DNA from: an uncultured Gemmatimonadota bacterium
GTDB lineage: Bacteria > JAAXHH01
Assembly: GCA_951812955.1 (NCBI GenBank)
Contig: OX638340.1
Coordinates: forward strand, 2,944,001 to 3,008,000
Reading direction: 5' to 3'
Length of the DNA stretch: 64,000 bases
Positions 1 to 64,000 of this stretch are shown in pieces. The position numbers were made by a program, and so were the translations under genes. Each line of letters starts with the position of its first letter. Positions within the stretch are counted from its first letter, which is position 1. The notes under the pieces were generated by a model. That model was given only the letters and a program-made list of their open reading frames with translations. It searched no databases and was not told where the DNA came from.

Positions 1-3000
1 TTCGAAGGCCTCAAAAGTCCAGTCTACGGTGCCTCGCACGAAGGCCTTCAGCGTTTCCTTGTCCACCACGTCCTGCGCACGCACAGCTGGCGGATCCGGA
101 AGCGTGACTTCTGAAACAGCATCGGGGATATCCATGTTGAAGCCGCCTACCAGGATGAAATCACCCACGCCGAACCCGGATGCGTACGAAGTGGCGTAGG
201 CCACGCGGTTGGGATCGTCATTGGGATCGTTCGGATCATCCCAGGTGAATTCGACGAAACCCCCTCCTGAATTGGCCGCCGCGAGGATCTTCTGAACGAC
301 TTTTTCTCCTTTGTCGTCTTCCAGGTCGCTAATGTCAATGCCGTCGCGGGTCGGGTCGTCGCCGTGGAAGAACATCTCGCCTGCAATCGTCAGGACCGAA
401 AGGTACAGGTCTCCTTGTTTCCAATCGCCTTCGGAACGGAACGCGACACCCAGGGCCGGGAGTTCGTTGGCGTCGGTAATGCGTTCCAGGGAATCGGCCA
501 CAGTTTCGACAAATCCCTTCAGCGTCTCGCGGTCTACTACTTCGCTGGCCACGATCGTTGTTTTTTCCTTCACCGTGATCGTCGCCGACCCGATATCCTC
601 TCCCTCGTAAGTGGCCTTAACCACGATGGTCTCATTGGCGCCGTCGATCACATCATCCACCACGTCGAAGGTGAGCGTGGTGGAAGCCGCGGTGGCATTC
701 CTTGGGATAATGACCTCCAGCGTTCCTTCCACGGTGTAGTCATCGGAAGTGGCCGTACCGTCAAGAGACAGGTTGATGATCGTCGCCACCGGCACCGGGT
801 CATCGGTCAGCGTGGCAGTTACCGTCACTTCCTGGCCGTCACGGCCTTCGACTACGGATTCCGGATCCACGGCCAGCGTGATCTCCGGTACGTCGTCCAC
901 AGGTCTTCGGTAGAAGCCTGCGCCTACGACGAAGGTCTGCCCGGGATAATAATGCGGGAATTCAACCGTTTCGGCATAACTCACCTTGGGCGAACCCAGC
1001 TCTTCATCACCCATAACCGAAGGATCGTCATAGAAGTACTCGACAAAACCACCACCTGCTACCGCGGTATTTATGAGATCTTCGATAAAGCGCTTGCCGT
1101 TCAGGTCTTCGAGATCGATCCGGATCGCACCTTCCTGCGTCATGTCCGCCCCGTGAAAGAACACGTACCCATTCGTTGTAAGAATAAACAGGTAGATGGA
1201 GCCTTCTCTAAATGGTCCGTCTTCTTGCCTCAAAACGGCTGTCAGTGTCCCGGCCTCGACACCATGCGTCTCGAAAGCGGTAAAGGACCATTCGATCGCG
1301 CTTTTCACGAAAGCCTTAAGACTCTCCTTGTCCACCACGTCCCGTGCCTGGACAGCGGGCAAATCGGGCAGCATACCCTCTTCCGGATCGGGAATGTCCA
1401 TGTTGAAGCCGCCCACCAGGATGAAATCACCCGACCCAACAAAACCGGATGTATATCGGACCGCGTAAGCCAGCCGGTTCGGATCATCATTGGGATCATT
1501 CGGATCATCCCAGGCAAAATCTACGAACGCTCCCTCGGCGTCCGCTGAGATGATATCCTGAACTACTTTATTGGCGTTGTCGTCTTCCACATCGCTTATA
1601 TCGAACCCGTCCCGGGTGGGATCGTCACCGTGGAAAATCAATACGCCTTCAGGGGTGAGCACCGAAAGGTACAGGTCTTCATGTTTCCAATCGCCTTCTT
1701 CTCGGAGGACACCCCACAATCGAGGGACCTCGTTGATATCGGTAACCCGTTCGAGAGAATCCGCCACCATGTCGACGAATGCCTTCAATGTCACATCATC
1801 CTCCACGTCAGCGGCCGTAATACGTCCAGTAGCGTCAAGAATCGACAGCGTGTCGGCCGCCACTTCCTCCAGGTCGTGGTTGGCAGTGACGATGATGGTT
1901 TCGCCGTCCGCTTCCGCTACTTCGTTGTCCGCCACGTCGAACGTCAGTTCCGTGGTCCCTTCCGTCATCTCGGCGGGTATCGTGACGACCATCTCGCCGG
2001 TTACTGTGTAGTCGGTGTTCTCCACGGCCGTGCCCGACAGGGTCAGCGGCATTCGAACCGATACGGGCAATGCACCATCGGCCCGGGTTTGCGTAGCCGT
2101 CACGGTCACGGTCGCGGTCTCGCCCTCGGTCAACACATCGGGGTCTGCGGCCAGCTCGATCGTACCCACATGATCTTCAAGTTCGTCGAAGTATAAACCG
2201 GAGCCAATGATGTAATCGTTGCCATGAAACACAAACTCTTCGGCGTAGCTCAACTTCGGCGAACCGGTATCTTCGTCTCCCATGACATCCGGATCGTCAT
2301 AGTGATATTCGACAAAACCGCCACCTGCCTGTGCCGCGGCGATGAGATCCTGGATGAAGTACTTCCCGTTTACGTCCTGTTCATCCCATGCAGACATGTT
2401 CTGCAGGCTGGCGTTGGCTCCATGGAAGAACCAGTCTCCCTCGGTGGTCAAAACGAACAGGTAGGTGTGTTCGTGCCTCCAGGGGCTGCCTTCCTGCCTG
2501 AAAATATCCAGGTTCGCTGACAAGATGTCGAAACCGTATTGTTCGAGGGCTGTCTGGTAAGTGGTGATGGATCCCTCTACGAACTTTACGAGGGTACCCC
2601 GGTCCATCACCTCGGAAGCCGTGACCTCCGGGTGGGGAAGCTCATCCGGATTTATCGTGGGTGTGGGAGGGCTCGAACCGGAAAGATTCTGGCGGAATCC
2701 GCCGACCATGATCACCTTCTGTCCGGTTATACCTGAAGTGTAGCTCACGGCATAGGCAGTTTTAGCGGTATCTTCGTCCCCCTGCTCGTCCGGATCATCC
2801 CAGTAGTAATCGACGAAGTCGCCACCCTCCACGTCCGCGGCCGTTAAGAGCGCTTGCACCACCTTTGTGCCCATCGCATCTTCGACATCAGAGATATTTG
2901 CTGTATTTACCGAGTGGTCATTGGCATGAAGCCATACAATACCGCCCGGCAAAAGGATGATGAGGAAGGTGGTGCCGTCATTCCAGTCTTCCTCGTCGCT

Positions 3001-3240
3001 GATTTTGTGGATCCATCCGCTGATATCGTTCGGATTGGTAACCGCTTCCGCATCGGCCTTCGCATACAGCACGAACTGCTTGAGGGTCGCGTCGTCCATT
3101 ACCTGGCCGGCCGTAATCGGTTCGACCTGGGCAGCAGCCGGCCCTGCTCCAATGAGTAGGCTTACCACACCCATCATTACCCCTAAAACCAGAGTTGATA
3201 ACATCAATCTATCAGAAATAGAGGAACTCATAATTGGCAT
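1..3240 (-). CDS. Secreted multi-repeat protein (5' partial; continues beyond window start): signal peptide followed by tandem sCache_2-like sensor domains and Calx-beta-like domains
   Basis: My own reverse-strand translation gives ATG at 3240 (MPIMSSSISDRLMLSTLVLGVMMGVVSLLIGAGPAAAQ, signal-peptide-like). An internal segment I translated at ~1000-1200 reads YLFILTTNGYVFFHGADMTQEGAIRIDLEDLNGKRFIEDLINTAVAGGGFVEYFYDDP, which matches the sCache_2 consensus (GGGFVeYxWpkP...pKlsY). The + strand ORFs are only mutually similar shadows. The gene is absent from the ORF track because no stop lies in the window. Confidence 0.7.
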   Translation of the reverse strand, partial: MPIMSSSISDRLMLSTLVLGVMMGVVSLLIGAGPAAAQVEPITAGQVMDDATLKQFVLYAKADAEAVTNPNDISGWIHKISDEEDWNDGTTFLIILLPGGIVWLHANDHSVNTANISDVEDAMGTKVVQALLTAADVEGGDFVDYYWDDPDEQGDEDTAKTAYAVSYTSGITGQKVIMVGGFRQNLSGSSPPTPTINPDELPHPEVTASEVMDRGTLVKFVEGSITTYQTALEQYGFDILSANLDIFRQEGSPWRHEHTYLFVLTTEGDWFFHGANASLQNMSAWDEQDVNGKYFIQDLIAAAQAGGGFVEYHYDDPDVMGDEDTGSPKLSYAEEFVFHGNDYIIGSGLYFDELEDHVGTIELAADPDVLTEGETATVTVTATQTRADGALPVSVRMPLTLSGTAVENTDYTVTGEMVVTIPAEMTEGTTELTFDVADNEVAEADGETIIVTANHDLEEVAADTLSILDATGRITAADVEDDVTLKAFVDMVADSLERVTDINEVPRLWGVLREEGDWKHEDLYLSVLTPEGVLIFHGDDPTRDGFDISDVEDDNANKVVQDIISADAEGAFVDFAWDDPNDPNDDPNRLAYAVRYTSGFVGSGDFILVGGFNMDIPDPEEGMLPDLPAVQARDVVDKESLKAFVKSAIEWSFTAFETHGVEAGTLTAVLRQEDGPFREGSIYLFILTTNGYVFFHGADMTQEGAIRIDLEDLNGKRFIEDLINTAVAGGGFVEYFYDDPSVMGDEELGSPKVSYAETVEFPHYYPGQTFVVGAGFYRRPVDDVPEITLAVDPESVVEGRDGQEVTVTATLTDDPVPVATIINLSLDGTATSDDYTVEGTLEVIIPRNATAASTTLTFDVVDDVIDGANETIVVKATYEGEDIGSATITVKEKTTIVASEVVDRETLKGFVETVADSLERITDANELPALGVAFRSEGDWKQGDLYLSVLTIAGEMFFHGDDPTRDGIDISDLEDDKGEKVVQKILAAANSGGGFVEFTWDDPNDPNDDPNRVAYATSYASGFGVGDFILVGGFNMDIPDAVSEVTLPDPPAVRAQDVVDKETLKAFVRGTVDWTFEAFE
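300..3100. repeat. Intragenic tandem DNA repeat, period ~1266 bp (about 2.2 copies in window), inside the Cache/Calx gene
   Basis: Shadow ORFs 311..610 and 1571..2011 (+) share SSSRSLMSMPSRVGSSPWK / SSSTSLISNPSRVGSSPWK at an offset of exactly 1266 nt. ORFs 364.. and 1630.. are likewise offset by 1266. A third weaker copy lies near 3037 (offset ~1296). Confidence 0.75.
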
Positions 3241-3396
3241 CTCCCATCTTTGGATGGAATTTAAGATTCGAAAGTACGATTAAAGTCTGGTTTATGTAGC
3301 AATTGCAGTATGAAATTTCACTTTCTTTCTACGTCAAGTCAAAGTTCGACCTTCATTCAGATTCCATTAGATAGAAATGTAATTTTAATAACTGCT

Positions 3397-4798
3397 TCAA
3401 TCAGGTAACGCCTCGTTGCCGAACCGCTCGATGGCATCCAGGGTCTCCAGGACATCGTCCCATGAAGTGGTGTAGTTTACAATACAGAGTCTCAACGAGA
3501 ACTTCTCCCAGAGATTGGTAGAGGATATGAACGCACGGTCTTCCCAGAAGATGCGGACGAGGACCTTCTTGTTGATTGCGTCCAGGGCGGACTCGTCGAG
3601 GTCTGCATGACCGGGATTGACGCGGAAGCATACGATGCCCAGCGACCCTGGTAACAACATCTCCAAGGTATTGCTGTTCCTGATGTAATCCTCAGCTTGG
3701 GCAGCCAGTTCAAGTCCTTTGGAAACGGCTCGACGGAAGGCCGCCATGCCGAAGATCTGCACGGACATCCAAATCTTCAATGCCCGTACGGACCTGCTGA
3801 GTTGCAGACCTCGGTCGGAGAAATTCGGATGATTCGCCCCCCACACCGTGTCCTGCAGGATATCGTGCCGCACCGCGAAGGCGCGCTCCAGCGTACCGAG
3901 GTCCTTTACCATCAGGCACCCGGCTTCGTATGGCTGGTAAAACAACTTATGCGCGTCCAGGCCGATCGAATCGGCGCGCCCGATGCCTCGCAGAAGAGGT
4001 TTCCCCCGTTCGGTAATGACCGCGAAACCGCCGTAGGCGGCGTCGACGTGGAACCAGATGCCTTCCGCTTCGCATAGATCCGCCATCGTTTCAAGCGGGT
4101 CGATCGCGCCCGTGCTGCTCGCTCCGGCGTTGGCGCATACGGCGACCGGTTTATACCCTGCCGATCGATCCTGTTCTATCGCGTGCTTCAGCGCTTCCGA
4201 ATCAAGACGGTAGCGCGCGTCGGTCTGTATCAGCCGTGCGTTCTCGTCGGGAATGCCGATGATCCTGGCTGCCCGGACCAGTGCGCTGTGACTCTGGTCG
4301 CTCATGTACACGGTAGCGTTGTCGGGATTGCCTGCCGCTTCCCGCGCCGCGACCAGGGCTTCCAGACTGGCCGCAGATCCCCCGCTTGTCATGAGCCCTC
4401 CCGCGGTCTCCGGGTATTCAAGCCATCGCCTGAACCAGTCGATAACGACCAGTTCCATCTGGCTGGCCCCGCTAGAGGTCAACCAGGTGCACTGGTTCAC
4501 CTGGTGCGCGGACACCATGAAGTCGGCGAAGCACCCCGGGCCAGGTCGGCGAAGACGGCATGAACGCAAAAAAACGGGGATGGTCGTTACGGGCGCCGAG
4601 GGGCAGGATCTCCTTCGCCGCCCTTTCAAGGACCTCCGTCGCGGAGCTTCCCTGTTCGGGCGGTTCCTCCATGAGCTGGTCTTCGAGCTCCTTCTTGAAT
4701 TCACCGTCCCAGGCATGTTCTTCAGGGAGCTTCTTGATGCGTTCAACGATCAACTCCGCCGTCTTGTTGGCGAGTTCAAGCATGGTCTCGGGCGACAT
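3397..4798 (-). pseudogene. PLP-dependent group II amino-acid decarboxylase (aromatic-L-amino-acid/tyrosine decarboxylase-like), interrupted by a frameshift near 4530-4545
   Basis: The N-terminal part lies in ORF 4472..5029 (MSPETMLELANK...NDHPRFFAFMPSSPTWPGVL). The rest lies in the +1 frame of ORF 3397..4746 (..ADFMVSAHQVNQCTWLTSSGASQMELVVIDWF... DAHKLFYQPYEAG, which carries the PLP lysine). The frame switch falls at a CCCCGGG run. Confidence 0.6.
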
Positions 4799-5012
4799 CT
4801 GAAGGTCGCCGTTCGATTCAGCGGAAGTGCCTGTGCCATGCCCGCAGCCGGGTTTGGACGGATCGTGTGGAACGGCTATTTTGCCAGGATCGGATCGCAC
4901 GACGATAAATACCCGGGGATTTAGTGAAGCTGGTGTGAAGGTGTTAAAGGGTTGGTAAATCCAAGTATATATATACGAATTCTTGCCAAATAAAACATTT
5001 AAATATCTGTAC

Positions 5013-6260
5013 TTATTCCCACGAATCAAGGTACTCCTTCTGATCCGATGTCATCTTGTCACACGACAAGCCCATGCTTTCGAGTTTCATACCCGCGATA
5101 TCCCTGTCAATTTCTTCGGGAAGCACGTGAATACCCGGGGTCAGATCCTCGTGGCGTTTTACCAGGAACTCGGCGGCAAGCGCCTGGTTGGCGAAGGAAA
5201 GGTCCATCACGGCCGCCGGATGTCCCTCGCCCGCAACGAGATTGACCAAGCGTCCCTCTCCGAGAACGTGCAGTCTCCGGTTGTTTTCGAGCGTGTACTC
5301 CTCGACAAAAGGCCTTGCGGGACGTCGTGCTACCGCCAACTCGTCAAGTGCTTCCAGGTCGATCTCCACGTCGAAATGACCGGCGTTGGCCAGTACCGCG
5401 CCATCTTTCATGGCGGCCAGGTGGTCGCGGTTCACGACGCTTCGATTACCCGTCACGGTAATGAACAGGTCGCCCACTACGGCTGCTTCTTCCATCGGCA
5501 TGACGCGATATCCTTCCATGGCCGCTTCCAGCGCCGGAACGGGATCCACTTCCGTAATGACAACATGCCCACCCAGGCCCCGCACCCGCGAAGCCACGCC
5601 GCGGCCGCACCAGCCGTACCCGCACACCACAACGGTTTTGCCTGCAATCAGAAGGTTTGTTGCCCGTATGACACCGTCCAGCGCGCTCTGTCCCGTTCCA
5701 AAGCGGTTGTCGAACAGGTGCTTGGTTCTTGAATCGTTGACCGCAATCACCGGAAAGGTCAACGCTCCTTCGCGCGCCATGCTTCGCAATCGGCTTATTC
5801 CCGTCGTGGTCTCTTCCGTTCCTCCAATAACCCGTTCCAAGTGCTGTCGGTGACTAAGGTGTGCGGTCGTTACCAGGTCCGCCCCGTCGTCGAGCAGTAT
5901 ATCCGGTTTCGCCTCCAGCACGGTGTGCAGGTGTCTTCTGAAGGTGTCGGCGTCTTCACCCCTTTTTGCGAAAACTGGAATCTCGTGGTGCACGACCAGA
6001 CTGGCCGCTACATCGTCCTGGGTGCTCAGGGGATTGGAAGCGCATACGATCGGTTCCGCTCCACCCGCCTTTATCGCGGTGACCAGATTCGCCGTCTTGG
6101 TCGATATGTGCAGGCACACGCCTATACGCAGGTCTTCGAAAGGCTTTTCATGACAAAAACGGTCTTTAATGGACTGCAACACCGGCATCTGCCGGGCATC
6201 CCACTCCATTCGCGTTGCGCCGGCTTCAGCAAGATTCGGATCGCGGATATCAGGTTTCAT
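5013..6260 (-). CDS. ahcY: Adenosylhomocysteinase (S-adenosyl-L-homocysteine hydrolase)
   Basis: 415 aa; NAD-binding VVCGYGWCGRGVA motif and typical AhcY blocks are conserved across the full length. Confidence 0.92.
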   Translation of the reverse strand: MKPDIRDPNLAEAGATRMEWDARQMPVLQSIKDRFCHEKPFEDLRIGVCLHISTKTANLVTAIKAGGAEPIVCASNPLSTQDDVAASLVVHHEIPVFAKRGEDADTFRRHLHTVLEAKPDILLDDGADLVTTAHLSHRQHLERVIGGTEETTTGISRLRSMAREGALTFPVIAVNDSRTKHLFDNRFGTGQSALDGVIRATNLLIAGKTVVVCGYGWCGRGVASRVRGLGGHVVITEVDPVPALEAAMEGYRVMPMEEAAVVGDLFITVTGNRSVVNRDHLAAMKDGAVLANAGHFDVEIDLEALDELAVARRPARPFVEEYTLENNRRLHVLGEGRLVNLVAGEGHPAAVMDLSFANQALAAEFLVKRHEDLTPGIHVLPEEIDRDIAGMKLESMGLSCDKMTSDQKEYLDSWE

Positions 6261-6594
6261 GTTTTGGTTTCGTTATGGGTTGGTCAGCGATTGCCGCCGC
6301 ACGCAACCGCACCCACAAATCATGAAGTCGAGCGTATGGAAAAGTGTTACAACGGTTTAGGGAATATATGACTTCTGTTTTGAAACGCGTCAAGGTATAT
6401 GCAGCGGGTTGTAACGCTGGACCAGTTCCGCTCGGTGAATCAGAGATGCACACGCTTAAATGAATACCTTATATGATCTTGACATCCCCGGGCTGCGACG
6501 ACTAACATGGTGGGGCAAATGCTCAGGTTAAATTACTGATTTTCCGGGTCTTACACTGACCGCTCTTCCAGCCCTCCGATAGTTCGGACACCCC

Positions 6595-7938
6595 ATGCTC
6601 GACCTCTCCAGAAAACGCATCAACCGCACCATCCTAACCCTTGCGTGGCCGGCCATTCTGGAAAACCTGATGCACACGTCGGTCTATATCGTCGACAGCA
6701 TCTTCATCGGCTCCCTGGGCACGCTGGCCTTCGCCGCCGTCGGCCAGAGTTCCATGATCCTCTTTACCGTGGTTTTCGTGTTCTACGGGGTCGGGGTGGC
6801 CACGGGCGCCGTCGTGGCGAGGAACCTGGGCCGCAACGACAAGAAGACCGCCGCCGAAGCCGCCGGGCAGGGGATCATTCTGGGCACGACCATCGGGCTC
6901 ATGGTGGCATCGCTGGGGTTGATGTTCGGCGAGGACCTGATGGTGTTTCTGGGGACCGAGCCCGACGTCGTTGCGCGGGCCCAGGAGTACATGCCCATCG
7001 TCTTCGCCTTCAGCGTGCTGAGATTGTTCATCTACACCAGCAGCGGCATCCTGCGGGCGGCCGGCGACACCAAGACGCCCATGTGGATCACGGGCATCAT
7101 GAACATATACAACATTCTCGCAGACTGGGTGCTGATCTTCGGAATCGGACCCTTCCCGGAACTGGGCATTACCGGCGCGGCCCTGGCTACGGGTACGGCC
7201 TATGCGCTGGGCGCCGCTTTGCTGGTATTCAAGCTGTTTCGCCGTCACGCGAAATTCAGGCTGCAGGGCAGCGACCTGGGGCGGATCAGACCGGATCAAA
7301 TGCGGACCATCTTTCGGATCGCCGTACCGAATCTCGGGGAACAGATGGTCATGCAAAGCGCTTATTTCTCGTTCATGTGGATCGTGACCAGCCTGGGCAC
7401 GACGGCCCTGACCGCGCATTTCATGACCATACGGGTGGAGATGGTGTCCTTCATGCCCGTATTCGGGCTTTCCATGGCCGTGGCCACCGTGGTCGGTCAA
7501 AGCCTGGGGGCGGAACGCCCGGAGATCGCGGAGCTCGCCGTGAAGAAAGCCGCTCGAATCGGCCTGCTCGCCATGAGTGCGCTCGGTCTCGTCTTCGTCG
7601 CCGTACCCGGTCTGCTCGTAGGTATCTACAGTCCGTCGCCGGAAGTGTATGAACTGGCCGTGCTCTGCGTGCGTATCGCCGCCCTCGAATTGCCGACATC
7701 GGCCCTGCTGATGATCTACACCGGCGCCATGCGAGGCGCGGGAGACACCGTGAGCCCCATGCTGATCAGCATCTTCGGGGCGATCTTCCTGCGGATCGGC
7801 ATGATGTACGTGTTGGTGATCGAGCTGGGATTGGGATTGCCGGGGGTATGGTACGGTACGGCGCTTGACTGGGGCATCCGCCTGGTGATCGCCTGGTTCC
7901 TTTTCCGTAGGGGACGCTGGAAAAGGATCGCGATCTAG
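6595..7938 (+). CDS. MATE family multidrug/sodium efflux transporter
   Basis: 447 aa with 12 TM segments. The N-terminal LAWPAILENLM.. block is typical of NorM/DinF-type MATE transporters. Confidence 0.85.
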   Translation: MLDLSRKRINRTILTLAWPAILENLMHTSVYIVDSIFIGSLGTLAFAAVGQSSMILFTVVFVFYGVGVATGAVVARNLGRNDKKTAAEAAGQGIILGTTIGLMVASLGLMFGEDLMVFLGTEPDVVARAQEYMPIVFAFSVLRLFIYTSSGILRAAGDTKTPMWITGIMNIYNILADWVLIFGIGPFPELGITGAALATGTAYALGAALLVFKLFRRHAKFRLQGSDLGRIRPDQMRTIFRIAVPNLGEQMVMQSAYFSFMWIVTSLGTTALTAHFMTIRVEMVSFMPVFGLSMAVATVVGQSLGAERPEIAELAVKKAARIGLLAMSALGLVFVAVPGLLVGIYSPSPEVYELAVLCVRIAALELPTSALLMIYTGAMRGAGDTVSPMLISIFGAIFLRIGMMYVLVIELGLGLPGVWYGTALDWGIRLVIAWFLFRRGRWKRIAI

Positions 7939-8068
7939 TGGGCAGATCCCTGCCCGTATACGGTTTGACAGCGAGCAAGCGGGCGACTACCATTAGATGC
8001 CCGCTTGCCTGTCAACTAGATGTCCGATTGCCTGTCGACGCATGGCGTTTCCGGGAGATTCGTATCAA

Positions 8069-8512
8069 ATGAGAGTCGTATTACAGCGCGTCTCGAGCGC
8101 TTCGGTCACGATCGATGGCGCCGTAACCGGAGAAATCGGTCCCGGTCTCGTGCTGCTCCTCGGCATTGCCAGGGATGATGGGCCGGAGGACGTGGAGTAC
8201 GTCGTAAGCAAGTGTGTCGGACTGAGGATCTTCGGAGACGATCAGGGAAAGATGAATCGATCCCTGTTAGACGCGGGGGGCGAGGTACTGGCGATTTCGC
8301 AGTTTACTTTGTTCGGTGATACCCGCAAGGGTCGCAGGCCCAGTTTCGATGGCGCCGCGCCTCCGGAACACGCCGAACCGCTGTACGAACTGGCCGTTGA
8401 ACGCCTCAGGGAACATGGCCTACGGGTCGCTACCGGCCGTTTCGGCGCCTACATGGAAGTGTCGCTGGTCAACGACGGACCCGTGACCTTAACCGTCGAG
8501 TCCCGCCGATGA
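8069..8512 (+). CDS. dtd: D-aminoacyl-tRNA deacylase (D-Tyr-tRNA(Tyr) deacylase)
   Basis: [17 protein letters not shown]...[17 protein letters not shown] matches Dtd signature motifs. The start was chosen at the internal ATG (aa 25 of ORF 7997..8512). Confidence 0.88.
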
Positions 8513-9108
8513 AGCAGATCGTCCTGGCCTCCTCCTCACCCAGGCGGTCCGCCCTGCTCAGGCAGATTGGGATGACTTTCGAAGTGGTGCCGCCGGATGT
8601 CGACGAATCCCGGTTTTCCTTTGACGACGACCCTCCTGGCACGGTGGAAAGACTTGCCCTGGAGAAGGCTCGCAGCACGGCCCGCAGGGTCGACGCCCGT
8701 GGCCGCCTGGTGCTTGGCGCGGACACGGTGGTCCTATTCGAAGGCCAGGTGCTCGGAAAGCCGGTGGACGCGGATGATGCGTTCAGCATGCTGGGCAGGC
8801 TGACCGGCCGCACCCACCGGGTCCTGACCGGGTTTGCCCTGCTCGAGCCCGAAACGACGCGTTCCGTGACGGCGCACGAGTGGACGACCGTCTACATGCG
8901 TGACTGCACCCACCAGGATATTCGCGCATACGTGGATACCGGCGAGCCCCTGGACAAAGCGGGTTCCTATGGCGCCAACGCGCTGGGCGCCGGACTGATT
9001 ACCCGGGTCGAAGGCTGTTTCTATAACGTGATCGGCCTTCCCCTTTCCCGGCTGCTGATTGCGCTTGAAACCTTCGACGGCGCCGCGGCCGGCCGAAGGA
9101 CGGAATAA
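8509..9108 (+). CDS. maf: Maf-like nucleoside triphosphate pyrophosphatase (septum formation protein Maf)
   Basis: [17 protein letters not shown]... is the Maf N-terminal signature. A 4-nt overlap with dtd suggests translational coupling. Confidence 0.88.
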
Positions 9109-9116
9109 CCTCGCCC

Positions 9117-9635
9117 ATGGCCGATTTCCGAGGACATGTATGGGGAGGCCTGGTAGCCACGCTCCTTTCTCTGGCGCTCTGTGTCGCCGGACTGTGGTGG
9201 ACGGAACTTCTCGGTCCCTACCTGACCCTGGAAGTTTGGCCCAGGGTGCTTCTGCTGCTTTCGATCGGATTGTTGTCGGCCTGTTTTCCGGACGTGGATA
9301 CCGAGAGCAAATCGCAGCGGCTGTTCTACCGTCTGTTGATTCTGCTCGATATCTGGTTTATCTTGATCGGGGACTACCGGACAGCGGCCCTGCTGGGTCT
9401 CGGCGCCATGCTTCCGCTGCTCGGCAAGCACAGGGGGTGGACCCATACCTGGCTGGCCATGTTGCTGGTGCCCGCGCTGTTCCTGCTCGTCCCCATGTAT
9501 CTGAGAGGAACTGTTGAGTCCTTTCCGATAGTCTGTTACGTTGTATCGGTTTCGGCCTATGCCAGCCACCTGGTGCTCGATGGATATATCGAACACACGG
9601 GCAGGCGTATCCGCCGCCTGGTCGGGGCAAACTGA
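9117..9635 (+). CDS. Membrane-bound metal-dependent hydrolase, YdjM/DUF457 family
   Basis: 172 aa polytopic membrane protein with an HRGWTH motif. Confidence 0.55.
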   Translation: MADFRGHVWGGLVATLLSLALCVAGLWWTELLGPYLTLEVWPRVLLLLSIGLLSACFPDVDTESKSQRLFYRLLILLDIWFILIGDYRTAALLGLGAMLPLLGKHRGWTHTWLAMLLVPALFLLVPMYLRGTVESFPIVCYVVSVSAYASHLVLDGYIEHTGRRIRRLVGAN

Positions 9636-9664
9636 ACTGCGGTTGAAGTCATCCTGGAGGAATC

Positions 9665-9958
9665 ATGAAAAGCGCACTGGAAATCGCCATGGAAAAGACC
9701 GCCGGCGCACAGGAAGGCGGCAAGTTGACGGACGAGCAACGTACCGGGATCGCCGACCTGGAAAAGGAATACCAGGCCAAGATCGCGGAACAGGAGATCA
9801 TGAACGAATCGAAAATCAAGGCGTTGGCGGTTCAGACGCAGGGTCCCGAGTTTCAGGAGCAGGTACACGCCCTGCGGGAACAGTTGGTCCAGGAGCGGGA
9901 ACGTCTGGAAGAGGAAAAGAAGGCGAAAATACAGGCGGTTCGCGACCAGGCCTCCTAG
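9665..9958 (+). CDS. Small hypothetical coiled-coil protein
   Basis: 97 aa. A GGAGG sequence lies 7 nt upstream of the ATG. Composition is charged and helical (EQ-rich). Confidence 0.5.
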   Translation: MKSALEIAMEKTAGAQEGGKLTDEQRTGIADLEKEYQAKIAEQEIMNESKIKALAVQTQGPEFQEQVHALREQLVQERERLEEEKKAKIQAVRDQAS

Positions 9959-10018
9959 GATTACCTCTCCCGGTACCGGGTGTTCTACGCACTCAACATG
10001 CGCATCGGAGAATTTGAC

Positions 10019-11011
10019 ATGGCAAAAAAGCGTTTGCGCATCGCCTTGATCGGATGCGGAGGCAATATGCGGGGCGCCCACGTGCCGCGCATCCAGGCCG
10101 ACGGCGGCGTCGAGCTTGCCGCGGTCGCGGATACTTCGGAAGAAGCCGCCCTGGCATTGCTGGACAGGTGGGGCAGCCCGGTGCCCTGCTACGCCGATTA
10201 CCGGGAGATGATCCAGGATCAAAAAATCGACGCGGTGATGGTCAGTTCGCCTCACGCCTTGCATTACGAGCAGGTGGACTACGCCCTGGATCAGAATCTG
10301 CACGCCCTCGTCGAGAAGCCGCTCACCATTTCATCGCGGCATACGCGCGCTCTAATCAAGAAAGCGAAGGAAGAGAACCGGATTCTCATGGTCAGCTACC
10401 AGCGCAATTTCATGGCGCCGCATGCCTACGCACGGGAGTTGATTCGAAAGGGCACGATCGGCGAAGTGCGCGGCGTCGTAGCCTACGTCACGCAGAACTG
10501 GGGCGGTACCCGCGGATGGAGACTGGACCCGGCCCTGTCCGGCGGCGGCATGTTTCTCGATACGGGCAGTCATCTCGTGGCTTCCACGCTGTGGATTACG
10601 GATCTCAAACCTCTTGAGGTGAGCGCTTTCCTGGATCTGGCGGGCAGGGACGTGGATATCAACATGGTCGTGGCGGTTCGGTTCGAGGGCGGCGCGTACG
10701 GCACGCTGAACACCTTTGGAAACGCTTCCCGGCATGACGAACGCATCGCGATCCATGGCAGCGAAGGCAGCCTGGTGTTCCACCTGCACCAGTGGCGCGT
10801 CCAATCGGTGCTCTTGAACGACCAGCCCCTGAGCATACCCAAAAGGATCCGGGAGGATACGCCGGACGCGGCGTTCTTTCGCACGATTCGAAACGGCGGG
10901 AAGGGATATGAACTCCCGCACTTCGCGCTCGCCGTATCCCAGGTCAGCGAGGCGGCATACCGTTCGGTGGAGGAAGGAAAGCCCGCCCAGGTCGCGGGAC
11001 GGACCGCCTGA
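10019..11011 (+). CDS. Gfo/Idh/MocA family NAD(P)-dependent oxidoreductase
   Basis: MAKKRLRIALIGCGGNMRGAHVPRI is a Rossmann N-terminus. Catalytic-region blocks EKPL and MVSYQRNF are present. Confidence 0.85.
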   Translation: MAKKRLRIALIGCGGNMRGAHVPRIQADGGVELAAVADTSEEAALALLDRWGSPVPCYADYREMIQDQKIDAVMVSSPHALHYEQVDYALDQNLHALVEKPLTISSRHTRALIKKAKEENRILMVSYQRNFMAPHAYARELIRKGTIGEVRGVVAYVTQNWGGTRGWRLDPALSGGGMFLDTGSHLVASTLWITDLKPLEVSAFLDLAGRDVDINMVVAVRFEGGAYGTLNTFGNASRHDERIAIHGSEGSLVFHLHQWRVQSVLLNDQPLSIPKRIREDTPDAAFFRTIRNGGKGYELPHFALAVSQVSEAAYRSVEEGKPAQVAGRTA

Positions 11012-11033
11012 GCAACGGAACCAGGAGAATCCC

Positions 11034-11825
11034 ATGAGCGAAAAGGGACGGTTGGCCGGCAAGAAGGCGGTCGTCACCGGAGCGGGACGTGGCATCGGCC
11101 AGGCCATCGCGCTGAGACTCGCACAGGAAGGCGCCCATGTCGCCGCCGTGGACATCGACCGCGACAGCGCGGAAGCGACGGCCGGCCTGATCCGGGACGG
11201 CGGAGGCGCCGCCGCAGCGTTGACGGTTGACCTGGTCCGCGTCGACCTCATCGAACCCATGATCGAAGAAGCCGTATCGACGTTGGGCAGGCTGGATATC
11301 CTGGTCAACAACGCGGGAAGGGTGGAGATCAAACCGTTTCTCGACGTAACCGAAACGGAATGGGACCAGATCATGGATCTCAATCTGAAAGGGACGTATT
11401 TCTGCATGCAGGCGGGGGCCCGCAGGATGATCCGGCAGGGGGACGGCGGTCGCATCATCAACATGTCCTCCATTTCGGGCAGGCACGGCCGGGCCGATTC
11501 GAGCGTGTACGCAGCCAGCAAGATGGGGATCATCAGCATCACGCAGTCCGCCGCGCTTGCCTTCGCGGATCACGGGATCCTGGTCAACGCACTGTGCCCG
11601 GGCGTCGTGGCCACGCCCATGTGGGACCACATCGACGAGGACCGTGCCCGCCTGTTCGGCTACGAGCGGGGAACGGCCCGTGCGCGGCTCGTGGAGAAGA
11701 TTCCCCTCAAACGAGTCGCCCAGACCGAGGAGATTGCCGCCGCGGCTGTCTTCATCGCTTCCGATGAAAACACGCTGATTACCGGTCAGGCGATTAATGT
11801 AGACGGCGGCATGGAAATGAACTGA
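11034..11825 (+). CDS. SDR family oxidoreductase (3-oxoacyl-ACP reductase/glucose dehydrogenase-like)
   Basis: TGAGRGIGQAIA glycine motif, NNAG, and a YAASK catalytic Tyr-Lys pair. AGGAGA RBS precedes the ATG at 11034. Confidence 0.88.
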   Translation: MSEKGRLAGKKAVVTGAGRGIGQAIALRLAQEGAHVAAVDIDRDSAEATAGLIRDGGGAAAALTVDLVRVDLIEPMIEEAVSTLGRLDILVNNAGRVEIKPFLDVTETEWDQIMDLNLKGTYFCMQAGARRMIRQGDGGRIINMSSISGRHGRADSSVYAASKMGIISITQSAALAFADHGILVNALCPGVVATPMWDHIDEDRARLFGYERGTARARLVEKIPLKRVAQTEEIAAAAVFIASDENTLITGQAINVDGGMEMN

Positions 11826-11878
11826 ATCCACGGGTGGCGCGTTAGAGCAAACCCAGACGCGGCCGTTCGGGATTGACC

Positions 11879-11907
11879 TTGACAGTGCTGAGCGTCCGCC
11901 GTATACT
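11879..11907 (+). promoter_or_regulatory. Sigma70-like promoter (TTGACA-17 nt-TATACT) upstream of kptA
   Basis: Near-consensus -35/-10 elements with 17-nt spacing lie ~70 nt upstream of the start codon of 11977. Confidence 0.5.
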
Positions 11908-11976
11908 CGGTAGGTTCCAGATCTAAAGGCTGATCCCACCACTTCGTACTGGCCAGGCACAGGAAAGACACTATCA

Positions 11977-12579
11977 ATGGATCCAATAAGACGCGAGAGA
12001 CTTTCCAAGCTCCTTTCCCTGATACTCCGGCATAAACCCGAAAGATTCTCCATATCCCTCGATGAAAGGGGATTCGCACTGATCGACGACATCGTCGAGG
12101 CCATCCAGGAGAAGTTCGATCATCTGTCGACGGATGAAATCCTTGAGATAGCCGACGGCGCCGAGAAGAGAAGGTTCGAAGTGGACGGGGACCGCATACG
12201 GGCGCGGTACGGACACAGTTTCCCCATCGATCTGGGGCTGCCTCCCGCGGACCCGCCCGAGTTTCTCTACTACGCGACGGTACCCGCGCGGGCCTCGGTC
12301 ATAACCAATGGCGGCCTGTCCCCGAGCGACCGCCAGTATGTCCATCTTTCCCTGTCCGAAGAAATCGCGACGCAGGTAGCCATGAACCAGACGGATTCGC
12401 CGGTTGTTTTCCGCATCAACGCCCGGCAGGCAACCGAGGCCGGCGTGAACTTCTACGATCGCTCGCCAGTCATCCTGACGTCGGGCGTGCCCTCGGAGTT
12501 TATCGACGTGCTGAAGGAAGCGGCGCCTCCTCCCGCCGTATTTGGCCGCCGCAGGCGGAAGGCTCCTCCGCGCAGATAG
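11977..12579 (+). CDS. kptA: RNA 2'-phosphotransferase (Tpt1/KptA family)
   Basis: LSKLLSLILRHKPERFSISLDERGFALIDDIV ... HGT-like core ... RQYVHLS are Tpt1 motifs. Confidence 0.85.
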   Translation: MDPIRRERLSKLLSLILRHKPERFSISLDERGFALIDDIVEAIQEKFDHLSTDEILEIADGAEKRRFEVDGDRIRARYGHSFPIDLGLPPADPPEFLYYATVPARASVITNGGLSPSDRQYVHLSLSEEIATQVAMNQTDSPVVFRINARQATEAGVNFYDRSPVILTSGVPSEFIDVLKEAAPPPAVFGRRRRKAPPRR

Positions 12580-12580
12580 C

Positions 12581-13696
12581 ATGCGCCGCCTCGTCCTCCC
12601 CTTACTGGGCCTGCTGCTTGCGATTAGCCTGCTATTGTTCGACCTGACCATCCTGTGGTCGGGCCGCACCGCCATACGTCCCGTGATGCAGAAAGGCGTC
12701 GCCCTGGGGGTATTCAAAGCCTCCAAGGGAATGTCCTACTACCAGTCCTCCCTGGAAGACATCGCGGCCCTGGGCGCATCCCACCTTTCCGTACCTGTTT
12801 TCATCCTGCAGGATTCCGTAGATTCCGTCACCCATTTCTCCCGCCCGTCGGACGGCGCCACGCGGGAACAGCACGAACGCGTCGTCCGGGAAGTCATCGA
12901 CTACGCCCACCGGATGGGCTTGAAGGTCCTGCTCACGCCCATCGTCAACCTGGATCGCCCCGGCAAGAATGAATGGCGCGGGACCATAGCTCCGCGAGAC
13001 GTAGACGCATGGTTTGAGAGTTACCGGGGTCAGATCCGTCATTACGCCCTGCTGGCGGCGGAAATGGACGTTGAGTATCTGAGCGTCGGTACCGAACTCG
13101 TATCGACCGAAAGGTTCACCGGGCAGTGGCGGGAGATCATCGCCGAGGTGCGTGGGGTCTTTCCGGGACAACTCACCTATTCCGCGAACTGGGACCGGAT
13201 CGACCAGGTCGCCTTCTGGGACGAACTCGACTACGTGGGGATATCGGCGTACTACGAGTTGTCGGAATCTGAGGACCCCACCGTGGAAGAACTGGTCTCC
13301 GCGTGGAGCCCGGTCAAGGCGGGGTTGTTGCGCTGGCAGGCCCGGTGGAACAAACCCCTGCTGTTCACCGAGATCGGTTACATGAGCCAGTCCGGGGTCG
13401 CCGGCCATCCCTGGAACTATGTGTCGGAGGCCCCCCTCGACCTGGAGGCTCAGCGGATATGCTACGAGGCGCTGCGGCTGGCCTGGGAAGGGGAGGAACG
13501 GTTTGCAGGCCTGTACCTGTGGATATGGGAACCGGACAAACGGGGTGAATTGGACCGGGGTTACAATTTCGCGGGGAAACCCGCGGAAACCGTCGTGCGC
13601 GACTGGTTCCACAGCCTGCCGGACAATGCCAACGTCCTCGATTACGCCGTCAACGGCATGGAGAGGTTTCTGCGTTCCCTGCGAACGGGACTGTGA
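12581..13696 (+). CDS. Secreted/membrane-anchored glycoside hydrolase, clan GH-A TIM barrel (GH5/GH113-like)
   Basis: N-terminal hydrophobic anchor. Putative acid/base NE (GKNEW) and nucleophile Glu (LLFTEIGY). Family assignment is uncertain. Confidence 0.5.
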   Translation: MRRLVLPLLGLLLAISLLLFDLTILWSGRTAIRPVMQKGVALGVFKASKGMSYYQSSLEDIAALGASHLSVPVFILQDSVDSVTHFSRPSDGATREQHERVVREVIDYAHRMGLKVLLTPIVNLDRPGKNEWRGTIAPRDVDAWFESYRGQIRHYALLAAEMDVEYLSVGTELVSTERFTGQWREIIAEVRGVFPGQLTYSANWDRIDQVAFWDELDYVGISAYYELSESEDPTVEELVSAWSPVKAGLLRWQARWNKPLLFTEIGYMSQSGVAGHPWNYVSEAPLDLEAQRICYEALRLAWEGEERFAGLYLWIWEPDKRGELDRGYNFAGKPAETVVRDWFHSLPDNANVLDYAVNGMERFLRSLRTGL

Positions 13697-13758
13697 GGTA
13701 ACCGGCGCGCGCCGCTCTCGGACCGCCGCTCTCGGGACGCCTGGCCAGCCTGGACCGT

Positions 13759-15687
13759 CTAAACGGACACCGGCGCCTCGTGACCACCGTAGCCGAGTGC
13801 TTTCACGTCCCGATGCAGCCGATCGAGCACCCTGGTCCGTACCTCTTCGAACATCTCCCGGGTCAGGAAACTCACGCCGGGCAGGTCGCCCTTGGGCTGA
13901 CCCACGAAAACGTCGGACGGCAGATCGTATTCGGACTCCGTGATCCCCTGTTTCTGTTCGAGGGAAAACCCCAGGATGTGGGCCCGGTAGGTGGCGTCCA
14001 GCACCCGCTCGGCTGAGAAGGGCACGCCGAAAACGGACTCGATGCCTTCGCTGACCTGGTCCGGCGGGGCCATGGTGAACAAACATCCGCCATGCAGGTC
14101 CTTGTTGACCATCTTCCACCCTTCCTCGGTGATGTTGTGGACCCAGTAGTCCGCCGAATCGGGCTTGCAGTCCGGGTCCATCACGTATAGCAGGAAGGTG
14201 CGCATGGACATGTGGCCGCCGGCCACGGCGAAGGGGTAGCCCGGATTGGTCTGTCCCAGATAGGCGGAGAACTCGACCCCTTTGGCATGCATCGCGAAGC
14301 CCTCGCCACCGATCTCTTCGGCAATCACCCGGACACCCTTTCCGAATAGGGGTTCGCGGCCATAGGCGATATCCTCTTTAAGTCGGCGCGCACCTTCCGC
14401 GTCCCCGAAGGTTACGCCGCCCGCAACGGTGCCGTTACCACGGGAATTGTAGTCCATCAGGAAGGAGAGCACGACGTTGGCCGATATGGTATCGAACCCC
14501 AGGTCGTCGTCCAGCCGGGCGAGTTCCAGGTTGTCATGTGGATCCAGGATGCCGAGGTTGGCGCCGGACAGTTCCATGGGCTCGAACTCGAACCGGCCGA
14601 GGTAATCTCCATGGTTCCTCCGGGCCTTGCGCCAATCGGGATCCTTGCCGCCTTCCGGGATGTCGTAGAAGTCCTGGTGGCACGTTATCTGGCAGCCGTA
14701 GCAGCTCTTGTCGATGACGATGAAATCGTCCGATTCCCGCATGGTTTCCAGGTGTACCGGAACGGCCACGTTCTCGCCGGGCGGTTCGAAGTTCCGGTAG
14801 GGCAGCACGCCGAATCCATCGAGGATCTTGCTGTTCTTGCCCGTTCCGCCCAGTCCGTTCCGGTTGTGTGGATGGCGGTAACCCCGGCTCTGCTCGCCCC
14901 GCCCGATCTCGTTGTTGATGACCTTGAGCCGGTCGTCGCCCTTTCGGTAATAGTCCGTTTCCGACCTGGCCACAATGCCGATGATGTTCTTGGAACCGAG
15001 CACCGAGCCCATGCCGAGCCGGCCCGCGAACCGCCACTTGTCTTCCCCGCTCATCAACTGTTCCTGCGTCGATCCGACAATGGCCGCGTACCAGACCGTT
15101 TTCCAGTTTTCACCGGCCGGTCCGACGACGGCGAAATGGGCGTGGTATTCCTTGTCTTCATCGTTGTACTGCTCATCCAGATAGACCATCTTGTCCCGTA
15201 CCCGCGCGCCGACAAGATGTGCCGGGGCTTCGATCAGGGAAATATAGGGGCCGTCACTGGTCTGCTTTATAACCAGGAAGCTGGGACGATCCGCGCGGCC
15301 GGTGAGTATCAGGTCGCCGATGCCGGTATAGGAGAACTTGCGTCCGAAACTCCCGCTCATGGCCGACCAGACGGGCATGGGCTTTCCCGCCCGGGTACGT
15401 TTCAACGGGGAAAAACCCGAGAAATACGCCCGCAGCCCGGTCATGAACTGCGTGCCGGTGAAGCAGCCGGTGTTGATGACCAGCGGGGCATCCGGCGCGA
15501 AGGGATCGCTCACTTCATAGCCCGAGAGGATCTTGAACGACCGGCCGATGCCCCCGAGGAAGTCCATGTCGTCCTTGACCCGAAGGTCGTCGCTTCGGAC
15601 CTCGCGACCGGCGGACAGGTCGTATTCGATGCGGGTGTAGGTATAGTCGGTCACGTCTCCCGGCGTGCCGTTTCCAGGTTTCAGCAC
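13759..15687 (-). CDS. Aldehyde:ferredoxin oxidoreductase family (tungsten/molybdopterin AOR)
   Basis: 642 aa with N-terminal AOR_N and C-terminal AOR blocks (GxGTGKN.., EFS..). Confidence 0.75.
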   Translation of the reverse strand: MLKPGNGTPGDVTDYTYTRIEYDLSAGREVRSDDLRVKDDMDFLGGIGRSFKILSGYEVSDPFAPDAPLVINTGCFTGTQFMTGLRAYFSGFSPLKRTRAGKPMPVWSAMSGSFGRKFSYTGIGDLILTGRADRPSFLVIKQTSDGPYISLIEAPAHLVGARVRDKMVYLDEQYNDEDKEYHAHFAVVGPAGENWKTVWYAAIVGSTQEQLMSGEDKWRFAGRLGMGSVLGSKNIIGIVARSETDYYRKGDDRLKVINNEIGRGEQSRGYRHPHNRNGLGGTGKNSKILDGFGVLPYRNFEPPGENVAVPVHLETMRESDDFIVIDKSCYGCQITCHQDFYDIPEGGKDPDWRKARRNHGDYLGRFEFEPMELSGANLGILDPHDNLELARLDDDLGFDTISANVVLSFLMDYNSRGNGTVAGGVTFGDAEGARRLKEDIAYGREPLFGKGVRVIAEEIGGEGFAMHAKGVEFSAYLGQTNPGYPFAVAGGHMSMRTFLLYVMDPDCKPDSADYWVHNITEEGWKMVNKDLHGGCLFTMAPPDQVSEGIESVFGVPFSAERVLDATYRAHILGFSLEQKQGITESEYDLPSDVFVGQPKGDLPGVSFLTREMFEEVRTRVLDRLHRDVKALGYGGHEAPVSV

Positions 15688-15987
15688 GATATCCCCCTCG
15701 CTGTTGTACGGGTATCTGTTAACATCGTCATCGTTTTGGTATTCAAACGGGACCGCGCTGCATCACCACGCGGTCACGTATAATATATCAGGATTACGCA
15801 TACGAAAACAGCAATAATCCCTGCGGGGCAATGGGCGGTTGACAATTCCCCTGTATTTCATTAAAAATAACTGAAATCCACCACCAGGAACCATACGCAG
15901 GCGTGATTCACGAAATACGCGGATAACTCGACACCCCGACCGCGCCAACCACACACCACTTCGAGCTACGCCAAGCCGAGGACATCG

Positions 15988-16911
15988 ATGACAGACCTTT
16001 CCCAGCAGACCGAACCCGCGATCGAGGTCCCCCGGATCGTGGACGATGAACAGATCCAGTTCTACGTGGATAACGGGTATCTCGTCGTGCCCGACTTGAT
16101 GACCGGCGACGAACTGCAGGAACTGAAGGACGACCTGGTCGACGTGGCCCGGGGAAAGTATCCCTGCAGGGGGCTTGACCCGCCGGCGCCCGATGACACC
16201 GACGACGACGTGTTGCAGCGCATCCTGTGTATCCACCAGCCCCACTTCGTCAGCCAGGTGATCGAGCAGTACGTGCGCCATCCGAAGATCTGCGGGGTGC
16301 TGAGCCAGATTACCGCGGCCCATCTGCCCTACTGGGACGGGAGCGTAAAGTGCATGCAGTCCATGTACTTCATCAAGCCGCCCCGGTTCCAGGGCCAGGC
16401 CTGGCACCAGGACGAGATCTTCATCCCCACGCGGGACCGGTCCCTGATCGGCGCGTGGATCGCCGTGGACGACGCCACGATCGAGAACGGTTGCCTGTAT
16501 GTCGTGCCCGGTTCACACCGGAACGGTTATCTCTATCCGCAGCGGCAGCACGAGAACCCCGACGAGTTCGACTTTGCGCCCGAGAGCTACGGATTCGACG
16601 AGTCCGTGGAAGTGCCGGTCGAAGTCCGCGCCGGAGCCCTGGTCTTCTTCAACGGCTATCTCCTGCATCGGTCCTACAAGAACCGCAGCGATCAGCCCCG
16701 CCGCGTGCTGGTGAACCACTACTGCAACGCGTGGAGCCTGCTGCCCTGGGGCATCGAAGAGGGCGAGCGTCCCGCCACGGCCGACCGTCGCACGATCGTT
16801 CCGGTTTCCGGCACCGACCCCTACGCCTGGAAGGGCTACGAACCCACGCAGGACACGATCTGGATACGCAACTGCAAGGCGGCGGATGATATGAAGGAGG
16901 AGGCGGAGTAG
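15988..16911 (+). CDS. Phytanoyl-CoA dioxygenase (PhyH) family Fe(II)/2-oxoglutarate-dependent oxygenase
   Basis: AWHQDE (H-x-D) motif, a distal His, and a 2OG-binding Arg. Confidence 0.8.
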   Translation: MTDLSQQTEPAIEVPRIVDDEQIQFYVDNGYLVVPDLMTGDELQELKDDLVDVARGKYPCRGLDPPAPDDTDDDVLQRILCIHQPHFVSQVIEQYVRHPKICGVLSQITAAHLPYWDGSVKCMQSMYFIKPPRFQGQAWHQDEIFIPTRDRSLIGAWIAVDDATIENGCLYVVPGSHRNGYLYPQRQHENPDEFDFAPESYGFDESVEVPVEVRAGALVFFNGYLLHRSYKNRSDQPRRVLVNHYCNAWSLLPWGIEEGERPATADRRTIVPVSGTDPYAWKGYEPTQDTIWIRNCKAADDMKEEAE

Positions 16912-17170
16912 ACGGGGCCCGGCGAGAGATAGCTATTATCAAACTCGCACCGGGTAACGTCGTCGATTGCGAACCTGTAGACTTTAAGGGCGCCGTCGTT
17001 CGGCGTACTTTTGACCAGCGTCCTCTCAACCGGTGTTCTTTCGGCCGGCGTCCTCGTATTCTCCTCTAACCCAGCCTGCGTGTCCATCCTGATCAGCCCG
17101 CAAATCCGTTGACGTAACGGCCTCTTCCCCTTAGCTTCCGCTTTGCTTGTAATACCTAAACGCCTTATCA

Positions 17171-18664
17171 ATGTATCATCCCGTTTCCCGCGGAGCCCCC
17201 GTGAACGTCATCTGCATCTGCCTGGACACCTTTCGCGCCGACATCATCGGCCCGGGCAGGAAGTTCAGCCACGCGCACACGCCCAATCTCGACGCTTTCC
17301 ACGGCGGCAGCATCCGGTTCAACCGAGCGTATGGCGAAGGGCAGCCCACGCTGCAGGTCCGCCGCGCGCTGTTCACCGGGATGCGCAGTTTCCCCTGGCG
17401 TTACAACTTCGACCGGCGCGGACACTGGCATCATGCTCCAGGCTGGCACAAGATTCCCCCGGAGCAGGACACGATCGCCGAGGTGCTGCTGGAACGAGGG
17501 TACCTGACGGCCCTCATCGCCGACACCTATCATATGTTCAAGCCCACCATGAACTTTGCCCGGGGATTCGCGCACCTGGATTTTGTGCGGGGGCAGGAAT
17601 CGGACAACTGGAAAAGCGGTGACCCCCGGCTGGTGGAGGCGCAGCTCGCCCGGCACGTCCGGTCGCCCGTGGACATGGCCCGGCACGTGGGACTTGTGAA
17701 CTACCTGCTCAACCAGCGACACCGGAGGGAAAAGGACGACTACCAGTGCGCCCGGGTATTCAATTCGGCCTGCGAGTGGCTGGCCGACAACCATACGGCG
17801 GGGCCCTTCTTCCTGTGGGTAGACAGCTTCGATCCCCACGAGCCATGGGATCCGCCGCCGGAATATGCGGACCGGTACTGCGAGCATGACGGCCTCGATT
17901 TCATCCAGCCCGGCCCCGCTTACAGTAGAGGCGGGCCAGGCGGGGGCGGCCCGGGCGGACCATCGGAAGCGGAACTCAGGCGCATCGAGGCGCTGTACCT
18001 CGGCGAGGTCACCCTCGTGGACGAGTATGTGGGCCGGTTGCTGAACGCGGCCGCGGACCTGAACCTGCTCGATGAGACCATGGTCGTGATTCTGTCGGAC
18101 CACGGCACACAACTGCTGGACCAGGGGAAGTTCGGCAAGGGGCCTGATGAACTGCATCCCTTCAATACCCAGCTCAACCTCATGATGCGGGTACCTGGCG
18201 GGCCCGCGGACCTCGACGTGGACGCCTTCGTGCAAAACCACGACCTCATGCCCACGCTGCTCGGACGGCTCGGGATGCGGGCGGAGTGGACGGACGGGGA
18301 GGACCTGTGGCCGTTGGTCACGGGCGAAAAGGCATCGGTTCGCGACCGCGTGGTGACCGGATGGGCGGGCTTTGTCACGGGGAACGCCGTGGGCAGGGCC
18401 AGCGTCCGAGACGATCGCTGGAACTACTGCACGGCGGTGGGGTACGAGGACGAGGCTGGCGATGAACTCTTCGACCTGGAGGCTGATCCGGAAGAGCGGC
18501 GAAACGTGGCCGGTCTCCATCCAGAGATCGTCGCGGATCGCCGTACCGACGTGGAGGCCGTGATCGGCCAGCCTCTCCCCGGACAGATGGTGGAGGTGTG
18601 CGATGCGGCCCCCGGGCCCATGTCGCACTGGCTGGGACAGTTGCTGAAGAAGAGACAGGGTTGA
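17171..18664 (+). CDS. Sulfatase family protein (alkaline-phosphatase superfamily)
   Basis: ICICLDTFRAD N-terminal motif (C-x-x-x-R-like) and the general arylsulfatase fold. The larger antisense ORF 17168..18850 has arbitrary composition and is a shadow. Confidence 0.7.
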   Translation: MYHPVSRGAPVNVICICLDTFRADIIGPGRKFSHAHTPNLDAFHGGSIRFNRAYGEGQPTLQVRRALFTGMRSFPWRYNFDRRGHWHHAPGWHKIPPEQDTIAEVLLERGYLTALIADTYHMFKPTMNFARGFAHLDFVRGQESDNWKSGDPRLVEAQLARHVRSPVDMARHVGLVNYLLNQRHRREKDDYQCARVFNSACEWLADNHTAGPFFLWVDSFDPHEPWDPPPEYADRYCEHDGLDFIQPGPAYSRGGPGGGGPGGPSEAELRRIEALYLGEVTLVDEYVGRLLNAAADLNLLDETMVVILSDHGTQLLDQGKFGKGPDELHPFNTQLNLMMRVPGGPADLDVDAFVQNHDLMPTLLGRLGMRAEWTDGEDLWPLVTGEKASVRDRVVTGWAGFVTGNAVGRASVRDDRWNYCTAVGYEDEAGDELFDLEADPEERRNVAGLHPEIVADRRTDVEAVIGQPLPGQMVEVCDAAPGPMSHWLGQLLKKRQG

Positions 18665-18815
18665 ATCGTGGGTGGGCGGCGTGTAGGCGGCGTGTAAGCC
18701 GATCGCGCCCAACGCCGAAGCCATGCGCGCACCGAACCGCGCATAAACGATGGTCTGAAATAGCGGTCTGAAATAGCCATGAAGAAGAGTATGCAATCCA
18801 AACCTTTTATTGAGT

Positions 18816-18829
18816 TGTACAATTGTACA
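18816..18829. promoter_or_regulatory. Perfect 14-bp palindrome TGTACAATTGTACA (candidate operator) ~35 nt upstream of SDR gene 18865
   Basis: Exact reverse-complement symmetry in an AT-rich patch within a GC-rich genome. It is preceded by a perfect 13-bp tandem repeat (GGTCTGAAATAGC)x2 at 18751-18776. Confidence 0.4.
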
Positions 18830-18864
18830 TCTGATGTGGTCTTCATGCAACAGGAGTATTCAGC

Positions 18865-19647
18865 ATGCGGTTAGCAGGCAGGGCGGCCATCGTGACCGGC
18901 GCGGGGGACGGGATAGGGCGCGGGATCGCGCTGGCGCTTGCCCGGGAAGGCGCTTCGGTGGCGGTGTGCGACGTGAACGCCGACACGGTGACGGAGACCG
19001 GACGGCTGGTCGCCGAGACGGGACGGCCCGTCCTGGCGGAATCTCTGGACATCACCGACCACGGCGGGGTCAGGTCCTTCGTAGAGAGGGCGGCGTCCCG
19101 GATGGGGCGGATCGACATCCTGGTTAATAACGCCGCCATCATGCCCGTGTCCCCCGTCGAAGAGCAGGACGAAGCGGTGATGGCCCGCATCCTCTCCGTC
19201 AACCTGCTGGCCCCCGCCGTCTTCAGCAAGTATTGTATCCCGCACATGCGAGCCGCGGGCGGCGGATCGATCATTCACATGGCGAGTGTCACGGGCCACA
19301 ATGGGCATCCGGGGGTCGCGGTCTACGGGGCGACGAAGGGTGGACTGATCGCGCTGGCCCGGGGACAGGCCATGGAACTCGCCGTGGACAGGATCAGGGT
19401 GAATACAGTCTCTCCCGGCACGGTGGATTCCCCCATGTTGCACAACTTCGTGAATGAGAACGCCGAGGATCCGGAAGCCGCGCTCAGGGCCTTCGATCGG
19501 CTGCACCCCATCGGCCGGATTGCCACCATCGAGGAGGTCGCCAACGTCTTCGTGTTCCTGGCGAGCGACGAATCCAGCGATATCACGGCGGCGGATATCC
19601 GCTGCGACGGCGGCTACGCGGTCCAGGGCCGGCAGCCGACGGAATAA
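18865..19647 (+). CDS. SDR family oxidoreductase
   Basis: TGAGDGIGRGIA, NNAA, and a YGATK catalytic pair. Confidence 0.88.
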   Translation: MRLAGRAAIVTGAGDGIGRGIALALAREGASVAVCDVNADTVTETGRLVAETGRPVLAESLDITDHGGVRSFVERAASRMGRIDILVNNAAIMPVSPVEEQDEAVMARILSVNLLAPAVFSKYCIPHMRAAGGGSIIHMASVTGHNGHPGVAVYGATKGGLIALARGQAMELAVDRIRVNTVSPGTVDSPMLHNFVNENAEDPEAALRAFDRLHPIGRIATIEEVANVFVFLASDESSDITAADIRCDGGYAVQGRQPTE

Positions 19648-19730
19648 CGGCAAGGAGAAGATCCGCTCATCTGCGACGGCGGCTACGCGGTCCAGGGCCG
19701 GCAGCCGACGGAATGACGGCTAGATTTCAT
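19594..19730. repeat. ~57-bp direct duplication of the 3' end of the SDR gene (copy 1 19602-19650, copy 2 19671-19719)
   Basis: CTGCGACGGCGGCTACGCGGTCCAGGGCCGGCAGCCGACGGAAT(A/G)ACGG occurs twice. Copy 2 carries TGA instead of TAA. The flanking ATCCGCT is also duplicated. Confidence 0.85.
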
Positions 19731-19759
19731 CGGCCAGGAAACAGCTGCAAGGAGAACAT

Positions 19760-20743
19760 ATGTCAGTAGGAGTTTGCGCCTATTCATTCAATACGGGTCC
19801 CGACGCCTTCGAGCTCATGGACATGGCCGTCGAACACGGACTGGCCGGCGTGGAGTTCCCCCCGGACGACTGCTTGCCCGACCTGGCGCCGGCCACGCTG
19901 GAATCGGCCCGCGCCTGTGCGGAGGAACGCGGACTGTTCGTCGTGGCCGACGGCGGTCAGGTGGAGCGGGAGATGCTGGAGCGTCTCATCCCCGCGGCCT
20001 CCGGCCTCGGCGCGTCGACGTTGCGGGTGGTCATGAGCGGCGTACTCGGCGGGGACCGGCGTCCGCTGGCGGGACGGTGGAATGCCCATCTCGCGGATTG
20101 CAGGGATATTTTGCGCGAAGTCCTGCCGAAGGCGGAAGAGCATGGCGTGACCATCGCGGTGGAAAATCACTCCGACGCCACGTCCCACGACATGGCCTGG
20201 CTGTGCGAGGAATTGGACAGCCCGTACGTCGGCATTACGCTCGACGTGGGCAACGTGCTGGCGGTGTGTGAAGAACCCTTCGGGTACACGGAACGGCTGC
20301 TGCCCCATCTCCGTCATATCCACCTCAAGGACTATACGCTGCATCCTTCCAACGAGGGATTCCGCATAGCGCGATGCCCGCTGGGAGCAGGCGTGGTCGA
20401 CTATCCCGCCCTGCTGTCCCTGATCGACGGTTACCACGGCACGCGGGACCAGGGGGGCGGGATCGCGAAGACCATCGAACTGGGCGCCATATACGCCCGT
20501 CACGTGCGCATGCTCATGGCCGATTACTGGGCGGAGTATCCGGAACGGGACGTTAAAGAACTGTTGCCCTTTCTGCGGTTGTACTGGGCCCATGTTCGAC
20601 CGAAGGAAGAAGACTGGCGAACGCCCAGAGAGAAGGACGAACCGGTCGAGGTGCTGAAGGCATACGAGAATCGGCAATTCGAAGATAGCGTGTCCTATCT
20701 GAAGGAAATCGGGGCCGTCCAATCGAACTCCGTTACAACCTGA
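19760..20743 (+). CDS. Sugar phosphate isomerase/epimerase (xylose-isomerase-like TIM barrel)
   Basis: AVENH and HLKD metal-binding blocks typical of the AP endonuclease 2/xylose isomerase-like family. Confidence 0.7.
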   Translation: MSVGVCAYSFNTGPDAFELMDMAVEHGLAGVEFPPDDCLPDLAPATLESARACAEERGLFVVADGGQVEREMLERLIPAASGLGASTLRVVMSGVLGGDRRPLAGRWNAHLADCRDILREVLPKAEEHGVTIAVENHSDATSHDMAWLCEELDSPYVGITLDVGNVLAVCEEPFGYTERLLPHLRHIHLKDYTLHPSNEGFRIARCPLGAGVVDYPALLSLIDGYHGTRDQGGGIAKTIELGAIYARHVRMLMADYWAEYPERDVKELLPFLRLYWAHVRPKEEDWRTPREKDEPVEVLKAYENRQFEDSVSYLKEIGAVQSNSVTT

Positions 20744-20760
20744 ACAAGGCGGGTCGGCAA

Positions 20761-21855
20761 ATGAGCTTTTCCGTTAATTCCGGTGACCACCTTGAAACGA
20801 AGGCGGTCGAAATGAAGATGGAACGCCTCGACCAGTCCGACATGCATGGTTCCATCGGTTCGATACCCGACCAGGTGGAAGCGGCCTGGGGGGATATGAC
20901 GGGGCGCGTTTTCCCCGACGCCTGCCGCGACGTGGACCACGTCGTGGTAGCCGGGATGGGTGGATCGGCCCTGGGCGCGCATCTGATAATGGACGTATTC
21001 CGCGACAGGCTGTCCGTACCGGTGACCGTGGTTTCAGATTACCAGGCGCCCGCGTGGATCGACGAACGGACACTCATCGTGTTGTCCAGTTATTCCGGGG
21101 GCACGGAGGAGGTGCTGAACATGGCGCAGCAGGGCGCGTCCCGTAACATTCCCATGATCGCGCTGACTACCGGAGGCGAACTGGCGGCGCTCGCCGAAGG
21201 AAATCGCTGGCCGGCCGTAGTGTTCGGCAGCGAACTGAATACGTGCGGGCAGCCTCGGATCGGCCTGGGTTACGCGGTGACGTACCTACTCGGGATTTTC
21301 CGGCAACTGGGCTTCGTAGACCTCGCCGCGACGGAGATTACCCGGGCCATCATGCTGCTACGTGAGACGAATCAGGATTACAGGGAACCGGGAGAGGAAA
21401 ACCCCGCCTTCGAGCTGGCGCGATCGACGCAGGGCAAAACGGTGATGATCATGGCCTCCGAGCATCTCACCGGCAATGCCCACATCATGGCCAACCAGTG
21501 GAACGAGAATGCCAAGAACATGGCGGCGTGGTTCGCCATACCCGAGCTCAACCACCATCTGCTCGAAGGGATGACCTACCCCCGGGAAAACCAAAACGGG
21601 CTCGTCGCCGTGCTGGTCCAGTCCGACCTCTACGATCCGCGCAACCGCCGCCGACACGAGATCACCCGCGCCTTGCTCGAGGAACAGGAGATCGCCTGCC
21701 CGGTCATCAAGCCACGGGGAGATACGGCCCTGGAACAGGCTTTCGACCTGCTCCTGCTCGGCACCTATGCCAGTTTCTACCAGGCGGTCTTAAACGCAAC
21801 CGATCCATCCCCCATTCCCTGGGTCGATCAGTTCAAGCGTCGCATGGCCGGCTAA
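20761..21855 (+). CDS. Bifunctional phosphoglucose/phosphomannose isomerase-like SIS-domain protein
   Basis: SIS phosphosugar-binding block (VVVAGMGGSALGAHL.. LSSYSGGTEE). Archaeal-type PGI/PMI family. The start codon is uncertain (alternatives near 20815). Confidence 0.6.
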   Translation: MSFSVNSGDHLETKAVEMKMERLDQSDMHGSIGSIPDQVEAAWGDMTGRVFPDACRDVDHVVVAGMGGSALGAHLIMDVFRDRLSVPVTVVSDYQAPAWIDERTLIVLSSYSGGTEEVLNMAQQGASRNIPMIALTTGGELAALAEGNRWPAVVFGSELNTCGQPRIGLGYAVTYLLGIFRQLGFVDLAATEITRAIMLLRETNQDYREPGEENPAFELARSTQGKTVMIMASEHLTGNAHIMANQWNENAKNMAAWFAIPELNHHLLEGMTYPRENQNGLVAVLVQSDLYDPRNRRRHEITRALLEEQEIACPVIKPRGDTALEQAFDLLLLGTYASFYQAVLNATDPSPIPWVDQFKRRMAG

Positions 21856-21914
21856 AGGCACCACCCGCCACGATGTAGATCCCTTCCGGGTCACGCATCG
21901 AAAGACGGTACGGC

Positions 21915-24900
21915 ATGAGTGAAATCGTTACATACCTTGGTGGAAAGACGCTGCTGATTACCGGCGCCACGGGATTCCTCGCGAAAGCGGTCGTGGAAAA
22001 GATCCTGCGGTGCGCGCCGGAGGTCGGCCGCGTATACCTTGTCGTCAGGCCCCGCCGCAAGAAGGACGGCACTACGCTGTCGGCGGCGGAGCGCGTGGAG
22101 GATGAAATACTCCAGTCCGCCGCTTTCGCCCGTTTGCGCGAGATGCACGGCGACCGATTCGCACCATTCATGGCGGAGAAGGTTCATGCTGTCGAGGGGG
22201 ATCTGACCCTGGACCACCTGGGATTGGAGCCGGAACTGTACCGGCTTCTTTCCGAAGAGGTCAATGTCGTAATGACCTGTGCCGCTTCCGTTACCTTCGA
22301 CGAAGAAATCGACGCCGCCCTGCAGCTGAACGCTCTGGGCGCCAGGCGGATGATGGAATTCGCCAGAACGTGCAACCGCGCCATACTCGTCCACGTATCC
22401 ACGGCCTATGTCAATGGCCAGCTCAAGGGGCGCATCCCGGAAGTTCCACCACGGCCGGACTGGTCCATGGCCCAGGAAATGGGGATCAGCGACGCGCCAT
22501 TCGACCTGGAAAAGGAAATCCGGGGTATTTTGGCGAGGGCCGAAGAAATCCATGTTGCGTCACGATCGGCTGTCCAGCAGAAACGGTTCCGTAGGTCAGC
22601 CCTTCAACAGAACGCGCGGCCCACGCAGCGCTGGCTTGACGCCCAGATGGAGACCTTCCGTAAACGCTGGCTGAAGGAACAGCTTATCGAAGAAGGGATG
22701 CGCCGGGGACAGCAGTGGGGCTGGCACGACAGCTACACCTTGACGAAGGCCATGGGCGAACAACTGATCGTCAAGCATCGGGGCGAACTGCCCACGGTCA
22801 TCATTCGTCCGTCCATCGTGGAAAGCAGTCTCGTCGAGCCGGAACCGGGATGGATAGAAGGGCTCAAGGTCGCCGACCCGCTGATCGACGCGGTGAGCAA
22901 GGGCCGCCTGCCGGATTTTCCCGGCGATAAGGACATGATCGTGGACATCATCCCGGTGGACATGGTGGTAAACTCCATGCTGGCCGCCATGGAGCACACG
23001 GTCCGGGAGGGCGGAATCAGCGTGTACCACGTGTCTACGGGCGACCGGAATCCAATCCGATTCCAACAGGCCTTCGAACTTTCCTACGAGTACTTCCTGC
23101 AGCATCCACGCCTGAACCGGAACAACGAACCCATACCCATCCGGCGCTGGACCTATCCGACCCTCGCCCAGTTCAGACGGCGGTACAACCTGCGCTACGT
23201 CTATCCACTGAACACCGCGCTCTGGGTGTTCAACCGCTTCAGCCGCATCACCTTCCTGAATAACTGGAAGCGCAGAATAACCGTGCTGAAATCGGCGATC
23301 TCCCGCATGCTCTACTACGCTTCGATCTACAGTCCCTACACGTCCCTGGAATGCACCTTCGAAACCGGTCGGACGGTCGGCCTGCACGAACGGCTCGGGC
23401 CCGATGACCGGCTGCTGTTCAACGGCGACGTATCCAGAATACAATGGAAGACCTACTTCCAGGATATTCATATTCCAGGGTTGAAGCGCCACGTGTTGAA
23501 GACCGACGAACCCAGGCCCACGGTTACAGAAGAGGAGGAGGTTGCGGAGCGGTCGGGGTTTACCCAGGCGGAGGATGACCCCCTGCCCCACCTCGACACG
23601 TTGACGGATATATTGGCCAAGAGCGCGGATATGTACGGAGACAAGACCGCGATGCAGATGGAGCGTGAGGGGGTATGGGTCCGGTATTCTTTCAAGGACG
23701 TGCACGACCTGGCCGGCCACATGGGCTGGCAATGGCGGTCCGGCGGGCTGCACCCGGGCGACCGCGTCCTGCTGTTTTCGGAAAACAAGCCCGAATGGGG
23801 GATCGCCTGTTTTGCGGGTCTGGTGGCCGGAGCGGTGATCGTGCCCGTAGACCGGCGGTCATCGGCGCAGGAAGTGTGGCGCATTGCCCGGTTCACCGGT
23901 TCGAAGGCTGTCCTGTGTTCGGAAAGCGGTTTCGAGATGCTGAAAGCCTCGGAAGCACCGGACCTGGAGGTCGCTTTCTGGAATATCGACAACTACGGCC
24001 TCCCTTTCGATGCCTCGCGGCCGTCGGCGTCGCCGGTCGCCTTGAACGAGGAACCGCCCGCCTGGGCGCCGGTTCAACCCGATGCGCCGGCCGCCATCAT
24101 GTTTACACGGGGCATGGCTGCGGAGTCGCACGGCGTGGTGCTGTCCCATCGGAATTTCGTATCGAACCTGCTGTCTCTTGCCGAGATTCTGCGCGCCTAC
24201 CGGACCGACCATTTCCTCTCTCTGCTGCCCATGAGCCAGGCCCTCGAGTTCACCGGGGGATTCCTCATGCCCTTCTACGCGGGAGCGACCATTACCTATA
24301 CCGCTTCGGTACGTCCTCGATCCCTGGTCGCCCTGATGGTTGAATCCGAAATCAACTGCCTGATCGCGGCGCCCCGGATTTTCGGACTGATGCACCGGCC
24401 GCTGCAGCGTGCGGCCCGTGAATCGGATACGGACGTGGTTTCCCGCATGCGACTGCTGGTCAGCGGCGGCGGTACGCTCGCGTCGGATCTCTACCACGCC
24501 TACCGCGATTTCGGCCTCACCATACACGAGGGATACGGGCTCACGGAAGCGGCGCCGGTCGTGGCCGTGAACCCCATGGACCGAAGCAAACCGTCCTCCG
24601 TCGGCATCGCCCTTCCGGAGGTCGACGTGCGTATCGCAAATCCCGATGAGGATGGGAAGGGAGAAATCGTCGTGCGCGGGTCGAACGTCATGCTGGGATA
24701 TTTCGAGAACCCGTCGGCGACGGAGCATCGCATCCGCGACGGCTGGCTTCACACGGGGGACATCGGTTACATCGACCGGGACGGCTACTTGTACATCGCC
24801 GACCGCATGGAGCGCAGCCGCGGATCGAAGGATGTACCGGATGGTCGTCCGGGGAACGGCAAGTCCCGCAGCGCCACCGCCTTCTTCGACGTGGACGGAA

Positions 24901-25535
24901 CCATCGTCGACGCCACGATCGTACACTACTACGCCTTTTACAGGACCTGGGGTTATTCCGTTCCGAAGCGTCTGCTTTGGACCCTGGGCTTTCTGCCGAA
25001 GGTCGTCTATTACATGGTGCTGGACAAAATCAGCAGAAGCCGTTTCAACCAGGTCTTCTACAGGCAATACCGGGGATTCGAGCGCGGCGAGTGCGTATCC
25101 CGCAGCGAACGCCTCTTCAACGAAGTCATGCGGCCGCGCATGTTCACCGGCGCCGTCGAACGCATTCGGGAGCATCAGCAAAGAGGCGAGCGCGTGGTCC
25201 TGGTCACCGGATCCCTCGATTTTATCGTGGAACCCCTCGCGGAGTACACCAAGGCCGACGATCTCATCGCCCTGTCCATGAAGGAGGAGAACGGCCGGCT
25301 GACGGGAGAGCCGGAAGGGCCGCCGATCGGCGACGAGGAGAAGGCCCGTATCGTCCGGGATTACGCCGAACGGCGCGGCATCGACCTGGACCGAAGTTAC
25401 GCCTATGCCGACAGCAGATCGGACCGGCCCATGCTGGACCTGGTGGGACACGCCGTCGTGGTGAACCCGGGCGGGAAACTCAGAAAGGCTGCGGAAGCCG
25501 GCGGCTGGGAAGTCGTTAGCTGGACCCACGTATGA
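21915..25535 (+). CDS. Tri-domain fusion: fatty acyl-CoA reductase (NAD_binding_4/male-sterility type) + ANL-superfamily acyl-adenylating domain + HAD-IB phosphatase-like domain
   Basis: N-terminus: LITGATGFLAKAV Rossmann fold and VSTAYV (Y-x-x-x-K) of FARs. Middle: GYGLTEAAPV and LHTGDIGYIDRDGYLYIADR adenylation motifs, but the P-loop is degenerate (FTRGMAAESHG versus TSGTTGxPKG). C-terminus: FFDVDGTIVD DxDGT motif and VLVTGS of HAD-IB. Confidence 0.75.
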   Translation: MSEIVTYLGGKTLLITGATGFLAKAVVEKILRCAPEVGRVYLVVRPRRKKDGTTLSAAERVEDEILQSAAFARLREMHGDRFAPFMAEKVHAVEGDLTLDHLGLEPELYRLLSEEVNVVMTCAASVTFDEEIDAALQLNALGARRMMEFARTCNRAILVHVSTAYVNGQLKGRIPEVPPRPDWSMAQEMGISDAPFDLEKEIRGILARAEEIHVASRSAVQQKRFRRSALQQNARPTQRWLDAQMETFRKRWLKEQLIEEGMRRGQQWGWHDSYTLTKAMGEQLIVKHRGELPTVIIRPSIVESSLVEPEPGWIEGLKVADPLIDAVSKGRLPDFPGDKDMIVDIIPVDMVVNSMLAAMEHTVREGGISVYHVSTGDRNPIRFQQAFELSYEYFLQHPRLNRNNEPIPIRRWTYPTLAQFRRRYNLRYVYPLNTALWVFNRFSRITFLNNWKRRITVLKSAISRMLYYASIYSPYTSLECTFETGRTVGLHERLGPDDRLLFNGDVSRIQWKTYFQDIHIPGLKRHVLKTDEPRPTVTEEEEVAERSGFTQAEDDPLPHLDTLTDILAKSADMYGDKTAMQMEREGVWVRYSFKDVHDLAGHMGWQWRSGGLHPGDRVLLFSENKPEWGIACFAGLVAGAVIVPVDRRSSAQEVWRIARFTGSKAVLCSESGFEMLKASEAPDLEVAFWNIDNYGLPFDASRPSASPVALNEEPPAWAPVQPDAPAAIMFTRGMAAESHGVVLSHRNFVSNLLSLAEILRAYRTDHFLSLLPMSQALEFTGGFLMPFYAGATITYTASVRPRSLVALMVESEINCLIAAPRIFGLMHRPLQRAARESDTDVVSRMRLLVSGGGTLASDLYHAYRDFGLTIHEGYGLTEAAPVVAVNPMDRSKPSSVGIALPEVDVRIANPDEDGKGEIVVRGSNVMLGYFENPSATEHRIRDGWLHTGDIGYIDRDGYLYIADRMERSRGSKDVPDGRPGNGKSRSATAFFDVDGTIVDATIVHYYAFYRTWGYSVPKRLLWTLGFLPKVVYYMVLDKISRSRFNQVFYRQYRGFERGECVSRSERLFNEVMRPRMFTGAVERIREHQQRGERVVLVTGSLDFIVEPLAEYTKADDLIALSMKEENGRLTGEPEGPPIGDEEKARIVRDYAERRGIDLDRSYAYADSRSDRPMLDLVGHAVVVNPGGKLRKAAEAGGWEVVSWTHV

Positions 25536-26767
25536 AAGCGGTTCAATACATCAAAAGCGTACCCAGGTACCTGTTCGTACGGACGATCGGCCATCGCAGC
25601 CCCGTTTTGGCGACCGGCGCCCTGTCGTGCATACGCATGGTAGACGTCGATCCCCCGGTGCTTCCGACTCCGGCATGGGTGCGCATCAGACCGCGCTTGA
25701 CCGGCATATGCGGATCAGACCTCTCCACCATCAAGGCCGGCGGAAGCCCTTACTTTTCCCCCCTGATATCCTCGCCTTTTGTCCTTGGACACGAAGTGGT
25801 GGGCGAGGTCCTGGAGACCGGTCCCGAATCAGGGGGCGTGTCCCGGGGGGACCGCGTGGCCATCGAACCCGGTCTGTGCTGCCCTGTTCGGGGCATCGAC
25901 CCGCCGTGCCCGTCGTGCCGGGAGGGAGATTTCGGCCTGTGTGAGATGGTTATGCACGGCGATATTTCCCCTGGCATTCAGACGGGGTATTGCAGGGACA
26001 CGGGCGGCGGATGGAGCACATCCCTGGTCGCACACCCCTTCCAGGTCCATCCGGTGCCCGAGCGGCTGACCGATGAGGAAGCGGTCCTGATAGAACCATT
26101 CAGCTGTTGCCTGCACGCCGTGATGAAATCCTTTCCCTCCGATGATGAGACGGTGCTCGTAATCGGGTGCGGTGCGATCGGGTTGCTTACTATCGCATCC
26201 ATACGGGCCCTGGGAGCCAAATGCCGGATTCTCGCCGCCGCCCGTTATGGCCATCAGGAGACCCTGGCGGCTGAACTGGGCGCCGACCGGGTCATCGGCC
26301 GGGGCGACGGCCTATACGAAAGCTTGAGCGAGGTGACCGGGGCGGAAATCCATCGTCCGGAGATCGGGCGGCCCGTATTCATCGGCGGCGCAAACCGGAC
26401 CTTCGATTGTGTCGGTTCCTCCCGCTCCATCGACGACGCCCTTCGACTGACCGGATCCGGTGGATGCGTCACCGTCGTAGGCATGCCGGGTATACCTTCC
26501 GGCATCGACTGGACAGCCGTCTGGTACAAGGAATTGAAAGTCCAGGGCGCGTATGCGTACGGGACGGAAAAATATGAAAACCGATCCGTGCGGACCTTCG
26601 ACCTTGCCATGCGGTTGCTGGAGGAGGGCAAGGTCGATCTGAAACCCCTGTTAACGGACCTTTATCCTCTGAAGGACTACCGGAAGGCGATCGGCCGGGC
26701 GCTGAAAGCCGGAAGCCAGGGCGCGGTCAAGGTGGCCTTCGACCTGCGAGACGAACCGGCGCGGTAG
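25532..26767 (+). CDS. Zinc-dependent alcohol dehydrogenase (MDR family, threonine/sorbitol dehydrogenase-like)
   Basis: GHEVVGEV, a structural-Zn Cys cluster (CCPVRGIDPPCPSCREGDFGLC) and a GCGAIG Rossmann motif. It overlaps the upstream stop (ATGA). Confidence 0.85.
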   Translation: MKAVQYIKSVPRYLFVRTIGHRSPVLATGALSCIRMVDVDPPVLPTPAWVRIRPRLTGICGSDLSTIKAGGSPYFSPLISSPFVLGHEVVGEVLETGPESGGVSRGDRVAIEPGLCCPVRGIDPPCPSCREGDFGLCEMVMHGDISPGIQTGYCRDTGGGWSTSLVAHPFQVHPVPERLTDEEAVLIEPFSCCLHAVMKSFPSDDETVLVIGCGAIGLLTIASIRALGAKCRILAAARYGHQETLAAELGADRVIGRGDGLYESLSEVTGAEIHRPEIGRPVFIGGANRTFDCVGSSRSIDDALRLTGSGGCVTVVGMPGIPSGIDWTAVWYKELKVQGAYAYGTEKYENRSVRTFDLAMRLLEEGKVDLKPLLTDLYPLKDYRKAIGRALKAGSQGAVKVAFDLRDEPAR

Positions 26768-26805
26768 CCCGGATTCATTGAGAAAACGCAAAACGGAGTT
26801 CCCCC

Positions 26806-28491
26806 GTGCCCTACCTGAAGATTCTGCGCGCGGAAGTTCCGCAAGTGCATGTCCTCTCAAAGGATGTCACTACCCTGGGCCGTTCCGGGGAAGTCGATAT
26901 GCCCATCAGAGGGGACCGCGGTGTCTCCAAACTCCACGCGCGGATCGAAAGCGAGGCTGCGGGCTACGTGATCACGGACCTGGGCAGCCGGAACGGTACG
27001 TATGTCAACGATCATCCGGTCGCCGGGGAACCCGCCCCGCTGCTTTCAGGCGATCATATCAGGGTCGGACAGACTGTCCTGGTATTTGAAGGGGGAGAAC
27101 CGGATGGGACGCATTCCGCGGGCACGGGAACCGCGGATGCGGAGGCCGTGGCGAGTAAGGACGATCCGCAGGCGCCGGCGTCGCTGTTCCGGGCGGATCA
27201 ACTGCCCTATACGCAGGCTGGCCGCCCGCCCGTCCGTCAGCGTGCAGGCGCGGACAACCACCTGCTGAAGCTGACGGATCTGAGCAAGGCCGTCATGACG
27301 GTGCGCAGCGAAGCGGAACTGGGAGATCTCGTTACCCGGCGCCTGCTCGAGTGGCTGGAGGCCGACTGCTGTGCGATCGTCCATCCCCTGGACACCGAGG
27401 ATGGTTACGACCTCGAGATAAGGTCGCTGGTATCCCGTACCGGAAGAGAAGCCGGCGGCATCTCAATCAGCACCACCGCGGTGAAACAGGCCCTGGAAAA
27501 CCGGATGGCCTCCATCACCACGAATGCCCTGGGGGATGAACGGTTCAGGGACCAGCACAGCGTCATCCTCCGCGGGCTGGCGTCCATTCTGTGCGTACCC
27601 CTGTGGCATGAAGACCGGGTATTCGGTCTGCTGTACCTCGATTCATCGGATCCCGCCGCGCAGTTTACCGTGGATCACCTCGGTCTCGTCAGCGCGGCCG
27701 CCAACCTGGCCGCCATCAAGACCGACAACCTGCGCCTGTTCGACGCGGCCGTCGCCAAGAGCGCGCTGGACAAGGAACTGGCCCTGGCCGGGGAGATTCA
27801 GGCGGGCCTGCTGCCCGGAGAGCGCTACGTGTTCCAACGTCTTGCCTGCGCGGGAAAGCTCCAGTCCTGCGCGGCGATCGGTGGCGACTACTACGATTTT
27901 ATTCCTATTGGCGAGAACGTCCTGACGGTGACGATCGCCGACGTTACCGGACACGGTCCCTCCAGCGCGATGCTCATGGTCGCCTGCAAGACCATGCTGA
28001 CCACCCTCATAGAGATCCGGGTTCCCCTGACGGAACGGGTGACGCGGTTGAATGAATACATGGTCCACCACGCTGCATCCAACCAGTTCATTACTTTCTT
28101 CCACGCCGAAATCGACCTGGAGCACCGGTCGCTGAACTATTGCAACGCCGGCCACAATCCCCCCATGCTCCTGCCGCCCGGCGACGCGCCGCCTGCGAGA
28201 CTGCATTCCGCAGGCCCGCCGTTGGGGATCGTTTCCTGTCCCTTTGACCTGGAGACCGTGGATTTTCCGCCAGGGTCCAGGCTGGTCATGTACACGGACG
28301 GAATCACCGAGGCCTCAGACCCGGAAGGGGTGCTTTACGAGGAAGACCGGCTGGAATCGCTGCTGACAAGGTGTCGCCGGCAGGACGCGGACGCGTTGAA
28401 AAACAGCATCCTGGCGGAACTTCTGGAATTCACCGCGGGACGGGAACAGGATGACGACGTTACCCTGGCCGTAGTGGAATACACCACCTAG
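26806..28491 (+). CDS. FHA-GAF-PP2C (SpoIIE/RsbU-type) serine/threonine phosphatase
   Basis: The N-terminal FHA domain (GRSGEVDMPIRGDRGVSKLHARI... NGTYVN) is followed by a GAF domain and then a PP2C domain (GGDYYDF ... ADVTGHG ... YTDGITE). Confidence 0.8.
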   Translation: MPYLKILRAEVPQVHVLSKDVTTLGRSGEVDMPIRGDRGVSKLHARIESEAAGYVITDLGSRNGTYVNDHPVAGEPAPLLSGDHIRVGQTVLVFEGGEPDGTHSAGTGTADAEAVASKDDPQAPASLFRADQLPYTQAGRPPVRQRAGADNHLLKLTDLSKAVMTVRSEAELGDLVTRRLLEWLEADCCAIVHPLDTEDGYDLEIRSLVSRTGREAGGISISTTAVKQALENRMASITTNALGDERFRDQHSVILRGLASILCVPLWHEDRVFGLLYLDSSDPAAQFTVDHLGLVSAAANLAAIKTDNLRLFDAAVAKSALDKELALAGEIQAGLLPGERYVFQRLACAGKLQSCAAIGGDYYDFIPIGENVLTVTIADVTGHGPSSAMLMVACKTMLTTLIEIRVPLTERVTRLNEYMVHHAASNQFITFFHAEIDLEHRSLNYCNAGHNPPMLLPPGDAPPARLHSAGPPLGIVSCPFDLETVDFPPGSRLVMYTDGITEASDPEGVLYEEDRLESLLTRCRRQDADALKNSILAELLEFTAGREQDDDVTLAVVEYTT

Positions 28492-28589
28492 CCAGACCTC
28501 CGGGTGAACGCCGCCCGCGGCGTGACCCGCGGTTCCGACCCGCATGTCCTCCGCCCGCCTCAGAACAGTCGCCCGGCCAAGGCGCCAGT

Positions 28590-29642
28590 CTATATCCAAC
28601 CGTGATCGATGCTTACCGGCGTGCCGGACTGCTGATGCGTCCACTGTCCCCCGCTGGCCAGCGGTACCTCCCGGCCGGAAATGGACGACTGTTCGGCGGC
28701 GAACAGGATCTCCATGACGTGACGGCCCCATTCACCGGGCGTGGGCGGTTCGATGTCCTTGCGGATGGACTCGACAAACCCCTTCCACTCGTTGTACATG
28801 GGATGGGGCGGGTCGTCGAAGGGCACGTCCTCCCACTTGTTGTCCTTGCCGACCCTGACGTACTTCTCGCCCGATTCGCTGAAGCGCAGCGAGCCGTTCG
28901 CGCAGATCACCTGGCATTCGTGGTTGGGCCCGCCGTCGGCGTAACCCACGGCCACCGCCACGCCCGCCGTGCCGTTCTTGTACCGGATGAAGGCCGTGGA
29001 GGAGTCGTCCGCGGCCTGGTAGTGCGCCCGGTTGCCAATGGAGGCGGAGACCGATATTGCCTGGGAAGCCATGACCCAGGAGAGGCGGTCCACCACGTGG
29101 ACGCCGTTGGTCATCCACATGCCGCCGCCGTGGAACCTGCTGCGGTACTGGGGCCTGCGGCCGCCGTGCCCCCACTGCTTGGACATGTAGCATACTGCCG
29201 TGATAGCAGGGCCAAGCGCTCCGGAGTCCAGGATTTCCTTCGCCTTGACGCTGGTGCCGTAGAAATGCTGCGTCAGGCCCACCATGAGCTTGACGCGATT
29301 GGCCGCGGCTGCGGCGATCATGTCGTCGCACTGGTCCAGGCTGATTGCCATGGGTTTCTCCACCAGGACGTGCTTGCCGGCGTTGCAGGCGTCCACGGTA
29401 AGGCGGTGGTGAAGCTGGTGGCCAAGGACGATGGCCACGGCTTCGACCTCGTCGTCCGCCAACAGCTCCGTGTGGGTTTCGTAACCCCTGGGGATATCGT
29501 ACTTTTCCATGTATTCACGTCGCTTTTCTTCGAGCAGGTCCGCGACCGCGACGATCTCCACGCCAACCTGGTTGGTGATGGCCTCGCAGTGCGGACGGGC
29601 GATGCCGCCCAGGCCGATTATACCGACGCGCAGATTAGACAC
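28590..29642 (-). CDS. Gfo/Idh/MocA family oxidoreductase
   Basis: MSNLRVGIIGLGGIARPH... EKPMA ... are family blocks. Confidence 0.88.
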   Translation of the reverse strand: MSNLRVGIIGLGGIARPHCEAITNQVGVEIVAVADLLEEKRREYMEKYDIPRGYETHTELLADDEVEAVAIVLGHQLHHRLTVDACNAGKHVLVEKPMAISLDQCDDMIAAAAANRVKLMVGLTQHFYGTSVKAKEILDSGALGPAITAVCYMSKQWGHGGRRPQYRSRFHGGGMWMTNGVHVVDRLSWVMASQAISVSASIGNRAHYQAADDSSTAFIRYKNGTAGVAVAVGYADGGPNHECQVICANGSLRFSESGEKYVRVGKDNKWEDVPFDDPPHPMYNEWKGFVESIRKDIEPPTPGEWGRHVMEILFAAEQSSISGREVPLASGGQWTHQQSGTPVSIDHGWI

Positions 29643-29939
29643 AGGTAACGCTCCTTTGATGGGTGCATGGAAGTGGGCTGGCGGGGGTGGTTCAGATCAC
29701 GCCACCGCCGCGATCATATTCTGCTATCAGCTTCCTTCGGAATCTGTACGCTACTATCTGAATATAAAAGACGGCAGATCTTCTGCAGGCAATGGATTTA
29801 ACAACGCGAAACTTCAACATACCATCGCCCATCAGCATCGCCTTATACCGGTCACAGGTTGTTTCAGTCCGGATTATCGGCCTGAGTTCAAATATTCTGT
29901 ATAGATGAAGGTCATGTCATTATATTAGCGATCGTCTGT

Positions 29940-29962
29940 CAGCGCAGACATCATCTGCGCTG
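29940..29962. other. Perfect 9-bp stem/5-nt loop hairpin (CAGCGCAGA-CATCA-TCTGCGCTG) within a ~465-bp AT-rich ORF-free divergent intergenic region (29643-30180)
   Basis: Read directly from the sequence; no coding potential in the surrounding region. Confidence 0.5.
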
Positions 29963-30180
29963 TAGTAAAGTGATCAGTAATACACCCCCGCCAAGAATTT
30001 CTCGTAGCGTGCATTTTATTCCACATATCATCAATTACGCCCGCGATCCCAGGTCTGTGTTCAAAGCCTTGCCGGGTTCAGTCGCAATGGCGTTTGCAAC
30101 AATAGAGCTTGTTAAGTAAGAAGCACCTGTTTTTCTGGTTGGATAACACGTGGATCTATGGAACAGAATGGAATCTCAGG

Positions 30181-32421
30181 ATGGTTAATCTAGTACAGTC
30201 GTTTACGAGCCAGTGGAAGCAGGCGACGTTTGCCAGTGTGATCATGACATTGATCCTCATTCCTTATAGCTTCGCACTCTCGGCACTGATATTCCACGGT
30301 CCGCTTCAATCATTCACCTTGCCCGGGACCGGCCTACTGATATACGGCGCATTGATCTCCTGCTTATTGTTTGCCCTGGCCGGCAGCCACCGTGGTGTGC
30401 TCGCCGGGCCACACGAAATCGCCGCCGCGGCGTTCGCAACGATGAGCGCCGCCGTTGGAGTGAGTATGGTGAACGCGCCTGCCGAAGCGACTTTCATGAC
30501 CATGATCACTCTGTTCATACTCACCAGTGTGATTACAGGCCTGATCTTCTTTGGGATCGGTATCAGCCGGCTGTCCTACTTGCTGCGTTTCATCCCCTAT
30601 CCGGTTGCGGCCGGGTGTTTCGCCGGTTTCGGCTGGATTCTCTGCGTGGCCGCCCTGTCTATGATGAGTTCGATGTCACTTGAATGGCATACACTTCCTC
30701 GCCTTTTCGATGCCGATACAGTTTGGAAATGGATACCTGGTATCGCATTCGGAGTCATTCTATTGGTTGTCACGCGACGCGGAAACGCCATTCCCGTTCT
30801 AATTTGGAGTTTCCTGATCCTCACCGGAGTTTTTCATCTGGTTCTTTACGTTTTTGGCATTTCGATTGAAACGGCCAAGTCGGCCAATCTCCTTTGGTCC
30901 GGAAGCGGCGTTACCGGCGGCTTATGGCCCGTGTTCGGCCTTGATGATTTCAGCCTCGTGGACTGGAACGTGGTTGGGGAGCAGATTCCAGCGGTCATGG
31001 TCGTTGTATTGCTCATGGTACTGTGCTTGCTATTGAATTCGAACATAATGGAGGTGGCCTCCGGCGAGGAAATCAATCTTGACAAGGAATTCCGCGTGGC
31101 CGGCGCGGCGGGCATAATTGCCGGGGCGGGAGGCAGTCTCCCGGGGATACACTTCCCGGTATTGTCATCGACATCGCAAAAGCTGGGCGCCGACACGCCG
31201 TGGACGGGAGTCCTGACCTCACTGTGGTTAGGGTTGACCCTGATCTTCGGCAGCGCGGTACTGGAACTGATCCCGATATCATTAACAGGTGGGTTGCTGT
31301 TCTTCATTGGCGTTGACCTGCTGAACAACTGGTTGATTAAAGTCCGCCGGAGGGTCAGTGGAATCGAACACGGCGTCATCATCCTCATGGCACTGGGTAT
31401 TGTCGTCTTCGGATTTGTCGAAGGCATAGGCATCGGGATGCTTGCCAGCCTTTGTCCTTTGGCCGTTCATCTCCTACGGCTGGAACCGGTTGTGTCGTTG
31501 GAGACTGGAACGGACCATCGCAGCGCCAGGGTCAGGTCCGTACCCGACCGGGGCATTCTCCTTGCGCATGCTGAGCGGATCAAGATCGTCCGGTTGTGCG
31601 GCTATATGTACTTCGTCATAAATTACCGGTTGATGAATCACCTTAAGAAACTTATGGGACAGTCGCCTTCTCCGAAGTTCATCGTGCTCGACTGCTCGGA
31701 GGTCAAGTGGTTCGATGCATCTGCGATCAGTACGTTATGCATGTTTCTCTATACCACCGGATCCAGCGGGGTACGGGTCTTGTTTGCAGCCCCTCCAGCT
31801 CAGCTTCAGTCAAGTCTGGCTCATGATCTTCCAGACGCGTTGCGGAGCAGGATCTGGTTTGAAAAGAATCTGGACCATGCGCTGGAACGATGTGAAGACG
31901 CAATCATCGCGTCTGAAATCCGAAAACACGACGTTTCTTCGGAGGACGACCGGACAAACCTGCTGGATCTCGTGGGCGATGTAATGGAAGACCATCTTGA
32001 TCGGCAGGTTCGCTTCGAAAACCTGGTCGAGCAACTTATGCCCTGGCTGAAAAAGTGCGAATACGATACGGGGGACATGCTGGCCGGATCGCGCAATCTT
32101 CACGACGGGATGCAGCTCGTCGTCAGTGGCCGGGTTTCGGTCTACGATGCAATGGGCGCGCGGCTCCGCCAATACGGGCCCGGCAATGTTGTTGAACCCA
32201 GGGCCGCGTTCGAATTGCTCCGACCCTCTTCCAGAGCCATTGCGGAAGAGCCCTGTGTAACGATGAAGCTAACACCAGGCCAGAGACGCGGCCTGGAATC
32301 TGAGGTGCCCGGTCTCATCTGTGACCTCTACGGATACATGCTGACCGACGACGCCTGGACCGCTTCAGTCACCCCTGGAGAGAATCATGGACTTTATCCG
32401 GAAGCGCAGAAGCAAGGGTAA
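30181..32421 (+). CDS. SulP/SLC26 family anion transporter with C-terminal STAS and cyclic-nucleotide-binding-like domain
   Basis: SulP TM core, a STAS block (KFIVLDCSEVKWFDASAI), then a cNMP-like beta-roll (GDMLAGSRNLHDGMQLVVSGRVSVYD...YGPGNVVEPRAAFELL). An upstream TTG at 30109 is a possible alternative start. Confidence 0.75.
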   Translation: MVNLVQSFTSQWKQATFASVIMTLILIPYSFALSALIFHGPLQSFTLPGTGLLIYGALISCLLFALAGSHRGVLAGPHEIAAAAFATMSAAVGVSMVNAPAEATFMTMITLFILTSVITGLIFFGIGISRLSYLLRFIPYPVAAGCFAGFGWILCVAALSMMSSMSLEWHTLPRLFDADTVWKWIPGIAFGVILLVVTRRGNAIPVLIWSFLILTGVFHLVLYVFGISIETAKSANLLWSGSGVTGGLWPVFGLDDFSLVDWNVVGEQIPAVMVVVLLMVLCLLLNSNIMEVASGEEINLDKEFRVAGAAGIIAGAGGSLPGIHFPVLSSTSQKLGADTPWTGVLTSLWLGLTLIFGSAVLELIPISLTGGLLFFIGVDLLNNWLIKVRRRVSGIEHGVIILMALGIVVFGFVEGIGIGMLASLCPLAVHLLRLEPVVSLETGTDHRSARVRSVPDRGILLAHAERIKIVRLCGYMYFVINYRLMNHLKKLMGQSPSPKFIVLDCSEVKWFDASAISTLCMFLYTTGSSGVRVLFAAPPAQLQSSLAHDLPDALRSRIWFEKNLDHALERCEDAIIASEIRKHDVSSEDDRTNLLDLVGDVMEDHLDRQVRFENLVEQLMPWLKKCEYDTGDMLAGSRNLHDGMQLVVSGRVSVYDAMGARLRQYGPGNVVEPRAAFELLRPSSRAIAEEPCVTMKLTPGQRRGLESEVPGLICDLYGYMLTDDAWTASVTPGENHGLYPEAQKQG

Positions 32422-34180
32422 GCCGGCTCGTAGCCTGGCCCTCATCGTCCTCATCCAATTGGCTACTCTGACGGCCTCCGCGCAGTACATGCCGGTCGGC
32501 CCCGATGACGTGGTCGACCTGTCGCCGGTCATATCCGGACGCCATTACCAGTACTGGCCGGGAGGGCAGGTCCACCACCAGCCCCTCGTCGTACCCTATA
32601 TCGTCCATGGCGACCGGCCCTGGGCATCGGACCTGATCATCCTGGACGAGAATACGGCGACGCAGACGGATACGCCGGCCCACATGATGCCGCCCCAGCA
32701 CAGCGGGCTGCCGAACGCCCACTACTGGGGCGATTTGACGGTGGAGAAAGTCCCGGCATGGCAACTGGTGGGCGAGGTGTACAAGATCGACGGCCGTTCC
32801 ATGCTGGACCAGGCTCCACCGGGCGTAAGCCCCCTGTTTACCATGGACCTGGTCAAGGCGGCCGAGGCAGCCCACAGGCCCATGGGGCCGGGCGATGCCG
32901 TTTTGTATTGGAGCGGCTACGACGACCGCCACGATCTGCCCGTGCCCGAGGACCGCCGCCTGATCGTCGAACCGGTCGGCGGGACGGTACCCGGATGGCC
33001 CGCGCCCGATTACGATGCGGCCGAATACGTGGGCAGCCGGGGGGTGTGGCTGATGGGCATCGACAGCCCGAGCATGGGCGGGCTGGGCCCACCGAAGTAC
33101 GCGGCACAGGGTCCAGAGGGCATGTTCGAGAATCCTCTCGCCCTGGAAAGCCATCTCGGCCACTTCAAGTATGGCGCCGTCCATACCGAGGGATTGATCA
33201 ACCTGGGCAGGACACCCAACGGTTCGATGTACATCGCCCTGCCGGTGAAGCACGAGAACTCCCCCACGGTTGAAACCCGGGCCGCGGCCATTGTCAACCC
33301 CGCCCTGGCCTCGAGCCTGCTCGAAGCCGTGAAGGCCAAACGCGTGGTCGACCTGTCCGTCACCCTGTCCATGGAGCATCCAGTCTGGTGGCCGGGCCGC
33401 GGCGTGGGCCGCCACGTCTTCCCCTATTCGAGGGTACAACCCGTAAACTACTTCGATGGACCCTTCGGACCGTACTGGGTCAACACCCACATCATGGATG
33501 CCCATACAGGAACCCATGTGGATCCGCCCGCGCACTACGGTCCTCCGCCCGGATTCGATGAAGCCGCCTTTGACGAAACGACCCGCAGGGCGTTACGGGA
33601 CTTCGAGGCCGCTCACGGAACGCTCAAGCGTACGGAGAGAACGTCGGACAGGATCCCGCTGCACTGGTTCATGGGTCCCGCCCGGGTCATCAACGTGCAG
33701 CATCTTGTGGGGACGACCTCGCGGGAAGACTGGCCGGCGTCACCGGTCATCACGGTGGAGGACGTCAGAAGGCACGAAAGGTTATACGGAGAAATCGAGG
33801 GTGGGGAAGTCGTGCTTTTCCAGACCGGCCATACGGACGCCCACTTCCGCCGTTTCGAGCGCGGCCGAACGGATCAGAGCATCAAATCGCCCCTGGACGG
33901 GCTGTCCGAGGGCTGGCCGGCGCCGGGTCCGGACGTCATCGCCTACCTGGCCGGGAAAGGCGTGAAGCACGTCGGCATCGATGCGCCCGACATGGGTTCG
34001 GTGGATCCGGTTGAATCGATGAAGACGCACTGGGCGGCGGTGAACCACGACATGATCTTCACAGAGTATCTGATTGGCGTGGGGCAGCTTCCGTCGAAAG
34101 GGGCGTTCTACGTCTTCCTGAGTCCCCGGCTCGAGAACAATCACGGCGGACCGGGAAGGGCCATTGCCATACTACCGTAG
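32387..34180 (+). CDS. Secreted tandem-duplicated cyclase-family protein (kynurenine formamidase/arylformamidase-like, two domains)
   Basis: Signal peptide, then two cyclase-like halves carrying an H-x-x-x-H-x-D-x-P-x-H-type motif (TDTPAHMMPP in half 1, HTGTHVDPPAHY in half 2). Confidence 0.6.
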   Translation: MDFIRKRRSKGKPARSLALIVLIQLATLTASAQYMPVGPDDVVDLSPVISGRHYQYWPGGQVHHQPLVVPYIVHGDRPWASDLIILDENTATQTDTPAHMMPPQHSGLPNAHYWGDLTVEKVPAWQLVGEVYKIDGRSMLDQAPPGVSPLFTMDLVKAAEAAHRPMGPGDAVLYWSGYDDRHDLPVPEDRRLIVEPVGGTVPGWPAPDYDAAEYVGSRGVWLMGIDSPSMGGLGPPKYAAQGPEGMFENPLALESHLGHFKYGAVHTEGLINLGRTPNGSMYIALPVKHENSPTVETRAAAIVNPALASSLLEAVKAKRVVDLSVTLSMEHPVWWPGRGVGRHVFPYSRVQPVNYFDGPFGPYWVNTHIMDAHTGTHVDPPAHYGPPPGFDEAAFDETTRRALRDFEAAHGTLKRTERTSDRIPLHWFMGPARVINVQHLVGTTSREDWPASPVITVEDVRRHERLYGEIEGGEVVLFQTGHTDAHFRRFERGRTDQSIKSPLDGLSEGWPAPGPDVIAYLAGKGVKHVGIDAPDMGSVDPVESMKTHWAAVNHDMIFTEYLIGVGQLPSKGAFYVFLSPRLENNHGGPGRAIAILP

Positions 34181-34196
34181 GAACGGGCGGCCGCCC

Positions 34197-34333
34197 CGCG
34201 CTCGACCGGTGGGTACGCAGCAACACTTACGCGCGCAAGTCCGGGCAGTGCGCGGCCGCACCGGTCCGGTCGGTACGCTGTACCTCCGCGCTCGACAGGT
34301 GGGTACGAAGCCACTCTTTGCCGCGCAGGTCCG
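34197..34333. repeat. Two imperfect ~48-bp direct repeats (period ~90 bp) in the convergent intergenic region
   Basis: CGCGCTCGACCGGTGGGTACGCAGCAACACTTACGCGCGCAAGTCCGG versus CGCGCTCGACAGGTGGGTACGAAGCCACTCTTTGCCGCGCAGGTCCG. Confidence 0.6.
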
Positions 34334-34358
34334 TATCCGCGTGTGGTAAAGCGGCGTC

Positions 34359-34937
34359 TTACGAATCCTCCGCGTCCCGCCCAATCCCCAGGGCGTCCGC
34401 AACGCGGTTGATGTAGTTGAACCACGACGCGATCAATGTGATCTGAAGGATGGCGACGTCGTCGAATCCTACGGACCGTAATCCATCGATATCGGTTTTC
34501 TGAATTCTCGTGGCATCCTCGGTGAGCCGGATGACGAAATCCAGCATCGCCCGATCCTGCTTTTCCAGCGGCGCACTGTCGTAATCGTACTTGAGTGATT
34601 CAACCAGCTCGCTGTCCAACGTGACCCGACGCAGAAACTCTGCGTGCGAGTCAATTCAGTAAACGCACCGGTTAACCGATGAGACCACGGTCGAGATCAT
34701 CTCGTGCTGGCGGCGGTTCAATGGAAGGTCGGGCGACATCAGCACGCCGAAGGTGGCGAAGGCGTGATGCAGCGCGTCCGGGATCAGCGAATGGGATGCC
34801 ACGATCCCGGAGGTGCCGTCTCCTGTGGGGTGCACCGGCGTGTCGTACTCCGCGGGATAGAGCGATCGCTGCGCCTCGAGGGCGGCGAGCAGCCGGTCAT
34901 CCCCTTCTGTCGCGGATATCGTCTTGATCCAGGCCAT
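34359..34937 (-). CDS. AhpD-like / carboxymuconolactone-decarboxylase-family peroxidase-related protein with in-frame UGA (putative selenocysteine) at 34653-34655
   Basis: ORFs 34656..34937 and 34359..34619 lie in the same frame, separated only by TGA. Joined, they read ...VSSVNRCVY-[TGA][11 protein letters not shown].., which matches the CMD-family motif N-x-C-x-Y-C-x-x-x-H with TGA at the second Cys. Confidence 0.6.
34620..34649 (-). promoter_or_regulatory. Candidate bacterial SECIS hairpin immediately 3' of the UGA
   Basis: RNA sequence GACUCG-C-ACGCAG-AGUUU-CUGCGU-CGGGUC forms a 12-bp stem with one bulge and an apical loop containing GU. It starts 4 nt after the UGA, with the loop G at about +18. 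Confidence 0.45.
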
Positions 34938-36279
34938 GATCTTCTCCTGTATTGCTCGTTTGCGTGGATTGATTCCGAAACACGAGATAGTACACCGGAA
35001 TTCCCAGTGCGGTCACCCCCACGCCGATCATGGCCTGCAGCGGACTGTTGCCGAGCAGCAACAGCAGCACCACAGCAGCAAGGAGAAGAAACACGATCGG
35101 GGTGAAGGGATAAAGCGGGACCCGGTACGGCGGCATGTCCGGCCGTTTTCTGCGTATCACGAACATGCCCGCCACGGTCAGGGCGATAAACAGCACGGCG
35201 ACAAAGATGAAGTAATTCAGTATTTGCGTGAAGGTTCCCAGCCACACCAGCAGGGAGGCCAGTCCCCCCTGGATGGAGATCGCGAGATAGGGCGTGCCGA
35301 ATGTGGGATGGACCGTGCTGGCGAAACGGAGGAAGACGCCGTCCGTGGCCATGGCGTAGTATACCCTTGGCGCCATCAACAACAACCCGGTGAGACTGCC
35401 GACGATGGAGAGGATGACCACGGAGGAGAATAGGATGCCCCCGCTTCTTCCGAACAGCACCTCGCCGGCCTGGGCCGCGAAAGTCTCGTCGCTGGTGACC
35501 TGGGAGACCGGCACGAGATACATGAAGACGGCGCTCGTGGAGATATAGGTCAACGCGACAATAACCACGGCCAGTAGCAACGCCCTGGGCAGGGTCTTGG
35601 CCGGATCGCGGATTTCGCCGGCCACCTTGTTCAGATCCCACCAGCCGGCGAAGGCGAAGAATGCGCCCACGATGCCGCCCGCGAGCGCGCCGAACAGCGG
35701 TCCAGAGTCCGCGGGCCGTGCCACGAAGGGGGTGAAATTCGACCAGTCGCCGAGGCCCAGGCCGAAGCCCAGGATGGATATGACGGCGAGTACACCGACC
35801 TTGAAAATCGTCAGCAGGACGATGATCAACGCGCCGATGCGCACGCCGTAGATGTTCACTCCGGTGAGGACGATCAACACGGCGATGGCGAACATCTTCA
35901 TCGCGGCCGGCTCCATCGGATAGATGTGGGCCGCGTAACTCGCCATGCCGGTCGCCAGGGTCGCCGTGATTCCCGGATCCAGCACCATAAGCGACATCCA
36001 GCCGTACAGGAAGGCGGTCCGGGTGCCGTAAGCCTCGCGAAGATAGACGTATCCGCCACCCGCGTGGGGAAACCGGGAAGCCAGTTCTCCAAAGCAAAGC
36101 GATCCGCTCAGGGCCATCCCTGCCATCGCCAGCCAGATGACGAGCAGTAGCAGGGGGGATCCCAAAGACTTGGCCATCCCGGCGGGTACCAGGAATATGC
36201 CCACGGCGATCATGCCGCTGATCACCATCGCCGTGGTCGGCCAGATACCCAGTTGTCGACGCAGGTTACCCGAGGTCAT
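34897..36279 (-). CDS. APC superfamily amino acid/polyamine permease
   Basis: 460 aa, 12 TM segments, N-terminal AMVISGMIAVGIF signature. Confidence 0.85.
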   Translation of the reverse strand: MTSGNLRRQLGIWPTTAMVISGMIAVGIFLVPAGMAKSLGSPLLLLVIWLAMAGMALSGSLCFGELASRFPHAGGGYVYLREAYGTRTAFLYGWMSLMVLDPGITATLATGMASYAAHIYPMEPAAMKMFAIAVLIVLTGVNIYGVRIGALIIVLLTIFKVGVLAVISILGFGLGLGDWSNFTPFVARPADSGPLFGALAGGIVGAFFAFAGWWDLNKVAGEIRDPAKTLPRALLLAVVIVALTYISTSAVFMYLVPVSQVTSDETFAAQAGEVLFGRSGGILFSSVVILSIVGSLTGLLLMAPRVYYAMATDGVFLRFASTVHPTFGTPYLAISIQGGLASLLVWLGTFTQILNYFIFVAVLFIALTVAGMFVIRRKRPDMPPYRVPLYPFTPIVFLLLAAVVLLLLLGNSPLQAMIGVGVTALGIPVYYLVFRNQSTQTSNTGEDHGLDQDDIRDRRG

Positions 36280-36318
36280 GAAGAAGGTTTCATTGAGGCC
36301 GCGGTATGGACCGGTTGC

Positions 36319-37122
36319 TCACACCAGTTCAGGTTCGTTTTCGATCCGGCTCAACCAGTAGTGGTTGTCGAACTGGTCGTCTCCGGTCAGGAATCGCCAG
36401 AAGTGGATACGATTGACGTGTTCGATGCGTTCCTCGTTCCCGTGCCAGGGCTGGTTCGTACTTAAAATATGGTTTACTTCCGGGTCGTCGATGTCGTCCG
36501 TATTCCACAGACGCAGCTGCCGGACCGTGGGGTTGAGGCGCAGTTTGAACATGTAACGCTTTTCGTCGGTCCGGTTCGGCTGGGCGCAGTGCCACATGCC
36601 GTGATGGAGGACGATTACCGTCCCGGCCTTGCACACCATGGGTACCTGCCCCACGAAGTTGTGATACCGGGCGATGTCGGATTCACTGATCCGGCGGTAG
36701 TGGCTTCCGGGCAGGATCAACGTTCCGCCCATCTCCCTGGGCGTATCGTGGGCGAAATACATGAACTGGATGTCGAAATGCTTCCGCGTGTCGATAATGG
36801 CGTCCGCGTGCCAGTGCTGTCCGAAATGGTGGCCCGCCGCCACGGTGTGCACGGCATGGTGGTCGTACAGCGGGTCCTTTCCCACGAGACTGTGGATGAT
36901 ACCTTCGATCTCCGGCAGCCTGAACACACGTCCCACGGCCGTATCGTTCCAGATCGTGCTCAGGGGCGAACCCGCTTCTTCCCGGGGTACGGCCTGGTCG
37001 TCCATCTCCCGTTTAACGGCACGGTTGAGCTCATCGGGAACCAGTTCATCGAAGCGGAGATATCCTTCCGCGACAAACCGGGCCATCTGCTTGGAATTCA
37101 ATAGATGGGTGCTGTCAGCCAT
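36319..37122 (-). CDS. Phytanoyl-CoA dioxygenase (PhyH) family oxygenase
   Basis: HWHADAI (H-x-D) motif, a distal His (HHGMWH) and Arg. Confidence 0.8.
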   Translation of the reverse strand: MADSTHLLNSKQMARFVAEGYLRFDELVPDELNRAVKREMDDQAVPREEAGSPLSTIWNDTAVGRVFRLPEIEGIIHSLVGKDPLYDHHAVHTVAAGHHFGQHWHADAIIDTRKHFDIQFMYFAHDTPREMGGTLILPGSHYRRISESDIARYHNFVGQVPMVCKAGTVIVLHHGMWHCAQPNRTDEKRYMFKLRLNPTVRQLRLWNTDDIDDPEVNHILSTNQPWHGNEERIEHVNRIHFWRFLTGDDQFDNHYWLSRIENEPELV

Positions 37123-37423
37123 CGACCACCTCCATTTTTTCGAGTATGTACTCGTACTTGAGATAGGACACCTGGTATTCCGTACCCGGATAGGCCGGGT
37201 ACTGCTGGGGAAACTGTACGACCCGCCAGCCGTCTCTCATGGCGTCTACCACCGAATCGTAAGGTGGATTCGTAGCGCCGCCGGAGTCGGCCGCATCGCC
37301 CGAGGTGTGCCGCTCGTCGGCAGACGCGGTCCCATCGTATTCGGACCAGGCCACGACGCCGGCATGCAGGTCGGGAGTCCGCAGATAGAGCACCAGCAGC
37401 TTCTGACGTGATTCTGACATCAT
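37115..37423 (-). CDS. Hypothetical protein (102 aa), 8-nt overlap with downstream PhyH gene
   Basis: Co-directional ORF overlapping the next gene. No family recognised. Confidence 0.4.
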   Translation of the reverse strand: MMSESRQKLLVLYLRTPDLHAGVVAWSEYDGTASADERHTSGDAADSGGATNPPYDSVVDAMRDGWRVVQFPQQYPAYPGTEYQVSYLKYEYILEKMEVVDG

Positions 37424-37435
37424 GTTCCTTTCAGG

Positions 37436-37927
37436 TCATCCGGTTCCCGTGATGCGCTCGATCGTGCCGGTGGTGGACATTCCATCCATCACAGGTACCC
37501 TTTCCACGCGGCCGCCGTAGGCTTCCACCACGTCCCAACCCACCACTTCTTCGTGACCGTAGTGGCCTCCTTTGACGAGGATATCCGGTTTGAGCAGGAG
37601 GAGGAGGGGGATGGGGGTCGGTTCTTGAAAGAGGACCACGTGATCCACGCAGGCCAGGGCACCGAGCATGAAAGCCCGTTCCGATTCGTCGTATATCGGG
37701 CGTCCCTCGTCCTTGATCGTCCGGACGGAATCGTCGGTATTTATAGCCACGATCAGCAGGTCGCCGAATGAGCGCGCGGTCTGCAGCAGGTGGACGTGGC
37801 CGGGATGGAGCAAATCGAAACACCCGTTCGTAAACACGACAGTGCTGCCCTTCTGTCGTACGCGCTCCACCACCTTTGCAAGTTCATCGCGCTCGATGAG
37901 TTTGCCACAGGGTTGGCGAAGGTGCAT
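37436..37927 (-). CDS. D-glycero-beta-D-manno-heptose 1-phosphate adenylyltransferase (RfaE domain II / HldE C-domain, cytidylyltransferase-like)
   Basis: VVFTNGCFDLLHPGHVHLL nucleotidyltransferase motif. Confidence 0.85.
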   Translation of the reverse strand: MHLRQPCGKLIERDELAKVVERVRQKGSTVVFTNGCFDLLHPGHVHLLQTARSFGDLLIVAINTDDSVRTIKDEGRPIYDESERAFMLGALACVDHVVLFQEPTPIPLLLLLKPDILVKGGHYGHEEVVGWDVVEAYGGRVERVPVMDGMSTTGTIERITGTG

Positions 37928-38039
37928 AGCGGACCACAGGGTGCAATGAACGGGTAAGCCGGGCTGTTCTTGATGTAATATCGCGGGAGCCGGGAACTGT
38001 CAACCTAAATTACCAGCAGGAAGCCGTGAGATCTCGAGT

Positions 38040-39140
38040 TCAGGACCGCACGAACACCATGCCGGGCAACTGACGTACCGCGCCTTTGAGTTCGAGCGCC
38101 AGCAGAACGCCAAGGGCCTGCGACGAGGTGAGGGACTGGCCGGAAGCCAATTGATCGATGTGTTTCGGTTCCGACGATACCCGGCTGTACATGTTTTCTT
38201 CCTCGGACGACAGGTCGAACGACGGGGCAACCGGTCTGCGTTCGACCTTCGCAGGATCGAAATCGAGGTGCGGAGCCAGTTCTTCCACCACGTCCTCGAT
38301 CCGCTGGATCAGCTTGGCCGTGCCGTCTTTGATCAGCCTGTTGACCCCCTCGCTGCAGGGGGCTTTCAGCGGACCGGGAACGGCAAAGACCTCGCGGCCC
38401 TGGTCCAGGGCGAATCGGGCGGTGATCAGCGCTCCGCTGTTTTCTCCGGCCTCCACCACGACCGTACCCAGCGTTGATCCGCTGATGATCCGGTTCCGCT
38501 GGGGGAAATTTACCGCGTCCGGACCCGTACCGAAAGGATGTTCCGTCATCACGGCGCCATGGTCCCTGATCGATGCCATCAACTTACGGTTTTCCGCGGG
38601 ATAGGGCCTGTCCAGCCCCGATCCCAGCACAGCTACGGTACGGCCGTTCCCCTTCAGGGCCGTCCTGTGCGCGAGCGTGTCCACGCCACGGGCCATGCCG
38701 CTTACGACGGTGAAACCGTGCGCGCTCAGCTCGGCGCTGAACTCCTCGGCAATTCTCCGGCCGTAGGAAGAGGCATTCCGCGTTCCCACGATGGCGATGG
38801 ACTGTTCGTCCTTCGTCTCCCAGCGGCCGGAAACGAACAGCAACGGCGGTGGATCGTATATCTCGCGAAGCCGCCCAGGATATTCCTGGTGTTGGAAGGT
38901 GACGATTTGCGCGTCATACCGTTCCAGGAGTCGCAACTGGCGGTCGACAAAGGCCTGGTCCCGGTGGGTGCGTATCGCCCGGGCAATCTGCGGACCCAGC
39001 CCCGCTATCGCGGTCAATTCGTCCGTGGGAGCGGAAAGGGCGGCAGCGGGCGTCCCGAACTTGCGGAGCAATGCCTGGTACCGCGCCGCGCCTACACCCG
39101 GTACGCGGGCCAGTGTGAGCCAGGATGCCAGATCCGACAT
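38040..39140 (-). CDS. dprA: DNA-processing protein DprA (Smf)
   Basis: VVSGMARGVDTLAHRTAL ... VVVEAGENSGALITARFALDQGREVFAVPG Rossmann-like DprA core. Confidence 0.88.
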   Translation of the reverse strand: MSDLASWLTLARVPGVGAARYQALLRKFGTPAAALSAPTDELTAIAGLGPQIARAIRTHRDQAFVDRQLRLLERYDAQIVTFQHQEYPGRLREIYDPPPLLFVSGRWETKDEQSIAIVGTRNASSYGRRIAEEFSAELSAHGFTVVSGMARGVDTLAHRTALKGNGRTVAVLGSGLDRPYPAENRKLMASIRDHGAVMTEHPFGTGPDAVNFPQRNRIISGSTLGTVVVEAGENSGALITARFALDQGREVFAVPGPLKAPCSEGVNRLIKDGTAKLIQRIEDVVEELAPHLDFDPAKVERRPVAPSFDLSSEEENMYSRVSSEPKHIDQLASGQSLTSSQALGVLLALELKGAVRQLPGMVFVRS

Positions 39141-39232
39141 GGACAGATCCTTACAAATCGTGCATTCGAAGCAGGTTCGCTTGGCAGGGGTCAGGTGGCA
39201 AACGTCTGAGCGTGCGGTTCTCCGACTTAATT

Positions 39233-40258
39233 TCAGTCGAGACCGGCGGGACCGATCTCGTAAAGAATCCGGCCGATCTCCCGCAGGAACTCGGGGATGC
39301 CTTCGCCGGTGGCGGATGAGATCGCCAGCACGGGGTTATTGCGTTGCCCGGCGTGTTTGCCGCGGACGGGATCCACCGGGAGACTTTCCAGCATGGAACG
39401 ATCCACGATCAGGTCCAGTTTGGAAAACACGACCAGGGCGGGACGGGAAAGGAGTACGGAGTTGAACTCGCGGAGTTCGCTGACGAGCACCTCATAGTCG
39501 TGCAGGGGATCGGGCTGGCTCGCGTCGAGCAGAAAGACGAGGATCCGGGTCCGCTCGATGTGTCGGAGAAACTGGTGGCCGAGGCCCTTGCCTTCATGGG
39601 CGCCCTCGATCAGGCCCGGGATGTCCGCCATGACGAAGCGGTCGTATTCCCCCAGCTTGACGATGCCCAGGTTGGGTTCGAGGGTGGTGAAGGGATAGTC
39701 GGCGATTTTGGGTCTTACGGCGGACAGGCGGGACAATAGGGTGGACTTACCCGCGTTCGGATGACCGACCAGCCCCACGTCGGCGATCAGCTTCAGTTCG
39801 AGTTCGAGCAGGCGTTCCTCGCCCAACTGGCCTTCTTCCCAGCGACGGGGCGCCCGGTTGGTAGAGGTGGCGAAGGCCGAGTTGCCACGGCCTCCGTTTC
39901 CCCCGCGGGCGATGACCAGGGTCTGGTCCTCCCCGACCATGTCTGAGATTACCGACCCGGTCTCCCGGTCCTTGACGATGGTCCCGGGGGGGACGCCGAT
40001 CACCAGATCCGGCGCGTTCCGCCCATGCATGTCCTTACCCAGTCCGTGCGTGCCGTTCCTTGCCCGGTAAAGGTGCTGGAACTGGAAATCGAGCAGGGTG
40101 CGCTTGCCCGGGTCGACCCGCAGGACGACATGGCCGCCGTCGCCTCCGTGGCCGCCGTCCGGCCCGCCCCGCGGTACGTTCTTCTCACGCCGGAAACTGC
40201 AGCAGCCGTTGCCGCCGCGCCCGGCTTTTACGTGGATTCTCGCAAAGTCGACGAACAT
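39233..40258 (-). CDS. obg: GTPase Obg/CgtA
   Basis: Obg fold N-terminus (GGNGGRGG-type glycine-rich) and a G domain (GHPNAGKSTLL, DIPGLIEGA). Confidence 0.92.
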   Translation of the reverse strand: MFVDFARIHVKAGRGGNGCCSFRREKNVPRGGPDGGHGGDGGHVVLRVDPGKRTLLDFQFQHLYRARNGTHGLGKDMHGRNAPDLVIGVPPGTIVKDRETGSVISDMVGEDQTLVIARGGNGGRGNSAFATSTNRAPRRWEEGQLGEERLLELELKLIADVGLVGHPNAGKSTLLSRLSAVRPKIADYPFTTLEPNLGIVKLGEYDRFVMADIPGLIEGAHEGKGLGHQFLRHIERTRILVFLLDASQPDPLHDYEVLVSELREFNSVLLSRPALVVFSKLDLIVDRSMLESLPVDPVRGKHAGQRNNPVLAISSATGEGIPEFLREIGRILYEIGPAGLD

Positions 40259-40318
40259 GGGATATATCCGGGGTAACCCATCATCCGCGTTCGGTTAAAC
40301 GGACGCAGCGATCGATAT

Positions 40319-41548
40319 CTACATCCGTTCTATGATGGCGGTGCCGAATTCCGAGCACCTTACTTCCTTCGCGCTGTCCATCAGCCTGGCGAAATCGTAG
40401 GTCACGATCCTGTCCGCTATGGCCTTTTCGATACCCTGAACGATGAGGTCGGCCGCTTCGTCCCACCCGAGATGCCGGAGCATCAACTCGCCTGAAAGAA
40501 CGACCGAGCCGGGGTTGACCTTGTCCTGATTTGCGTATTTCGGCGCCGTGCCGTGGGTCGCTTCGAACACGGCATGCCCGGTAAGGTAGTTTATGTTGCC
40601 GCCCGGCGCGATGCCGATACCGCCCACCTGGGCAGCCAGCGCGTCGGAGATGTAATCGCCGTTCAGGTTCATGGTGGCGATGACGTCGAACTCGTCGGGA
40701 CGGGTCAGGATTTGCTGAAGGAAAATATCGGCGATGGCGTCCTTGATCAGGATCCTGCCTTGCGGGACGTTGCCCTGGCATTCGTCCCAGCTGATCAGCC
40801 GGTCCGGATACTCCTCCGCCGCGAGTTCGTATCCCCACTTCTGGAACGCGCCTTCGGTGTATTTCTGGATGTTGCCCTTGTGCACCAGCGTGACGCTATT
40901 TCGGTTCCGCGCGATGGCGTACTCGATCGCCGCCCGGATCAACCGCTTGCTTCCGGCCTCGCTGATCGGCTTGATGGCGATGCCCGAATCGGACCGGATG
41001 TCCCATCCGAACTGTTCCCTGCAGAATGCGATCAGCCTGCCGGCCTCGTCGCTGTAGGCCTCATGTTCCTTTCCTGCGTATACGTCCTCCGTATTTTCGC
41101 GGAAGATGACCATGTCCACTTTTTCGGGATGACGCACGGGACTGGGCACCCCGGTGAACCATCGTACGGGTCTCAGGCAAACGTACAGGTCGAGGATCTG
41201 GCGCAGCGCCACGTTCAGACTGCGGATACCGCCCCCCACAGGGGTGGTCAGGGGACCCTTGATCCCCACCAGGTATTCCTGGAAACGCGCCACGGTCTCG
41301 TCCGGCAGCCAACTGCCTGTAAGGTTGAAAGCTTTCTCTCCTGCCAGCACCTCGTGCCACCTGATGCGCCGATCTCCGCCGTACGCCTTTTCAACGGCGG
41401 CTTCGAAAACGCGTTGCGCCGTCCTCCATATATCAGGTCCCGTGCCGTCGCCCTCGATAAAGGGAATGACCGGCTGGTCGGGGACGTTCAGCACGCCCCG
41501 GTCATCAATGGTGATGGGTTGTCCACCAGCGGGTGGTTTAGTCGTCAT
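40319..41548 (-). CDS. icd: NADP-dependent isocitrate dehydrogenase
   Basis: 409 aa with isocitrate/isopropylmalate dehydrogenase signature blocks (NLNGDYISD). Confidence 0.92.
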
Positions 41549-41584
41549 GCGGGTTTCTTCCTCCTTCTGCCGAATGGATAATTA

Positions 41585-42508
41585 CTATATGCCGAGTTCG
41601 TCCAGGCTCTCCTGGTACACCGAGGCGGAAGCATGCAGCGCCGTGCGCTCGTCGTCCGACAACTCCAGTTCGATCACTTCTTCTATACCCGCGCTACCCA
41701 GCTTGACGGGCACCCCGACACAGACGTCCTGCAGTCCGTATTCCCCTTGCAGCATTACCGACGCGGGCAGCACGCGATTCTTGCCTTTCAGGACGGATTC
41801 CACCATCTGGACAACGGAGGCCGCGGGGGCGTAGTAGGCGCTGCCCGTCTTGAGGTAGTTGACGATCTCAGCGCCGCCGTCGCGGGTACGTTGCACGATG
41901 CGGTCGATGGCCTCACGAGGCAAAAGTTCGGTGATGGGAATACCGGAGACCGTCGTGTAACGGGGAATGGGGACCATGGTGTCGCCGTGTCCACCCAGAA
42001 TGATCGCCTGGGTATCTTCCATGGATACGCCCAGTTCCATGGCGACAAAGCTGCGGTATCGGGCGCAGTCGAGTACACCGGCCTGCCCGTAAACGCGTTT
42101 TCGCCCGAATCCCGATACCTTGAGGGCGATATAGGTCATGACGTCCAGCGGGTTGCTGACCATCAGGATCTGGGAATCCGGCGCGTACTTTACAATGTTT
42201 TCGGTGACCGACGTGATGATTTCCGCGTTCTTCTTCAGCAGGTCGAGCCGGTCCATGCCCGGCTTGCGGGCCAGACCGGCGGTGACCACCACGAGCGCGG
42301 CGTCTTCCAGGGCTGCGAAATCGTTGGATCCTTCTATCGCCGAATCATATCCCAGTACGGGTCCGGCTTCCATCATGTCCAGTCCCTTGCCTTGCGGGAT
42401 CCCGTCGACGACGTCGATGAGGGCGATATCGCCCAGTTCTTTCTGCGCGGCGTAAAGCGCCGCGGTCGCCCCCACGTTCCCCGCCCCGACAATGCCGATC
42501 TTTACCAT
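41585..42508 (-). CDS. mdh: Malate dehydrogenase (LDH-like MDH)
   Basis: KIGIVGAGNVGAT Rossmann motif, the substrate-specificity Arg, and GGHGDTMVP. Confidence 0.92.
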   Translation of the reverse strand: MVKIGIVGAGNVGATAALYAAQKELGDIALIDVVDGIPQGKGLDMMEAGPVLGYDSAIEGSNDFAALEDAALVVVTAGLARKPGMDRLDLLKKNAEIITSVTENIVKYAPDSQILMVSNPLDVMTYIALKVSGFGRKRVYGQAGVLDCARYRSFVAMELGVSMEDTQAIILGGHGDTMVPIPRYTTVSGIPITELLPREAIDRIVQRTRDGGAEIVNYLKTGSAYYAPAASVVQMVESVLKGKNRVLPASVMLQGEYGLQDVCVGVPVKLGSAGIEEVIELELSDDERTALHASASVYQESLDELGI

Positions 42509-42635
42509 TTGATCCTCCGTGGAATTACGATGTACCGGTCCTCGTCCAACCCGCTAGTGATGAAGAACCTTGCCAATTGCCGCATACTCGTGCCGGTCAC
42601 TCCCGGCTTTCCGTCCCGAGCGTCCCTTTTCCCGT

Positions 42636-43829
42636 TCATCGCGCCGTATTCATGTCGATCAGCAGCGACTCGCCGATAGCGTGATACCGGTCCGCTGCTT
42701 CCATCAGGTCCCGTGCCGTGTTGTGCGGGAAGGAGAACACCTCCACGCGCGGACCCAGTTCCTTGAGCAACTGGATCAGGGATACGAAATCACCATCGCC
42801 GCTGGCCAGGATGACGACGTCGACCTTTTCGGCCATTCTGATCATGTCGATGGCCATCTCCATGTCCCAGTCTCCCTTCGCGGAGCCGTCGCTGCGCCTG
42901 CGGAGGTCTTTCCGCTTAACCTGGTAACTGAACTGTTCCAGCATGGTAACGAACCCGCTCTGGTCCACTTCCGGAGTCTGAATCACGTATGCGTTCGCGC
43001 AAATCAGCCGCCTGTCACCCACGGCCGCCTGCAGGAGTTTCTCAAAATCCAGCCTGGCGGATATCCCGTAGTGCTGCCGCGCGGCGTACCACATGTTCTG
43101 CACGTCGATGAAGATGGCCACTCTCTCATCGATGGGGTGTCCGCGAACAACCTGCCCGCCGGGATCCGATTCGTGACGCAGGTTACTGAGTTGATCCACC
43201 TCCTGGCGGACGGCCTTTAAGGCTTTAAGGACGTCCATGCAGTGCGTCTCGATGTGTTTTACGGTGTCCCGAATAGCCGATCCCAGGTCCCGCGCCGCCG
43301 GGGAGGAGGGTACTCCCGCGGCCTCACCGTCCAGAACCGAATCACCCCGCAGGTACGGGAACGCCGTTTCTTCCGATACTCCAGACCGGGCGGGATCCGC
43401 CGGGGTCCGGTTCAGGAGTTCAATGGCTGGAGCGTGCACGGCCTCCCGCTCATCCAGCAGCATGGCCGTCGCCAGCCGCCCGCACTCCCGGCTGTAGGCG
43501 CTGGTGCGATCGCCCAGCAGCGAACCGATGCGCCCGGGGGACGTCGCGCCGACCCTCGAAATCTCCCTGGCGCTGGATTGAACCAGGGTACTGACGACCT
43601 GGGCAGCCGTGACCTCACGCTCGAAACAGTCCCTGGCAAGCTGAGTTGCCAGCACATGGGTCTCCGTGGACTCCAGGTCCTGGCCGTCGCTGGCCAGGCC
43701 GCAGATGTGGCAGAGTTTGGCGATCAAACTACGGTCGAGGGCGAGTTCCAGAAGCCGTGCCAGTCCGCTCTCGTCGACCCTTCTGAAGAGATGCCGGTAG
43801 TCCGGTAGTGTGTTGTGCCGATTCTCCAT
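42636..43829 (-). CDS. NYN (LabA-like/PIN-like) domain protein with ~230-aa uncharacterised N-terminal domain
   Basis: C-terminal VAIFIDVQNMWY ... DVVILASGDGDF are NYN ribonuclease-like motifs. Confidence 0.6.
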   Translation of the reverse strand: MENRHNTLPDYRHLFRRVDESGLARLLELALDRSLIAKLCHICGLASDGQDLESTETHVLATQLARDCFEREVTAAQVVSTLVQSSAREISRVGATSPGRIGSLLGDRTSAYSRECGRLATAMLLDEREAVHAPAIELLNRTPADPARSGVSEETAFPYLRGDSVLDGEAAGVPSSPAARDLGSAIRDTVKHIETHCMDVLKALKAVRQEVDQLSNLRHESDPGGQVVRGHPIDERVAIFIDVQNMWYAARQHYGISARLDFEKLLQAAVGDRRLICANAYVIQTPEVDQSGFVTMLEQFSYQVKRKDLRRRSDGSAKGDWDMEMAIDMIRMAEKVDVVILASGDGDFVSLIQLLKELGPRVEVFSFPHNTARDLMEAADRYHAIGESLLIDMNTAR

Positions 43830-43871
43830 GTCTCCACCGAGCTTTCGACAGGCTGCCGCGGTACCTCGCGG

Positions 43872-45083
43872 TCATCCCGCCAATGACGAAAGTCCTTTCT
43901 CTACCCGGTCCATCCCTTGCTCGATAACATCCAGGGTGGTTGCGTAGGAAAACCGCAGGCATCCTTCCGTCCCGAAGGCGGCGCCGGGCGCCGAGACGAC
44001 CTGGTACGCCTCGAGCAGGTACATTGCGAGGTCCAGCGATCCCTCGATGGGACTCCCGTCGGGCCGGCTGTGGCCCGAATAGGCCGACATGTCCGGGAAT
44101 ACGTAGAACGCGCCGCCGGGCCGGGCGCACGTCACGCCTTCCATGTTTTCCAGTCTTTCTATAATGTAGTTCCGGCGTTGATCGAATGCCCGAATCATGG
44201 GGGGCAGGAAGTCCTCGGGACCGGTCAGTGCGGTAATGGCCGCATGCTGGGTGATGGCGCTCGGATGCATGACGGTCTGCCCCTGGAACTTCACGACCAG
44301 ATCCATCACTTCTGCGGGACCGGCGGCGTAACCCAGGCGCCAACCGGTCATGGCGTACGCCTTGGACAGCCCGTTGACCACCAGCGCCTGTTCCTTCATC
44401 CGCGGATGAAGGGCCGCGATGCTCTCGTGGCGATGACCGTCATACAGGATTTTCTCGTACAACTCGTCGGTTATGACGAATATCCCGGATTCCATGACCA
44501 CTTCGGCAATGGCGTCGAGTTCTTCACGTGTGTACACCATGCCGGTAGGATTGGAAGGGGTGTTCAGCATGAGTGCCTTGGTCTTCGGCGTAATCGCGGA
44601 CCGCACCTGGCCGGCCGTCACCTTGAAAGAAGAGGATGAATCCGTATCCAGTACCACCGGCACGGCGCCCGCCAGTTTCACCATCTCGGGATAACTGACC
44701 CAGTATGGCGCCGGGACGAGGACTTCGTCTCCTTCGTCGCAGATCACGTATAGCAGGTTGTACAGGGCGTGCTTGCCGCCGGATGTCGTAGCAATTTGGT
44801 TTGGAGCGTACTCGAGTCCGTTATCCCTGGCCAGCTTGTGGCAGATCGCTTCCTTCAGGTCCAGGATGCCGGTCGCGGGTGTATACCGTGTTATGTTCTC
44901 CCTTATCGCCTCCATGCCCGCTTCCTTGATGTGCTCCGGCGTGGGGAAGTCCGGTTCACCCACGGCGAAGTTGAACACATCGACGCCGTCGCGTTTCATC
45001 GCGATGGCGCGTTCGTTGAGCACGGTGGTCGCGGAGGGTGCGATGCGATCCAGTTTTCGGGAAAGGGGACGTATAACAGGCAT
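43872..45083 (-). CDS. Aspartate/aromatic aminotransferase (PLP class I)
   Basis: NFAVGEPDFPTP ... NPTG ... SKAYAMTGWRLGY (PLP Lys). Confidence 0.9.
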   Translation of the reverse strand: MPVIRPLSRKLDRIAPSATTVLNERAIAMKRDGVDVFNFAVGEPDFPTPEHIKEAGMEAIRENITRYTPATGILDLKEAICHKLARDNGLEYAPNQIATTSGGKHALYNLLYVICDEGDEVLVPAPYWVSYPEMVKLAGAVPVVLDTDSSSSFKVTAGQVRSAITPKTKALMLNTPSNPTGMVYTREELDAIAEVVMESGIFVITDELYEKILYDGHRHESIAALHPRMKEQALVVNGLSKAYAMTGWRLGYAAGPAEVMDLVVKFQGQTVMHPSAITQHAAITALTGPEDFLPPMIRAFDQRRNYIIERLENMEGVTCARPGGAFYVFPDMSAYSGHSRPDGSPIEGSLDLAMYLLEAYQVVSAPGAAFGTEGCLRFSYATTLDVIEQGMDRVEKGLSSLAG

Positions 45084-45132
45084 TGGAATGGGGCGGCGCG
45101 TGGTGTGGGTCAGGCTTTAGTATGACCAGCGC

Positions 45133-45618
45133 TCAGGTGGTCGACCCGCGCTTCTCCGATAGCGCATTTAACACGGGAGGCGGGACTTGATGGCTTACAT
45201 CGCCACCGAATCGGAAGACCTCTTTGACGAGCGAAGAACTCACGTACACCGATGGTTCCCCGGGAAAGAACGAGACCGTGACCACCGTTGGGGCCAGGTG
45301 TCGGTTCATGAGCGCCATCTGGGATTCTGTTTCCAGGTCTCCGGTCGATCGAACACCACGGACAATGGCGCCTGCGTCTAAACTTTTTGCCAGGTCGACG
45401 GTCAACCCGTCCGAAGATAGTACTTCGACCCCTGACCAGCCATCCACGGCCCGCCGGAACAGGTCCACCCGTTCATCCACCGAGAACATCGGGTGCTTGC
45501 CTATGTTGGGCGCAACGGCCACCACGACCCGGTCGAACACGGCCAGCGCCTGTCTCAGTACGTCCAGATGTCCGTTGGTCACCGGATCGAAAGTACCGGG
45601 ATACACCGCAACTTTCAT
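45133..45618 (-). CDS. coaD: Phosphopantetheine adenylyltransferase
   Basis: AVYPGTFDPVTNGHLD nucleotidyltransferase motif; 161 aa. Confidence 0.92.
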   Translation of the reverse strand: MKVAVYPGTFDPVTNGHLDVLRQALAVFDRVVVAVAPNIGKHPMFSVDERVDLFRRAVDGWSGVEVLSSDGLTVDLAKSLDAGAIVRGVRSTGDLETESQMALMNRHLAPTVVTVSFFPGEPSVYVSSSLVKEVFRFGGDVSHQVPPPVLNALSEKRGSTT

Positions 45619-46343
45619 CGCCGGGTTCTCGATGAAGGAGGTGGAAGAACTGTAGGAAGGATTTCCGACCGGTTCACGGTCGCTGCCGGTACGGGCTGAA
45701 AGAACGACAGCGCCGTGTCTCCGATGTTCCGTCTGCGCGTCAGATCGAGACCGGGGCAGGTTTCCAGTGGATCGTCTCCGTGATGCTCCAGGACGAGCAG
45801 GCCACCTGGAGCCAATACGTTTCGTTCGCCAACGGTTCGGACAATTTCCTGGGCGACCGGATCGCCATAGGGTGGATCTGCGAGAATGACATCCACCACA
45901 CAGGCATGGTCGGCGAGTTGTCGGAGTCCCAGGATCGCATCCGTCATCCAGACCTTGGCCTTTCTGTTCGATGGGTTCTGTTCAAGCGGTAACCGCCCGT
46001 CATGCGGGACTTGCCCGTCATACGGGCCAGAACGGACAGGCTGACCTGGCTGACCAGGCTGTCCAGGCTGACCACCGAATTCGCAGCGGACCAGGTTGTC
46101 TCTTATCATCCGTACGGCACGCCGGTCGCTGTCGATGAACAGACAGCAGCGCGCCCCCCGGCTCAACGCTTCGATGCCCAGGCTCCCGCTGCCGGCACAC
46201 AGGTCCACCACCGTGCCATCGACGATCCTTACCGACAGGATGTCAAACAACGATCCGCGTACGCGGCTGCCGGTGGGACGCATGGCGCCGGTTACGGTCT
46301 TAAGCCGCCGGCCTTTGGCGGTACCCGTACCGATTCGCAGCAT
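45615..46343 (-). CDS. rsmD: 16S rRNA (guanine966-N2)-methyltransferase RsmD, with internal (GQP)n low-complexity insertion
   Basis: DLCAGSGSLGIEALSRGA and DPPY methyltransferase motifs. A 4-nt overlap with coaD matches the conserved rsmD-coaD pair. Confidence 0.85.
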   Translation of the reverse strand: MLRIGTGTAKGRRLKTVTGAMRPTGSRVRGSLFDILSVRIVDGTVVDLCAGSGSLGIEALSRGARCCLFIDSDRRAVRMIRDNLVRCEFGGQPGQPGQPGQPVRSGPYDGQVPHDGRLPLEQNPSNRKAKVWMTDAILGLRQLADHACVVDVILADPPYGDPVAQEIVRTVGERNVLAPGGLLVLEHHGDDPLETCPGLDLTRRRNIGDTALSFFQPVPAATVNRSEILPTVLPPPSSRTRR

Positions 46344-46389
46344 AATCCCCCACTTCCGGCCATTACCGTTCGGACCACATCGAAAATAG

Positions 46390-46418
46390 AATTTCAGGGG
46401 GTGAATGTCAACAAAAAA
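46390..46418 (-). promoter_or_regulatory. Candidate sigma70 promoter (TTGACA-17-TATTTT) for rsmD-coaD
   Basis: Read on the minus strand upstream of the rsmD start. Confidence 0.35.
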
Positions 46419-46447
46419 GCCCGGAGAGAACCCCTGTACCCGGGCTG
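46413..46447 (-). terminator. Rho-independent terminator downstream of comEA
   Basis: Minus-strand RNA AGCCCGG-(15-nt loop)-CCGGGCU followed by UUUUUU. Confidence 0.5.
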
Positions 46448-46494
46448 TTCGCGAGGTTATGCGACCAGGTGTTCCATGGGCGCTGGCCAGCCGC

Positions 46495-47025
46495 TCACTT
46501 CAGTTCCACGAAGGGGCGTAAACGGCCGAGTTTGGCGGGGCCGATTCCCTTTACTTCGAGCAGTTGTTCAACGCTTGCGAAGTGTCCTGACCGTTGCCGG
46601 TAGGCGATTATCTCCGCCGCCAGTTTCGGCCCGATGCCTGGAAGTTTCTGAAGTTCGGACGCAGGGGCGGTATTTACAGGCACTTGCAGGCCGCCGGCCG
46701 ATGAGGCCGGTTTCGAAGAGACTCCGGCGGCCGGGTATCCTGAATCCGACCTCCTGGGGTCGGCAGAAGGATCCGTAACGTTCCCGGCGGCCTTCTGCCC
46801 TTCGATTTCACGCGCCCCGGCTGGAGACTGCACCGCACCGGCCGCGGTGGTTCCCGAGACTGGCACCCTCTCGGGGCGGACTCCGGCATTAGGCCGTCCT
46901 ACGGCAGGGGCCGGTCCCAGATCGGGCAGGAAACCCGAATCGTACTGTTTCACGAGCAGAACGAAGGCTCCAACCAGCATACTGACCGCAACGAAAATGA
47001 CGGCTTGAATTTCCGCTCTCGTCAT
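46495..47025 (-). CDS. comEA: ComEA-like helix-hairpin-helix DNA-binding competence protein
   Basis: N-terminal TM anchor and C-terminal tandem HhH (VNTAPASELQKLPGIGPKLAAEIIAYR...GIGPAKL). Confidence 0.85.
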   Translation of the reverse strand: MTRAEIQAVIFVAVSMLVGAFVLLVKQYDSGFLPDLGPAPAVGRPNAGVRPERVPVSGTTAAGAVQSPAGAREIEGQKAAGNVTDPSADPRRSDSGYPAAGVSSKPASSAGGLQVPVNTAPASELQKLPGIGPKLAAEIIAYRQRSGHFASVEQLLEVKGIGPAKLGRLRPFVELK

Positions 47026-47098
47026 GGTTTGACCGTTCGATAGCCTTAGATGGTGCGTCGAAGCCGATTCTGTTACACCGGCGACACGGCAAGACCGG

Positions 47099-50000
47099 TC
47101 AGTTGAAAACGAACTCGGTCCACAGCCCGCCGCCTCGCCGAATCCGTTTCTGCCGGGTGATTACATTCAGCGTATTCGTAAACTCGAGCGTGACGCCGCC
47201 GCGGATGTACCTGCTGAACCGATAGTCCGTCGTGACCGAGAACCGGTTCTGATTCTGTCCGTTGCTGGGTTGGAAATCGCCGGCTATCCGCGATATAAGC
47301 GTCTCGTTGGTATTCCGGGTGTATTGCAGCCGGGCGTTAATGTCCCCGCTCGTCCGCTTCCCGAAGATCCGGATACCGGACCTGAGCCGGTAGTCCACCG
47401 CGACAGTGAGTGACCTGTTCTGCTGTTTCTGGTCGGTCGCGTTCCGTCCGAACTCGGTCAATCCGTCTAATGTTGTAAAGTTGCCTCGAATCACCACGCC
47501 CGCGTTCAGATCGAAGACGAAGCCGATCAGAGGAGACAGGGAAGTCGTGGTCGTCCGGGTGATACCGGCTTCACCAGGGTCCGTATCTCCCGCAGACCCC
47601 TGCGCGACCGCGGGGGCCACCTGCCCCAGGTCGGTGTTCTTCCCCTTGCGTCTCGAGTACCCGCTGGACAGTTCGATGCGGCGGAAGCTCCGGCCGAAGT
47701 CGCCCATGCTCCTGAGATTGGGACTCCACCGCAGGTTTACTTCAGGCCATGTGGTGTTATTCTGCTTCCGGTTCAGATTTGAGGACCGGTTATGGGTCGA
47801 CACCCACGTGGGCCGGATGGACAGGGTCGCGCCGCGTAACCGGATTCCCGTTCCCAGGTTGAAGGAAGACCGGTTCGCTTCCGACTCCTGGTTACGCTGG
47901 ATGCCGGTAACTCCGCCACCGGACCCCAGGGTATCGAACAGTACCGAGAAACTATCCGACAGCCCCATGCGTTCCCGCAAGGTCGGGCGGGATACCGCGT
48001 TGAAGAAGTTCTGGTTGCGGCTGATCGTGTAGTTCAGTGTGACCGGCGTGAAGTTACTCAAGACTGCGGCAAGCCGGTCCGACACGTTTCGTCGGAACCA
48101 TCCTGCGTCTTCTGGACTCGATCGTCGAGAAGATTCCCCGAGGACGTTCGATACCATTCTAGCCAAATTGACGTTCGTTCGCACGCCCTGCTGGTTGCTG
48201 AACGTGATGGTCCGCGCGCTTGGAGAAGCTCCGACAAGTTGCAACTGTGGATTCCGGTTCTCCGCGTAAGACGTGGTAAAGTTGTAGGACGGCCTGAACC
48301 AGGTCGTGATACCGGGACGATAGTCGACACCCAGGTTCTGGCGGTAGCTGGTTTCTGGACCGAATTCCAGCTTGGTAAAAGATACGGTGGAATCGGATTT
48401 CATGTCGTTGGAAACCGCGAGGTTGTAATTCATCCTCAAGGATCCGAAAGGTTCCATGATTGCCCGGATATTTCGGTTTAGATACCTGATGAAACGTTCG
48501 CCGCGGTCCGTACTTGCCGCCTCCGTTTCACCGGTGTTTCCGGCCACGACGGACTGCCTCGCCCTGTTGAGGTAGATCCGCCTGTCGCGATTTACTTCCG
48601 AGAACAACTCCAGTCGTACGGGCAGCGGGTTGAAAGTCAGTCCTGAAATAGACTCCGGCAATGGCATCCATCTTAGAATCGGCCACTGGATCTTAGAGCG
48701 CGGGGTCAGGTTGTAATGCAGTCGGGCCCGGTAGGAGCCGGACGTATCGATCCTGGAGACCGAGTGACGGAAATAACTGGTCGACGTGAAATCGAACCGG
48801 AATCGCTCCAGGGTCCAGGCGACGAAGGGATTCCTTGAACCGATACGCTTGGAGAAAGAAGCCGAAAACGAGCGGTCGTTGTTCTCCGTGCGCTGCGCTT
48901 CACGCTGTTCCTGGTTCAACAGGACGATATCGGACCCTACCTGCAACCGCGGCAGCCTCAGGTCGTTCTTCCAGCGGAGACGGAGTGGAATGGACAGTCC
49001 CCAGTCTTCCGGCAGCATGTTTCCCAGATTCAACAGGGAGGAAAAGTTTATCAAAGTGGATCTGCTCCCTGATTCTTCACCGCCAATCCTGCGGAAGTGA
49101 CTGCCCACGCTTCTGACGGTTCCGAACACTGATAAAACGTCGGCGAGATCGGCGTCGAACTTCAGTCGGCCGGCAAGTCCCCGGTCGCGCCTGACATCGC
49201 CCGCCCTCAGTTCGTCCAACCAGAGCTCACCTCCCACCAGAACCTGGTCGTAAGGATTGTAAATCCCCACTGTGATATGGCGAACACGGGCCAGGGCGGG
49301 TGAACCCAGAACCCTGTACTGCCTGTTTCCCTCCAGTTCGACTATGGCCAGCGTAAGCCCCTCATTTCGAGGACCATCCTTGAATCGCACGGGACGTGAA
49401 ATCCCGTCGCTCAGCGTAACCGCATAGGTCGTATCCGTTGTCGTCACCGTCCTCCGCGCTGTTTCCGTTTCGCTCTTGAGGACCGTCAGATCGTCGAAAA
49501 CGACCCTGAGATGGTTCGCTTCGTCCCATCCGGGCAAGACACGCGTCCGATATTCGTAATAGTCGAATTCTCCGCTTCCGAATCGAATAAAAAACTCGGG
49601 CGATCGGCCTGGTTCGAAGTTGTCCGAGCCGTGAATGTAAAGCCGCAGCGTGTTGTAGAGCGTATAGTCCTGATCGGAAAACAGCGTACGATAAGCCTGT
49701 GCGCTGTGGTGCGGCTGCAGGTTGGTATAGGTGATGATCAGGGACTGTTCCTTGTTCTGGAGGCCGGTCACCCGGTCGTACTCGATGATCGCACCGGGAG
49801 GCGACGTATATTCACCCGGATTGTCGTATGTGTTCTTCACGGCGACATCGAAAGTCTCTCCGGCGGCGGACAACGCGGAAGCAGGAACCGGATTGCCGGT
49901 GGAATCGGTTATCGCCCCGGTAAAGTCTTCCTGCCATTGGTTGCCGACGATATTGATGGAGGCGATACGCGTTTTTACCGGCTCGTCCACCTCCGTGATC

Positions 50001-53000
50001 CAAAGCCTGACCATTTCGATCCGCTCGAATGTCGGCATGCCCACCGAACCGGCGTAAGCGCGGTTCGCCAGGCCGGCAGCGCCTTCGGCCGTTTCTACAT
50101 CCGCACCGTCCTGGCGGTCCATGCCGTCCAACGACGGGTCCACACCGGCCGTCGCACCGAGGATTTCGGTGTCCAGCGGTATGCGGTACATGCGCCAGCT
50201 GTCCGGATTGCCCCAGTTGGAGCGATCCAGGTCGCCGCCGGCTACGAGCACCGTGTCATCGTGGTCCGGACTCAGATTCACGGCGAATTCGAAATAGTCG
50301 TTTTGTAAGTCCAGAAAGCCGGAGTAATCGAGATCTTCGGTATCGGGCCGACGGTTCTGATCCGGATCGTTGGCATTCACTTCCGGTCCGTTGATTTTGC
50401 TGTAGTCGACCTGGTCGACCGGCACGGAGCCACCCTTCGTACCTTTGAAGTGGAAGTTGTCCCCGTGTGGATCGGGGTTGCTCACCGGATCGTAACCGGC
50501 CTCCTCTTCGTCCCTCAGACCGTCCATCCCGATGTCTTCTTCCGGTTCCAGGAGGTTGTTGCCGAATCCGCCACTCCGGTCGTCTTCCGTATCCAGACTG
50601 TCGTTACCGTTGACATCCTCGCTGATTGCCCCGAGGTCGATATGCAGTTCGCCGCGATTCCCGTTCACCCATATCTCGATGAACCGGCTGCGCGTCTGGT
50701 CCACGTTGGCCCCGGAGAGCGGATGCATCAACCCGGCCCACCTGTTCAGCACGTCGCCCTGGCCGTTTTCCCGGCCGGGCGCGCTGAAGGTCGAGTCCGC
50801 AGACAAGCCGCCCCAGCGAAGGTCGGGTTCCGTGGGATCGTATTCCATGATCAGCACGTGCTGCAACTGGTCGCGGCCCGTGACCTCGCGGGTGGGGTAA
50901 ATCTGGCGGACATCGACCTGTTCGAGGGGATTGTACCAGATCATCCGGCCCCGCTGTTGGTGTTCGTATCGATCGGGTGGGCTGGCCGGCCGCCAGCCGC
51001 TCCGGCGCACGCCCAGGTCTGTTTCCTCCTTGCTTCCTTCGAAATCGTCGATAAACCCGTCGCCCAGGATATTGGGGTTGGGAACGCTCTGAGCCAGTTC
51101 GGCCTCGATGATCAACGAGGACGATTCGTCCGCCAGGTCCGCGGGGGAGATGAAATCCACGAAGGAAGTCAGAAAGTCAGGTTCGAACGCCAGCCGCGTA
51201 TCGATCCCCCACATCATGTACCGTCCGGTTTCACGGCCGATCCGGGACTTCTGCTCCAGGGACTTGTCGGACCGGTATAGAAATGTGCCTTTAATCCAGG
51301 ACTGTTCGCTGAACTGGTATTCACCCTGAAATCCCATCAGGGTGTTCGACACAGGCTTGAAGAACGGGGCAAACTGGAACTGGACGGTCACGTCCGCATC
51401 CGGGGTCAGAGCCTCCTCGTTCGTGAAACGGATCTGCCCGACTTCGTAGAGAATGATGTAATCGGTTCCCCGCTGCAGTTGCTGGCCGTTCAATCGCACG
51501 ATTTCACTCCCCTCGATGATATTGGTCCGCCCGAGGGAGTACTGGGACAACTGGTTACGGTATTCGACTTCAAGGAAGTACTTGTTCAGCCTGCTGTGCT
51601 GGCTGAAGATCTGTTCGCTCGAAAGATTATAGAACCCGGGCGTTTCATCGGGAAGGCCTTCGCCCTGCGTATTCGGATAGGCCAGTTGGCCGGCGGATGT
51701 TACGGTCAGGGCGGGCGCGAAGGGATACTGGTCCGGGAAAATCAGTTCCCCGCGTTCGAAATTGAACAACGCATAGTCGATGTCGACGATCCGGTCGGGC
51801 TCGGAACCGGGGTCCACCCCCCTCCGGTCGAGCCCCAGCAACTGGATGAAGGGCGTCCCGTTCTCGTCGACCTCACTGTGCTCGCCCTCGGACTGCAACT
51901 GGTAGATTCTCAATTCGAAATTGTTCGGATCGATGTCCGTCTGGCCGAGGTAATACACATTCCGCCACTCGTACTGCCAGGTGTCCCACTGGGCGGGATC
52001 GTCCGGGGCGGCGGGAGGGCGCTCCTGCTGCCGCTTGAGCAGGCGCAGCAGCGGGACGTCGCCTTCCAGTCGGCCGTACTTTTTGACTTCTCCGTTCTGG
52101 TTCACGGTCTCGTAGTATACTCCGAGCATGTCGTCTTCTTGCAAGGGCGTGTTCAACGCGATGTAGCCGAATTGCTGGTTTACGTAGAATTCGTCGGATT
52201 CCAGGTACCTGAACTTCCCTTCCACGAATTCACCCGCCTCGGAACCCTGGATGAGCACATCCTCCGAGTCGTACACGGGGGGATCCGGATAGGCATTGGC
52301 ATTGACCAGCTTGGCCTGGTTGGTCAGGGTGAGCCGTCCCGACACGTAGACCTGGATGACACGCACCGAGTCATCGGGCGCGACGCGGGACCCGTTTACG
52401 TCCCTGCGCGAGAAATCGCGGCGGTACTGCTCATCAATGAAATAGTAGGTCCTGCGCCTGAAGTCGAGGTCCCGGATCACCCGCTGAGACCCTTTGGTCC
52501 CGGCCTGGAACGTGGCGGATTCTCCTTCTCCCTTCTCCTGGCTGGCGATCGCGGTCAGGTGGAAGCTGCCGAGTTGGCCCGTCATTTTGACTCCAAACAA
52601 TCCGGTGTGCTGCTGCGTATAGCCCGTGAACTCCGTGTTCTTCAGATCGAGAGAAACGTTTCCAGCCTCGAAACTCTTCAGGATGCCGTTCCCATCCCGG
52701 CCGTCGTCGTAAACGTCCTGGTACCGAATGGCAAGGTTGTTGTCGAGGTCGGTGAACGCTTCGCTGTTCTGCTTGATGTTCACCTCGACCTTCTGGCCTA
52801 TGTTCCCGGAAACGGTAAACTCCTGGTTCTGCTTCATGGAAATGTTCGGTGCGCGAGAGAACCGGTTTGTCGCCGTACTCGCGCTGCCTTCCGTCCATTC
52901 GCTGGCCATGTCCATCTCGATGCGCTGGTTTCCGAGAATACGAATAACGGGCGTGCCGCCGCCCAGAAAAGTAGGCAGGTTCACCGGCAGATCGAGGGTC

Positions 53001-53401
53001 AGAAGGCCTTCCTGGCTCAGTCGGGTTTCGGTGTCGAAGACGTAGGACAGCACGGACGTTCGCCACAGTTTTTTGAATTGAGCCGCACTGCGAAGTCGGT
53101 AATATTGGTCAAAAGAGAGGACCAGGGGCACGCGGCGGCCAAGCCCCCGTTCTGCGTCTATGAAAGCCAGTAGCAGGAGGTCGGGATAGACGACGGTCCG
53201 GCCGCCCAAAGGCAACGGCCGGTCGGAGAGGGTACGCAGTGCCGGTCTGTTTTGCCCGCGGGCGATTTCGTCGACCTCATCGAAAGCAACGACGTGCAGG
53301 CGTGCGCTTTCGAGCCGGATCGCCGGGCCTTCCGCCAGTGCGGAGAAGGTCCACAGGGATATCAGCACGTGGCTGAAGACAATCGGACAAATGCGTTTCA
53401 T
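47099..53401 (-). CDS. sprA: Giant outer-membrane protein, SprA-like (T9SS translocon / gliding-motility cell-surface protein SprA family)
   Basis: 2100 aa with a signal peptide. Long beta-rich sequence of SprA character, ending in an aromatic beta-barrel C-terminus (..WTEFVFN). Plus-strand ORFs in this span are shadows. Confidence 0.6.
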   Translation of the reverse strand: MKRICPIVFSHVLISLWTFSALAEGPAIRLESARLHVVAFDEVDEIARGQNRPALRTLSDRPLPLGGRTVVYPDLLLLAFIDAERGLGRRVPLVLSFDQYYRLRSAAQFKKLWRTSVLSYVFDTETRLSQEGLLTLDLPVNLPTFLGGGTPVIRILGNQRIEMDMASEWTEGSASTATNRFSRAPNISMKQNQEFTVSGNIGQKVEVNIKQNSEAFTDLDNNLAIRYQDVYDDGRDGNGILKSFEAGNVSLDLKNTEFTGYTQQHTGLFGVKMTGQLGSFHLTAIASQEKGEGESATFQAGTKGSQRVIRDLDFRRRTYYFIDEQYRRDFSRRDVNGSRVAPDDSVRVIQVYVSGRLTLTNQAKLVNANAYPDPPVYDSEDVLIQGSEAGEFVEGKFRYLESDEFYVNQQFGYIALNTPLQEDDMLGVYYETVNQNGEVKKYGRLEGDVPLLRLLKRQQERPPAAPDDPAQWDTWQYEWRNVYYLGQTDIDPNNFELRIYQLQSEGEHSEVDENGTPFIQLLGLDRRGVDPGSEPDRIVDIDYALFNFERGELIFPDQYPFAPALTVTSAGQLAYPNTQGEGLPDETPGFYNLSSEQIFSQHSRLNKYFLEVEYRNQLSQYSLGRTNIIEGSEIVRLNGQQLQRGTDYIILYEVGQIRFTNEEALTPDADVTVQFQFAPFFKPVSNTLMGFQGEYQFSEQSWIKGTFLYRSDKSLEQKSRIGRETGRYMMWGIDTRLAFEPDFLTSFVDFISPADLADESSSLIIEAELAQSVPNPNILGDGFIDDFEGSKEETDLGVRRSGWRPASPPDRYEHQQRGRMIWYNPLEQVDVRQIYPTREVTGRDQLQHVLIMEYDPTEPDLRWGGLSADSTFSAPGRENGQGDVLNRWAGLMHPLSGANVDQTRSRFIEIWVNGNRGELHIDLGAISEDVNGNDSLDTEDDRSGGFGNNLLEPEEDIGMDGLRDEEEAGYDPVSNPDPHGDNFHFKGTKGGSVPVDQVDYSKINGPEVNANDPDQNRRPDTEDLDYSGFLDLQNDYFEFAVNLSPDHDDTVLVAGGDLDRSNWGNPDSWRMYRIPLDTEILGATAGVDPSLDGMDRQDGADVETAEGAAGLANRAYAGSVGMPTFERIEMVRLWITEVDEPVKTRIASINIVGNQWQEDFTGAITDSTGNPVPASALSAAGETFDVAVKNTYDNPGEYTSPPGAIIEYDRVTGLQNKEQSLIITYTNLQPHHSAQAYRTLFSDQDYTLYNTLRLYIHGSDNFEPGRSPEFFIRFGSGEFDYYEYRTRVLPGWDEANHLRVVFDDLTVLKSETETARRTVTTTDTTYAVTLSDGISRPVRFKDGPRNEGLTLAIVELEGNRQYRVLGSPALARVRHITVGIYNPYDQVLVGGELWLDELRAGDVRRDRGLAGRLKFDADLADVLSVFGTVRSVGSHFRRIGGEESGSRSTLINFSSLLNLGNMLPEDWGLSIPLRLRWKNDLRLPRLQVGSDIVLLNQEQREAQRTENNDRSFSASFSKRIGSRNPFVAWTLERFRFDFTSTSYFRHSVSRIDTSGSYRARLHYNLTPRSKIQWPILRWMPLPESISGLTFNPLPVRLELFSEVNRDRRIYLNRARQSVVAGNTGETEAASTDRGERFIRYLNRNIRAIMEPFGSLRMNYNLAVSNDMKSDSTVSFTKLEFGPETSYRQNLGVDYRPGITTWFRPSYNFTTSYAENRNPQLQLVGASPSARTITFSNQQGVRTNVNLARMVSNVLGESSRRSSPEDAGWFRRNVSDRLAAVLSNFTPVTLNYTISRNQNFFNAVSRPTLRERMGLSDSFSVLFDTLGSGGGVTGIQRNQESEANRSSFNLGTGIRLRGATLSIRPTWVSTHNRSSNLNRKQNNTTWPEVNLRWSPNLRSMGDFGRSFRRIELSSGYSRRKGKNTDLGQVAPAVAQGSAGDTDPGEAGITRTTTTSLSPLIGFVFDLNAGVVIRGNFTTLDGLTEFGRNATDQKQQNRSLTVAVDYRLRSGIRIFGKRTSGDINARLQYTRNTNETLISRIAGDFQPSNGQNQNRFSVTTDYRFSRYIRGGVTLEFTNTLNVITRQKRIRRGGGLWTEFVFN

Positions 53402-53596
53402 AGATTAACGAAAATAAACCGGGGGAGCGACACTCGCAACACCTGATCATACGTTGGAAGGACGCCCGGCGGGTACCTCGCGTTCCATGGCGGGAACCCG
53501 GAGGTAAAAGACTTGACAGGGACCGGAGCCGGGATTAGGGTACACGGGAACCGCTCGGAATCCGATTTCAATAAAGAACCCCGGAGTTCGCTTCCC

Positions 53597-53713
53597 ATGG
53601 AACAGCAAACCGCCGAATTGACCACGGGTGGATGGGTCTTTCTCGTGATCGCATGGACCGTGATCACAGGGTTGACCGCCGCTTGTTTTCTCCGGGTAAG
53701 AAAGCTGAAATAG
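53597..53713 (+). CDS. Possible small membrane protein (38 aa)
   Basis: A GGAG lies 9 nt upstream of the ATG. One TM helix (WVFLVIAWTVITGLTAACFL). Confidence 0.3.
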   Translation: MEQQTAELTTGGWVFLVIAWTVITGLTAACFLRVRKLK

Positions 53714-53903
53714 GATTCTGCCCCCGCCAGGTTGTCCTGGGGTCTCCCGTTTCGTCTTCCAGTCCGCCTCCCTCTCCGCCTTAAATCGCTGCCGATCCTC
53801 CGGCGTCGATTACCAGCCGTCAGCCCCGAACCACGTGCTTCGAACAACGCGTCATCCCGTCCCGAACGCGGCATGCCGTCCCATTCTAAATGCGCGCCCT
53901 GCT

Positions 53904-53932
53904 TGACATTTGGGCGTTTTTGCCGTATCCTG
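53904..53932 (+). promoter_or_regulatory. Sigma70-like promoter (TTGACA-17-TATCCT) upstream of moaD
   Basis: Consensus -35 with 17-nt spacer ~45 nt upstream of the ATG at 53976. AAAGGA RBS. Confidence 0.45.
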
Positions 53933-53975
53933 TAACGGTTTTCCCGACTTGGAATGATGCCTGCAAAGGACAGCC

Positions 53976-54233
53976 ATGCGGATCATCGTCAAATGTTTCG
54001 CCGGGTGCAGAGACGCGGTAGGCTCGACATCGGTCTCCGTGGAGTTCCCGGACGGCACCACCGTGGGCGAGGCCTTTGCGGAGCTCATTGATTCATATCC
54101 CGCACTGGCGAGTTATGACCGGAGCGTGATGCTGGCCGTGAACCGCGATTACGCCGACCGGCAGGTCGTGCTCGCGGATGGCGACGAACTGGCGTGCATT
54201 CCGCCTGTGAGCGGCGGCGCTACACGGCGTTGA
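53976..54233 (+). CDS. moaD: MoaD/ThiS-family sulfur carrier protein with 4-residue extension after the Gly-Gly (..PPVSGG-ATRR)
   Basis: Beta-grasp MoaD-like sequence. The codons after GG were read directly: gct aca cgg cgt tga. Confidence 0.7.
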   Translation: MRIIVKCFAGCRDAVGSTSVSVEFPDGTTVGEAFAELIDSYPALASYDRSVMLAVNRDYADRQVVLADGDELACIPPVSGGATRR

Positions 54234-54317
54234 CGCGGATCAGCAGAGGCTGATTCAGTCACCGGCGTTTACGCGGTTCAGCGGCGGCAGTCTTCGATAA
54301 AGGACGAAATCAGGCCC

Positions 54318-54731
54318 GTGTACAAGATCATTGACGAATACATCAAGCCGGATGCCCTCTTCGAGTGGTCCCTCAAGCCCCATCACGGCGCAGTAGTCAC
54401 CTTCGCCGGTACCGTGCGGGACAATACGGATGGCCGGCGGACGCTGCGGCTGGAATACGAGGCCTATGCCGAGATGGCCGAAGCCAAGATGCGGGAAGTG
54501 GGCGCGGAAATCCGCGAAAGATGGGGTATTGAAGACGTCGCCATGATTCATCGGGTCGGCACACTCGAAATCGGGGAGATCAGCATCCTGATCTCCGTGG
54601 CGTCCCCTCACCGCAAGAACGCATTCGAGGCCTGTTCCTACGCGATCGACCGCGTCAAGCAGATCGTGCCCGTCTGGAAGAAGGAAATCTGGGCAGACGG
54701 GGAGCGGGAATGGGTGGAACGTAATACCTGA
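54318..54731 (+). CDS. moaE: Molybdopterin synthase catalytic subunit MoaE
   Basis: VVTFAGTVRD ... HRVGTLEIGEISILISVASPHRKNAFEACSYAIDRVKQIVPVWKKE are MoaE blocks. GTG start. Confidence 0.85.
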   Translation: MYKIIDEYIKPDALFEWSLKPHHGAVVTFAGTVRDNTDGRRTLRLEYEAYAEMAEAKMREVGAEIRERWGIEDVAMIHRVGTLEIGEISILISVASPHRKNAFEACSYAIDRVKQIVPVWKKEIWADGEREWVERNT

Positions 54732-54746
54732 AATCCGGTCCCTGTC

Positions 54747-55898
54747 ATGATAAACCTAGACCACGGCGCGGCGCCGCCGGTTGACTCCCGTGTCATCGAA
54801 GAGATGGCGCCCTGCCTCCGCGAATACACCGGCAATCCTTCAAGCCTTCACCAGGCGGGTGCGCTTGCGCGCAACGTACTGGAACTGGCACGCGGCCGGG
54901 TCTCGGCACTGATCGGTGCCGATCCCGGCGAGATCGTATTCACCGCAAACGGAACGGAAGCGGACAACCTGGCCGTCAAGGGCCTGGCCCAGGCGAGAGC
55001 GAATCACGGGCGGCACATCGTCATTTCCAGTATCGAGCATCATGCCGTGCTGTATGCCGCGAAGGCGATGGAACGACAGGGATTCACGGTCACCCAGGTT
55101 CCGGCGGACGGGGACGGCATCGTGCCGCCCGACGGGATTGCGCGGGCCATGCGGGACGACACCATCCTCGTCTCCGTTACGCTCGCTAACGACGAAACAG
55201 GTACGATACAGCCCGTGCGCGAAATCGCCGAGATCGCCCACGGCAACGGTGCGGTCATCCATTCCGATGCCGTGGCCGCGATGGGGCGCCTGCCTGTAGA
55301 TGTTCACGATTTAGAGGTCGATGCCTTGTCCATTTCCGCCCGACCCCTGAACGGCCCGCCCGGCGCCGGCGCCCTCTATGTGAAGGAGGGTACCCGGCTT
55401 CGTCCCCAGGTGGAAGGGGGCGTGCAGGAAGACGGCCGCCGCGGCGGACATGAGAACATCCCCGCAATCGTGGGTTTCGGCAGGGCGGCGGAACTGGCGG
55501 CGGTGGAGTTGCCGGCCCGGATCGACCGATTGAAGCGGCTGGATGCATCGATGTTTCTTGGCCTGAAGGACCGCCTGCCGGATGTCTCCATCAATGGGCA
55601 CGAGACCCTGCGTCTGCCCGGGCACCTGAACCTGTGGATACCGGAGGTCGACGGGGAATCCCTGGTCCTGATGCTCGACGCCCGGGGGATTGCCGCTTCC
55701 GTTGGATCCTCCTGCACCGCCCAGGTGTCCAAGCCGTCCCACGTGCTTCTGGCCCTGGGACGGACGGCGGCCGAAGCCCGCTGCTCGCTGCTGCTCACCG
55801 CCGGTCCGGACACGGCCGAAGGCGAGGTCGGCGAGGCACTTGACGCCCTGACCGAGGTCGTGGGAGCGTTGCGGGCCATCGCGGGTGTGAGCGCATGA
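54747..55898 (+). CDS. Cysteine desulfurase (NifS/IscS) homolog lacking the PLP Schiff-base lysine (SISARP in place of SFSGHK)
   Basis: Collinear with E. coli IscS across the full length (IVFTANGTEADNLAVKG, AMRDDTILVSV, HSDA, GSSCTAQ...PSHVL). At the PLP site the DNA reads tcc att tcc gcc cga ccc = S-I-S-A-R-P. Confidence 0.7.
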   Translation: MINLDHGAAPPVDSRVIEEMAPCLREYTGNPSSLHQAGALARNVLELARGRVSALIGADPGEIVFTANGTEADNLAVKGLAQARANHGRHIVISSIEHHAVLYAAKAMERQGFTVTQVPADGDGIVPPDGIARAMRDDTILVSVTLANDETGTIQPVREIAEIAHGNGAVIHSDAVAAMGRLPVDVHDLEVDALSISARPLNGPPGAGALYVKEGTRLRPQVEGGVQEDGRRGGHENIPAIVGFGRAAELAAVELPARIDRLKRLDASMFLGLKDRLPDVSINGHETLRLPGHLNLWIPEVDGESLVLMLDARGIAASVGSSCTAQVSKPSHVLLALGRTAAEARCSLLLTAGPDTAEGEVGEALDALTEVVGALRAIAGVSA

Positions 55899-56128
55899 TG
55901 AGGCCGGCAATGACCCTGGATACATTCGGCCTGCTCTGTCCCGTGCCGATCATGAAAACCGCGTCGGCCATCCGGGAGATCTCCGTGGGCGAAGTCCTGG
56001 AAGTGCTGGCAGACGATCCCCAGATCCTGGAGGACATGCCGGCCTGGTGCGCGAGTAATGGACACGCGCTGCTCGACACCATAGAGGAAAACGAGGAATT
56101 CAAACTATACGTGCGAAAGGTAAAGTGA
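55895..56128 (+). CDS. TusA-like sulfurtransferase (SirA/YedF/YeeD family)
   Basis: 77 aa with a conserved LCPVPIM (C-P-x-P) motif. A 4-nt overlap with the upstream gene. Confidence 0.8.
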   Translation: MMRPAMTLDTFGLLCPVPIMKTASAIREISVGEVLEVLADDPQILEDMPAWCASNGHALLDTIEENEEFKLYVRKVK

Positions 56129-56232
56129 TTGCTCTGGCGTATCGCCGGATGTAGATTGCGCATCGAGATTCAGTTCGCGCGAAAGAATTTAGTAGGAACG
56201 AAACGCCGATATGCCACCGGTAGGAGAAAAAG

Positions 56233-57318
56233 ATGGCCCATGAAGTGACCATGCGGGACGTGGTGGACCGACTGAAGCAGATCATGTACCCGGGATTCGA
56301 CCGCGACATCGTCTCCTTCGGCCTGGTTAAGAACGTACAGGCCTCCGGCGGCCACGTGGCCTTCAGCCTGGCCTTTTCCACGCAGGACGAAGCTTTGCGG
56401 CGTCAGATCACCATGACGGCGAAAGAAGCGGTGGAGCGCATTCCCGGTGTGCACGACGTGCAGATCACCGGTCCGCCGCCGGGACAATCGGCCACGGCAC
56501 AGGGCCCCGCGGCGGGGCAATCGGGACAGCCCGGACAGCCCGGGCAGCCCGGCAAGATCGAACTGCCCGGCGTAAAGACCATCGTGGCAGTGGCCAGCGG
56601 CAAGGGCGGCGTGGGCAAATCCACGGTCTCGGTGAACCTGTCGGTGGCCCTGGCCGACGCCGGCGCGAGCGTGGGCTTGCTCGATGCAGATATTTACGGC
56701 CCCAGCATACCGACGATGATGGGCGTCAAGGACCAGCCCGGGGTGGTCGGTCAGAAAATCCTGCCCATGATCGCCCACGACATAAAGATGATGTCCTTCG
56801 GCTTCCTGATCCCGGAGGACCAGTCGGTCACCTGGCGCGGACCCATGGTCCACCAGGCCGTGCAGCAACTGCTGCGCGACGTCCTGTGGGGAGAACTGGA
56901 CTGCCTCGTCATCGACATGCCGCCGGGCACGGGAGACGCGCACCTTACGCTTACCCAGTCCGTGCCACTGACCGGCGGTCTGGTAGTAACGACGCCGCAG
57001 GACGTGGCCCTCATCGACGCGCGGCGCGGCGTGGCCATGTTCCAGCAGGTCAACGTACCCATACTCGGCATCATCGAAAACATGAGCTATTTCAAATGTC
57101 CCCACTGCGGCGACCGTACGGATATCTTCACGACGGGCGGAGGGAGAAAGGCCAGCGAAGCGCTGGGCGTGCCCTTCGTCGGCGAATTGCCCATCGATCC
57201 GGCGGTCTGCCTGGCGGGCGACCAGGGTACCCCCATCGTCCGGAGGGAACCGGACTCGCAGCAGACGGATGCCTTCCGCCAGGTGGCGGACACGTTGCGG
57301 CAATCGATCGGGGTATAA
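56233..57318 (+). CDS. apbC: Mrp/NBP35 (ApbC) Fe-S cluster carrier ATPase with N-terminal MIP18/DUF59 domain and internal (QPG)n insert
   Basis: Deviant Walker A (ASGKGGVGKST), a C-x-x-C motif (FKCPHCG) and an N-terminal DUF59. Confidence 0.85.
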   Translation: MAHEVTMRDVVDRLKQIMYPGFDRDIVSFGLVKNVQASGGHVAFSLAFSTQDEALRRQITMTAKEAVERIPGVHDVQITGPPPGQSATAQGPAAGQSGQPGQPGQPGKIELPGVKTIVAVASGKGGVGKSTVSVNLSVALADAGASVGLLDADIYGPSIPTMMGVKDQPGVVGQKILPMIAHDIKMMSFGFLIPEDQSVTWRGPMVHQAVQQLLRDVLWGELDCLVIDMPPGTGDAHLTLTQSVPLTGGLVVTTPQDVALIDARRGVAMFQQVNVPILGIIENMSYFKCPHCGDRTDIFTTGGGRKASEALGVPFVGELPIDPAVCLAGDQGTPIVRREPDSQQTDAFRQVADTLRQSIGV

Positions 57319-57332
57319 AGGGGAAAGCGACC

Positions 57333-58373
57333 ATGTCCAAATCCGTGAAAGCAGTCGGACTGCTGTCCGGCGGCCTGGACAGTACGATCGCGGCCGCCAT
57401 GCTGATGCGCCAGGGCATCGAAGTCCAGGGACTCACGTTCTACACCGGTTTCTGCGTGGTGGAACACAATCGAAGGTCCAAGACGCGGAAGCGCAAGAAA
57501 CCGGTGCGCAACGAGGCCCTGCAGGCCGGCGCCAAACTGGACTTGCCCGTGGAGATGATCGACATATCGGGACCGGACTACCTCAAGGTACTCACTGATC
57601 CCAAATACGGATACGGCTCGGCCGTGAACCCGTGTATCGACTGCCGCATTTTCATGTTCCGGCGTGCCCGTCAGTACATGGACGAGATCGGCGCCCAGTT
57701 CATGTTTACCGGCGAGGTCCTCGGACAGCGGCCCATGTCACAGCGCCGCCAGCCCATGAATGTCATCGACCGGGACGCGGAGCTGGACGGCCTGCTGCTG
57801 CGGCCGCTTTCCGCCAAGAAGCTGCCGCCCACGGTGCCGGAAGAGAAGGGGTGGGTCGACCGGGAGCAACTGGGCGACATCCAGGGCCGTTCCAGGCAGC
57901 AACAGATGGAGCTGGCCGAGGAGTACGGCATCGAGGACTATCCATCCCCCGCGGGTGGATGCTGCTTTCTGACCGACAAGAACTTCGGCCGGCGCATCCT
58001 CGACTTCTTCGAACACGAGGGCAAAGAGAACCTGACCATGGACGACGTGATGCTGCTCAAGATCGGCCGCCACTTCCGCGTCAAGCCCGACGTGAAGGTG
58101 GTGATGGGCAGGGAAGAAGGGGAGAACAAGTTCCTCGAACGCTACACGCCCGGCCGGTGGAGACTGGAGACGAAGGACGTCACGGGTCCGACCACCCTCG
58201 TCGAGGGCCATCCTACCGACGACGACCTCCGGCGGATCGCCGGCATGACCGTACGGTACGCGGGGTCGAAGGCCGATCCCGGCGCCACAGTGGCCTGCCG
58301 CTACGAAGATTCCGAGCGCACCCTCGAGCCGTCCCCGGTGGAAGAGTCTGTTGTGGAGGAATGGCGGATATAG
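57333..58373 (+). CDS. ThiI-like PP-loop ATP pyrophosphatase lacking THUMP domain, with ~100-aa uncharacterised C-terminal extension
   Basis: LLSGGLDST PP-loop; FTGEVLGQRPMSQ and LLRPL blocks align to the E. coli ThiI adenylation domain. Confidence 0.6.
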   Translation: MSKSVKAVGLLSGGLDSTIAAAMLMRQGIEVQGLTFYTGFCVVEHNRRSKTRKRKKPVRNEALQAGAKLDLPVEMIDISGPDYLKVLTDPKYGYGSAVNPCIDCRIFMFRRARQYMDEIGAQFMFTGEVLGQRPMSQRRQPMNVIDRDAELDGLLLRPLSAKKLPPTVPEEKGWVDREQLGDIQGRSRQQQMELAEEYGIEDYPSPAGGCCFLTDKNFGRRILDFFEHEGKENLTMDDVMLLKIGRHFRVKPDVKVVMGREEGENKFLERYTPGRWRLETKDVTGPTTLVEGHPTDDDLRRIAGMTVRYAGSKADPGATVACRYEDSERTLEPSPVEESVVEEWRI

Positions 58374-58581
58374 GGTATAACGAATTGCCGGCCTGAGAAG
58401 TCATCAGCGTGCAAATCGACCATAAAACCCACTTGCCTGACAGCTCTAAAGCCGGATAACCGGTTTTTGTTCGCTAGATTGTGAATACCAATCTCGACTG
58501 AAATAAGTAGCTATATTGAGGCTACAAGGAGATCGTTCATTGTGAATGCTGTTACAGTGAAGAATCTCCTCTTGTTCGCTA

Positions 58582-58610
58582 TTGACAAGTGATTATTGTC
58601 ACTTTACATT
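58582..58610 (+). promoter_or_regulatory. Promoter (TTGACA-17-TACATT) with embedded inverted repeat TGACAA..TTGTCA, candidate HigA operator
   Basis: Lies immediately upstream of the higB start (58615), in a low-GC patch. Confidence 0.4.
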
Positions 58611-58614
58611 CTGA

Positions 58615-58893
58615 ATGGTACGCAGCTTCCGACATCGTGGACTCAGACGCCTCTACAAGCGCGGCGATGCCAGCCTCATTCGTACCGACCTGCGCGAAAG
58701 AGTCGAAGTGATGCTGGCACAACTCGAAGTGGCAGGTACCGTGAACGCTATGCGCCTGCCTCGATACCGGTTACACGCTCTCAAAGGAGATCTTAAAGGC
58801 TACTGGTCGGTCACCGTGAAGGCCAACTGGCGCATCACCTTCCGCTTCGAGCACGGGGATGTCTACGACGTAGATTTGACTGATTACCACTGA
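58615..58893 (+). CDS. higB: HigB-like toxin (RelE/ParE superfamily mRNA interferase)
   Basis: 92 aa; RLYKRGD...LHALKGDLKGYWSV motif of HigB/'plasmid maintenance system killer'. Confidence 0.8.
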   Translation: MVRSFRHRGLRRLYKRGDASLIRTDLRERVEVMLAQLEVAGTVNAMRLPRYRLHALKGDLKGYWSVTVKANWRITFRFEHGDVYDVDLTDYH

Positions 58894-58910
58894 AGAAAGT
58901 AGGACTGAAA

Positions 58911-59204
58911 ATGCCCATGAAGAACCCGCCACATCCCGGTAAGGTGGTACGCGTGTCGTGCCTGGAACCGCTCAACCTCAGCGTGACCGATGGCGCGAAG
59001 GTGTTGGGCGTCAGCCGTCAGGCGCTATCGAATCTGGTGAATTGCCATTCGCGGATTTCCGGCGACATGGCGGTCCGGCTGGCAAAGGCCTTCGGCTCGA
59101 CCACGGAGACCTGGATACGTCTTCAGGCGGCTTACGACATCGCCCAGGCACAGGACCGAGAGGATCAGATCGAGGTTGAGCGTTACGTTCCACATGCGGT
59201 CTGA
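58911..59204 (+). CDS. higA: HigA antitoxin (XRE-family HTH)
   Basis: HTH block VTDGAKVLGVSRQALSNLVN. Lies immediately downstream of higB (toxin-first Hig order). Confidence 0.8.
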   Translation: MPMKNPPHPGKVVRVSCLEPLNLSVTDGAKVLGVSRQALSNLVNCHSRISGDMAVRLAKAFGSTTETWIRLQAAYDIAQAQDREDQIEVERYVPHAV

Positions 59205-59210
59205 TCAACT

Positions 59211-59879
59211 ATGACCGATCTCCCCGTTATAGAACGCACCTCCAACAGTTTGCCCGAGGTTTACGCGTCCATCATCTGGCTCCATGGTCTGGGGGCGGAC
59301 GGCGGCGATTTTGCGCCGATTGTTTCGCAACTGGGGCTGCCGGCGTCCTACGCGGTCCGTTTCGTGTTTCCGTCCGCGCCATCCATTGCAGTGACGATCA
59401 ACCAGGGGATGGTCATGCCCGCATGGTACGATATCCTGGAACTGGGCGGCGCCCGGTGTCACGACGAAACCGGGTTACGCGCTTCCGCGGGCAAGGTGCA
59501 GGCATTGATGCGACGGGAGATCGATCGGGGCGTACCGAGTGAACGAATCCTGCTGGCGGGCTTTTCCCAGGGCGGCGCGGTCTGTCTCGAAGCCGGGTTG
59601 TCGTTCCAACGCCGACTCGGCGGCATCATGGCCCTGTCTACCTATTTTCCGACGGCCGACAGCGTCATCGTGCATCCGGCTCAGAACAGGCTTCCCGTAC
59701 TGGTGTGCCATGGTTCGATGGACCCGATGCTGGACGTATCCCTGGGGCGCAACGCCGCAGAAGCCCTCAGTCGATTGGGCCTGGTTCCGGAATACAAGGT
59801 ATATCCCATGGCACACGAGGTGTCTCCACAGGAAATCATCCGGATCGGCCAGTGGATCCGTGCCATACTGGGGAACTGA
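59211..59879 (+). CDS. Alpha/beta-hydrolase carboxylesterase/phospholipase (esterase YpfH-like)
   Basis: IWLHGLGADGGD ... GFSQGG nucleophile elbow ... a C-terminal His. Confidence 0.8.
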   Translation: MTDLPVIERTSNSLPEVYASIIWLHGLGADGGDFAPIVSQLGLPASYAVRFVFPSAPSIAVTINQGMVMPAWYDILELGGARCHDETGLRASAGKVQALMRREIDRGVPSERILLAGFSQGGAVCLEAGLSFQRRLGGIMALSTYFPTADSVIVHPAQNRLPVLVCHGSMDPMLDVSLGRNAAEALSRLGLVPEYKVYPMAHEVSPQEIIRIGQWIRAILGN

Positions 59880-59890
59880 GTGGTGGTTTA

Positions 59891-60688
59891 CTAAGGCGGC
59901 GCATTGGAAGTTTTTGGATTCAATTCGCCGGTTCGAACGCTCATCAGATTCGCCGCGTTATCCTCCAGAAGAGCCTTGGCTGCGTCGTCCGAAAGATCGT
60001 TGACCACCCGCGCCACGGCCGCAGACGGCATGAAAACCGGGGCGTGGGAACCGAATAGCAACTTGCCCCCGAGTCCCGCGTCCACAAGCATCTTCACACT
60101 GTCCACTCCGTCCACCTGGGATGTATCCGCGTAAAAACCGGGTAGTTCGCGTAGCTCCTCCTTGAAGTCCCTCAGGACGGTCACGCTCGCCCCTCCGATA
60201 ACAAGCTTCAGTTCGGGGTGGCGCTTCGCCCCTTCCACCACGTCTCGTGCCGGTACGTCGGGAACCATGGCCAATGGGTGATGGCGTCTCGGGTCATCGA
60301 TCCGAACCTGGACCATCACGACCAGGCACGCTCGTCGCGCTTCTTCGAGCAAATCATCCGTCGCGGCTAAGCCATACCCGCCGTAACCAGGCAGCAGCTT
60401 GATCATACGGACGGCATGATGTACGGCAGCCTTTTCCAACTCCTCCGGCCAGGTGGGCAGCGTCGGGTCGATGACCGGCACGGGCCTGACGTCATCAAAC
60501 TTTTTTACCGCTTCGTAAACCTCCGAGTTAGATAGATGTGGATTGGCACTCCACGCGGCTGCCAGCGGGGCCATGAATATGCGTTCGACCCCCAGATTCC
60601 GTAGCGATGCACGTACCGACGCCACATCGTGCGGTACGTTGACCAGCGCCGGCCATGGCCCAGCCCAGGCGTTGACGTCGATGATCAT
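59891..60688 (-). CDS. Amidohydrolase-2 (PF04909) family metal-dependent hydrolase
   Basis: TIM-barrel amidohydrolase-2 blocks. The start was chosen at the internal ATG that forms an ATGA overlap with the upstream gene. Confidence 0.65.
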   Translation of the reverse strand: MIIDVNAWAGPWPALVNVPHDVASVRASLRNLGVERIFMAPLAAAWSANPHLSNSEVYEAVKKFDDVRPVPVIDPTLPTWPEELEKAAVHHAVRMIKLLPGYGGYGLAATDDLLEEARRACLVVMVQVRIDDPRRHHPLAMVPDVPARDVVEGAKRHPELKLVIGGASVTVLRDFKEELRELPGFYADTSQVDGVDSVKMLVDAGLGGKLLFGSHAPVFMPSAAVARVVNDLSDDAAKALLEDNAANLMSVRTGELNPKTSNAPP

Positions 60689-61563
60689 GAATCGCTCCCG
60701 GGTTCCTGCCCCTCTATCTCTCTGTCGCCGGGCCTGGTCCCTGGTCTCCCGTCCAACTTCAAGACCCGCAACGCATTGTCCCACAGGATCGCCCGTTTTG
60801 CCGTATCCGGTATATCCGCCCCAAGGACCTTGTTCATCGTGACGCCGAAGTGCCGGATAGGCGCGTCCGAACCATAGACGACCCGGTCTGCGCCCAGGCG
60901 CTGGACGGCCATTTCGACCATGCCGCTTTCCGGATCGCCGCCCGAGGTATCCACGACCACGTTGGGTACGTCGACCACCGCCTCGATGCCCCGGTAGCCC
61001 ACGCCGTTGAGATGGGCCATGATAATCCTTGCCCGGGGGTGGCGGAGGGCAAGGTCGGCCACGTCGAAGGGCGTCGATTCACCGGGCAGGTTGCCCGTGG
61101 TTTTCAGCCAGGCGTGTTGCAGCACCGGTACGTCCAGCGCGATGGCCGACTCCATGATCGGATCGAGGCCGGGATCGGTTACACGACGCGCCACCCATAG
61201 TTTCACGCCGGCCATGTCCTGGCCGCCGACGCATCGCTCGATTTCGGCGACGGCTTCGTCGGGGAAAGCCGGGGTAACGTAGCAGAACGGCAGGATCGCA
61301 TCCGGCTCGGCGTCTCGCATCCGAAGCACGTAGTCGTTCGCCAACCGGCACTGTTCGGACGTGGGCTTATACGGGGTGGTCTCGTACAACGAAAACACGC
61401 ACATCCGGGTAACTCCGGAGCGCCTTGCCGTGGCAATCAGTTGCTCGGCGTCCGAGGTTGCAGAGGATACCCCGTAGGAGCCGAAACAGTTCAGGGGGTG
61501 TACATGGATATCCAGCGCTGGTCCGTCCGGCAGAAGCCTTTTGCGCATGGAAGCAAGGGTCAT
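60685..61563 (-). CDS. Amidohydrolase-2 family metal-dependent hydrolase
   Basis: LDIHVHPL N-terminal H-x-H and conserved Asp/His positions. Confidence 0.7.
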   Translation of the reverse strand: MTLASMRKRLLPDGPALDIHVHPLNCFGSYGVSSATSDAEQLIATARRSGVTRMCVFSLYETTPYKPTSEQCRLANDYVLRMRDAEPDAILPFCYVTPAFPDEAVAEIERCVGGQDMAGVKLWVARRVTDPGLDPIMESAIALDVPVLQHAWLKTTGNLPGESTPFDVADLALRHPRARIIMAHLNGVGYRGIEAVVDVPNVVVDTSGGDPESGMVEMAVQRLGADRVVYGSDAPIRHFGVTMNKVLGADIPDTAKRAILWDNALRVLKLDGRPGTRPGDREIEGQEPGSDS

Positions 61564-61663
61564 GGCTTTGGAGCAGCTAGTTACATTGCGTGACGGGGCC
61601 GTGTTGCTGCTGCGGAACTACAGAAATCAGAAGGAGACCGTCACAGCCGACGGCAGGAAACCG

Positions 61664-62545
61664 TTACAGCCGGTAGAATGCGATGGCGTTGTCCCGGAAG
61701 AGCATCCTGCGTTCCGCGTCCGAGAGTCCGCTGGTCGCCCAGGACAGGGTCTCTACCCACCGGGGATAGTCGGTAGCCTGGAAGGCGACGGGCCAGTCCC
61801 CGCCGTACATGACGCGGTCGATGCCGAAACATTCGATCACGTGATCGATGTAGGGTTTCAGGTCTTCGGACGTCCACCGTTCCATGTCAGCTTCGGTGAC
61901 CAGTCCCGACACTTTGCAGCAGACATTGGGCATTTCCGCCAGGGTCTTCATCTCGTCCTTCCACGGGTCGAACACCTGGTTCCTGATATCGGGCTTGCCG
62001 ATATGGTCCAGGATGAAGGAGACTTCGGGGCACTGCCGGACAAATTCGATCGCATTCGCCAACTGTGGATGGAAGATGCAGATATCGAAGGATAGCCCGT
62101 GGGACGGAAGCAGGCGGACGCCTTCGATAAAATCGGGCTGGAGGCAGAATTCAACGGATTCGGGTTGCAGCAGTCGCCGTATGCCCTTGACCAGCGGAAT
62201 TCGGGCCAGGGTTTCGAGATCTTCATCGACCGGCGCACCCCGCTCAAGCTGTGCGTTGGCCACGATCCCGCGAATCCGGCCGTCCTCTCGGGCCAATCCG
62301 GAAACCCACTCCGCTTCCTGAACGTGTTGACCGGCGTCGCATTCGCATTGCACGAAGACCATCTGCTCCACGTGGACTTCCCCGCAGGCCTTCCGGTATT
62401 CATCCAGCAGGTACCGCTGGTTCAGCAGGGGGATATCGTCCAGCCAGCTGTACCGCAGGTGACTCGGGTCCCAGAGATGTACGTGGGTGTCGACGATGGG
62501 GTAGTCCAACATGGTAAAGTCCTCTGTTGCGGCCTGTTCAGGCAT
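61664..62545 (-). CDS. Amidohydrolase-2 family hydrolase (lactonase/decarboxylase-like)
   Basis: IVDTHVHLWDP H-x-H motif ... GGDWP; similar to the LigI/fuconolactonase group. Confidence 0.75.
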   Translation of the reverse strand: MPEQAATEDFTMLDYPIVDTHVHLWDPSHLRYSWLDDIPLLNQRYLLDEYRKACGEVHVEQMVFVQCECDAGQHVQEAEWVSGLAREDGRIRGIVANAQLERGAPVDEDLETLARIPLVKGIRRLLQPESVEFCLQPDFIEGVRLLPSHGLSFDICIFHPQLANAIEFVRQCPEVSFILDHIGKPDIRNQVFDPWKDEMKTLAEMPNVCCKVSGLVTEADMERWTSEDLKPYIDHVIECFGIDRVMYGGDWPVAFQATDYPRWVETLSWATSGLSDAERRMLFRDNAIAFYRL

Positions 62546-62766
62546 TTAGAAGGCTAGTATATTCGCGAGGTCATTCTACGATGGGGATCGTTTTCCGTCA
62601 ATGGTATTCACACCTTTTGTGCTTGAACATTCCCGCCGCCGCGTGTACTATGCTGGATCGTTCTCCACGTTTATTTATGAATCGATTCCATTAAAACGTC
62701 GCAGGCTGGATCACGGGCCTGAGCGTTGCATACTGATCTGGATCATCACCTTACGGACTTCCATCG

Positions 62767-64000
62767 ATGTCATCCGAAACCACCAACGAAGCCACCCGTC
62801 CACTCGGCAAGCTGTCGCCCCTGAAGATGGCCGCCGTGCCCACCTTCGCGGGCATGCTGAAATACATCGGTCCGGGCATCGTCTGGGCCGGGCTGGCGCA
62901 GGGCAGCGGCGAGCTCATCTGGTGGCCCTACCTGACCGCCAAGTACGGCGCGGCCTTCATCGGCCTCCTCATCCCGGCCGCCCTGATGCAATACTGGGTG
63001 AACGTGGAGATCGCCCGGTATACGATGATGACCGGGGAGACGGCCCTGACGGGTTTCAGCCGCATCGGCAAATGGTACGTTTCTTTGATCTGGGTGGGCG
63101 TTTTTCTGGAGAACATCTGGTTCGGCGCCTACGCGTCGGCGGGCGGGGGCGCGCTGGCGGAGTTGACCGGCTTCCCGGACGGATGGACGGTCCGCGGCCA
63201 GTCGCTCTTCTGGGCCTATCTGACCATCGGGATCTACCTGGTGGCCCTGTTCATGGGCCGCGTGGTCTACCTGATCGTGGAACGGCTCACCATGGCCGTG
63301 GTCGTCATCACGATCGTGGGAATCGTCTTCGCCGTATTCCAGCAACCCGTGCTGGCAGTGGCGGGCGAGTTCTTCGGCGTCCTGCTCACGCCCGGCTACC
63401 ACAGGCCCGCCAACTGGGATCCAGCGGACCTGTCCACGGTGCTCACCGCCATCGTATTCGCCGGGGCCGGCGGCTTCGGACAGCTCTTCCTCTCCTACTG
63501 GATGCGGGACAAGGGCGTGGGGATGTCGTCCTATATCGGACGTATAACGAGCCCCCTGCGCACGGCGCCGGAGGCTATTTCAGCTACGGGATACGCTTTC
63601 GAGGATACAGCGTCCAACCGGACGAACTACCGGAAATTCATGCGGTACCTGCACCTGGAATCCGGACTCGGCGTCACATTGAATCTGGTCACGACCGTCA
63701 TCATGTGCTGGCTGGCCTGGGCCCTGCTGAAGCCGCAGGGCATCGTTCCCCAGGGCTGGGAAATCGCCGTGGTACAGTCCGCATTCTTCGAGGTCAGTTG
63801 GGGCGCTATCGGCAAGATTATCTTCCTTGTCATCGCCGCGGCTTTCCTCTGCGATGCCTGGCTGCAGTCCACCGACGGCTTCGCCCGCATGCAGGCCGAC
63901 TTCATCTACGCCAACGTGAAGCGGGCGCGCCGGTTTCATTTCCGTACGCTGTATTATGGTTTTGTCGTGGTTTTCACCATACTGACGACGATTACGCTGC
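62767..64000 (+). CDS. NRAMP family divalent metal (Mn2+/Fe2+) transporter, 3' partial (continues beyond window end)
   Basis: ATG at 62767; frame is open to the window end. GPGIVWAGLAQGSGELIWWPYL N-terminal Nramp motif. Absent from the ORF track because no stop is in the window. Confidence 0.8.
   Translation, partial: MSSETTNEATRPLGKLSPLKMAAVPTFAGMLKYIGPGIVWAGLAQGSGELIWWPYLTAKYGAAFIGLLIPAALMQYWVNVEIARYTMMTGETALTGFSRIGKWYVSLIWVGVFLENIWFGAYASAGGGALAELTGFPDGWTVRGQSLFWAYLTIGIYLVALFMGRVVYLIVERLTMAVVVITIVGIVFAVFQQPVLAVAGEFFGVLLTPGYHRPANWDPADLSTVLTAIVFAGAGGFGQLFLSYWMRDKGVGMSSYIGRITSPLRTAPEAISATGYAFEDTASNRTNYRKFMRYLHLESGLGVTLNLVTTVIMCWLAWALLKPQGIVPQGWEIAVVQSAFFEVSWGAIGKIIFLVIAAAFLCDAWLQSTDGFARMQADFIYANVKRARRFHFRTLYYGFVVVFTILTTITL

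Follow-up and report, generated by a model that had tools for sequence, protein, structure and literature searches.

The described systems closest to the locus reported here are the sCache_2 sensors (PscD-SD, 5G4Y; Adeh_3718, 4K08; V. parahaemolyticus 4EXO/2QHK; TlpB, 3UB6; CtpM and MctS) and the type Va autotransporters (BrkA, EspP, Hbp, NalP, AIDA-I and EstA). The carboxylate pocket of the sCache_2 family, defined in PscD as Tyr90, His103, Tyr143 and Lys156 plus an aromatic sandwich, is closed, with the ligand packed flat between aromatic residues (PMC5062169). Type Va autotransporters combine a Sec signal peptide and a Cys-free passenger with a helix before the C-terminal beta-domain and a C-terminal aromatic residue. 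Gram-negative fibrillar and repeat adhesins carry tandem Ig-like spacers, are acidic, vary in repeat number and have a surface anchor, and Calx-beta domains (NCX1 CBD1/CBD2, CALX, integrin beta4 and bacterial repeat proteins) are Ig-like sandwiches. A further parallel is presumably offered by the alpha2-delta calcium-channel subunits and CACHD1, which we take to have extracellular ligand-binding Cache domains and no transmitter of their own, but to be eukaryotic, of dCache_1 type with VWA, single-copy and unrelated in anchoring.

We analysed a window (the whole stretch of DNA, 64,000 nucleotides) from an uncultured Gemmatimonadota bacterium that carries, at its left edge, part of a gene for an array of Cache domains. 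Like the sCache_2 sensors, the encoded protein belongs to that Pfam family and aligns to it at the fold level, and one class of its Cache units (B) keeps the Tyr/His/Tyr/Lys carboxylate contacts and the aromatic sandwich. Unlike them, it has no flanking TM helices or transmitter, holds up to ~7 copies per chain, has a GDE(D/E) insertion before the pocket Lys, includes a second class of unit (A) with pockets of another composition (F or Y; I, V or S; F or Y; D or W; K or R), and sits on what is predicted to be a secretion-system cargo protein. Of the autotransporter hallmarks listed above, the signal peptide and the Cys-free passenger recur here, and the helix, the beta-domain and the C-terminal aromatic residue are seen in an orthologue, with PF03797 above threshold. 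However, the passenger consists of tandem globular Cache, Calx-beta-like and Big_2 domains with no beta-helix, whereas that of EstA is a single enzyme domain, and in contrast to the fibrillar adhesins the repeat unit itself holds putative binding domains. The literature searched contained no description of Cache as an adhesin head, nothing relevant on Cache domains in an autotransporter or passenger, nothing relevant on autotransporters of sponge Gemmatimonadota, and no paper describing a Cache-array autotransporter. We consider it probable that the window encodes the N-terminal half of a ~2100-aa type Va autotransporter, a surface-displayed, non-signalling, multivalent binder of carboxylate-bearing ligands.

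On the minus strand the frame runs open between position 1, at the left window edge, and a stop at 3279; the 3' part of the gene lies beyond that edge. The likely start is the ATG at 3231, which has a GGGAG Shine-Dalgarno motif 9 nt upstream and agrees with the N-termini of homologues; ATG 3240 is the alternative. Homologues (92 proteins) exist for the minus frame only, so the plus-strand ORFs are shadows, in agreement with the sequence-only reading that preceded this analysis. The features are as follows.

3241..3396, minus strand: AT-rich intergenic region upstream of the gene, presumed to be its promoter region.
1..3231, minus strand: Cache-array autotransporter gene (putative), 5' part, ~1077 codons (~1080 residues), from the open minus frame, the Shine-Dalgarno motif and homologue N-termini.
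3130..3231, minus strand: Sec signal peptide (MSSSISDRLMLSTLVLGVMMGVVSLLIGAGPAAA, cleaved before Q), read from the sequence.
2683..3117, minus strand: Cache A1 (sCache_2, A-type; pocket F-I-H-Y-W-K), from Pfam sCache_2, the domain map and pocket positions.
2185..2625, minus strand: Cache B1 (sCache_2, B-type; carboxylate tetrad Y/H/Y/K intact), from Pfam, the domain map and pocket alignment.
1834..2163, minus strand: beta module 1 (Ig-like sandwich, divergent Calx-beta relative), from the domain map, profile link and fold.
1393..1821, minus strand: Cache A2 (A-type; pocket Y-S-H-F-W-R), from Pfam, the domain map and pocket positions.
904..1353, minus strand: Cache B2 (B-type; tetrad intact; GDEE loop insertion), from Pfam, the domain map and pocket alignment.
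565..885, minus strand: beta module 2 (modelled; pLDDT 91.6), from the structure model and fold neighbours.
127..555, minus strand: Cache A3 (68.5% aa identity to A2), from the domain map.
1..84, minus strand: Cache B3, start only, cut by the window edge, from the domain map.
522..1787, minus strand: complete 1266-nt unit present here and absent from the syntenic contig L001 (in-frame unit indel), from comparison with L001.

The signal peptide proposed in the earlier reading is borne out by its sequence features: a basic n-region, ~20 hydrophobic residues and an AxA site followed by Q that is kept in the homologues P0002, P0003 and P0007. The passenger has a pI of ~4.05 and zero cysteines, and the ~1080 aa encoded within the window contain no visible hydrophobic segment internally. 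The GC content of the gene (0.55-0.58 vs 0.58-0.63 in the flanks) does not suggest recent horizontal transfer. It should also be noted that genes of this kind are prone to truncated or split annotation, as in P0002.

Direct DNA repeats run across window positions 1-3000 in eight families, 32-157 nt long and 70-93% identical, at constant offsets of 1266 or 1269 nt, which confirms the 1266-nt period noted in the sequence-only reading. Tandem Repeats Finder reported nothing in this region because the period exceeds 500 and the copies have diverged. Self-BLASTP of the protein fragment returned the identity match only, and unit boundaries were taken instead from local HMM mapping. This mapping gives the order A-B-b-A-B-b-A-B(partial), with a unit CacheA-CacheB-beta of 422 aa (1266 nt), and thus upholds the proposed structure of two Cache domains plus a beta-sandwich. 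The repeats had been called near-identical and a likely hotspot for assembly collapse. Neither description stands: DNA identity is 73% between copies 3 and 2 and 58% between copies 2 and 1, and the longest exact run common to the copies is 18 nt, so the copies are too diverged for k-mer collapse. Since an independent assembly is also 100% identical over 1.5 kb, we reject a collapse or assembly artefact in the window. The term giant was likewise too strong, as 2.5 units are visible in the window and the projected length of ~2100 aa, from a gene of ~6.4 kb, makes the protein large.

Pfam sCache_2 (PF17200) matches the fragment in five stretches (E 1.9e-64, 216.7 bits, cut-off 25), and a B-unit profile matches the solved sCache_2 sensor domains 2QHK, 4EXO, 4K08, 5G4Y and 3UB6 with E values of 9e-18 to 1e-8, so the Cache assignment holds. 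Among curated families, those of the MctS kinase and the CtpM chemoreceptor come nearest. The B-unit profile aligns residue by residue to PscD Tyr90, Trp92, His103, Tyr143, Trp145 and Lys156. Across the family the tetrad is almost invariant in B units (Y in 136/137, H in 126/137, Y in 136/137 and K in 137/137), and both sandwich positions are almost always aromatic (F, W or Y in 133 or more of the 137). A four-residue acidic insertion, GDE(D/E), is conserved before the pocket Lys. The A units keep the pocket in part (H in 84/84; K in 63 and R in 16; Y in 75 and F in 7), and by the residues at the aligned positions their pockets are altered, in two versions. With two altered A-type versions and the intact B type, a single chain probably combines about three binding specificities, in multiple copies. 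The conservation of pocket residues could in part be a product of fold constraints.

The identity of the beta module is less direct. The earlier reading had named it Calx-beta, and the Pfam Calx-beta model (PF03160, cut-off 27 bits) gave no match at E <= 1 with the whole fragment or at E <= 10 with the isolated modules, nor did a beta-module profile find anything among PDB sequences. The name survives as a remote relationship. Beta-module profile A1 aligns to residues 64-161 of the relative P0115 (hhalign 96.9%, E 1.5e-10), in which Pfam calls Calx-beta at residues 58-159 (42.1 bits, cut-off 27), and P0109 and P0112 align at 98% probability, where Calx-beta scores 25.5 and 25.8 bits (cut-off 27). 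The model (pLDDT 91.6) is an Ig-like sandwich. Its fold neighbours include CBD1/2 of NCX1 and CALX and integrin beta4 (E ~1e-4, TM ~0.6); unrelated Ig-like sandwiches score equally, and Calx-beta structures are the most recurrent family among the neighbours. Residues D80 and E87 are conserved, and the GTA..DY and DD.v.E..E motifs are, we presume, equivalent in order to those of the Calx-beta family. Judged by this transitive profile link and the modelled fold, the module is best described as a remote, divergent Calx-beta relative.

The C-terminus was examined through contig L001, which is syntenic with the window and has flanks ~96-100% identical to it at the nucleotide level. The orthologue on L001, P0001, contains PF03797 (34.9 bits, cut-off 26) plus Big_2, and Pfam finds no HAMP, MCPsignal or HisKA domain in it. 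The barrel tail matched no NCBIfam or PDB sequence, so a structure model was needed. The AF2 model of the P0001 tail has an Ig domain, a long helix (tail residues 90-121) and a beta region, and each of its 16 best PDB neighbours is a type Va beta-domain, among them BrkA (target-normalised TM 0.8), Hbp, NalP, EspP, EstA and AIDA-I. The beta region differs from these in size and is very divergent in sequence: it spans ~363 aa with ~18 predicted strands (DSSP on the model, low confidence in parts) vs 12. About 262 columns align to 12-stranded barrels, an extra beta part of 115 aa lies at the C-terminus, and a ~70-aa disordered linker lies in this part of the tail. The clade of P0001 conserves a tail of ~560 aa with the barrel and a terminal F; barrel tails end in F or W.

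A barrel of type Va implies that the protein is anchored in the outer membrane and displayed on the surface, which argues against the earlier description of the array as soluble or periplasmic. The barrel of the window's own allele is predicted from L001, whose gene differs by one unit; no JGI metagenome contig matched the window's own long allele (exact 37-mer, wobble-N pattern), and for this reason its C-terminus continues to be read from the orthologue. The sequence-only reading had added that a standard MCP or kinase output downstream would make this a conventional sensor. P0001 ends in Big_2 and a barrel, and no flanking TM helix or transmitter (HAMP/MCPsignal, HisKA/HATPase, GGDEF) was found in it or in the 1080 aa of the window, so the outcome that would have refuted the earlier reading was not observed.

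The one-unit difference from L001 is itself informative. L001 lacks exactly one in-frame unit and is otherwise 96-100% identical, so unit number varies between near-identical strains; the window's allele is projected to have 11 modules and that of L001 has 8. The join site in L001 shows ~2 nt of exact microhomology, and no unit in the 92 homologues exceeds 72% identity to the unit at 522..1787. In our reading unit number changes by in-frame recombination between diverged repeats, and this difference is a concrete case of valency evolving in that way.

A barrel tail is present in 48 of the 89 homologues with a scorable tail. The genes are carried by MAGs of uncultured Gemmatimonadota, Latescibacterota and Acidobacteriota, presumably sponge-associated. 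Relatives of the P0022 type join the Cache pair to a type A sorting domain of the T9SS (TIGR04183, E 1e-10), a domain absent from the P0001-type tail, and in other relatives the partner of the same pair is an SBP_bac_3 or Peripla_BP_6 domain. The pair has thereby been combined independently with modules for export, display or solute capture.

In the autotransporter reading, the projected protein would be SP-(CacheA-CacheB-CalxBeta-like)x3-CacheB-CalxBeta-like-Big_2-helix-barrel. It would be exported by Sec and its signal peptide cleaved, after which the C-terminal barrel would insert in the outer membrane and the passenger be threaded to the cell surface as a beads-on-a-string array, not a beta-helix. 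Each Cache module would act as an sCache_2 ligand-binding domain, the B-type pocket being as complete as in chemoreceptor sensor domains, and the very acidic, Cys-free Calx-beta-like and Big_2 domains would be spacers, possibly stiffened by Ca2+. The ligands could be small metabolites or the terminal acidic groups of host or matrix molecules, with a role in capture and/or adhesion. A point against this reading is that the sCache_2 pocket, being small and enclosed, suits small molecules, for which capture at the cell surface has no clear benefit. With no TM helix and no transmitter domain, the protein would not signal. More tentatively, Cache input modules may have been recruited in uncultured, probably host-associated Gemmatimonadota, Latescibacterota and Acidobacteriota as non-signalling, multi-copy, multi-specificity surface arrays via at least two secretion systems (T5SS barrel and T9SS sorting domain), forming a metabolite-capture or ligand-dependent adhesion 'antenna' whose valency is tuned by unit gain and loss.

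The earlier idea of a multivalent binder or adhesin thus remains the best reading of function, and the alternatives differ mainly in what is bound and where. In a strict fibrillar adhesin, the Cache and Calx-beta-like domains would form a stalk or lectin-like heads and attach the cell by avidity to a polymer of host or matrix, with free small molecules not the target. The barrel anchor, the tandem Ig-like spacers, the variation in unit number between strains and the extremely acidic, Cys-free passenger would all suit such a protein, as would the Big_2/cadherin-like and LRR proteins that neighbour the array at L025 and the presumed sponge association of the uncultured carriers. However, contact residues for a small carboxylate are nearly invariant, and the known pocket is closed (PMC5062169), a poor match for polymers unless they insert a terminal acid group. 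The fusions to SBP-type domains indicate solute capture. We therefore regard a strict adhesin as rather unlikely.

A periplasmic or shed soluble array that buffers or sequesters metabolites or signals is suggested by the all-Cache relatives P0042 and P0048, which have no recognisable anchor and end in GSGYNP, and by the occasional cleavage and release of autotransporter passengers. Against this, the clade conserves a tail with barrel and terminal F, and a barrel with an upstream helix is the hallmark of outer-membrane translocation; we consider a soluble array improbable. Cache domains do occur overwhelmingly in signal-transduction proteins, the nearest curated families are a kinase and a chemoreceptor, and the C-terminus lies outside the window, so that the window's own allele could in principle end in TM segments and an MCP, kinase or cyclase output. 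Yet the syntenic gene ends in a barrel, Pfam lists no signalling output domain for any of the 92 homologues, 48 of the 89 with a scorable tail have the barrel tail, and no hydrophobic segment interrupts the 1080 aa; a conventional large sensor is extremely unlikely.

If such arrays do bind ligands on the cell exterior, Cache domains would have a role past signalling, in capture or adhesion. For secretion, the arrays would be a new class of T9SS cargo and of autotransporter passenger without a beta-helix. Each chain would supply several sCache_2 domains that are compact, naturally soluble and intact in their pockets, and so suited to ligand screening. The arrays could also reveal which metabolites or host molecules uncultured bacteria keep at their surface.

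Within the window, the neighbours of the Cache-array gene include a PLP decarboxylase and a PhyH dioxygenase; both fall short of every equivalog cut-off, which leaves no basis for a pathway link, and they offer no clear functional connection. SprA is also encoded within the window.

The gene under study lies on the minus strand of window 1-3231, and its 3' part is beyond the left window edge. The reading frame is open from that edge to 3279, with the start assigned as follows.

3231, minus strand: ATG start codon (MSSSISDR...), GGGAG motif 9 nt upstream, in agreement with the N-termini of homologues

An alternative ATG at 3240 has no spacing to the GGGAG motif. The N-terminal sequence resembles a Sec signal peptide and includes an AxA↓Q cleavage site that is kept in the homologous proteins P0002, P0003 and P0007. 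Local HMM mapping gives the fragment architecture SP-A1-B1-b1-A2-B2-b2-A3-B3(partial), where A and B are sCache_2 subtypes that share ~32% identity and b denotes a beta module of ~108 aa; each repeat unit spans 422 aa (1266 nt). Direct DNA repeats with a constant offset of 1266 or 1269 nt are present throughout window 1-3000 (eight families, 32-157 nt, 70-93% identity), so the ~1266-nt tandem repeats described in the sequence-only reading are real. They are not near-identical, as that reading had it: copy 3 is 73% identical to copy 2, copy 2 is 58% identical to copy 1, and the longest run of exact identity between copies is 18 nt. Tandem Repeats Finder reported nothing in the repeat region. 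At the protein level, identity is 68.5% for A2 and A3, 42% for A1 and A2, 47% for B1 and B2, and 42% for b1 and b2. Plus-strand ORFs of up to 394 aa within 1-3300, including 364-1548, lie opposite the real gene; homologues exist for the minus frame only, and these ORFs are, as had been recognised, shadows of a coding region that is rich in GC and contains repeats.

Of the 92 homologues of the fragment, the closest is P0001 (1703 aa), encoded on contig L001 at 10001-15112. L001 is syntenic with the window (upstream YdjM, Maf, D-Tyr deacylase, MatE, AdoHcyase and PLP decarboxylase), and nucleotide identity is about 100% over window 3300-1790 and 96-99% over 521-1. The modules of P0001 run A-B-b-A-B-b-B-b, and a tail of ~560 aa comes after them. 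Pfam detects Big_2 (E 1.7e-7) and the Autotransporter beta-domain PF03797 (34.9 bits, cut-off 26) in P0001, and no signalling output domain. Inspection of the 3' end through this near-identical protein therefore upholds the earlier view that there is no transmitter domain, and its absence makes a conventional sensor very unlikely. Since the P0001 tail had no match in NCBIfam or among PDB sequences, a model was built on an alignment of 38 tails (mean pLDDT 70.7), giving the following parts.

Residues 1-88: Ig-like domain
Residues 90-121: helix
Between helix and beta region: disordered linker
Residues 198-560: beta region

All of the top 16 PDB neighbours of the tail model (16/16) are type Va beta-domains (BrkA, Hbp, NalP, EspP, EstA, AIDA-I, AaaA), with a target-normalised TM of 0.79-0.81 and an rmsd of about 3.5 Å against BrkA. 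The last residue of the tails is F or W, and the passenger is free of Cys, with a pI of about 4.05. The PF03797 match, the type Va fold neighbours, the terminal F/W and the Cys-free passenger together indicate that the gene encodes a classical autotransporter whose passenger is unusual. A search for the window's own allele elsewhere did not find it; from near-identical L001, we infer that this allele is also a classical autotransporter, with a passenger that would be surface-exposed. A periplasmic or soluble array, as previously proposed, is unlikely for this clade because the near-identical orthologue P0001 has an autotransporter barrel. Classical autotransporter barrels have 12 strands in about 250-280 aa, whereas the beta region of the P0001 tail (residues 198-560) has ~363 aa and ~18 predicted strands. 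The extra C-terminal part (~115 aa) is kept in all barrel-type relatives.

Exactly one 1266-nt unit occupies window 522-1787, and it aligns with L001 in a paralogous way only (73-85%). In L001, the A2 head is joined in frame to the A3 body between GATTCTCT and GGAACGC, where exact identity between the two window copies extends over only about 2 nt. So short a match is out of reach of a k-mer assembler, and the in-frame indel that separates these near-identical strains is therefore genuine. No unit of the 92 homologues exceeds 72% identity to the extra window unit, which is thus an old paralogue; this favours loss of the unit in the L001 lineage. Local HMM mapping recognises one to six Cache units per protein across the family; the window allele, projected as L001 plus the extra unit, would have seven. 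P0002 (contig L025, 7001-12976) contains a pair of identical 422-aa units and lacks a barrel at its end, and a separate 466-aa ORF with PF03797 lies ~600 nt downstream, adjoining an rve transposase fragment. The L025 gene is either disrupted or mis-assembled.

Pfam sCache_2 (PF17200) matches five stretches of the fragment (E 1.9e-64), with dCache_2 matches overlapping the same module. A profile of B units also matches solved sensor domains (2QHK, E 8.8e-18; 4EXO, E 1.6e-17; 4K08, E 1.1e-15; 5G4Y, E 3.3e-12; 3UB6, E 1.3e-8), in support of the original sCache_2 assignment. The nearest NCBIfam families, MctS kinase and CtpM chemoreceptor, score far under their cut-offs and match via Cache parts only. 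In PscD-SD, the solved sensor domain 5G4Y, Tyr90, His103, Tyr143 and Lys156 hold the carboxylate with Trp92 and Trp145 on either side, and Tyr90, His103 and Lys156 are a general carboxylate signature of sCache_2 domains (PMC5062169). The family's Y, aromatic, H, Y, aromatic and K fall exactly on these six pocket positions in the 5G4Y alignment. Among 137 distinct B units, the tetrad positions are Y in 136, H in 126, Y in 136 and K in all 137, and an aromatic residue (F, W or Y) occupies each sandwich position in at least 133. A 4-residue insertion, GDE(D/E), ahead of G-S-P-K is common to B units (D in 130/137). All 84 A units have His at the His103 position; their other pocket positions vary.

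Tyr90 position: F 60, Y 23
Trp92 position: I, V or M
Tyr143 position: Y 75, F 7
Trp145 position: D 44, W 37
Lys156 position: K 63, R 16

In the window, the pocket residues are F-I-H-Y-W-K in A1 and Y-S-H-F-W-R in A2/A3. As the A1, A2/A3 and B pockets differ, one chain has about three pocket types. Judged from these residues, the Cache modules may bind carboxylate-bearing ligands multivalently.

The Calx-beta Pfam model did not match the beta module even at E <= 10, with just a weak match to Big_9, and a profile of 30 beta modules found nothing among PDB sequences. The AF2 model of the module is an Ig-like sandwich (pLDDT 91.6). Calx-beta is the most recurrent family among its top 50 fold neighbours (NCX1 CBD1/2, CALX CBD1, integrin beta4), at E about 1e-4 and TM about 0.6, and unrelated sandwiches score equally. 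A database search with the beta-module profile recovered the short proteins P0109, P0112 and P0115 (E 3e-11 to 8e-6), to which hhalign links the profile at 98.2%, 98.1% and 96.9% probability. The aligned regions are those that Pfam labels Calx-beta, scoring 42.1 bits in P0115 (cut-off 27) and 25.5 and 25.8 bits in the other two. The earlier Calx-beta call thus essentially stands at superfamily level through these hhalign links and fails as a direct Pfam match; by sequence comparison, the module is a divergent Calx-beta relative.

The barrel tail accompanies the A-B Cache pair in 48 of 89 scored tails, among them Acidobacteriota proteins ending ...LRW. In other relatives the pair is followed by a T9SS type A sorting domain (TIGR04183, E 1e-10), a PKD tail, an unknown 498-aa tail, or additional divergent Cache domains only. 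P0053, P0061 and similar proteins, a large Acidobacteriota-type A-B Cache group, share a conserved tail of ~498-500 aa ending YIPARE, with no Pfam, NCBIfam or barrel-tail HMM match. The window itself encodes a T9SS component.

47099-53401, minus strand: SprA, T9SS translocon, 2100-aa ORF (SprA_N PF14349, E 4.8e-18)

The organism has a T9SS, in keeping with the T9SS sorting domain by which some relatives export this Cache pair. Proteins of the family occur in MAGs assigned to Gemmatimonadota, Latescibacterota, Acidobacteriota/Bryobacterales, Rhodothermales and Nitrospirales, several of them probably from marine-sponge microbiomes.

Two single cases, P0089 (ANF_receptor/Peripla_BP_6) and P0092 (SBP_bac_3), fuse solute-binding domains to B-type Cache units, which hints at a solute-capture context for this subtype. 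The role of the Cache array may be metabolite capture or adhesion: such fusions and the enclosed pocket favour small ligands, and the combination of anchor, spacers and copy-number variation in the architecture favours adhesion. The Calx-beta-like and Big_2 domains would serve as spacers, possibly stiffened by Ca2+. NCBI pipeline labels on relatives are "autotransporter domain-containing" or "cache domain-containing" protein, and a literature search found no paper on Cache domains as autotransporter or T9SS passengers. What looks new is the passenger class of this autotransporter, together with the use of the Cache domain outside signalling.

A group II PLP decarboxylase gene is directly upstream in the window, L001 and L025; on contigs L022 and L024 a PhyH gene separates the upstream decarboxylase gene from the autotransporter gene. 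No equivalog matched the decarboxylase, so no functional conclusion is drawn from this neighbour. Compared with L001, the window copy contains one extra nucleotide in a CCCGGGG run at about 4529/4530, which splits the gene into two overlapping frames and marks either a sequencing error or a pseudogene. No tRNA, rRNA or Rfam family was found at gathering score in window 1-64000. The decarboxylase frames and other genes of the window are as follows.

4472-5029 and 3397-4746, minus strand: PLP decarboxylase
13759-15687, minus strand: aldehyde:ferredoxin oxidoreductase, tungsten-type
17171-18664, plus strand: sulfatase
21915-25535, plus strand: fatty-acyl reductase/AMP-binding/HAD fusion, 1206 aa
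26806-28491, plus strand: FHA-GAF-SpoIIE phosphatase

What the first reader, a model, noticed from the sequence alone, without database searches (positions are those of the whole stretch)
21915..26767. Unusual FAR - degenerate-P-loop ANL - HAD-IB fusion, translationally coupled to a Zn-alcohol dehydrogenase
One 1206-aa polypeptide combines a fatty-acyl-CoA reductase (NAD_binding_4: TGATGFLA, STAYV), an acyl-adenylating ANL domain and a HAD-IB phosphatase domain (FFDVDGT). A Zn-ADH start overlaps its stop (ATGA). The ANL domain keeps the A7/A8 motifs (YxTGD, GYGLTE), but the ATP P-loop is FTRGMAAESHG instead of TSGTTGxPKG. The domain set is reminiscent of, but not the same as, myxobacterial ElbD ether-lipid enzymes and CAR-like A-R enzymes, and the order R-A-HAD is non-canonical. 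It could be a fatty alcohol, wax or ether-lipid (alkylglycerol) biosynthesis module, with the HAD domain dephosphorylating a lipid intermediate. Function is inferred only.
Basis: partly seen in the sequence, partly recalled or inferred. Interest (0 to 1): 0.65.

Follow-up and report, generated by a model that had tools for sequence, protein, structure and literature searches.

The report
Cut-down ElbD ether-lipid enzyme fused to phosphatase
This 1206-residue protein is a shortened relative of ElbD, the bacterial ether-lipid enzyme: it lost its carrier and acyltransferase parts, kept a conserved but probably inactive fatty-acid-activating domain, and became fused to the phosphatase gene that normally follows it. 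This points to reductase, phosphatase and zinc dehydrogenase as the conserved core of the pathway.

Summary
ORF 21915-25535 encodes FAR (NAD_binding_4 + Sterile), an AMP-binding domain and a HAD-IB domain. A Zn-ADH gene starts in an ATGA overlap.

The reductase-then-adenylation order is the normal order of ElbD. The adenylation domain is only the N-terminal subdomain: it stops at the hinge, with no C-terminal subdomain, ACP or acyltransferase.

Less reduced Latescibacteria relatives carry SDR-TIM-PGI-ElbD(full)-HAD-ZnADH as separate genes, and a Phycisphaerae MAG shares the core ElbD-HAD-ZnADH. So the fusion arose by an in-frame loss of about 470 codons.

The adenylation remnant has lost its P-loop Thr and Lys/Arg and its A4 His, and it evolved faster on the stem of this clade. 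It is nevertheless under purifying selection now (dN/dS 0.17, against 0.8 for the linker). A second lineage made the same cut independently, and others lost the domain entirely.

Zn-ADH orthologues have a HAD gene or domain directly upstream in 50 of 68 metagenome loci. FAR-HAD fusions with this Zn-ADH are abundant in Rubrobacteraceae, an ether-lipid-rich group.

The exact architecture is confined to one clade of MAGs, several of them labelled Latescibacterota. It is a new variant of a known kind. Its biochemistry is inferred, not shown.

The parts
21915..25535 (+). Fusion gene, 1206 aa: FAR - truncated pseudo-ANL - HAD-IB (an ElbD derivative)
21957..22979 (+). FAR catalytic domain (NAD_binding_4, residues 15-355). 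Rossmann TGATGFLA, STAYV and YTLTK are intact.
   Evidence: Motifs conserved in 22-23 of 23 fused orthologues. PDB 7eoz fatty acyl-CoA reductase, E 2e-88 over residues 4-529. dN/dS 0.12.
23280..23501 (+). FAR C-terminal 'Sterile' domain (residues 456-529)
   Evidence: 44.9 bits, cut-off 35.4. dN/dS 0.12-0.13.
23616..24812 (+). ANL (AMP-binding) N-terminal subdomain only (residues 568-966). It ends at the A8 hinge (IADRMER instead of ITGRSKD). There is no C-terminal subdomain, ACP or acyltransferase.
   Evidence: dN/dS 0.16-0.17. Extra divergence on the clade stem.
24102..24134 (+). Degenerate P-loop (A3) FTRGMAAESHG, residues 730-740. Relatives with full ElbD architecture have FT[MKSTA]GT.V[DE][PA][RK]G.
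   Evidence: identical in 21 of 23 fused-type proteins. Model pLDDT below 50 at residues 732-737.
24237..24239 (+). Codon for Gln775, replacing the conserved A4 His (LPLYHALEF -> LPMSQALEF)
24813..24878 (+). Variable, disordered linker created by the deletion (residues 967-988). Some orthologues carry RLDR-type repeats here.
   Evidence: dN/dS about 0.8. Length variation. pLDDT below 50 at residues 965-985.
24879..25532 (+). HAD-IB phosphatase domain (residues 989-1206), an ElbB-like former separate gene. Motifs I-IV are intact.
   Evidence: 50% identical to the separate HAD gene of L018, with the alignment starting at that gene's N-terminus. 36-38% identical to the HAD of a canonical elbB-C-D-E-like cluster in L022. 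Motifs in 24/24. dN/dS 0.14.
25532..26767 (+). Zn-dependent MDR dehydrogenase of the polyol/threonine-dehydrogenase type, translationally coupled (ATGA). A conserved partner of the HAD/ElbD genes.
   Evidence: 51% identical to the L018 orthologue. Zn ligands invariant. HAD immediately upstream in 50 of 68 metagenome loci. dN/dS 0.13.
18865..21855 (+). Upstream same-strand genes: SDR (18865-19647), AP_endonuc_2 TIM barrel (19760-20743) and bacterial PGI-type SIS isomerase (20761-21855). They also sit next to full-length ElbD in other Latescibacteria.
   Evidence: Synteny in L001-L017, L025, L027, L030. Whether they belong to the pathway is not shown.

Best explanation
The gene is a reduced ElbD. 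Its ancestor was a locus of the form SDR-TIM-PGI-ElbD(FAR-ANL-ACP-acyltransferase)-HAD-ZnADH. An in-frame deletion ran from the ANL hinge to the start of the HAD gene. It removed the ANL C-terminal subdomain, the ACP and the acyltransferase, and it joined FAR plus the ANL N-domain to the ElbB-like HAD phosphatase. The Zn-ADH stayed translationally coupled.

Proposed working (inferred). The FAR domain reduces acyl-CoA or acyl-ACP taken directly from the cell's pool to a fatty aldehyde or alcohol. It no longer depends on in-cis activation and carrier loading. The HAD domain dephosphorylates a glycerol-phosphate- or DHAP-level lipid intermediate. The polyol-type Zn-ADH carries out the accompanying C2 keto/hydroxyl redox step. 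Together they would yield a 1-O-alkylglycerol-type (ether) lipid precursor, with acylation supplied by other enzymes.

The ANL remnant can no longer adenylate. It is retained as a conserved non-catalytic domain, acting as a scaffold or ligand binder.

Shown here: the homology, the deletion origin, the motif losses, the selection pattern and the gene association. Inferred: the substrates, the products and the role of the remnant.
For: Family placement. The next-best hits after the 22 same-architecture clusters are proteins of about 1430-1480 aa with NAD_binding_4, Sterile, AMP-binding, AMP-binding_C, PP-binding and Acyltransferase. This is the ElbD domain order given in PMC9131029 and PMC9426513.

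Ancestral state.
- L025 (Ca. Latescibacteria, 55% identical): SDR-TIM-Pyr_redox-PGI-ElbD-HAD-ZnADH.
- L028: PGI-ElbD-HAD-ZnADH.
- L018 (Phycisphaerae): ElbD, HAD and ZnADH with overlapping stops and starts. The HAD is 50% and the ADH 51% identical to the window's.

Loss of catalysis in the ANL domain. The P-loop Thr and Lys/Arg and the A4 His are replaced, and the chain leaves the fold at the hinge. Only the N-domain is matched in sequence and in the model. ANLn divergence from the outgroup is about 10 points higher than in intact lineages, while FAR divergence is equal.

Still functional overall. dN/dS is 0.12 for FAR, 0.17 for ANLn, 0.14 for HAD, 0.13 for ZnADH and 0.8 for the linker. FAR, HAD and Zn-ligand motifs are intact.

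The ANL-ACP-AT part is dispensable.
- P0029/L030 shows an independent hinge truncation with its own P-loop decay and His->Gln change.
- P0027/L029 is a direct FAR-HAD fusion with ZnADH.
- L034 carries FAR, HAD and ADH as separate genes.
- FAR-HAD fusions of about 750 aa are abundant in Rubrobacteraceae: 1912 hits, arranged PlsY-[FAR-HAD]-ZnADH.
- Rubrobacterales are reported to be dominated by mixed ether/ester lipids (title of Sinninghe Damste 2023, seen).

Zn-ADH linkage. HAD is directly upstream in 50 of 68 loci. Full ElbD is present in 18, plus 8 contigs that end inside ElbD.
Against: No biochemical data exist for this protein, for any FAR-HAD fusion or for the Zn-ADH. Even for M. xanthus ElbD the FAR and acyltransferase activities were not demonstrated in vitro, and the ether-forming step is unknown (PMC9131029).

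No AGPS, PlsC/PlsY or ElbC (Lar_N) gene lies in the 64-kb window. I could not scan the rest of the genome.

The link to Rubrobacter ether lipids is co-occurrence only, and that paper could not be read.

Purifying selection on the ANL remnant shows it matters but does not say how. Residual nucleotide or acyl binding is not excluded, because A5 (GYGLTE), the A7 Asp and the hinge Arg are kept.

ElbD homologues occur in bacteria in which no ether lipids were found (Pontiella; PMC11868695).
Confidence: 0.6

Rival explanations
1. It is a fatty alcohol or wax module rather than an ether-lipid module. With the acyltransferase gone, the FAR domain simply makes free fatty alcohols or aldehydes for storage, signalling or surface lipids. 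The HAD and Zn-ADH would serve an unrelated or accessory step, for example aldehyde-to-alcohol reduction.
For: The FAR part resembles a solved stand-alone fatty acyl-CoA reductase (7eoz, E 2e-88). JGI names FAR-HAD fusions 'alcohol-forming fatty acyl-CoA reductase'. There is a weak NCBIfam hit of the ADH to the aldehyde reductase Ahr (7e-15).
Against: The HAD and this specific Zn-ADH subfamily are tightly linked to ElbD-type genes across phyla. They are often flanked by PlsC/PlsY, DAG-kinase-like and CDP-alcohol transferase genes, which points to glycerolipid chemistry. The ADH is closest to polyol, threonine and ketose reductases, not to fatty aldehyde reductases. A phosphatase has no role in wax synthesis.
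Confidence: 0.2
2. The module makes a different lipid backbone, for example long-chain 1,2-diols or polyol- or sugar-linked lipids. It would use the neighbouring PhyH-type dioxygenase (2-hydroxylation of acyl-CoA), the PGI-type isomerase, the TIM-barrel isomerase, the SDR and the GFO/IDH oxidoreductase.
For: PhyH genes recur near ElbD-type genes: window 15988-16911, three copies in L021, L023, L028 and L034. SDR-TIM-PGI are syntenic with ElbD in several Latescibacteria. The ADH belongs to the polyol-dehydrogenase branch.
Against: Synteny within one phylum is weak evidence. In one search the Phycisphaerae-like and Rubrobacter loci show the FAR/HAD/ADH core without PGI, TIM or PhyH matches (E <= 1e-8). 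No known pathway of this kind is documented in the papers I could read.
Confidence: 0.1
3. The ANL domain is still an enzyme. It would have altered chemistry, or would be completed in trans by a separately encoded C-terminal subdomain-ACP-acyltransferase protein.
For: The domain is under purifying selection (dN/dS 0.17). It keeps A5, the A7 Asp and the hinge Arg. Its odd P-loop is itself almost invariant (21/23). A canonical elb cluster from a related population exists (L022).
Against: The P-loop Thr and Lys/Arg and the A4 His are lost, and the whole C-terminal subdomain with the A10 Lys is absent. The same residues decayed independently in P0029. Sister variants dispense with the domain completely (P0027, L034). 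The ElbD of L022 is complete in itself and only about 30% identical to the window protein. No split C-domain-ACP-AT gene was seen on the large chromosomes that carry the fusion (weak negative).
Confidence: 0.07
4. It is a decaying relic or an assembly or frameshift artefact with no function.
For: Two orthologous copies (L013, L015) carry premature stops. One related contig (L020) is a chimera.
Against: The reading frame is intact in 14 genomes and 22 protein clusters from independent assemblies. All four folded parts have dN/dS of 0.12-0.17, while the linker is near neutral. Catalytic motifs of FAR, HAD and ADH are invariant.
Confidence: 0.03

Closest known systems
ElbD (MXAN_1528, UniProt Q1DC43), the multifunctional ether-lipid enzyme of Myxococcus xanthus, and its elbB-elbE cluster
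   Same: Both have an N-terminal FAR-like reductase followed by an acyl-CoA-synthetase-type domain. Both are associated with an ElbB-like HAD phosphohydrolase. The window protein nests within a clade of ElbD-architecture proteins.
   Different: The window protein lacks the ANL C-terminal subdomain, the ACP and the AGPAT-like acyltransferase. Its P-loop and A4 His are degenerate, and the HAD is fused in cis. Its partner oxidoreductase is a Zn-dependent MDR enzyme rather than the ElbE/ElbA epimerase-type SDR. It is only about 30% identical to the ElbD of a canonical HAD-Lar_N-ElbD-epimerase cluster (L022).
Uncharacterised ElbD-HAD-ZnADH operons (this study: L018 Phycisphaerae, L025 and L028 Latescibacteria, 18 metagenome loci)
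   Same: The same three gene products in the same order with the same overlapping junctions. HAD and ADH are 50-64% identical.
   Different: In those operons ElbD is complete (about 1415-1460 aa) and the HAD is a separate gene of about 230 aa.
FAR-HAD fusion proteins (about 750 aa) of Rubrobacteraceae and other Actinomycetota, annotated 'HAD-IB family hydrolase' or 'alcohol-forming fatty acyl-CoA reductase'
   Same: FAR + Sterile + HAD-IB in one chain, followed by the same Zn-ADH subfamily.
   Different: They have no ANL remnant at all. They are only about 38% identical in the FAR part, and PlsY lies upstream. They were probably derived independently.
Eukaryotic-type ether-lipid pathway enzymes (FAR1, alkyl-DHAP reductase, lipid phosphate phosphatase)
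   Same: The activities inferred here (fatty alcohol formation, C2 keto reduction, dephosphorylation) parallel three steps of that pathway. This rests on established knowledge and on PMC9131029.
   Different: The reductase and phosphatase belong to different protein families. No AGPS or GNPAT is in the window. The correspondence is an analogy and was not tested.
Carboxylic acid reductases (CAR; A-T-R)
   Same: They contain an ANL domain and a thioester reductase.
   Different: The domain order is the opposite, a phosphopantetheinyl carrier is required, and the adenylation domain is intact. None of this applies here.

Membership tests
ElbD-type multifunctional ether-lipid enzyme | N-terminal FAR-like reductase domain | tested here: met
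   NAD_binding_4 and Sterile domains, with intact Rossmann and S/Y/K motifs.
ElbD-type multifunctional ether-lipid enzyme | Complete acyl-CoA-synthetase (adenylation) domain | tested here: not met
   Only the N-terminal subdomain is present. The P-loop and A4 His are degenerate and there is no AMP-binding_C.
ElbD-type multifunctional ether-lipid enzyme | Acyl carrier (PP-binding) domain | tested here: not met
   No PF00550 hit. Relatives have one.
ElbD-type multifunctional ether-lipid enzyme | AGPAT-like acyltransferase domain | tested here: not met
   No PF01553 hit. Relatives have one.
ElbD-type multifunctional ether-lipid enzyme | Descent from ElbD-architecture proteins (sequence clustering, shared locus) | tested here: met
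   59-68% identical to full-architecture proteins. NJ tree and synteny with L025, L027 and L030.
ElbD-type multifunctional ether-lipid enzyme | Required for alkyl/vinyl ether lipid formation | not testable with these tools
   Needs genetics and lipidomics.
ANL superfamily adenylating enzyme | A3 P-loop [ST]xG[ST]xGxP[KR]G | tested here: not met
   FTRGMAAESHG here, against FT.GT.VDP[RK]G in relatives.
ANL superfamily adenylating enzyme | A5 GYGxTE and A7 TGD motifs | tested here: met
   HEGYGLTEAAP and WLHTGD.
ANL superfamily adenylating enzyme | A8 hinge and mobile C-terminal subdomain with the A10 lysine | tested here: not met
   The chain diverges at IADRMER into a disordered linker and then the HAD domain.
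Fatty acyl-CoA/ACP reductase (NAD_binding_4 + FAR_C) | Both domains above the curated cut-offs, with the catalytic S...YxxxK | tested here: met
   225 bits against a cut-off of 20.1, and 44.9 against 35.4. STAYV and YTLTK are conserved.
Fatty acyl-CoA/ACP reductase (NAD_binding_4 + FAR_C) | Reductase activity and product (aldehyde or alcohol) | not testable with these tools
   Needs an enzyme assay.
HAD-IB hydrolase (TIGR01490) | Model score above the cut-off and HAD motifs I-IV | tested here: met
   145 bits against 98.3. DVDGT, VTGS, K and DSxSD are present in 24/24 fused-type proteins.
Zn-dependent MDR dehydrogenase, polyol/threonine-DH branch (neighbouring gene) | Catalytic Zn ligands (Cys, His-Glu, Glu), structural Cys4, GxGxxG | tested here: met
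   C60, H87, E88, E188, C117, C126, C129, C137 and G212-G217 are invariant. The best PDB relatives are threonine, xylitol and sorbitol dehydrogenases and a ketose reductase.
Carboxylic acid reductase (A-T-R) | Adenylation, carrier, then reductase order with an active A domain | tested here: not met
   The order is R-A, there is no carrier and the A domain is degenerate.

The most novel reading that the evidence does not exclude
FAR, HAD-IB and this Zn-dehydrogenase are themselves the AGPS-independent machinery that builds the 1-O-alkyl-glycerol ether bond in aerobic bacteria. On this reading the ACS-ACP-acyltransferase half of ElbD is only an optional feeding module. The conserved dead ANL domain of this clade would have been re-used as a lipid- or nucleotide-binding scaffold or regulatory domain. 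The natural series (full ElbD, then FAR-pseudoANL-HAD, then FAR-HAD) would then define the minimal ether-lipid synthase.
Probability: 0.25. Interest if true: 0.8.

Novelty: new variant of a known kind. Interest (0 to 1): 0.55.

Why it matters
How the ElbD pathway makes ether lipids is still unknown: the steps from fatty acid to alkyl ether lipid are described as unknown in PMC9131029. This locus belongs to a natural deletion series. It shows that the activation, carrier and acyltransferase half of ElbD has been lost repeatedly, while FAR, HAD and a dedicated Zn-dehydrogenase persist under selection. That nominates a two-gene minimal system for heterologous testing.

It also matters for surveys. 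BLAST screens with ElbD as query (for example E below 1e-30 and at least 30% identity, PMC11868695) would be expected to count this truncated protein as an 'ElbD homologue'. That could affect claims about ether-lipid capacity in Latescibacterota from sponges and the Black Sea.

Finally, it is a clean case of a conserved pseudo-adenylation domain. The same catalytic residues were lost convergently in two lineages.

Tried and rejected
1. P0023 (1447 aa) has the same degenerate P-loop but a full C-terminus, and at first looked like the unfused ancestor. I rejected this. Its contig L020 switches sharply at the GYGLTEAAPV codons from a fused-type locus (0.9-1.0 nt identity to L004) to a canonical elb cluster (0.83-0.97 to L022). 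It is a singleton scaffold containing 200 N. It is therefore a chimera, from assembly or from recombination.

2. P0029/L030 (FAR-ANLn stop, then a separate HAD gene) looked like the direct precursor of the fusion. The NJ tree places it with P0028, P0030 and P0031 (99% bootstrap), away from the fused clade. The truncation is therefore independent. Support values for the deeper nodes were lost on re-rooting, so this also rests on the identity ranking.

3. I tried to establish whether the genome also has a canonical ElbD, AGPS, PlsC/PlsY or ElbC. Contig lengths give only a weak negative.

4. The promoter and terminator scan of 15700-30200 was uninformative: counts were close to the shuffled expectation.

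5. The Rubrobacterales lipid paper (Syst Appl Microbiol 46:126404) is not held. Only its title could be cited, and my recollection that it describes a putative 1-O-alkylglycerol-phosphate operon is unverified.

6. The structure model confirms the folds and the disordered linker (pLDDT 82), but it cannot tell whether nucleotide still binds.

Full report
**1. Observation**

ORF 21915..25535 (+) encodes 1206 aa. Pfam finds four domains:
- NAD_binding_4, residues 15-355, E 9.5e-67
- Sterile, residues 456-529
- AMP-binding, residues 568-930, E 3.2e-62
- HAD PF12710, residues 989-1174, E 1e-39

NCBIfam TIGR01490 (HAD-IB) scores 145 bits against a cut-off of 98.3. The next ORF, 25532..26767, is a Zn-dependent MDR dehydrogenase (ADH_N + ADH_zinc_N). 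Its ATG overlaps the stop codon as ATGA.

One thing was missed: there is no AMP-binding_C domain.
- Every NCBIfam long-chain acyl-CoA ligase model is matched only up to about position 400-470 of 500-640.
- Every PDB ANL chain is matched only up to the end of its N-terminal domain, at query residues 953-966.
- An AlphaFold model of residues 546-1206 has mean pLDDT 82. It has three low-confidence stretches: the first 12 residues, residues 732-737 (the P-loop) and residues 965-985 (the linker).
- The model superposes on crystallised FadD13 N-domain constructs with TMt 0.85-0.86, against 0.63-0.72 for full-length ANL enzymes.

**2. Family**

A search of 5.8 billion proteins gave two groups.
- 22 clusters have exactly this architecture. 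They are 76-98% identical and 1191-1246 aa long.
- Directly after them come hundreds of proteins of about 1430-1480 aa carrying NAD_binding_4, Sterile, AMP-binding, AMP-binding_C, PP-binding and Acyltransferase.

The second group has the domain order described for ElbD of Myxococcus xanthus: FAR-like reductase, acyl-CoA synthetase, ACP, AGPAT-like acyltransferase. ElbD sits in an operon that also encodes ElbB, a HAD-like phosphohydrolase (PMC9131029, PMC9426513, PMC13012113). The reductase-then-adenylation order is therefore canonical for this family.

The genome scan found the fused gene in 16 loci. The MAGs are labelled Candidatus Latescibacterota, Gemmatimonadetes/Gemmatimonadota, or simply 'bacterium'. 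Judging from isolate names, several look sponge- or coral-derived; this is my reading and was not checked. Some are closed chromosomes of about 3.9 Mb.

**3. Origin of the fusion**

Less reduced relatives keep the parts as separate genes.
- L025 (Ca. Latescibacteria GCA_016209865.1; ElbD 55% identical) reads SDR - AP_endonuc_2 - Pyr_redox - PGI - ElbD (1460 aa) - HAD (230 aa) - Zn-ADH. The first 44 residues of that Zn-ADH match the window's ADH.
- L028 reads PGI - ElbD - HAD - ZnADH - FGGY.
- L018 (a Phycisphaerae MAG) reads PlsC-like AT - ElbD - HAD - ZnADH - DAG-kinase-like, with TGATG and ATGA-type overlaps.

The L018 HAD is 50% identical to the window's HAD domain. The alignment starts at the very N-terminus of the free HAD (RPDNRAATFFDVDGT against RPGNGKSRSATAFFDVDGT). 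The Zn-ADHs are 51% identical over 409 residues.

The HAD of a canonical HAD-Lar_N-ElbD-epimerase cluster (L022) is 36-38% identical to the window's HAD domain.

The window gene therefore arose by loss of roughly 470 codons (ANL C-subdomain, ACP, acyltransferase, and the stop/intergenic junction). That loss joined the ANL hinge to the downstream HAD gene.

The junction is now a variable linker. Its length differs between orthologues and some carry RLDR-type repeats.

**4. State of each part**

| Part | Motif evidence | dN/dS (14 intact orthologues) |
|---|---|---|
| FAR | TGATGFLA, STAYV, YTLTK conserved in 22-23 of 23; PDB 7eoz FAR, E 2e-88 | 0.12 (Sterile 0.12-0.13) |
| ANL N-domain | see below | 0.16-0.17 |
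| Linker | no conserved motif | about 0.8 |
| HAD | motifs I-IV intact in 24/24 | 0.14 |
| Zn-ADH | catalytic and structural Zn ligands and GxGxxG invariant | 0.13 |

The ANL remnant shows these features:
- P-loop FTRGMAAESHG, identical in 21 of 23. Relatives with full architecture have FT[MKSTA]GT.V[DE][PA][RK]G.
- The A4 His is replaced by Gln.
- A5 (GYGLTE) and the A7 TGD are kept.
- The hinge reads IADRMER instead of ITGRSKD.

A relative-rate comparison used P0032 as outgroup. FAR identity is equal in all lineages (58-64%). ANL N-domain identity is 63-67% in intact lineages, 52-54% in the fused clade and 61% in the second truncated lineage.

My reading is that catalysis was lost, the domain changed quickly, and it is now maintained for a non-catalytic role. 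That last step is an inference.

**5. A reduction series, partly convergent**

| Variant | Locus | Architecture |
|---|---|---|
| P0029 | L030 | FAR-ANLn ending at the hinge (..YITGRVRDMIGTDG*), own decayed P-loop (FAGDMGDDLRG), same His->Gln; separate HAD gene 6 nt downstream |
| P0028 | L026/L027 | FAR plus complete ANL, no ACP/AT, no HAD/ADH |
| P0026 clade | L021 | Full ElbD, no HAD/ADH |
| P0027 | L029 | FAR fused directly to HAD, overlapping ZnADH; 80% identical to the window protein |
| - | L034 | FAR, HAD and ADH as three separate genes in the same locus type |

An NJ tree of the FAR region groups P0029 with P0028, P0030 and P0031 (99% bootstrap). It places the fused clade next to the full-length P0024-26. 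The hinge truncation therefore happened at least twice.

**6. The conserved core**

I scanned metagenomes with a Zn-ADH alignment and recovered 80 loci, all at least 49% identical. Of these, 68 have usable upstream sequence.
- 50 have a HAD gene or domain immediately upstream.
- 18 of those carry a full ElbD, and 8 more end inside ElbD.
- 2 are the window type.
- 8 have FAR but no ANL.
- 18 lack an adjacent HAD, though some of these have ElbD nearby.

Four of the FAR-only loci encode single FAR-HAD proteins of about 750 aa. That family is large: 1912 hits at E <= 1e-20, and the top 120 all have FAR + Sterile + HAD. Those that carry a source name come from Rubrobacter, Rubrobacteraceae or Actinomycetota. 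In L111 the order is PlsY - [FAR-HAD] - ZnADH, with a Lar_N (ElbC-like) gene nearby.

Rubrobacterales are reported to be dominated by mixed ether/ester lipids. I know this only from the title of Sinninghe Damste et al. 2023, cited in PMC11150832 and PMC11181052. The paper itself is not held.

**7. Mechanism (inferred)**

- FAR reduces acyl-CoA or acyl-ACP directly.
- HAD dephosphorylates a glycerol-phosphate- or DHAP-level lipid.
- The polyol/ketose-reductase-like Zn-ADH handles the C2 carbonyl/hydroxyl. Its closest solved relatives are threonine, xylitol and sorbitol dehydrogenases and a ketose reductase.
- Acylation is supplied in trans.

This parallels the FAR1, alkyl-DHAP reductase and phosphatase steps of the eukaryotic pathway, but that is an analogy only. 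No AGPS, PlsC/PlsY or Lar_N gene is in the window.

**8. Known or new**

ElbD homologues in Latescibacterota have been counted by BLAST:
- 'standalone elbD hits' in sponge MAGs (bioRxiv 10.64898/2026.06.23.733905);
- 50 of 92 Black Sea MAGs (PMC11868695).

In the passages I read, neither paper describes the truncated HAD-fused form, the pseudo-ANL domain or the Zn-ADH partnership. I rate it a new variant of a known kind and of moderate interest. The value lies in the natural minimal module and in the caution it raises for homology-based surveys.

Noticed in passing
L020 (ENA ERZ23495410 scaffold_938), about 12630-12680; protein P0023: This contig is a hybrid. Left of the GYGLTEAAPV codons it matches the fused-type locus (sulfatase-SDR-TIM-PGI-FAR-ANLn). 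Right of them it matches a canonical elb cluster (ANL-C-ACP-AT, DAG-kinase-like, CDP-OH transferase) as in L022. The scaffold contains 200 N. It is either an assembly chimera or a real recombinant between two paralogous loci. Either way, both locus types occur in that sample.
   Followed up: yes
L013 (CBDEKM010000004.1) and L015 (OZ220749.1), fusion gene starting at 10001: These two orthologous copies have premature stops, at codons 701 and 275. Homology continues in another frame. These could be assembly/sequencing errors or real pseudogenes.
   Followed up: partly
window 15988-16911 (+) and 36319-37122 (-); L021 (three copies), L023, L028, L034: PhyH-type Fe/2-oxoglutarate dioxygenase genes recur close to ElbD-type genes in several lineages. 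A role in modifying the acyl or alkyl chain, for example 2-hydroxylation, is conceivable but untested.
   Followed up: partly
L111 9001-12470; proteins P0241-P0360: FAR-HAD fusion proteins of about 750 aa are very abundant in Rubrobacter/Rubrobacteraceae metagenome data. They sit in a PlsY-[FAR-HAD]-ZnADH arrangement with a Lar_N (ElbC-like) gene nearby. NCBI names them only 'HAD-IB family hydrolase'.
   Followed up: partly
L022 7795-12202: The canonical ElbD in this cluster is called as two overlapping ORFs (755 + 733 aa). They are split by a frameshift right at the P-loop. This is probably an assembly or sequencing error.
   Followed up: no
window 13759-15687 (-): An aldehyde:ferredoxin oxidoreductase (AFOR_N + AFOR_C) gene lies just upstream of the PhyH gene. 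No link to the lipid genes is established.
   Followed up: no
window 26806-28491 (+) and 28590-29642 (-): An FHA-GAF-SpoIIE (PP2C-type) phosphatase and a GFO/IDH/MocA oxidoreductase follow the Zn-ADH in all fused-type loci. An FHA gene or fragment also follows ElbD in L021 and L026, and a GFO/IDH gene precedes ElbD in L021. The ORF of this GFO/IDH gene on the opposite (+) strand, 28602-29648, gave no Pfam hit and is probably spurious.
   Followed up: partly
window 47099-53401 (-): A 2100-aa protein with a SprA_N domain, the type IX secretion translocon.
   Followed up: no
L026/L027 (P0028, 1115 aa): A further ElbD variant with FAR plus a complete ANL domain and an intact family-type P-loop. 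It has no ACP, acyltransferase, HAD or Zn-ADH, and is followed directly by the FHA-GAF-SpoIIE gene.
   Followed up: partly

Follow-up and report, generated by a model that had tools for sequence, protein, structure and literature searches.

Does the in-frame UGA in a small redox-enzyme gene of this bacterium end the protein, or does it encode selenocysteine (Sec)? On the minus strand of the window, by which we mean the whole 64-kb stretch of DNA that was analysed, an open reading frame of 93 aa (34937..34656) is followed in the same frame by a continuation that runs to a TAA, and a TGA alone lies between the two. Minus-strand translation bears out the sequence-only reading on this point, and its gene limits of 34359-34937 are correct; the TGA coordinates that it gave (34653-34655), however, belong to the next codon, ATT (Ile), a slip of 3 nt from the true TGA at 34658..34656. 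Read through, the sequence around the UGA is ...S-V-N-R-C91-V-Y-U94-I-D-S-H98-A-E-F..., in which the UGA stands at the second Cys position of a C-x-x-C-x3-H motif. The in-frame "stop" almost certainly encodes Sec. More fully, we hold with high confidence that the locus is one intact AhpD-like gene whose UGA codon 94 is decoded as Sec with a SECIS hairpin; the integrity of the gene, its family membership, the conserved UGA, the purifying selection on the codons that follow and the nucleotide constraint on the hairpin are all directly supported. Table 1 collects the features.

Table 1. Positions in the window of the probable selenoprotein gene, its parts and its upstream neighbour
Feature	Position	Strand	Basis or remarks
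Probable AhpD-like (TIGR01926) selenoprotein gene	34937..34359	minus	ATG at 34937, UGA codon 94, TAA 34361..34359, 192 aa
UGA codon, very probably read as selenocysteine U94	34658..34656	minus	TGA in 161/161 related copies; Cys in Cys-forms
Redox motif C91-V-Y-U94-I-D-S-H98 (CxxU...H)	34644..34667	minus	translation; aligned homologs and structures
Conserved core of the putative SECIS, ACGCAGA-GUU-UCUGCGU, 17 nt	34629..34645	minus	nt 14-30 with the U of UGA as nt 1; spacer of 10 nt
Extended predicted hairpin: 7-bp lower stem, bulged C, core	34622..34653	minus	RNAfold; lower stem lineage-specific
APC-family amino-acid permease gene, upstream	34897..36279	minus	AA_permease_2, 196.8 bits

Membership of the family was established by profile searches, which were run with U written as C in the read-through protein. 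The NCBIfam model TIGR01926, "peroxidase-related enzyme", gives 112.5 bits against a curated cutoff of 81.8, with residues 50-186 on profile positions 37-174 of 178, and the CMD/AhpD-family, TIGR01926-like product of about 190 aa that had been proposed is thus confirmed, with a length of 192 aa. The protein also passes Pfam CMD (PF02627; 33.2 bits, cutoff 23) and the core-domain model TIGR00778 (39.3 bits, cutoff 27.8). With TIGR00777, the model for AhpD sensu stricto, it scores 22.5 bits, far below the cutoff of 191.95, so that "AhpD-like" is the proper label and "AhpD" would be wrong. Of 824 relatives obtained in a protein search, the best 120 are about 188 aa long and align at 61-74% identity. 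Because these full-length homologs cover 97-98% of the read-through sequence, the two halves are collinear and represent a single-gene family. Collinearity of the downstream ORF had been named as a point on which the selenoprotein reading could fail, and about 120 full-length homologs span both halves.

The same alignments show what the UGA replaces. C91 is invariant in all 121 aligned proteins, and the His is conserved and matches the His of solved CxxC...H homologs. Among the best 120 of the 824 proteins, the U column holds W in 75, C in 43, L in one and S in one. The nearest solved relatives (2pfx, 3c1l, 2oyo, 2prr and 6K40; profile matches with E-values from 1e-28 to 2e-21) are Cys-forms, and the profile aligns U94 with the second Cys of CxxC in 2pfx, 3c1l and 2oyo. 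The expectation that the TGA would fall where the second redox Cys belongs is therefore borne out both by the 43 Cys-forms and by these three structures.

Conservation of the codon itself was followed in 160 related loci (L005-L164), of which 80 came from metagenomes and 80 from species-representative genomes, all fetched regardless of the codon that they carry. TGA occupies the Sec codon in every one of their 161 gene copies. The TGA-bearing MAGs are labelled as Acidobacteriota (Blastocatellia, Pyrinomonadaceae and Terriglobia), Gemmatimonadota, Ca. Latescibacterota, Planctomycetales, Verrucomicrobiae and KSB1, and single bins are labelled Cytophagia and Deferribacteres. In one of these (L144, labelled Deferribacteres), the full-length Sec-form with its UGA at about 10280 is accompanied, some 3.2 kb downstream, by a 3' partial duplicate that starts about 8 codons before a second UGA (about 13477) and keeps the UGA, the SECIS and the C-terminal half. 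The 7.4-kb contig L085, from "Gemmatimonadetes bacterium APA_bin_41", is about 96% identical in nucleotides to the window. Eight further MAGs are syntenic with the window at about 83% identity; five of the eight bear the title Ca. Latescibacterota, and three of the eight are complete chromosomes (3.8-4.0 Mb).

The frame beyond the UGA has the marks of a coding sequence. Over 97 downstream codons, 160 of 161 unique TGA-bearing sequences are free of any other premature stop, and in 3000 random pairs of these 161 sequences the synonymous share of differing codons is 60% downstream of the UGA as against 69% upstream. In all nine close relatives of the window gene, with 86-97% amino-acid identity and 4-17% nucleotide difference, the TGA and the SECIS core are preserved exactly, and the frame beyond stays open. 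Past the UGA, L085 differs from the window by 6 synonymous and 3 non-synonymous codons, and the eight more distant of the close relatives differ by 15-18 synonymous and 10-15 non-synonymous codons. These codon differences show that purifying selection acts at the protein level beyond the UGA, in the family at large as well as in this lineage.

This result bears on a rival account, in which the gene is a relic: the Sec machinery has been lost, translation stops at the UGA, so that a fragment of 93 aa is made, and the second half of the gene decays. It would sit well with what the surroundings of the gene yield. ARAGORN found no tRNA gene in the 64-kb window, and the 30 largest window ORFs, searched with Pfam, contain no domain of SelA, SelB or SelD, in keeping with the earlier remark that selA, selB, selD and tRNA-Sec are absent from the window; Rfam at the gathering threshold gave no match over its whole length. 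A scan of the window for a second UGA-interrupted gene gave no convincing candidate, and no other selenoprotein gene was seen there. ARAGORN likewise detected no tRNA-Sec in 168 fetched loci (1.65 Mb), in which rough tblastn probes with E. coli SelD and SelA had no match, but as these loci sample about 0.5% of each genome, absence of the machinery from them is uninformative on whole genomes. Against a relic stand the nine relatives, all of which keep the TGA, the SECIS core and the open frame in spite of their divergence, and the fact that most of the codon differences in them are synonymous. Selection on the full-length product among close relatives thus makes a decaying gene very unlikely.

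If the UGA is decoded as Sec, a SECIS should lie just behind it. RNAfold predicts a hairpin in which 14 bp, interrupted by one bulged C, lead to a GUU triloop; it begins at the 3rd nt after the UGA, or at the 4th if the terminal U-A pair is dropped. For the 71-nt region the minimum free energy is -25 kcal/mol, which corresponds to z = -2.2 and is matched by 4 of 200 shuffles; the predicted fold alone is modestly unusual, and its significance comes from comparative data. The sequence-only reading had described a 12-bp hairpin 4 nt after the UGA with G and U in its loop. The hairpin and the G/U loop stand, but the predicted stem has 14 bp and only its upper 7-bp part and the triloop are conserved: in other lineages, the lower-stem positions 7-36, 9-34 and 12-31 mostly do not pair. 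The conserved core consists of a 7-bp stem (nt 14-20/24-30) and the loop G21-U22-U23, and is invariant or nearly so in 150-161 unique sequences. The pattern TGA-N10-core occurs once in the window and not at all in shuffled sequences.

Covariation, as a sign of selection for base pairing, does not exceed that of shuffles. In the upper stem, across 150 aligned homologs, four of the seven pairs are invariant and the others change rarely and on one side only; a stem so nearly fixed shows no compensatory change. Since covariation is lacking and the lower stem is lineage-specific, freezing of synonymous sites was used instead, with controls from within the gene and from Cys-forms. Codons +4 to +9 of the Sec-forms (H-A-E-F-L-R; 161 unique sequences) are CAC in 100%, GCA in 97%, GAG in 100%, TTT in 99%, CTG in 100% and CGT in 95%. 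Elsewhere in the same gene, Phe is TTC in 69-81% of cases, Leu is CTG in 43-61%, Arg is CGT in 2-19% and Ala is GCA in 4-12%. Six distinct Cys-forms with the same E-F-L-R, a small control at this number, use CAT/CAC, GCG/GCC/CTC/GTC, GAG/GAA, TTT/TTC, CTG/CTC and CGG/CGT/CGC/AGG at these positions. They form just 4-6 of the 7 core pairs, five of them at -2.1 to -5.6 kcal/mol and one (L165) at -10.0, whereas Sec-forms fold at -9.6 +/- 1.1 kcal/mol with all 7 pairs in 152 of 161. The hairpin is thus frozen at synonymous sites in Sec-forms and free in Cys-forms, as is expected of a bacterial SECIS, and it is through this freezing that a constraint at the RNA level beyond the needs of the protein was found. 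In bSECISearch-type criteria, a bacterial SECIS is a stem-loop within the ORF 3' of the UGA, with its apical loop about 16-37 nt away and a G (GU) in the loop; the window hairpin agrees with this description and with an E. coli-like geometry.

Counted with the His codon, the core spans 18 nt, and these agree nucleotide for nucleotide in more than 150 sequences, whose MAGs carry the labels of at least six phyla. Beyond the dual coding constraint, this identity could come from a recent inter-phylum horizontal spread of the Sec gene, or from an unusually sequence-specific SelB-SECIS recognition common to soil and symbiont lineages. The invariant 17-nt element provides a simple and highly specific DNA signature (TGA-N10-ACGCAGAGTTTCTGCGT) for members of the Sec clade.

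Could the TGA be a lesion instead, that is, a Cys codon (TGC or TGT) or a TGG that was mutated in a pseudogene or misread in sequencing? Natural single-base neighbours of TGA do exist at this codon: one of the 75 W residues is encoded by a genuine TGG (L003, 954-956), and the single L by TTA (L004, 2597-2599). In both, however, the ORF is intact and the 18-nt SECIS core is unaltered, and with the core retained they look recently derived from TGA; each may be an allele that lost Sec not long ago, an inactive copy or an error of assembly. The SECIS-like core is, moreover, specific to TGA-forms, and the TGA recurs in 161 of 161 independently assembled copies. With such conservation, a lesion or a sequencing error is effectively refuted, and we give it hardly any credence.

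Two of the Cys-forms deserve separate mention. L165 (TGC; 1282-1332) has a near-complete hairpin, with 6 of 7 pairs at -10.0 kcal/mol, and the same upstream permease as the window gene; it may be a recent Sec-to-Cys conversion. In L170, a gene of the T4_deiodinase family (Pfam PF00837; 2490-2567) lies about 900 nt downstream of the Cys-form AhpD-like gene, and deiodinase-like proteins are listed among the prokaryotic selenoprotein families in selenoprotein surveys.

The many database proteins with Trp at the U column call for an explanation. These W-form proteins carry the local context of the query, W-I-E/D-S-H-A-E-F. In one case (P0001) the codon was checked in the DNA of both of its contigs (L001 and L002) and is TGA, and the locus translated under table 11 does not give the database protein, so that the "W" there is an artefact of gene calling. 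Our inference is that it stems from the choice of code 4 on short metagenome contigs; the 75 W proteins, to which P0001 belongs, are mostly from JGI and from contigs of about 1 kb. An artefact of this kind at the Sec column hides the selenoprotein, places a Trp in the active site that is not there and can mislead alignments and the deduction of active sites. A genuine alternative code, with UGA as a sense codon for Trp (table 4) or Gly (table 25), would account for the 75 database W residues, but it has next to no probability, as the W codon of P0001 is TGA in a setting that points to the gene caller, homologs carry Cys and not Trp at the U column, and TGA ends 12 of 25 Pfam-supported genes in a window of 60% G+C, so that the standard code applies and TGA is otherwise a normal stop. 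The code-4 reading was accordingly rejected, on the DNA-level check and on stop-codon usage in the window.

With family, U/Cys alignment, conserved TGA, downstream selection, frozen hairpin and literature all in its favour, the original suggestion of a probable selenoprotein is well supported, and a mechanism can be proposed. In bacteria, Sec is inserted at a UGA by SelB, which, bound to GTP and Sec-tRNA(Sec), attaches to the SECIS hairpin. For this gene we infer a dependence on SelB, Sec rather than another residue at codon 94, a catalytic role for it and a substrate. As the gene is translated, the 17-nt stem-loop, whose first nucleotide is the 11th after the UGA, would serve as the SECIS; it would bind SelB-GTP-Sec-tRNA(Sec) and bring it to the UGA, where it would compete with release factor 2. 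The resulting protein would have the centre C91-x-x-U94-x3-H98, with Sec in place of the second Cys of CxxC. In AhpD of M. tuberculosis, whose motif is Cys130-x-x-Cys133...His137, the nucleophile is Cys133, four residues before His137, and U94 of the window protein would stand at the position of this nucleophilic second Cys. By analogy, the attack would fall to Sec94, which stands four residues before His98, and Cys91 would resolve the intermediate to give a selenenylsulfide. The enzyme would then cycle between selenol/thiol and selenenylsulfide, and would either reduce peroxide directly or re-reduce a partner peroxidase.

The neighbourhood offers a hint about the substrate. The 3' end of the upstream permease gene overlaps the start of the selenoprotein gene by 41 nt (34897-34937); in L004 and L165 the corresponding overlap has the usual length of 4 nt (ATGA). 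In 43 of 134 related loci, the gene directly upstream, in the same orientation, codes for a permease homolog, and the arrangement is also found beside the Cys-forms in L165 and L169. The permease is likely an operon partner of the selenoprotein gene, and the association suggests co-expression. As it recurs in about a third of the loci, with Sec- and Cys-forms alike, it hints at an enzyme that acts on an imported (seleno/thio) amino-acid-type substrate and not in generic peroxide defence. The joint reading, in which the core is conserved beyond its dual coding constraint, through inter-phylum spread or sequence-specific SelB-SECIS recognition, and in which the substrate is linked to the permease, seems to us rather unlikely as a whole. 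Scans for promoter and terminator consensus sequences around the gene found nothing.

Other features of the window are recorded here in passing. Between the selenoprotein gene and a convergent cyclase-family gene, at 34196-34333 on the plus strand, lie two copies of a 48-nt direct repeat (83% identical, spaced at 90 nt), with a third partial copy of 23 nt and a 15-nt inverted repeat. A 21-nt core of the repeat occurs within the window only at 34196-34333 (0.03 expected); L085, at 96% identity, has a diverged version, and the repeat is absent from more distant relatives. A gene of the aldehyde:ferredoxin oxidoreductase family (AFOR_N and AFOR_C) at 13762-15687 on the minus strand is notable in a putative sponge symbiont, aldehyde:ferredoxin oxidoreductase being a tungsto/molybdopterin enzyme typical of anaerobes. 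Four long ORFs have no Pfam match at E <= 1e-4, namely 17171-18850 (minus), 10355-11542 (minus), 364-1545 (plus) and 41633-42676 (plus), of 560, 396, 394 and 348 aa, respectively, and there is an ORF of 2100 aa at 47099-53401 (minus). Some of the long window ORFs may be spurious frames in a sequence of 60% G+C.

What does the locus add to what is already known? The family has a long record. An "AhpD-like protein" (COG2128, CxxU) was among the new selenoprotein families from the Sargasso Sea, with 27 sequences (Zhang et al. 2005; PMC1088965), and in the GOS data "AhpD-like 1" was the fourth most abundant selenoprotein family, with 299 sequences and 902 Cys homologs (Zhang & Gladyshev 2008; PMC2398784), which bears out the earlier remark that metagenomic surveys had reported AhpD-like selenoproteins. 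In 2006, an AhpD-like selenoprotein was noted in two sequenced genomes, and the Acidobacteria were already listed as containing selenoproteins (PMC1794560). Reviews of 2022 and 2026 list "AhpD-like protein, COG2128 (YciW) / TIGR01926, CxxU" (PMC9312934, PMC13188914). The locus is a further member of this well-known family and agrees with it in every respect that could be tested; as both family and motif (CxxU) have been on record since 2005, no new principle follows from it. The additions are modest: a SECIS core that does not vary between phyla, the artefactual Trp of public protein sets, and the TGG and TTA derivatives found in nature. The locus also implies the use of Sec by a sponge/coral-associated lineage. 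We found nothing relevant in the literature on Sec in Latescibacterota, and in that on AhpD-like selenoproteins no discussion of the sponge/coral lineage or of the permease arrangement. For annotation, the gene should be called as a single selenoprotein of 192 aa and not as a 93-aa fragment with an orphan ORF.

Comparison with known systems places the gene more exactly. It shares with M. tuberculosis AhpD (TIGR00777) the CMD/AhpD core domain and the C-x-x-C/U-x3-H motif with the same spacing, but is no orthologue of it and has no ahpC neighbour. Two related AhpD/YciW-type (seleno)protein families with CxxU, NF041238 AhpD_rel_CFYUT and NF053654 GroundWater_YciW, do not include it either (57.7 against a cutoff of 175 and 27.5 against 310, respectively). 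The AhpD-like protein DR_1765 of D. radiodurans (PDB 6K40) and the structural-genomics entries 2pfx, 3c1l, 2oyo and 2prr resemble it by a significant profile match and an aligned CxxC...H, but they are Cys-forms, and none of these solved structures contains Sec. A deletion mutant of DR_1765 is sensitive to H2O2, and complementation is reduced when both CxxC cysteines are mutated (PMC8945050). As to the hairpin, the minimal SECIS of E. coli is a 17-nt upper stem-loop (nt 15-31) at 11 nt from the UGA, with G23 and U24 in the loop (PMC8659212). The window element is like that of E. coli fdhF in being a 17-nt stem-loop inside the ORF, in its spacer (10 nt here, 11 nt in fdhF) and in the G-U that opens the loop (here G21/U22); it differs in having a perfect 7-bp stem and a GUU triloop where fdhF has a bulged U in the upper stem, and its sequence is unrelated. 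The closest likeness is to the AhpD-like selenoprotein family itself, which is widespread in environmental bacteria and has many Cys homologs: a TIGR01926 score above the cutoff, a CxxU motif, a single Sec and a SECIS directly downstream of the UGA. Nothing essential sets the window gene apart from that family, and its particular features are its place in a sponge/coral-associated lineage labelled Latescibacterota or Gemmatimonadetes and its operon-like arrangement with an amino-acid permease.
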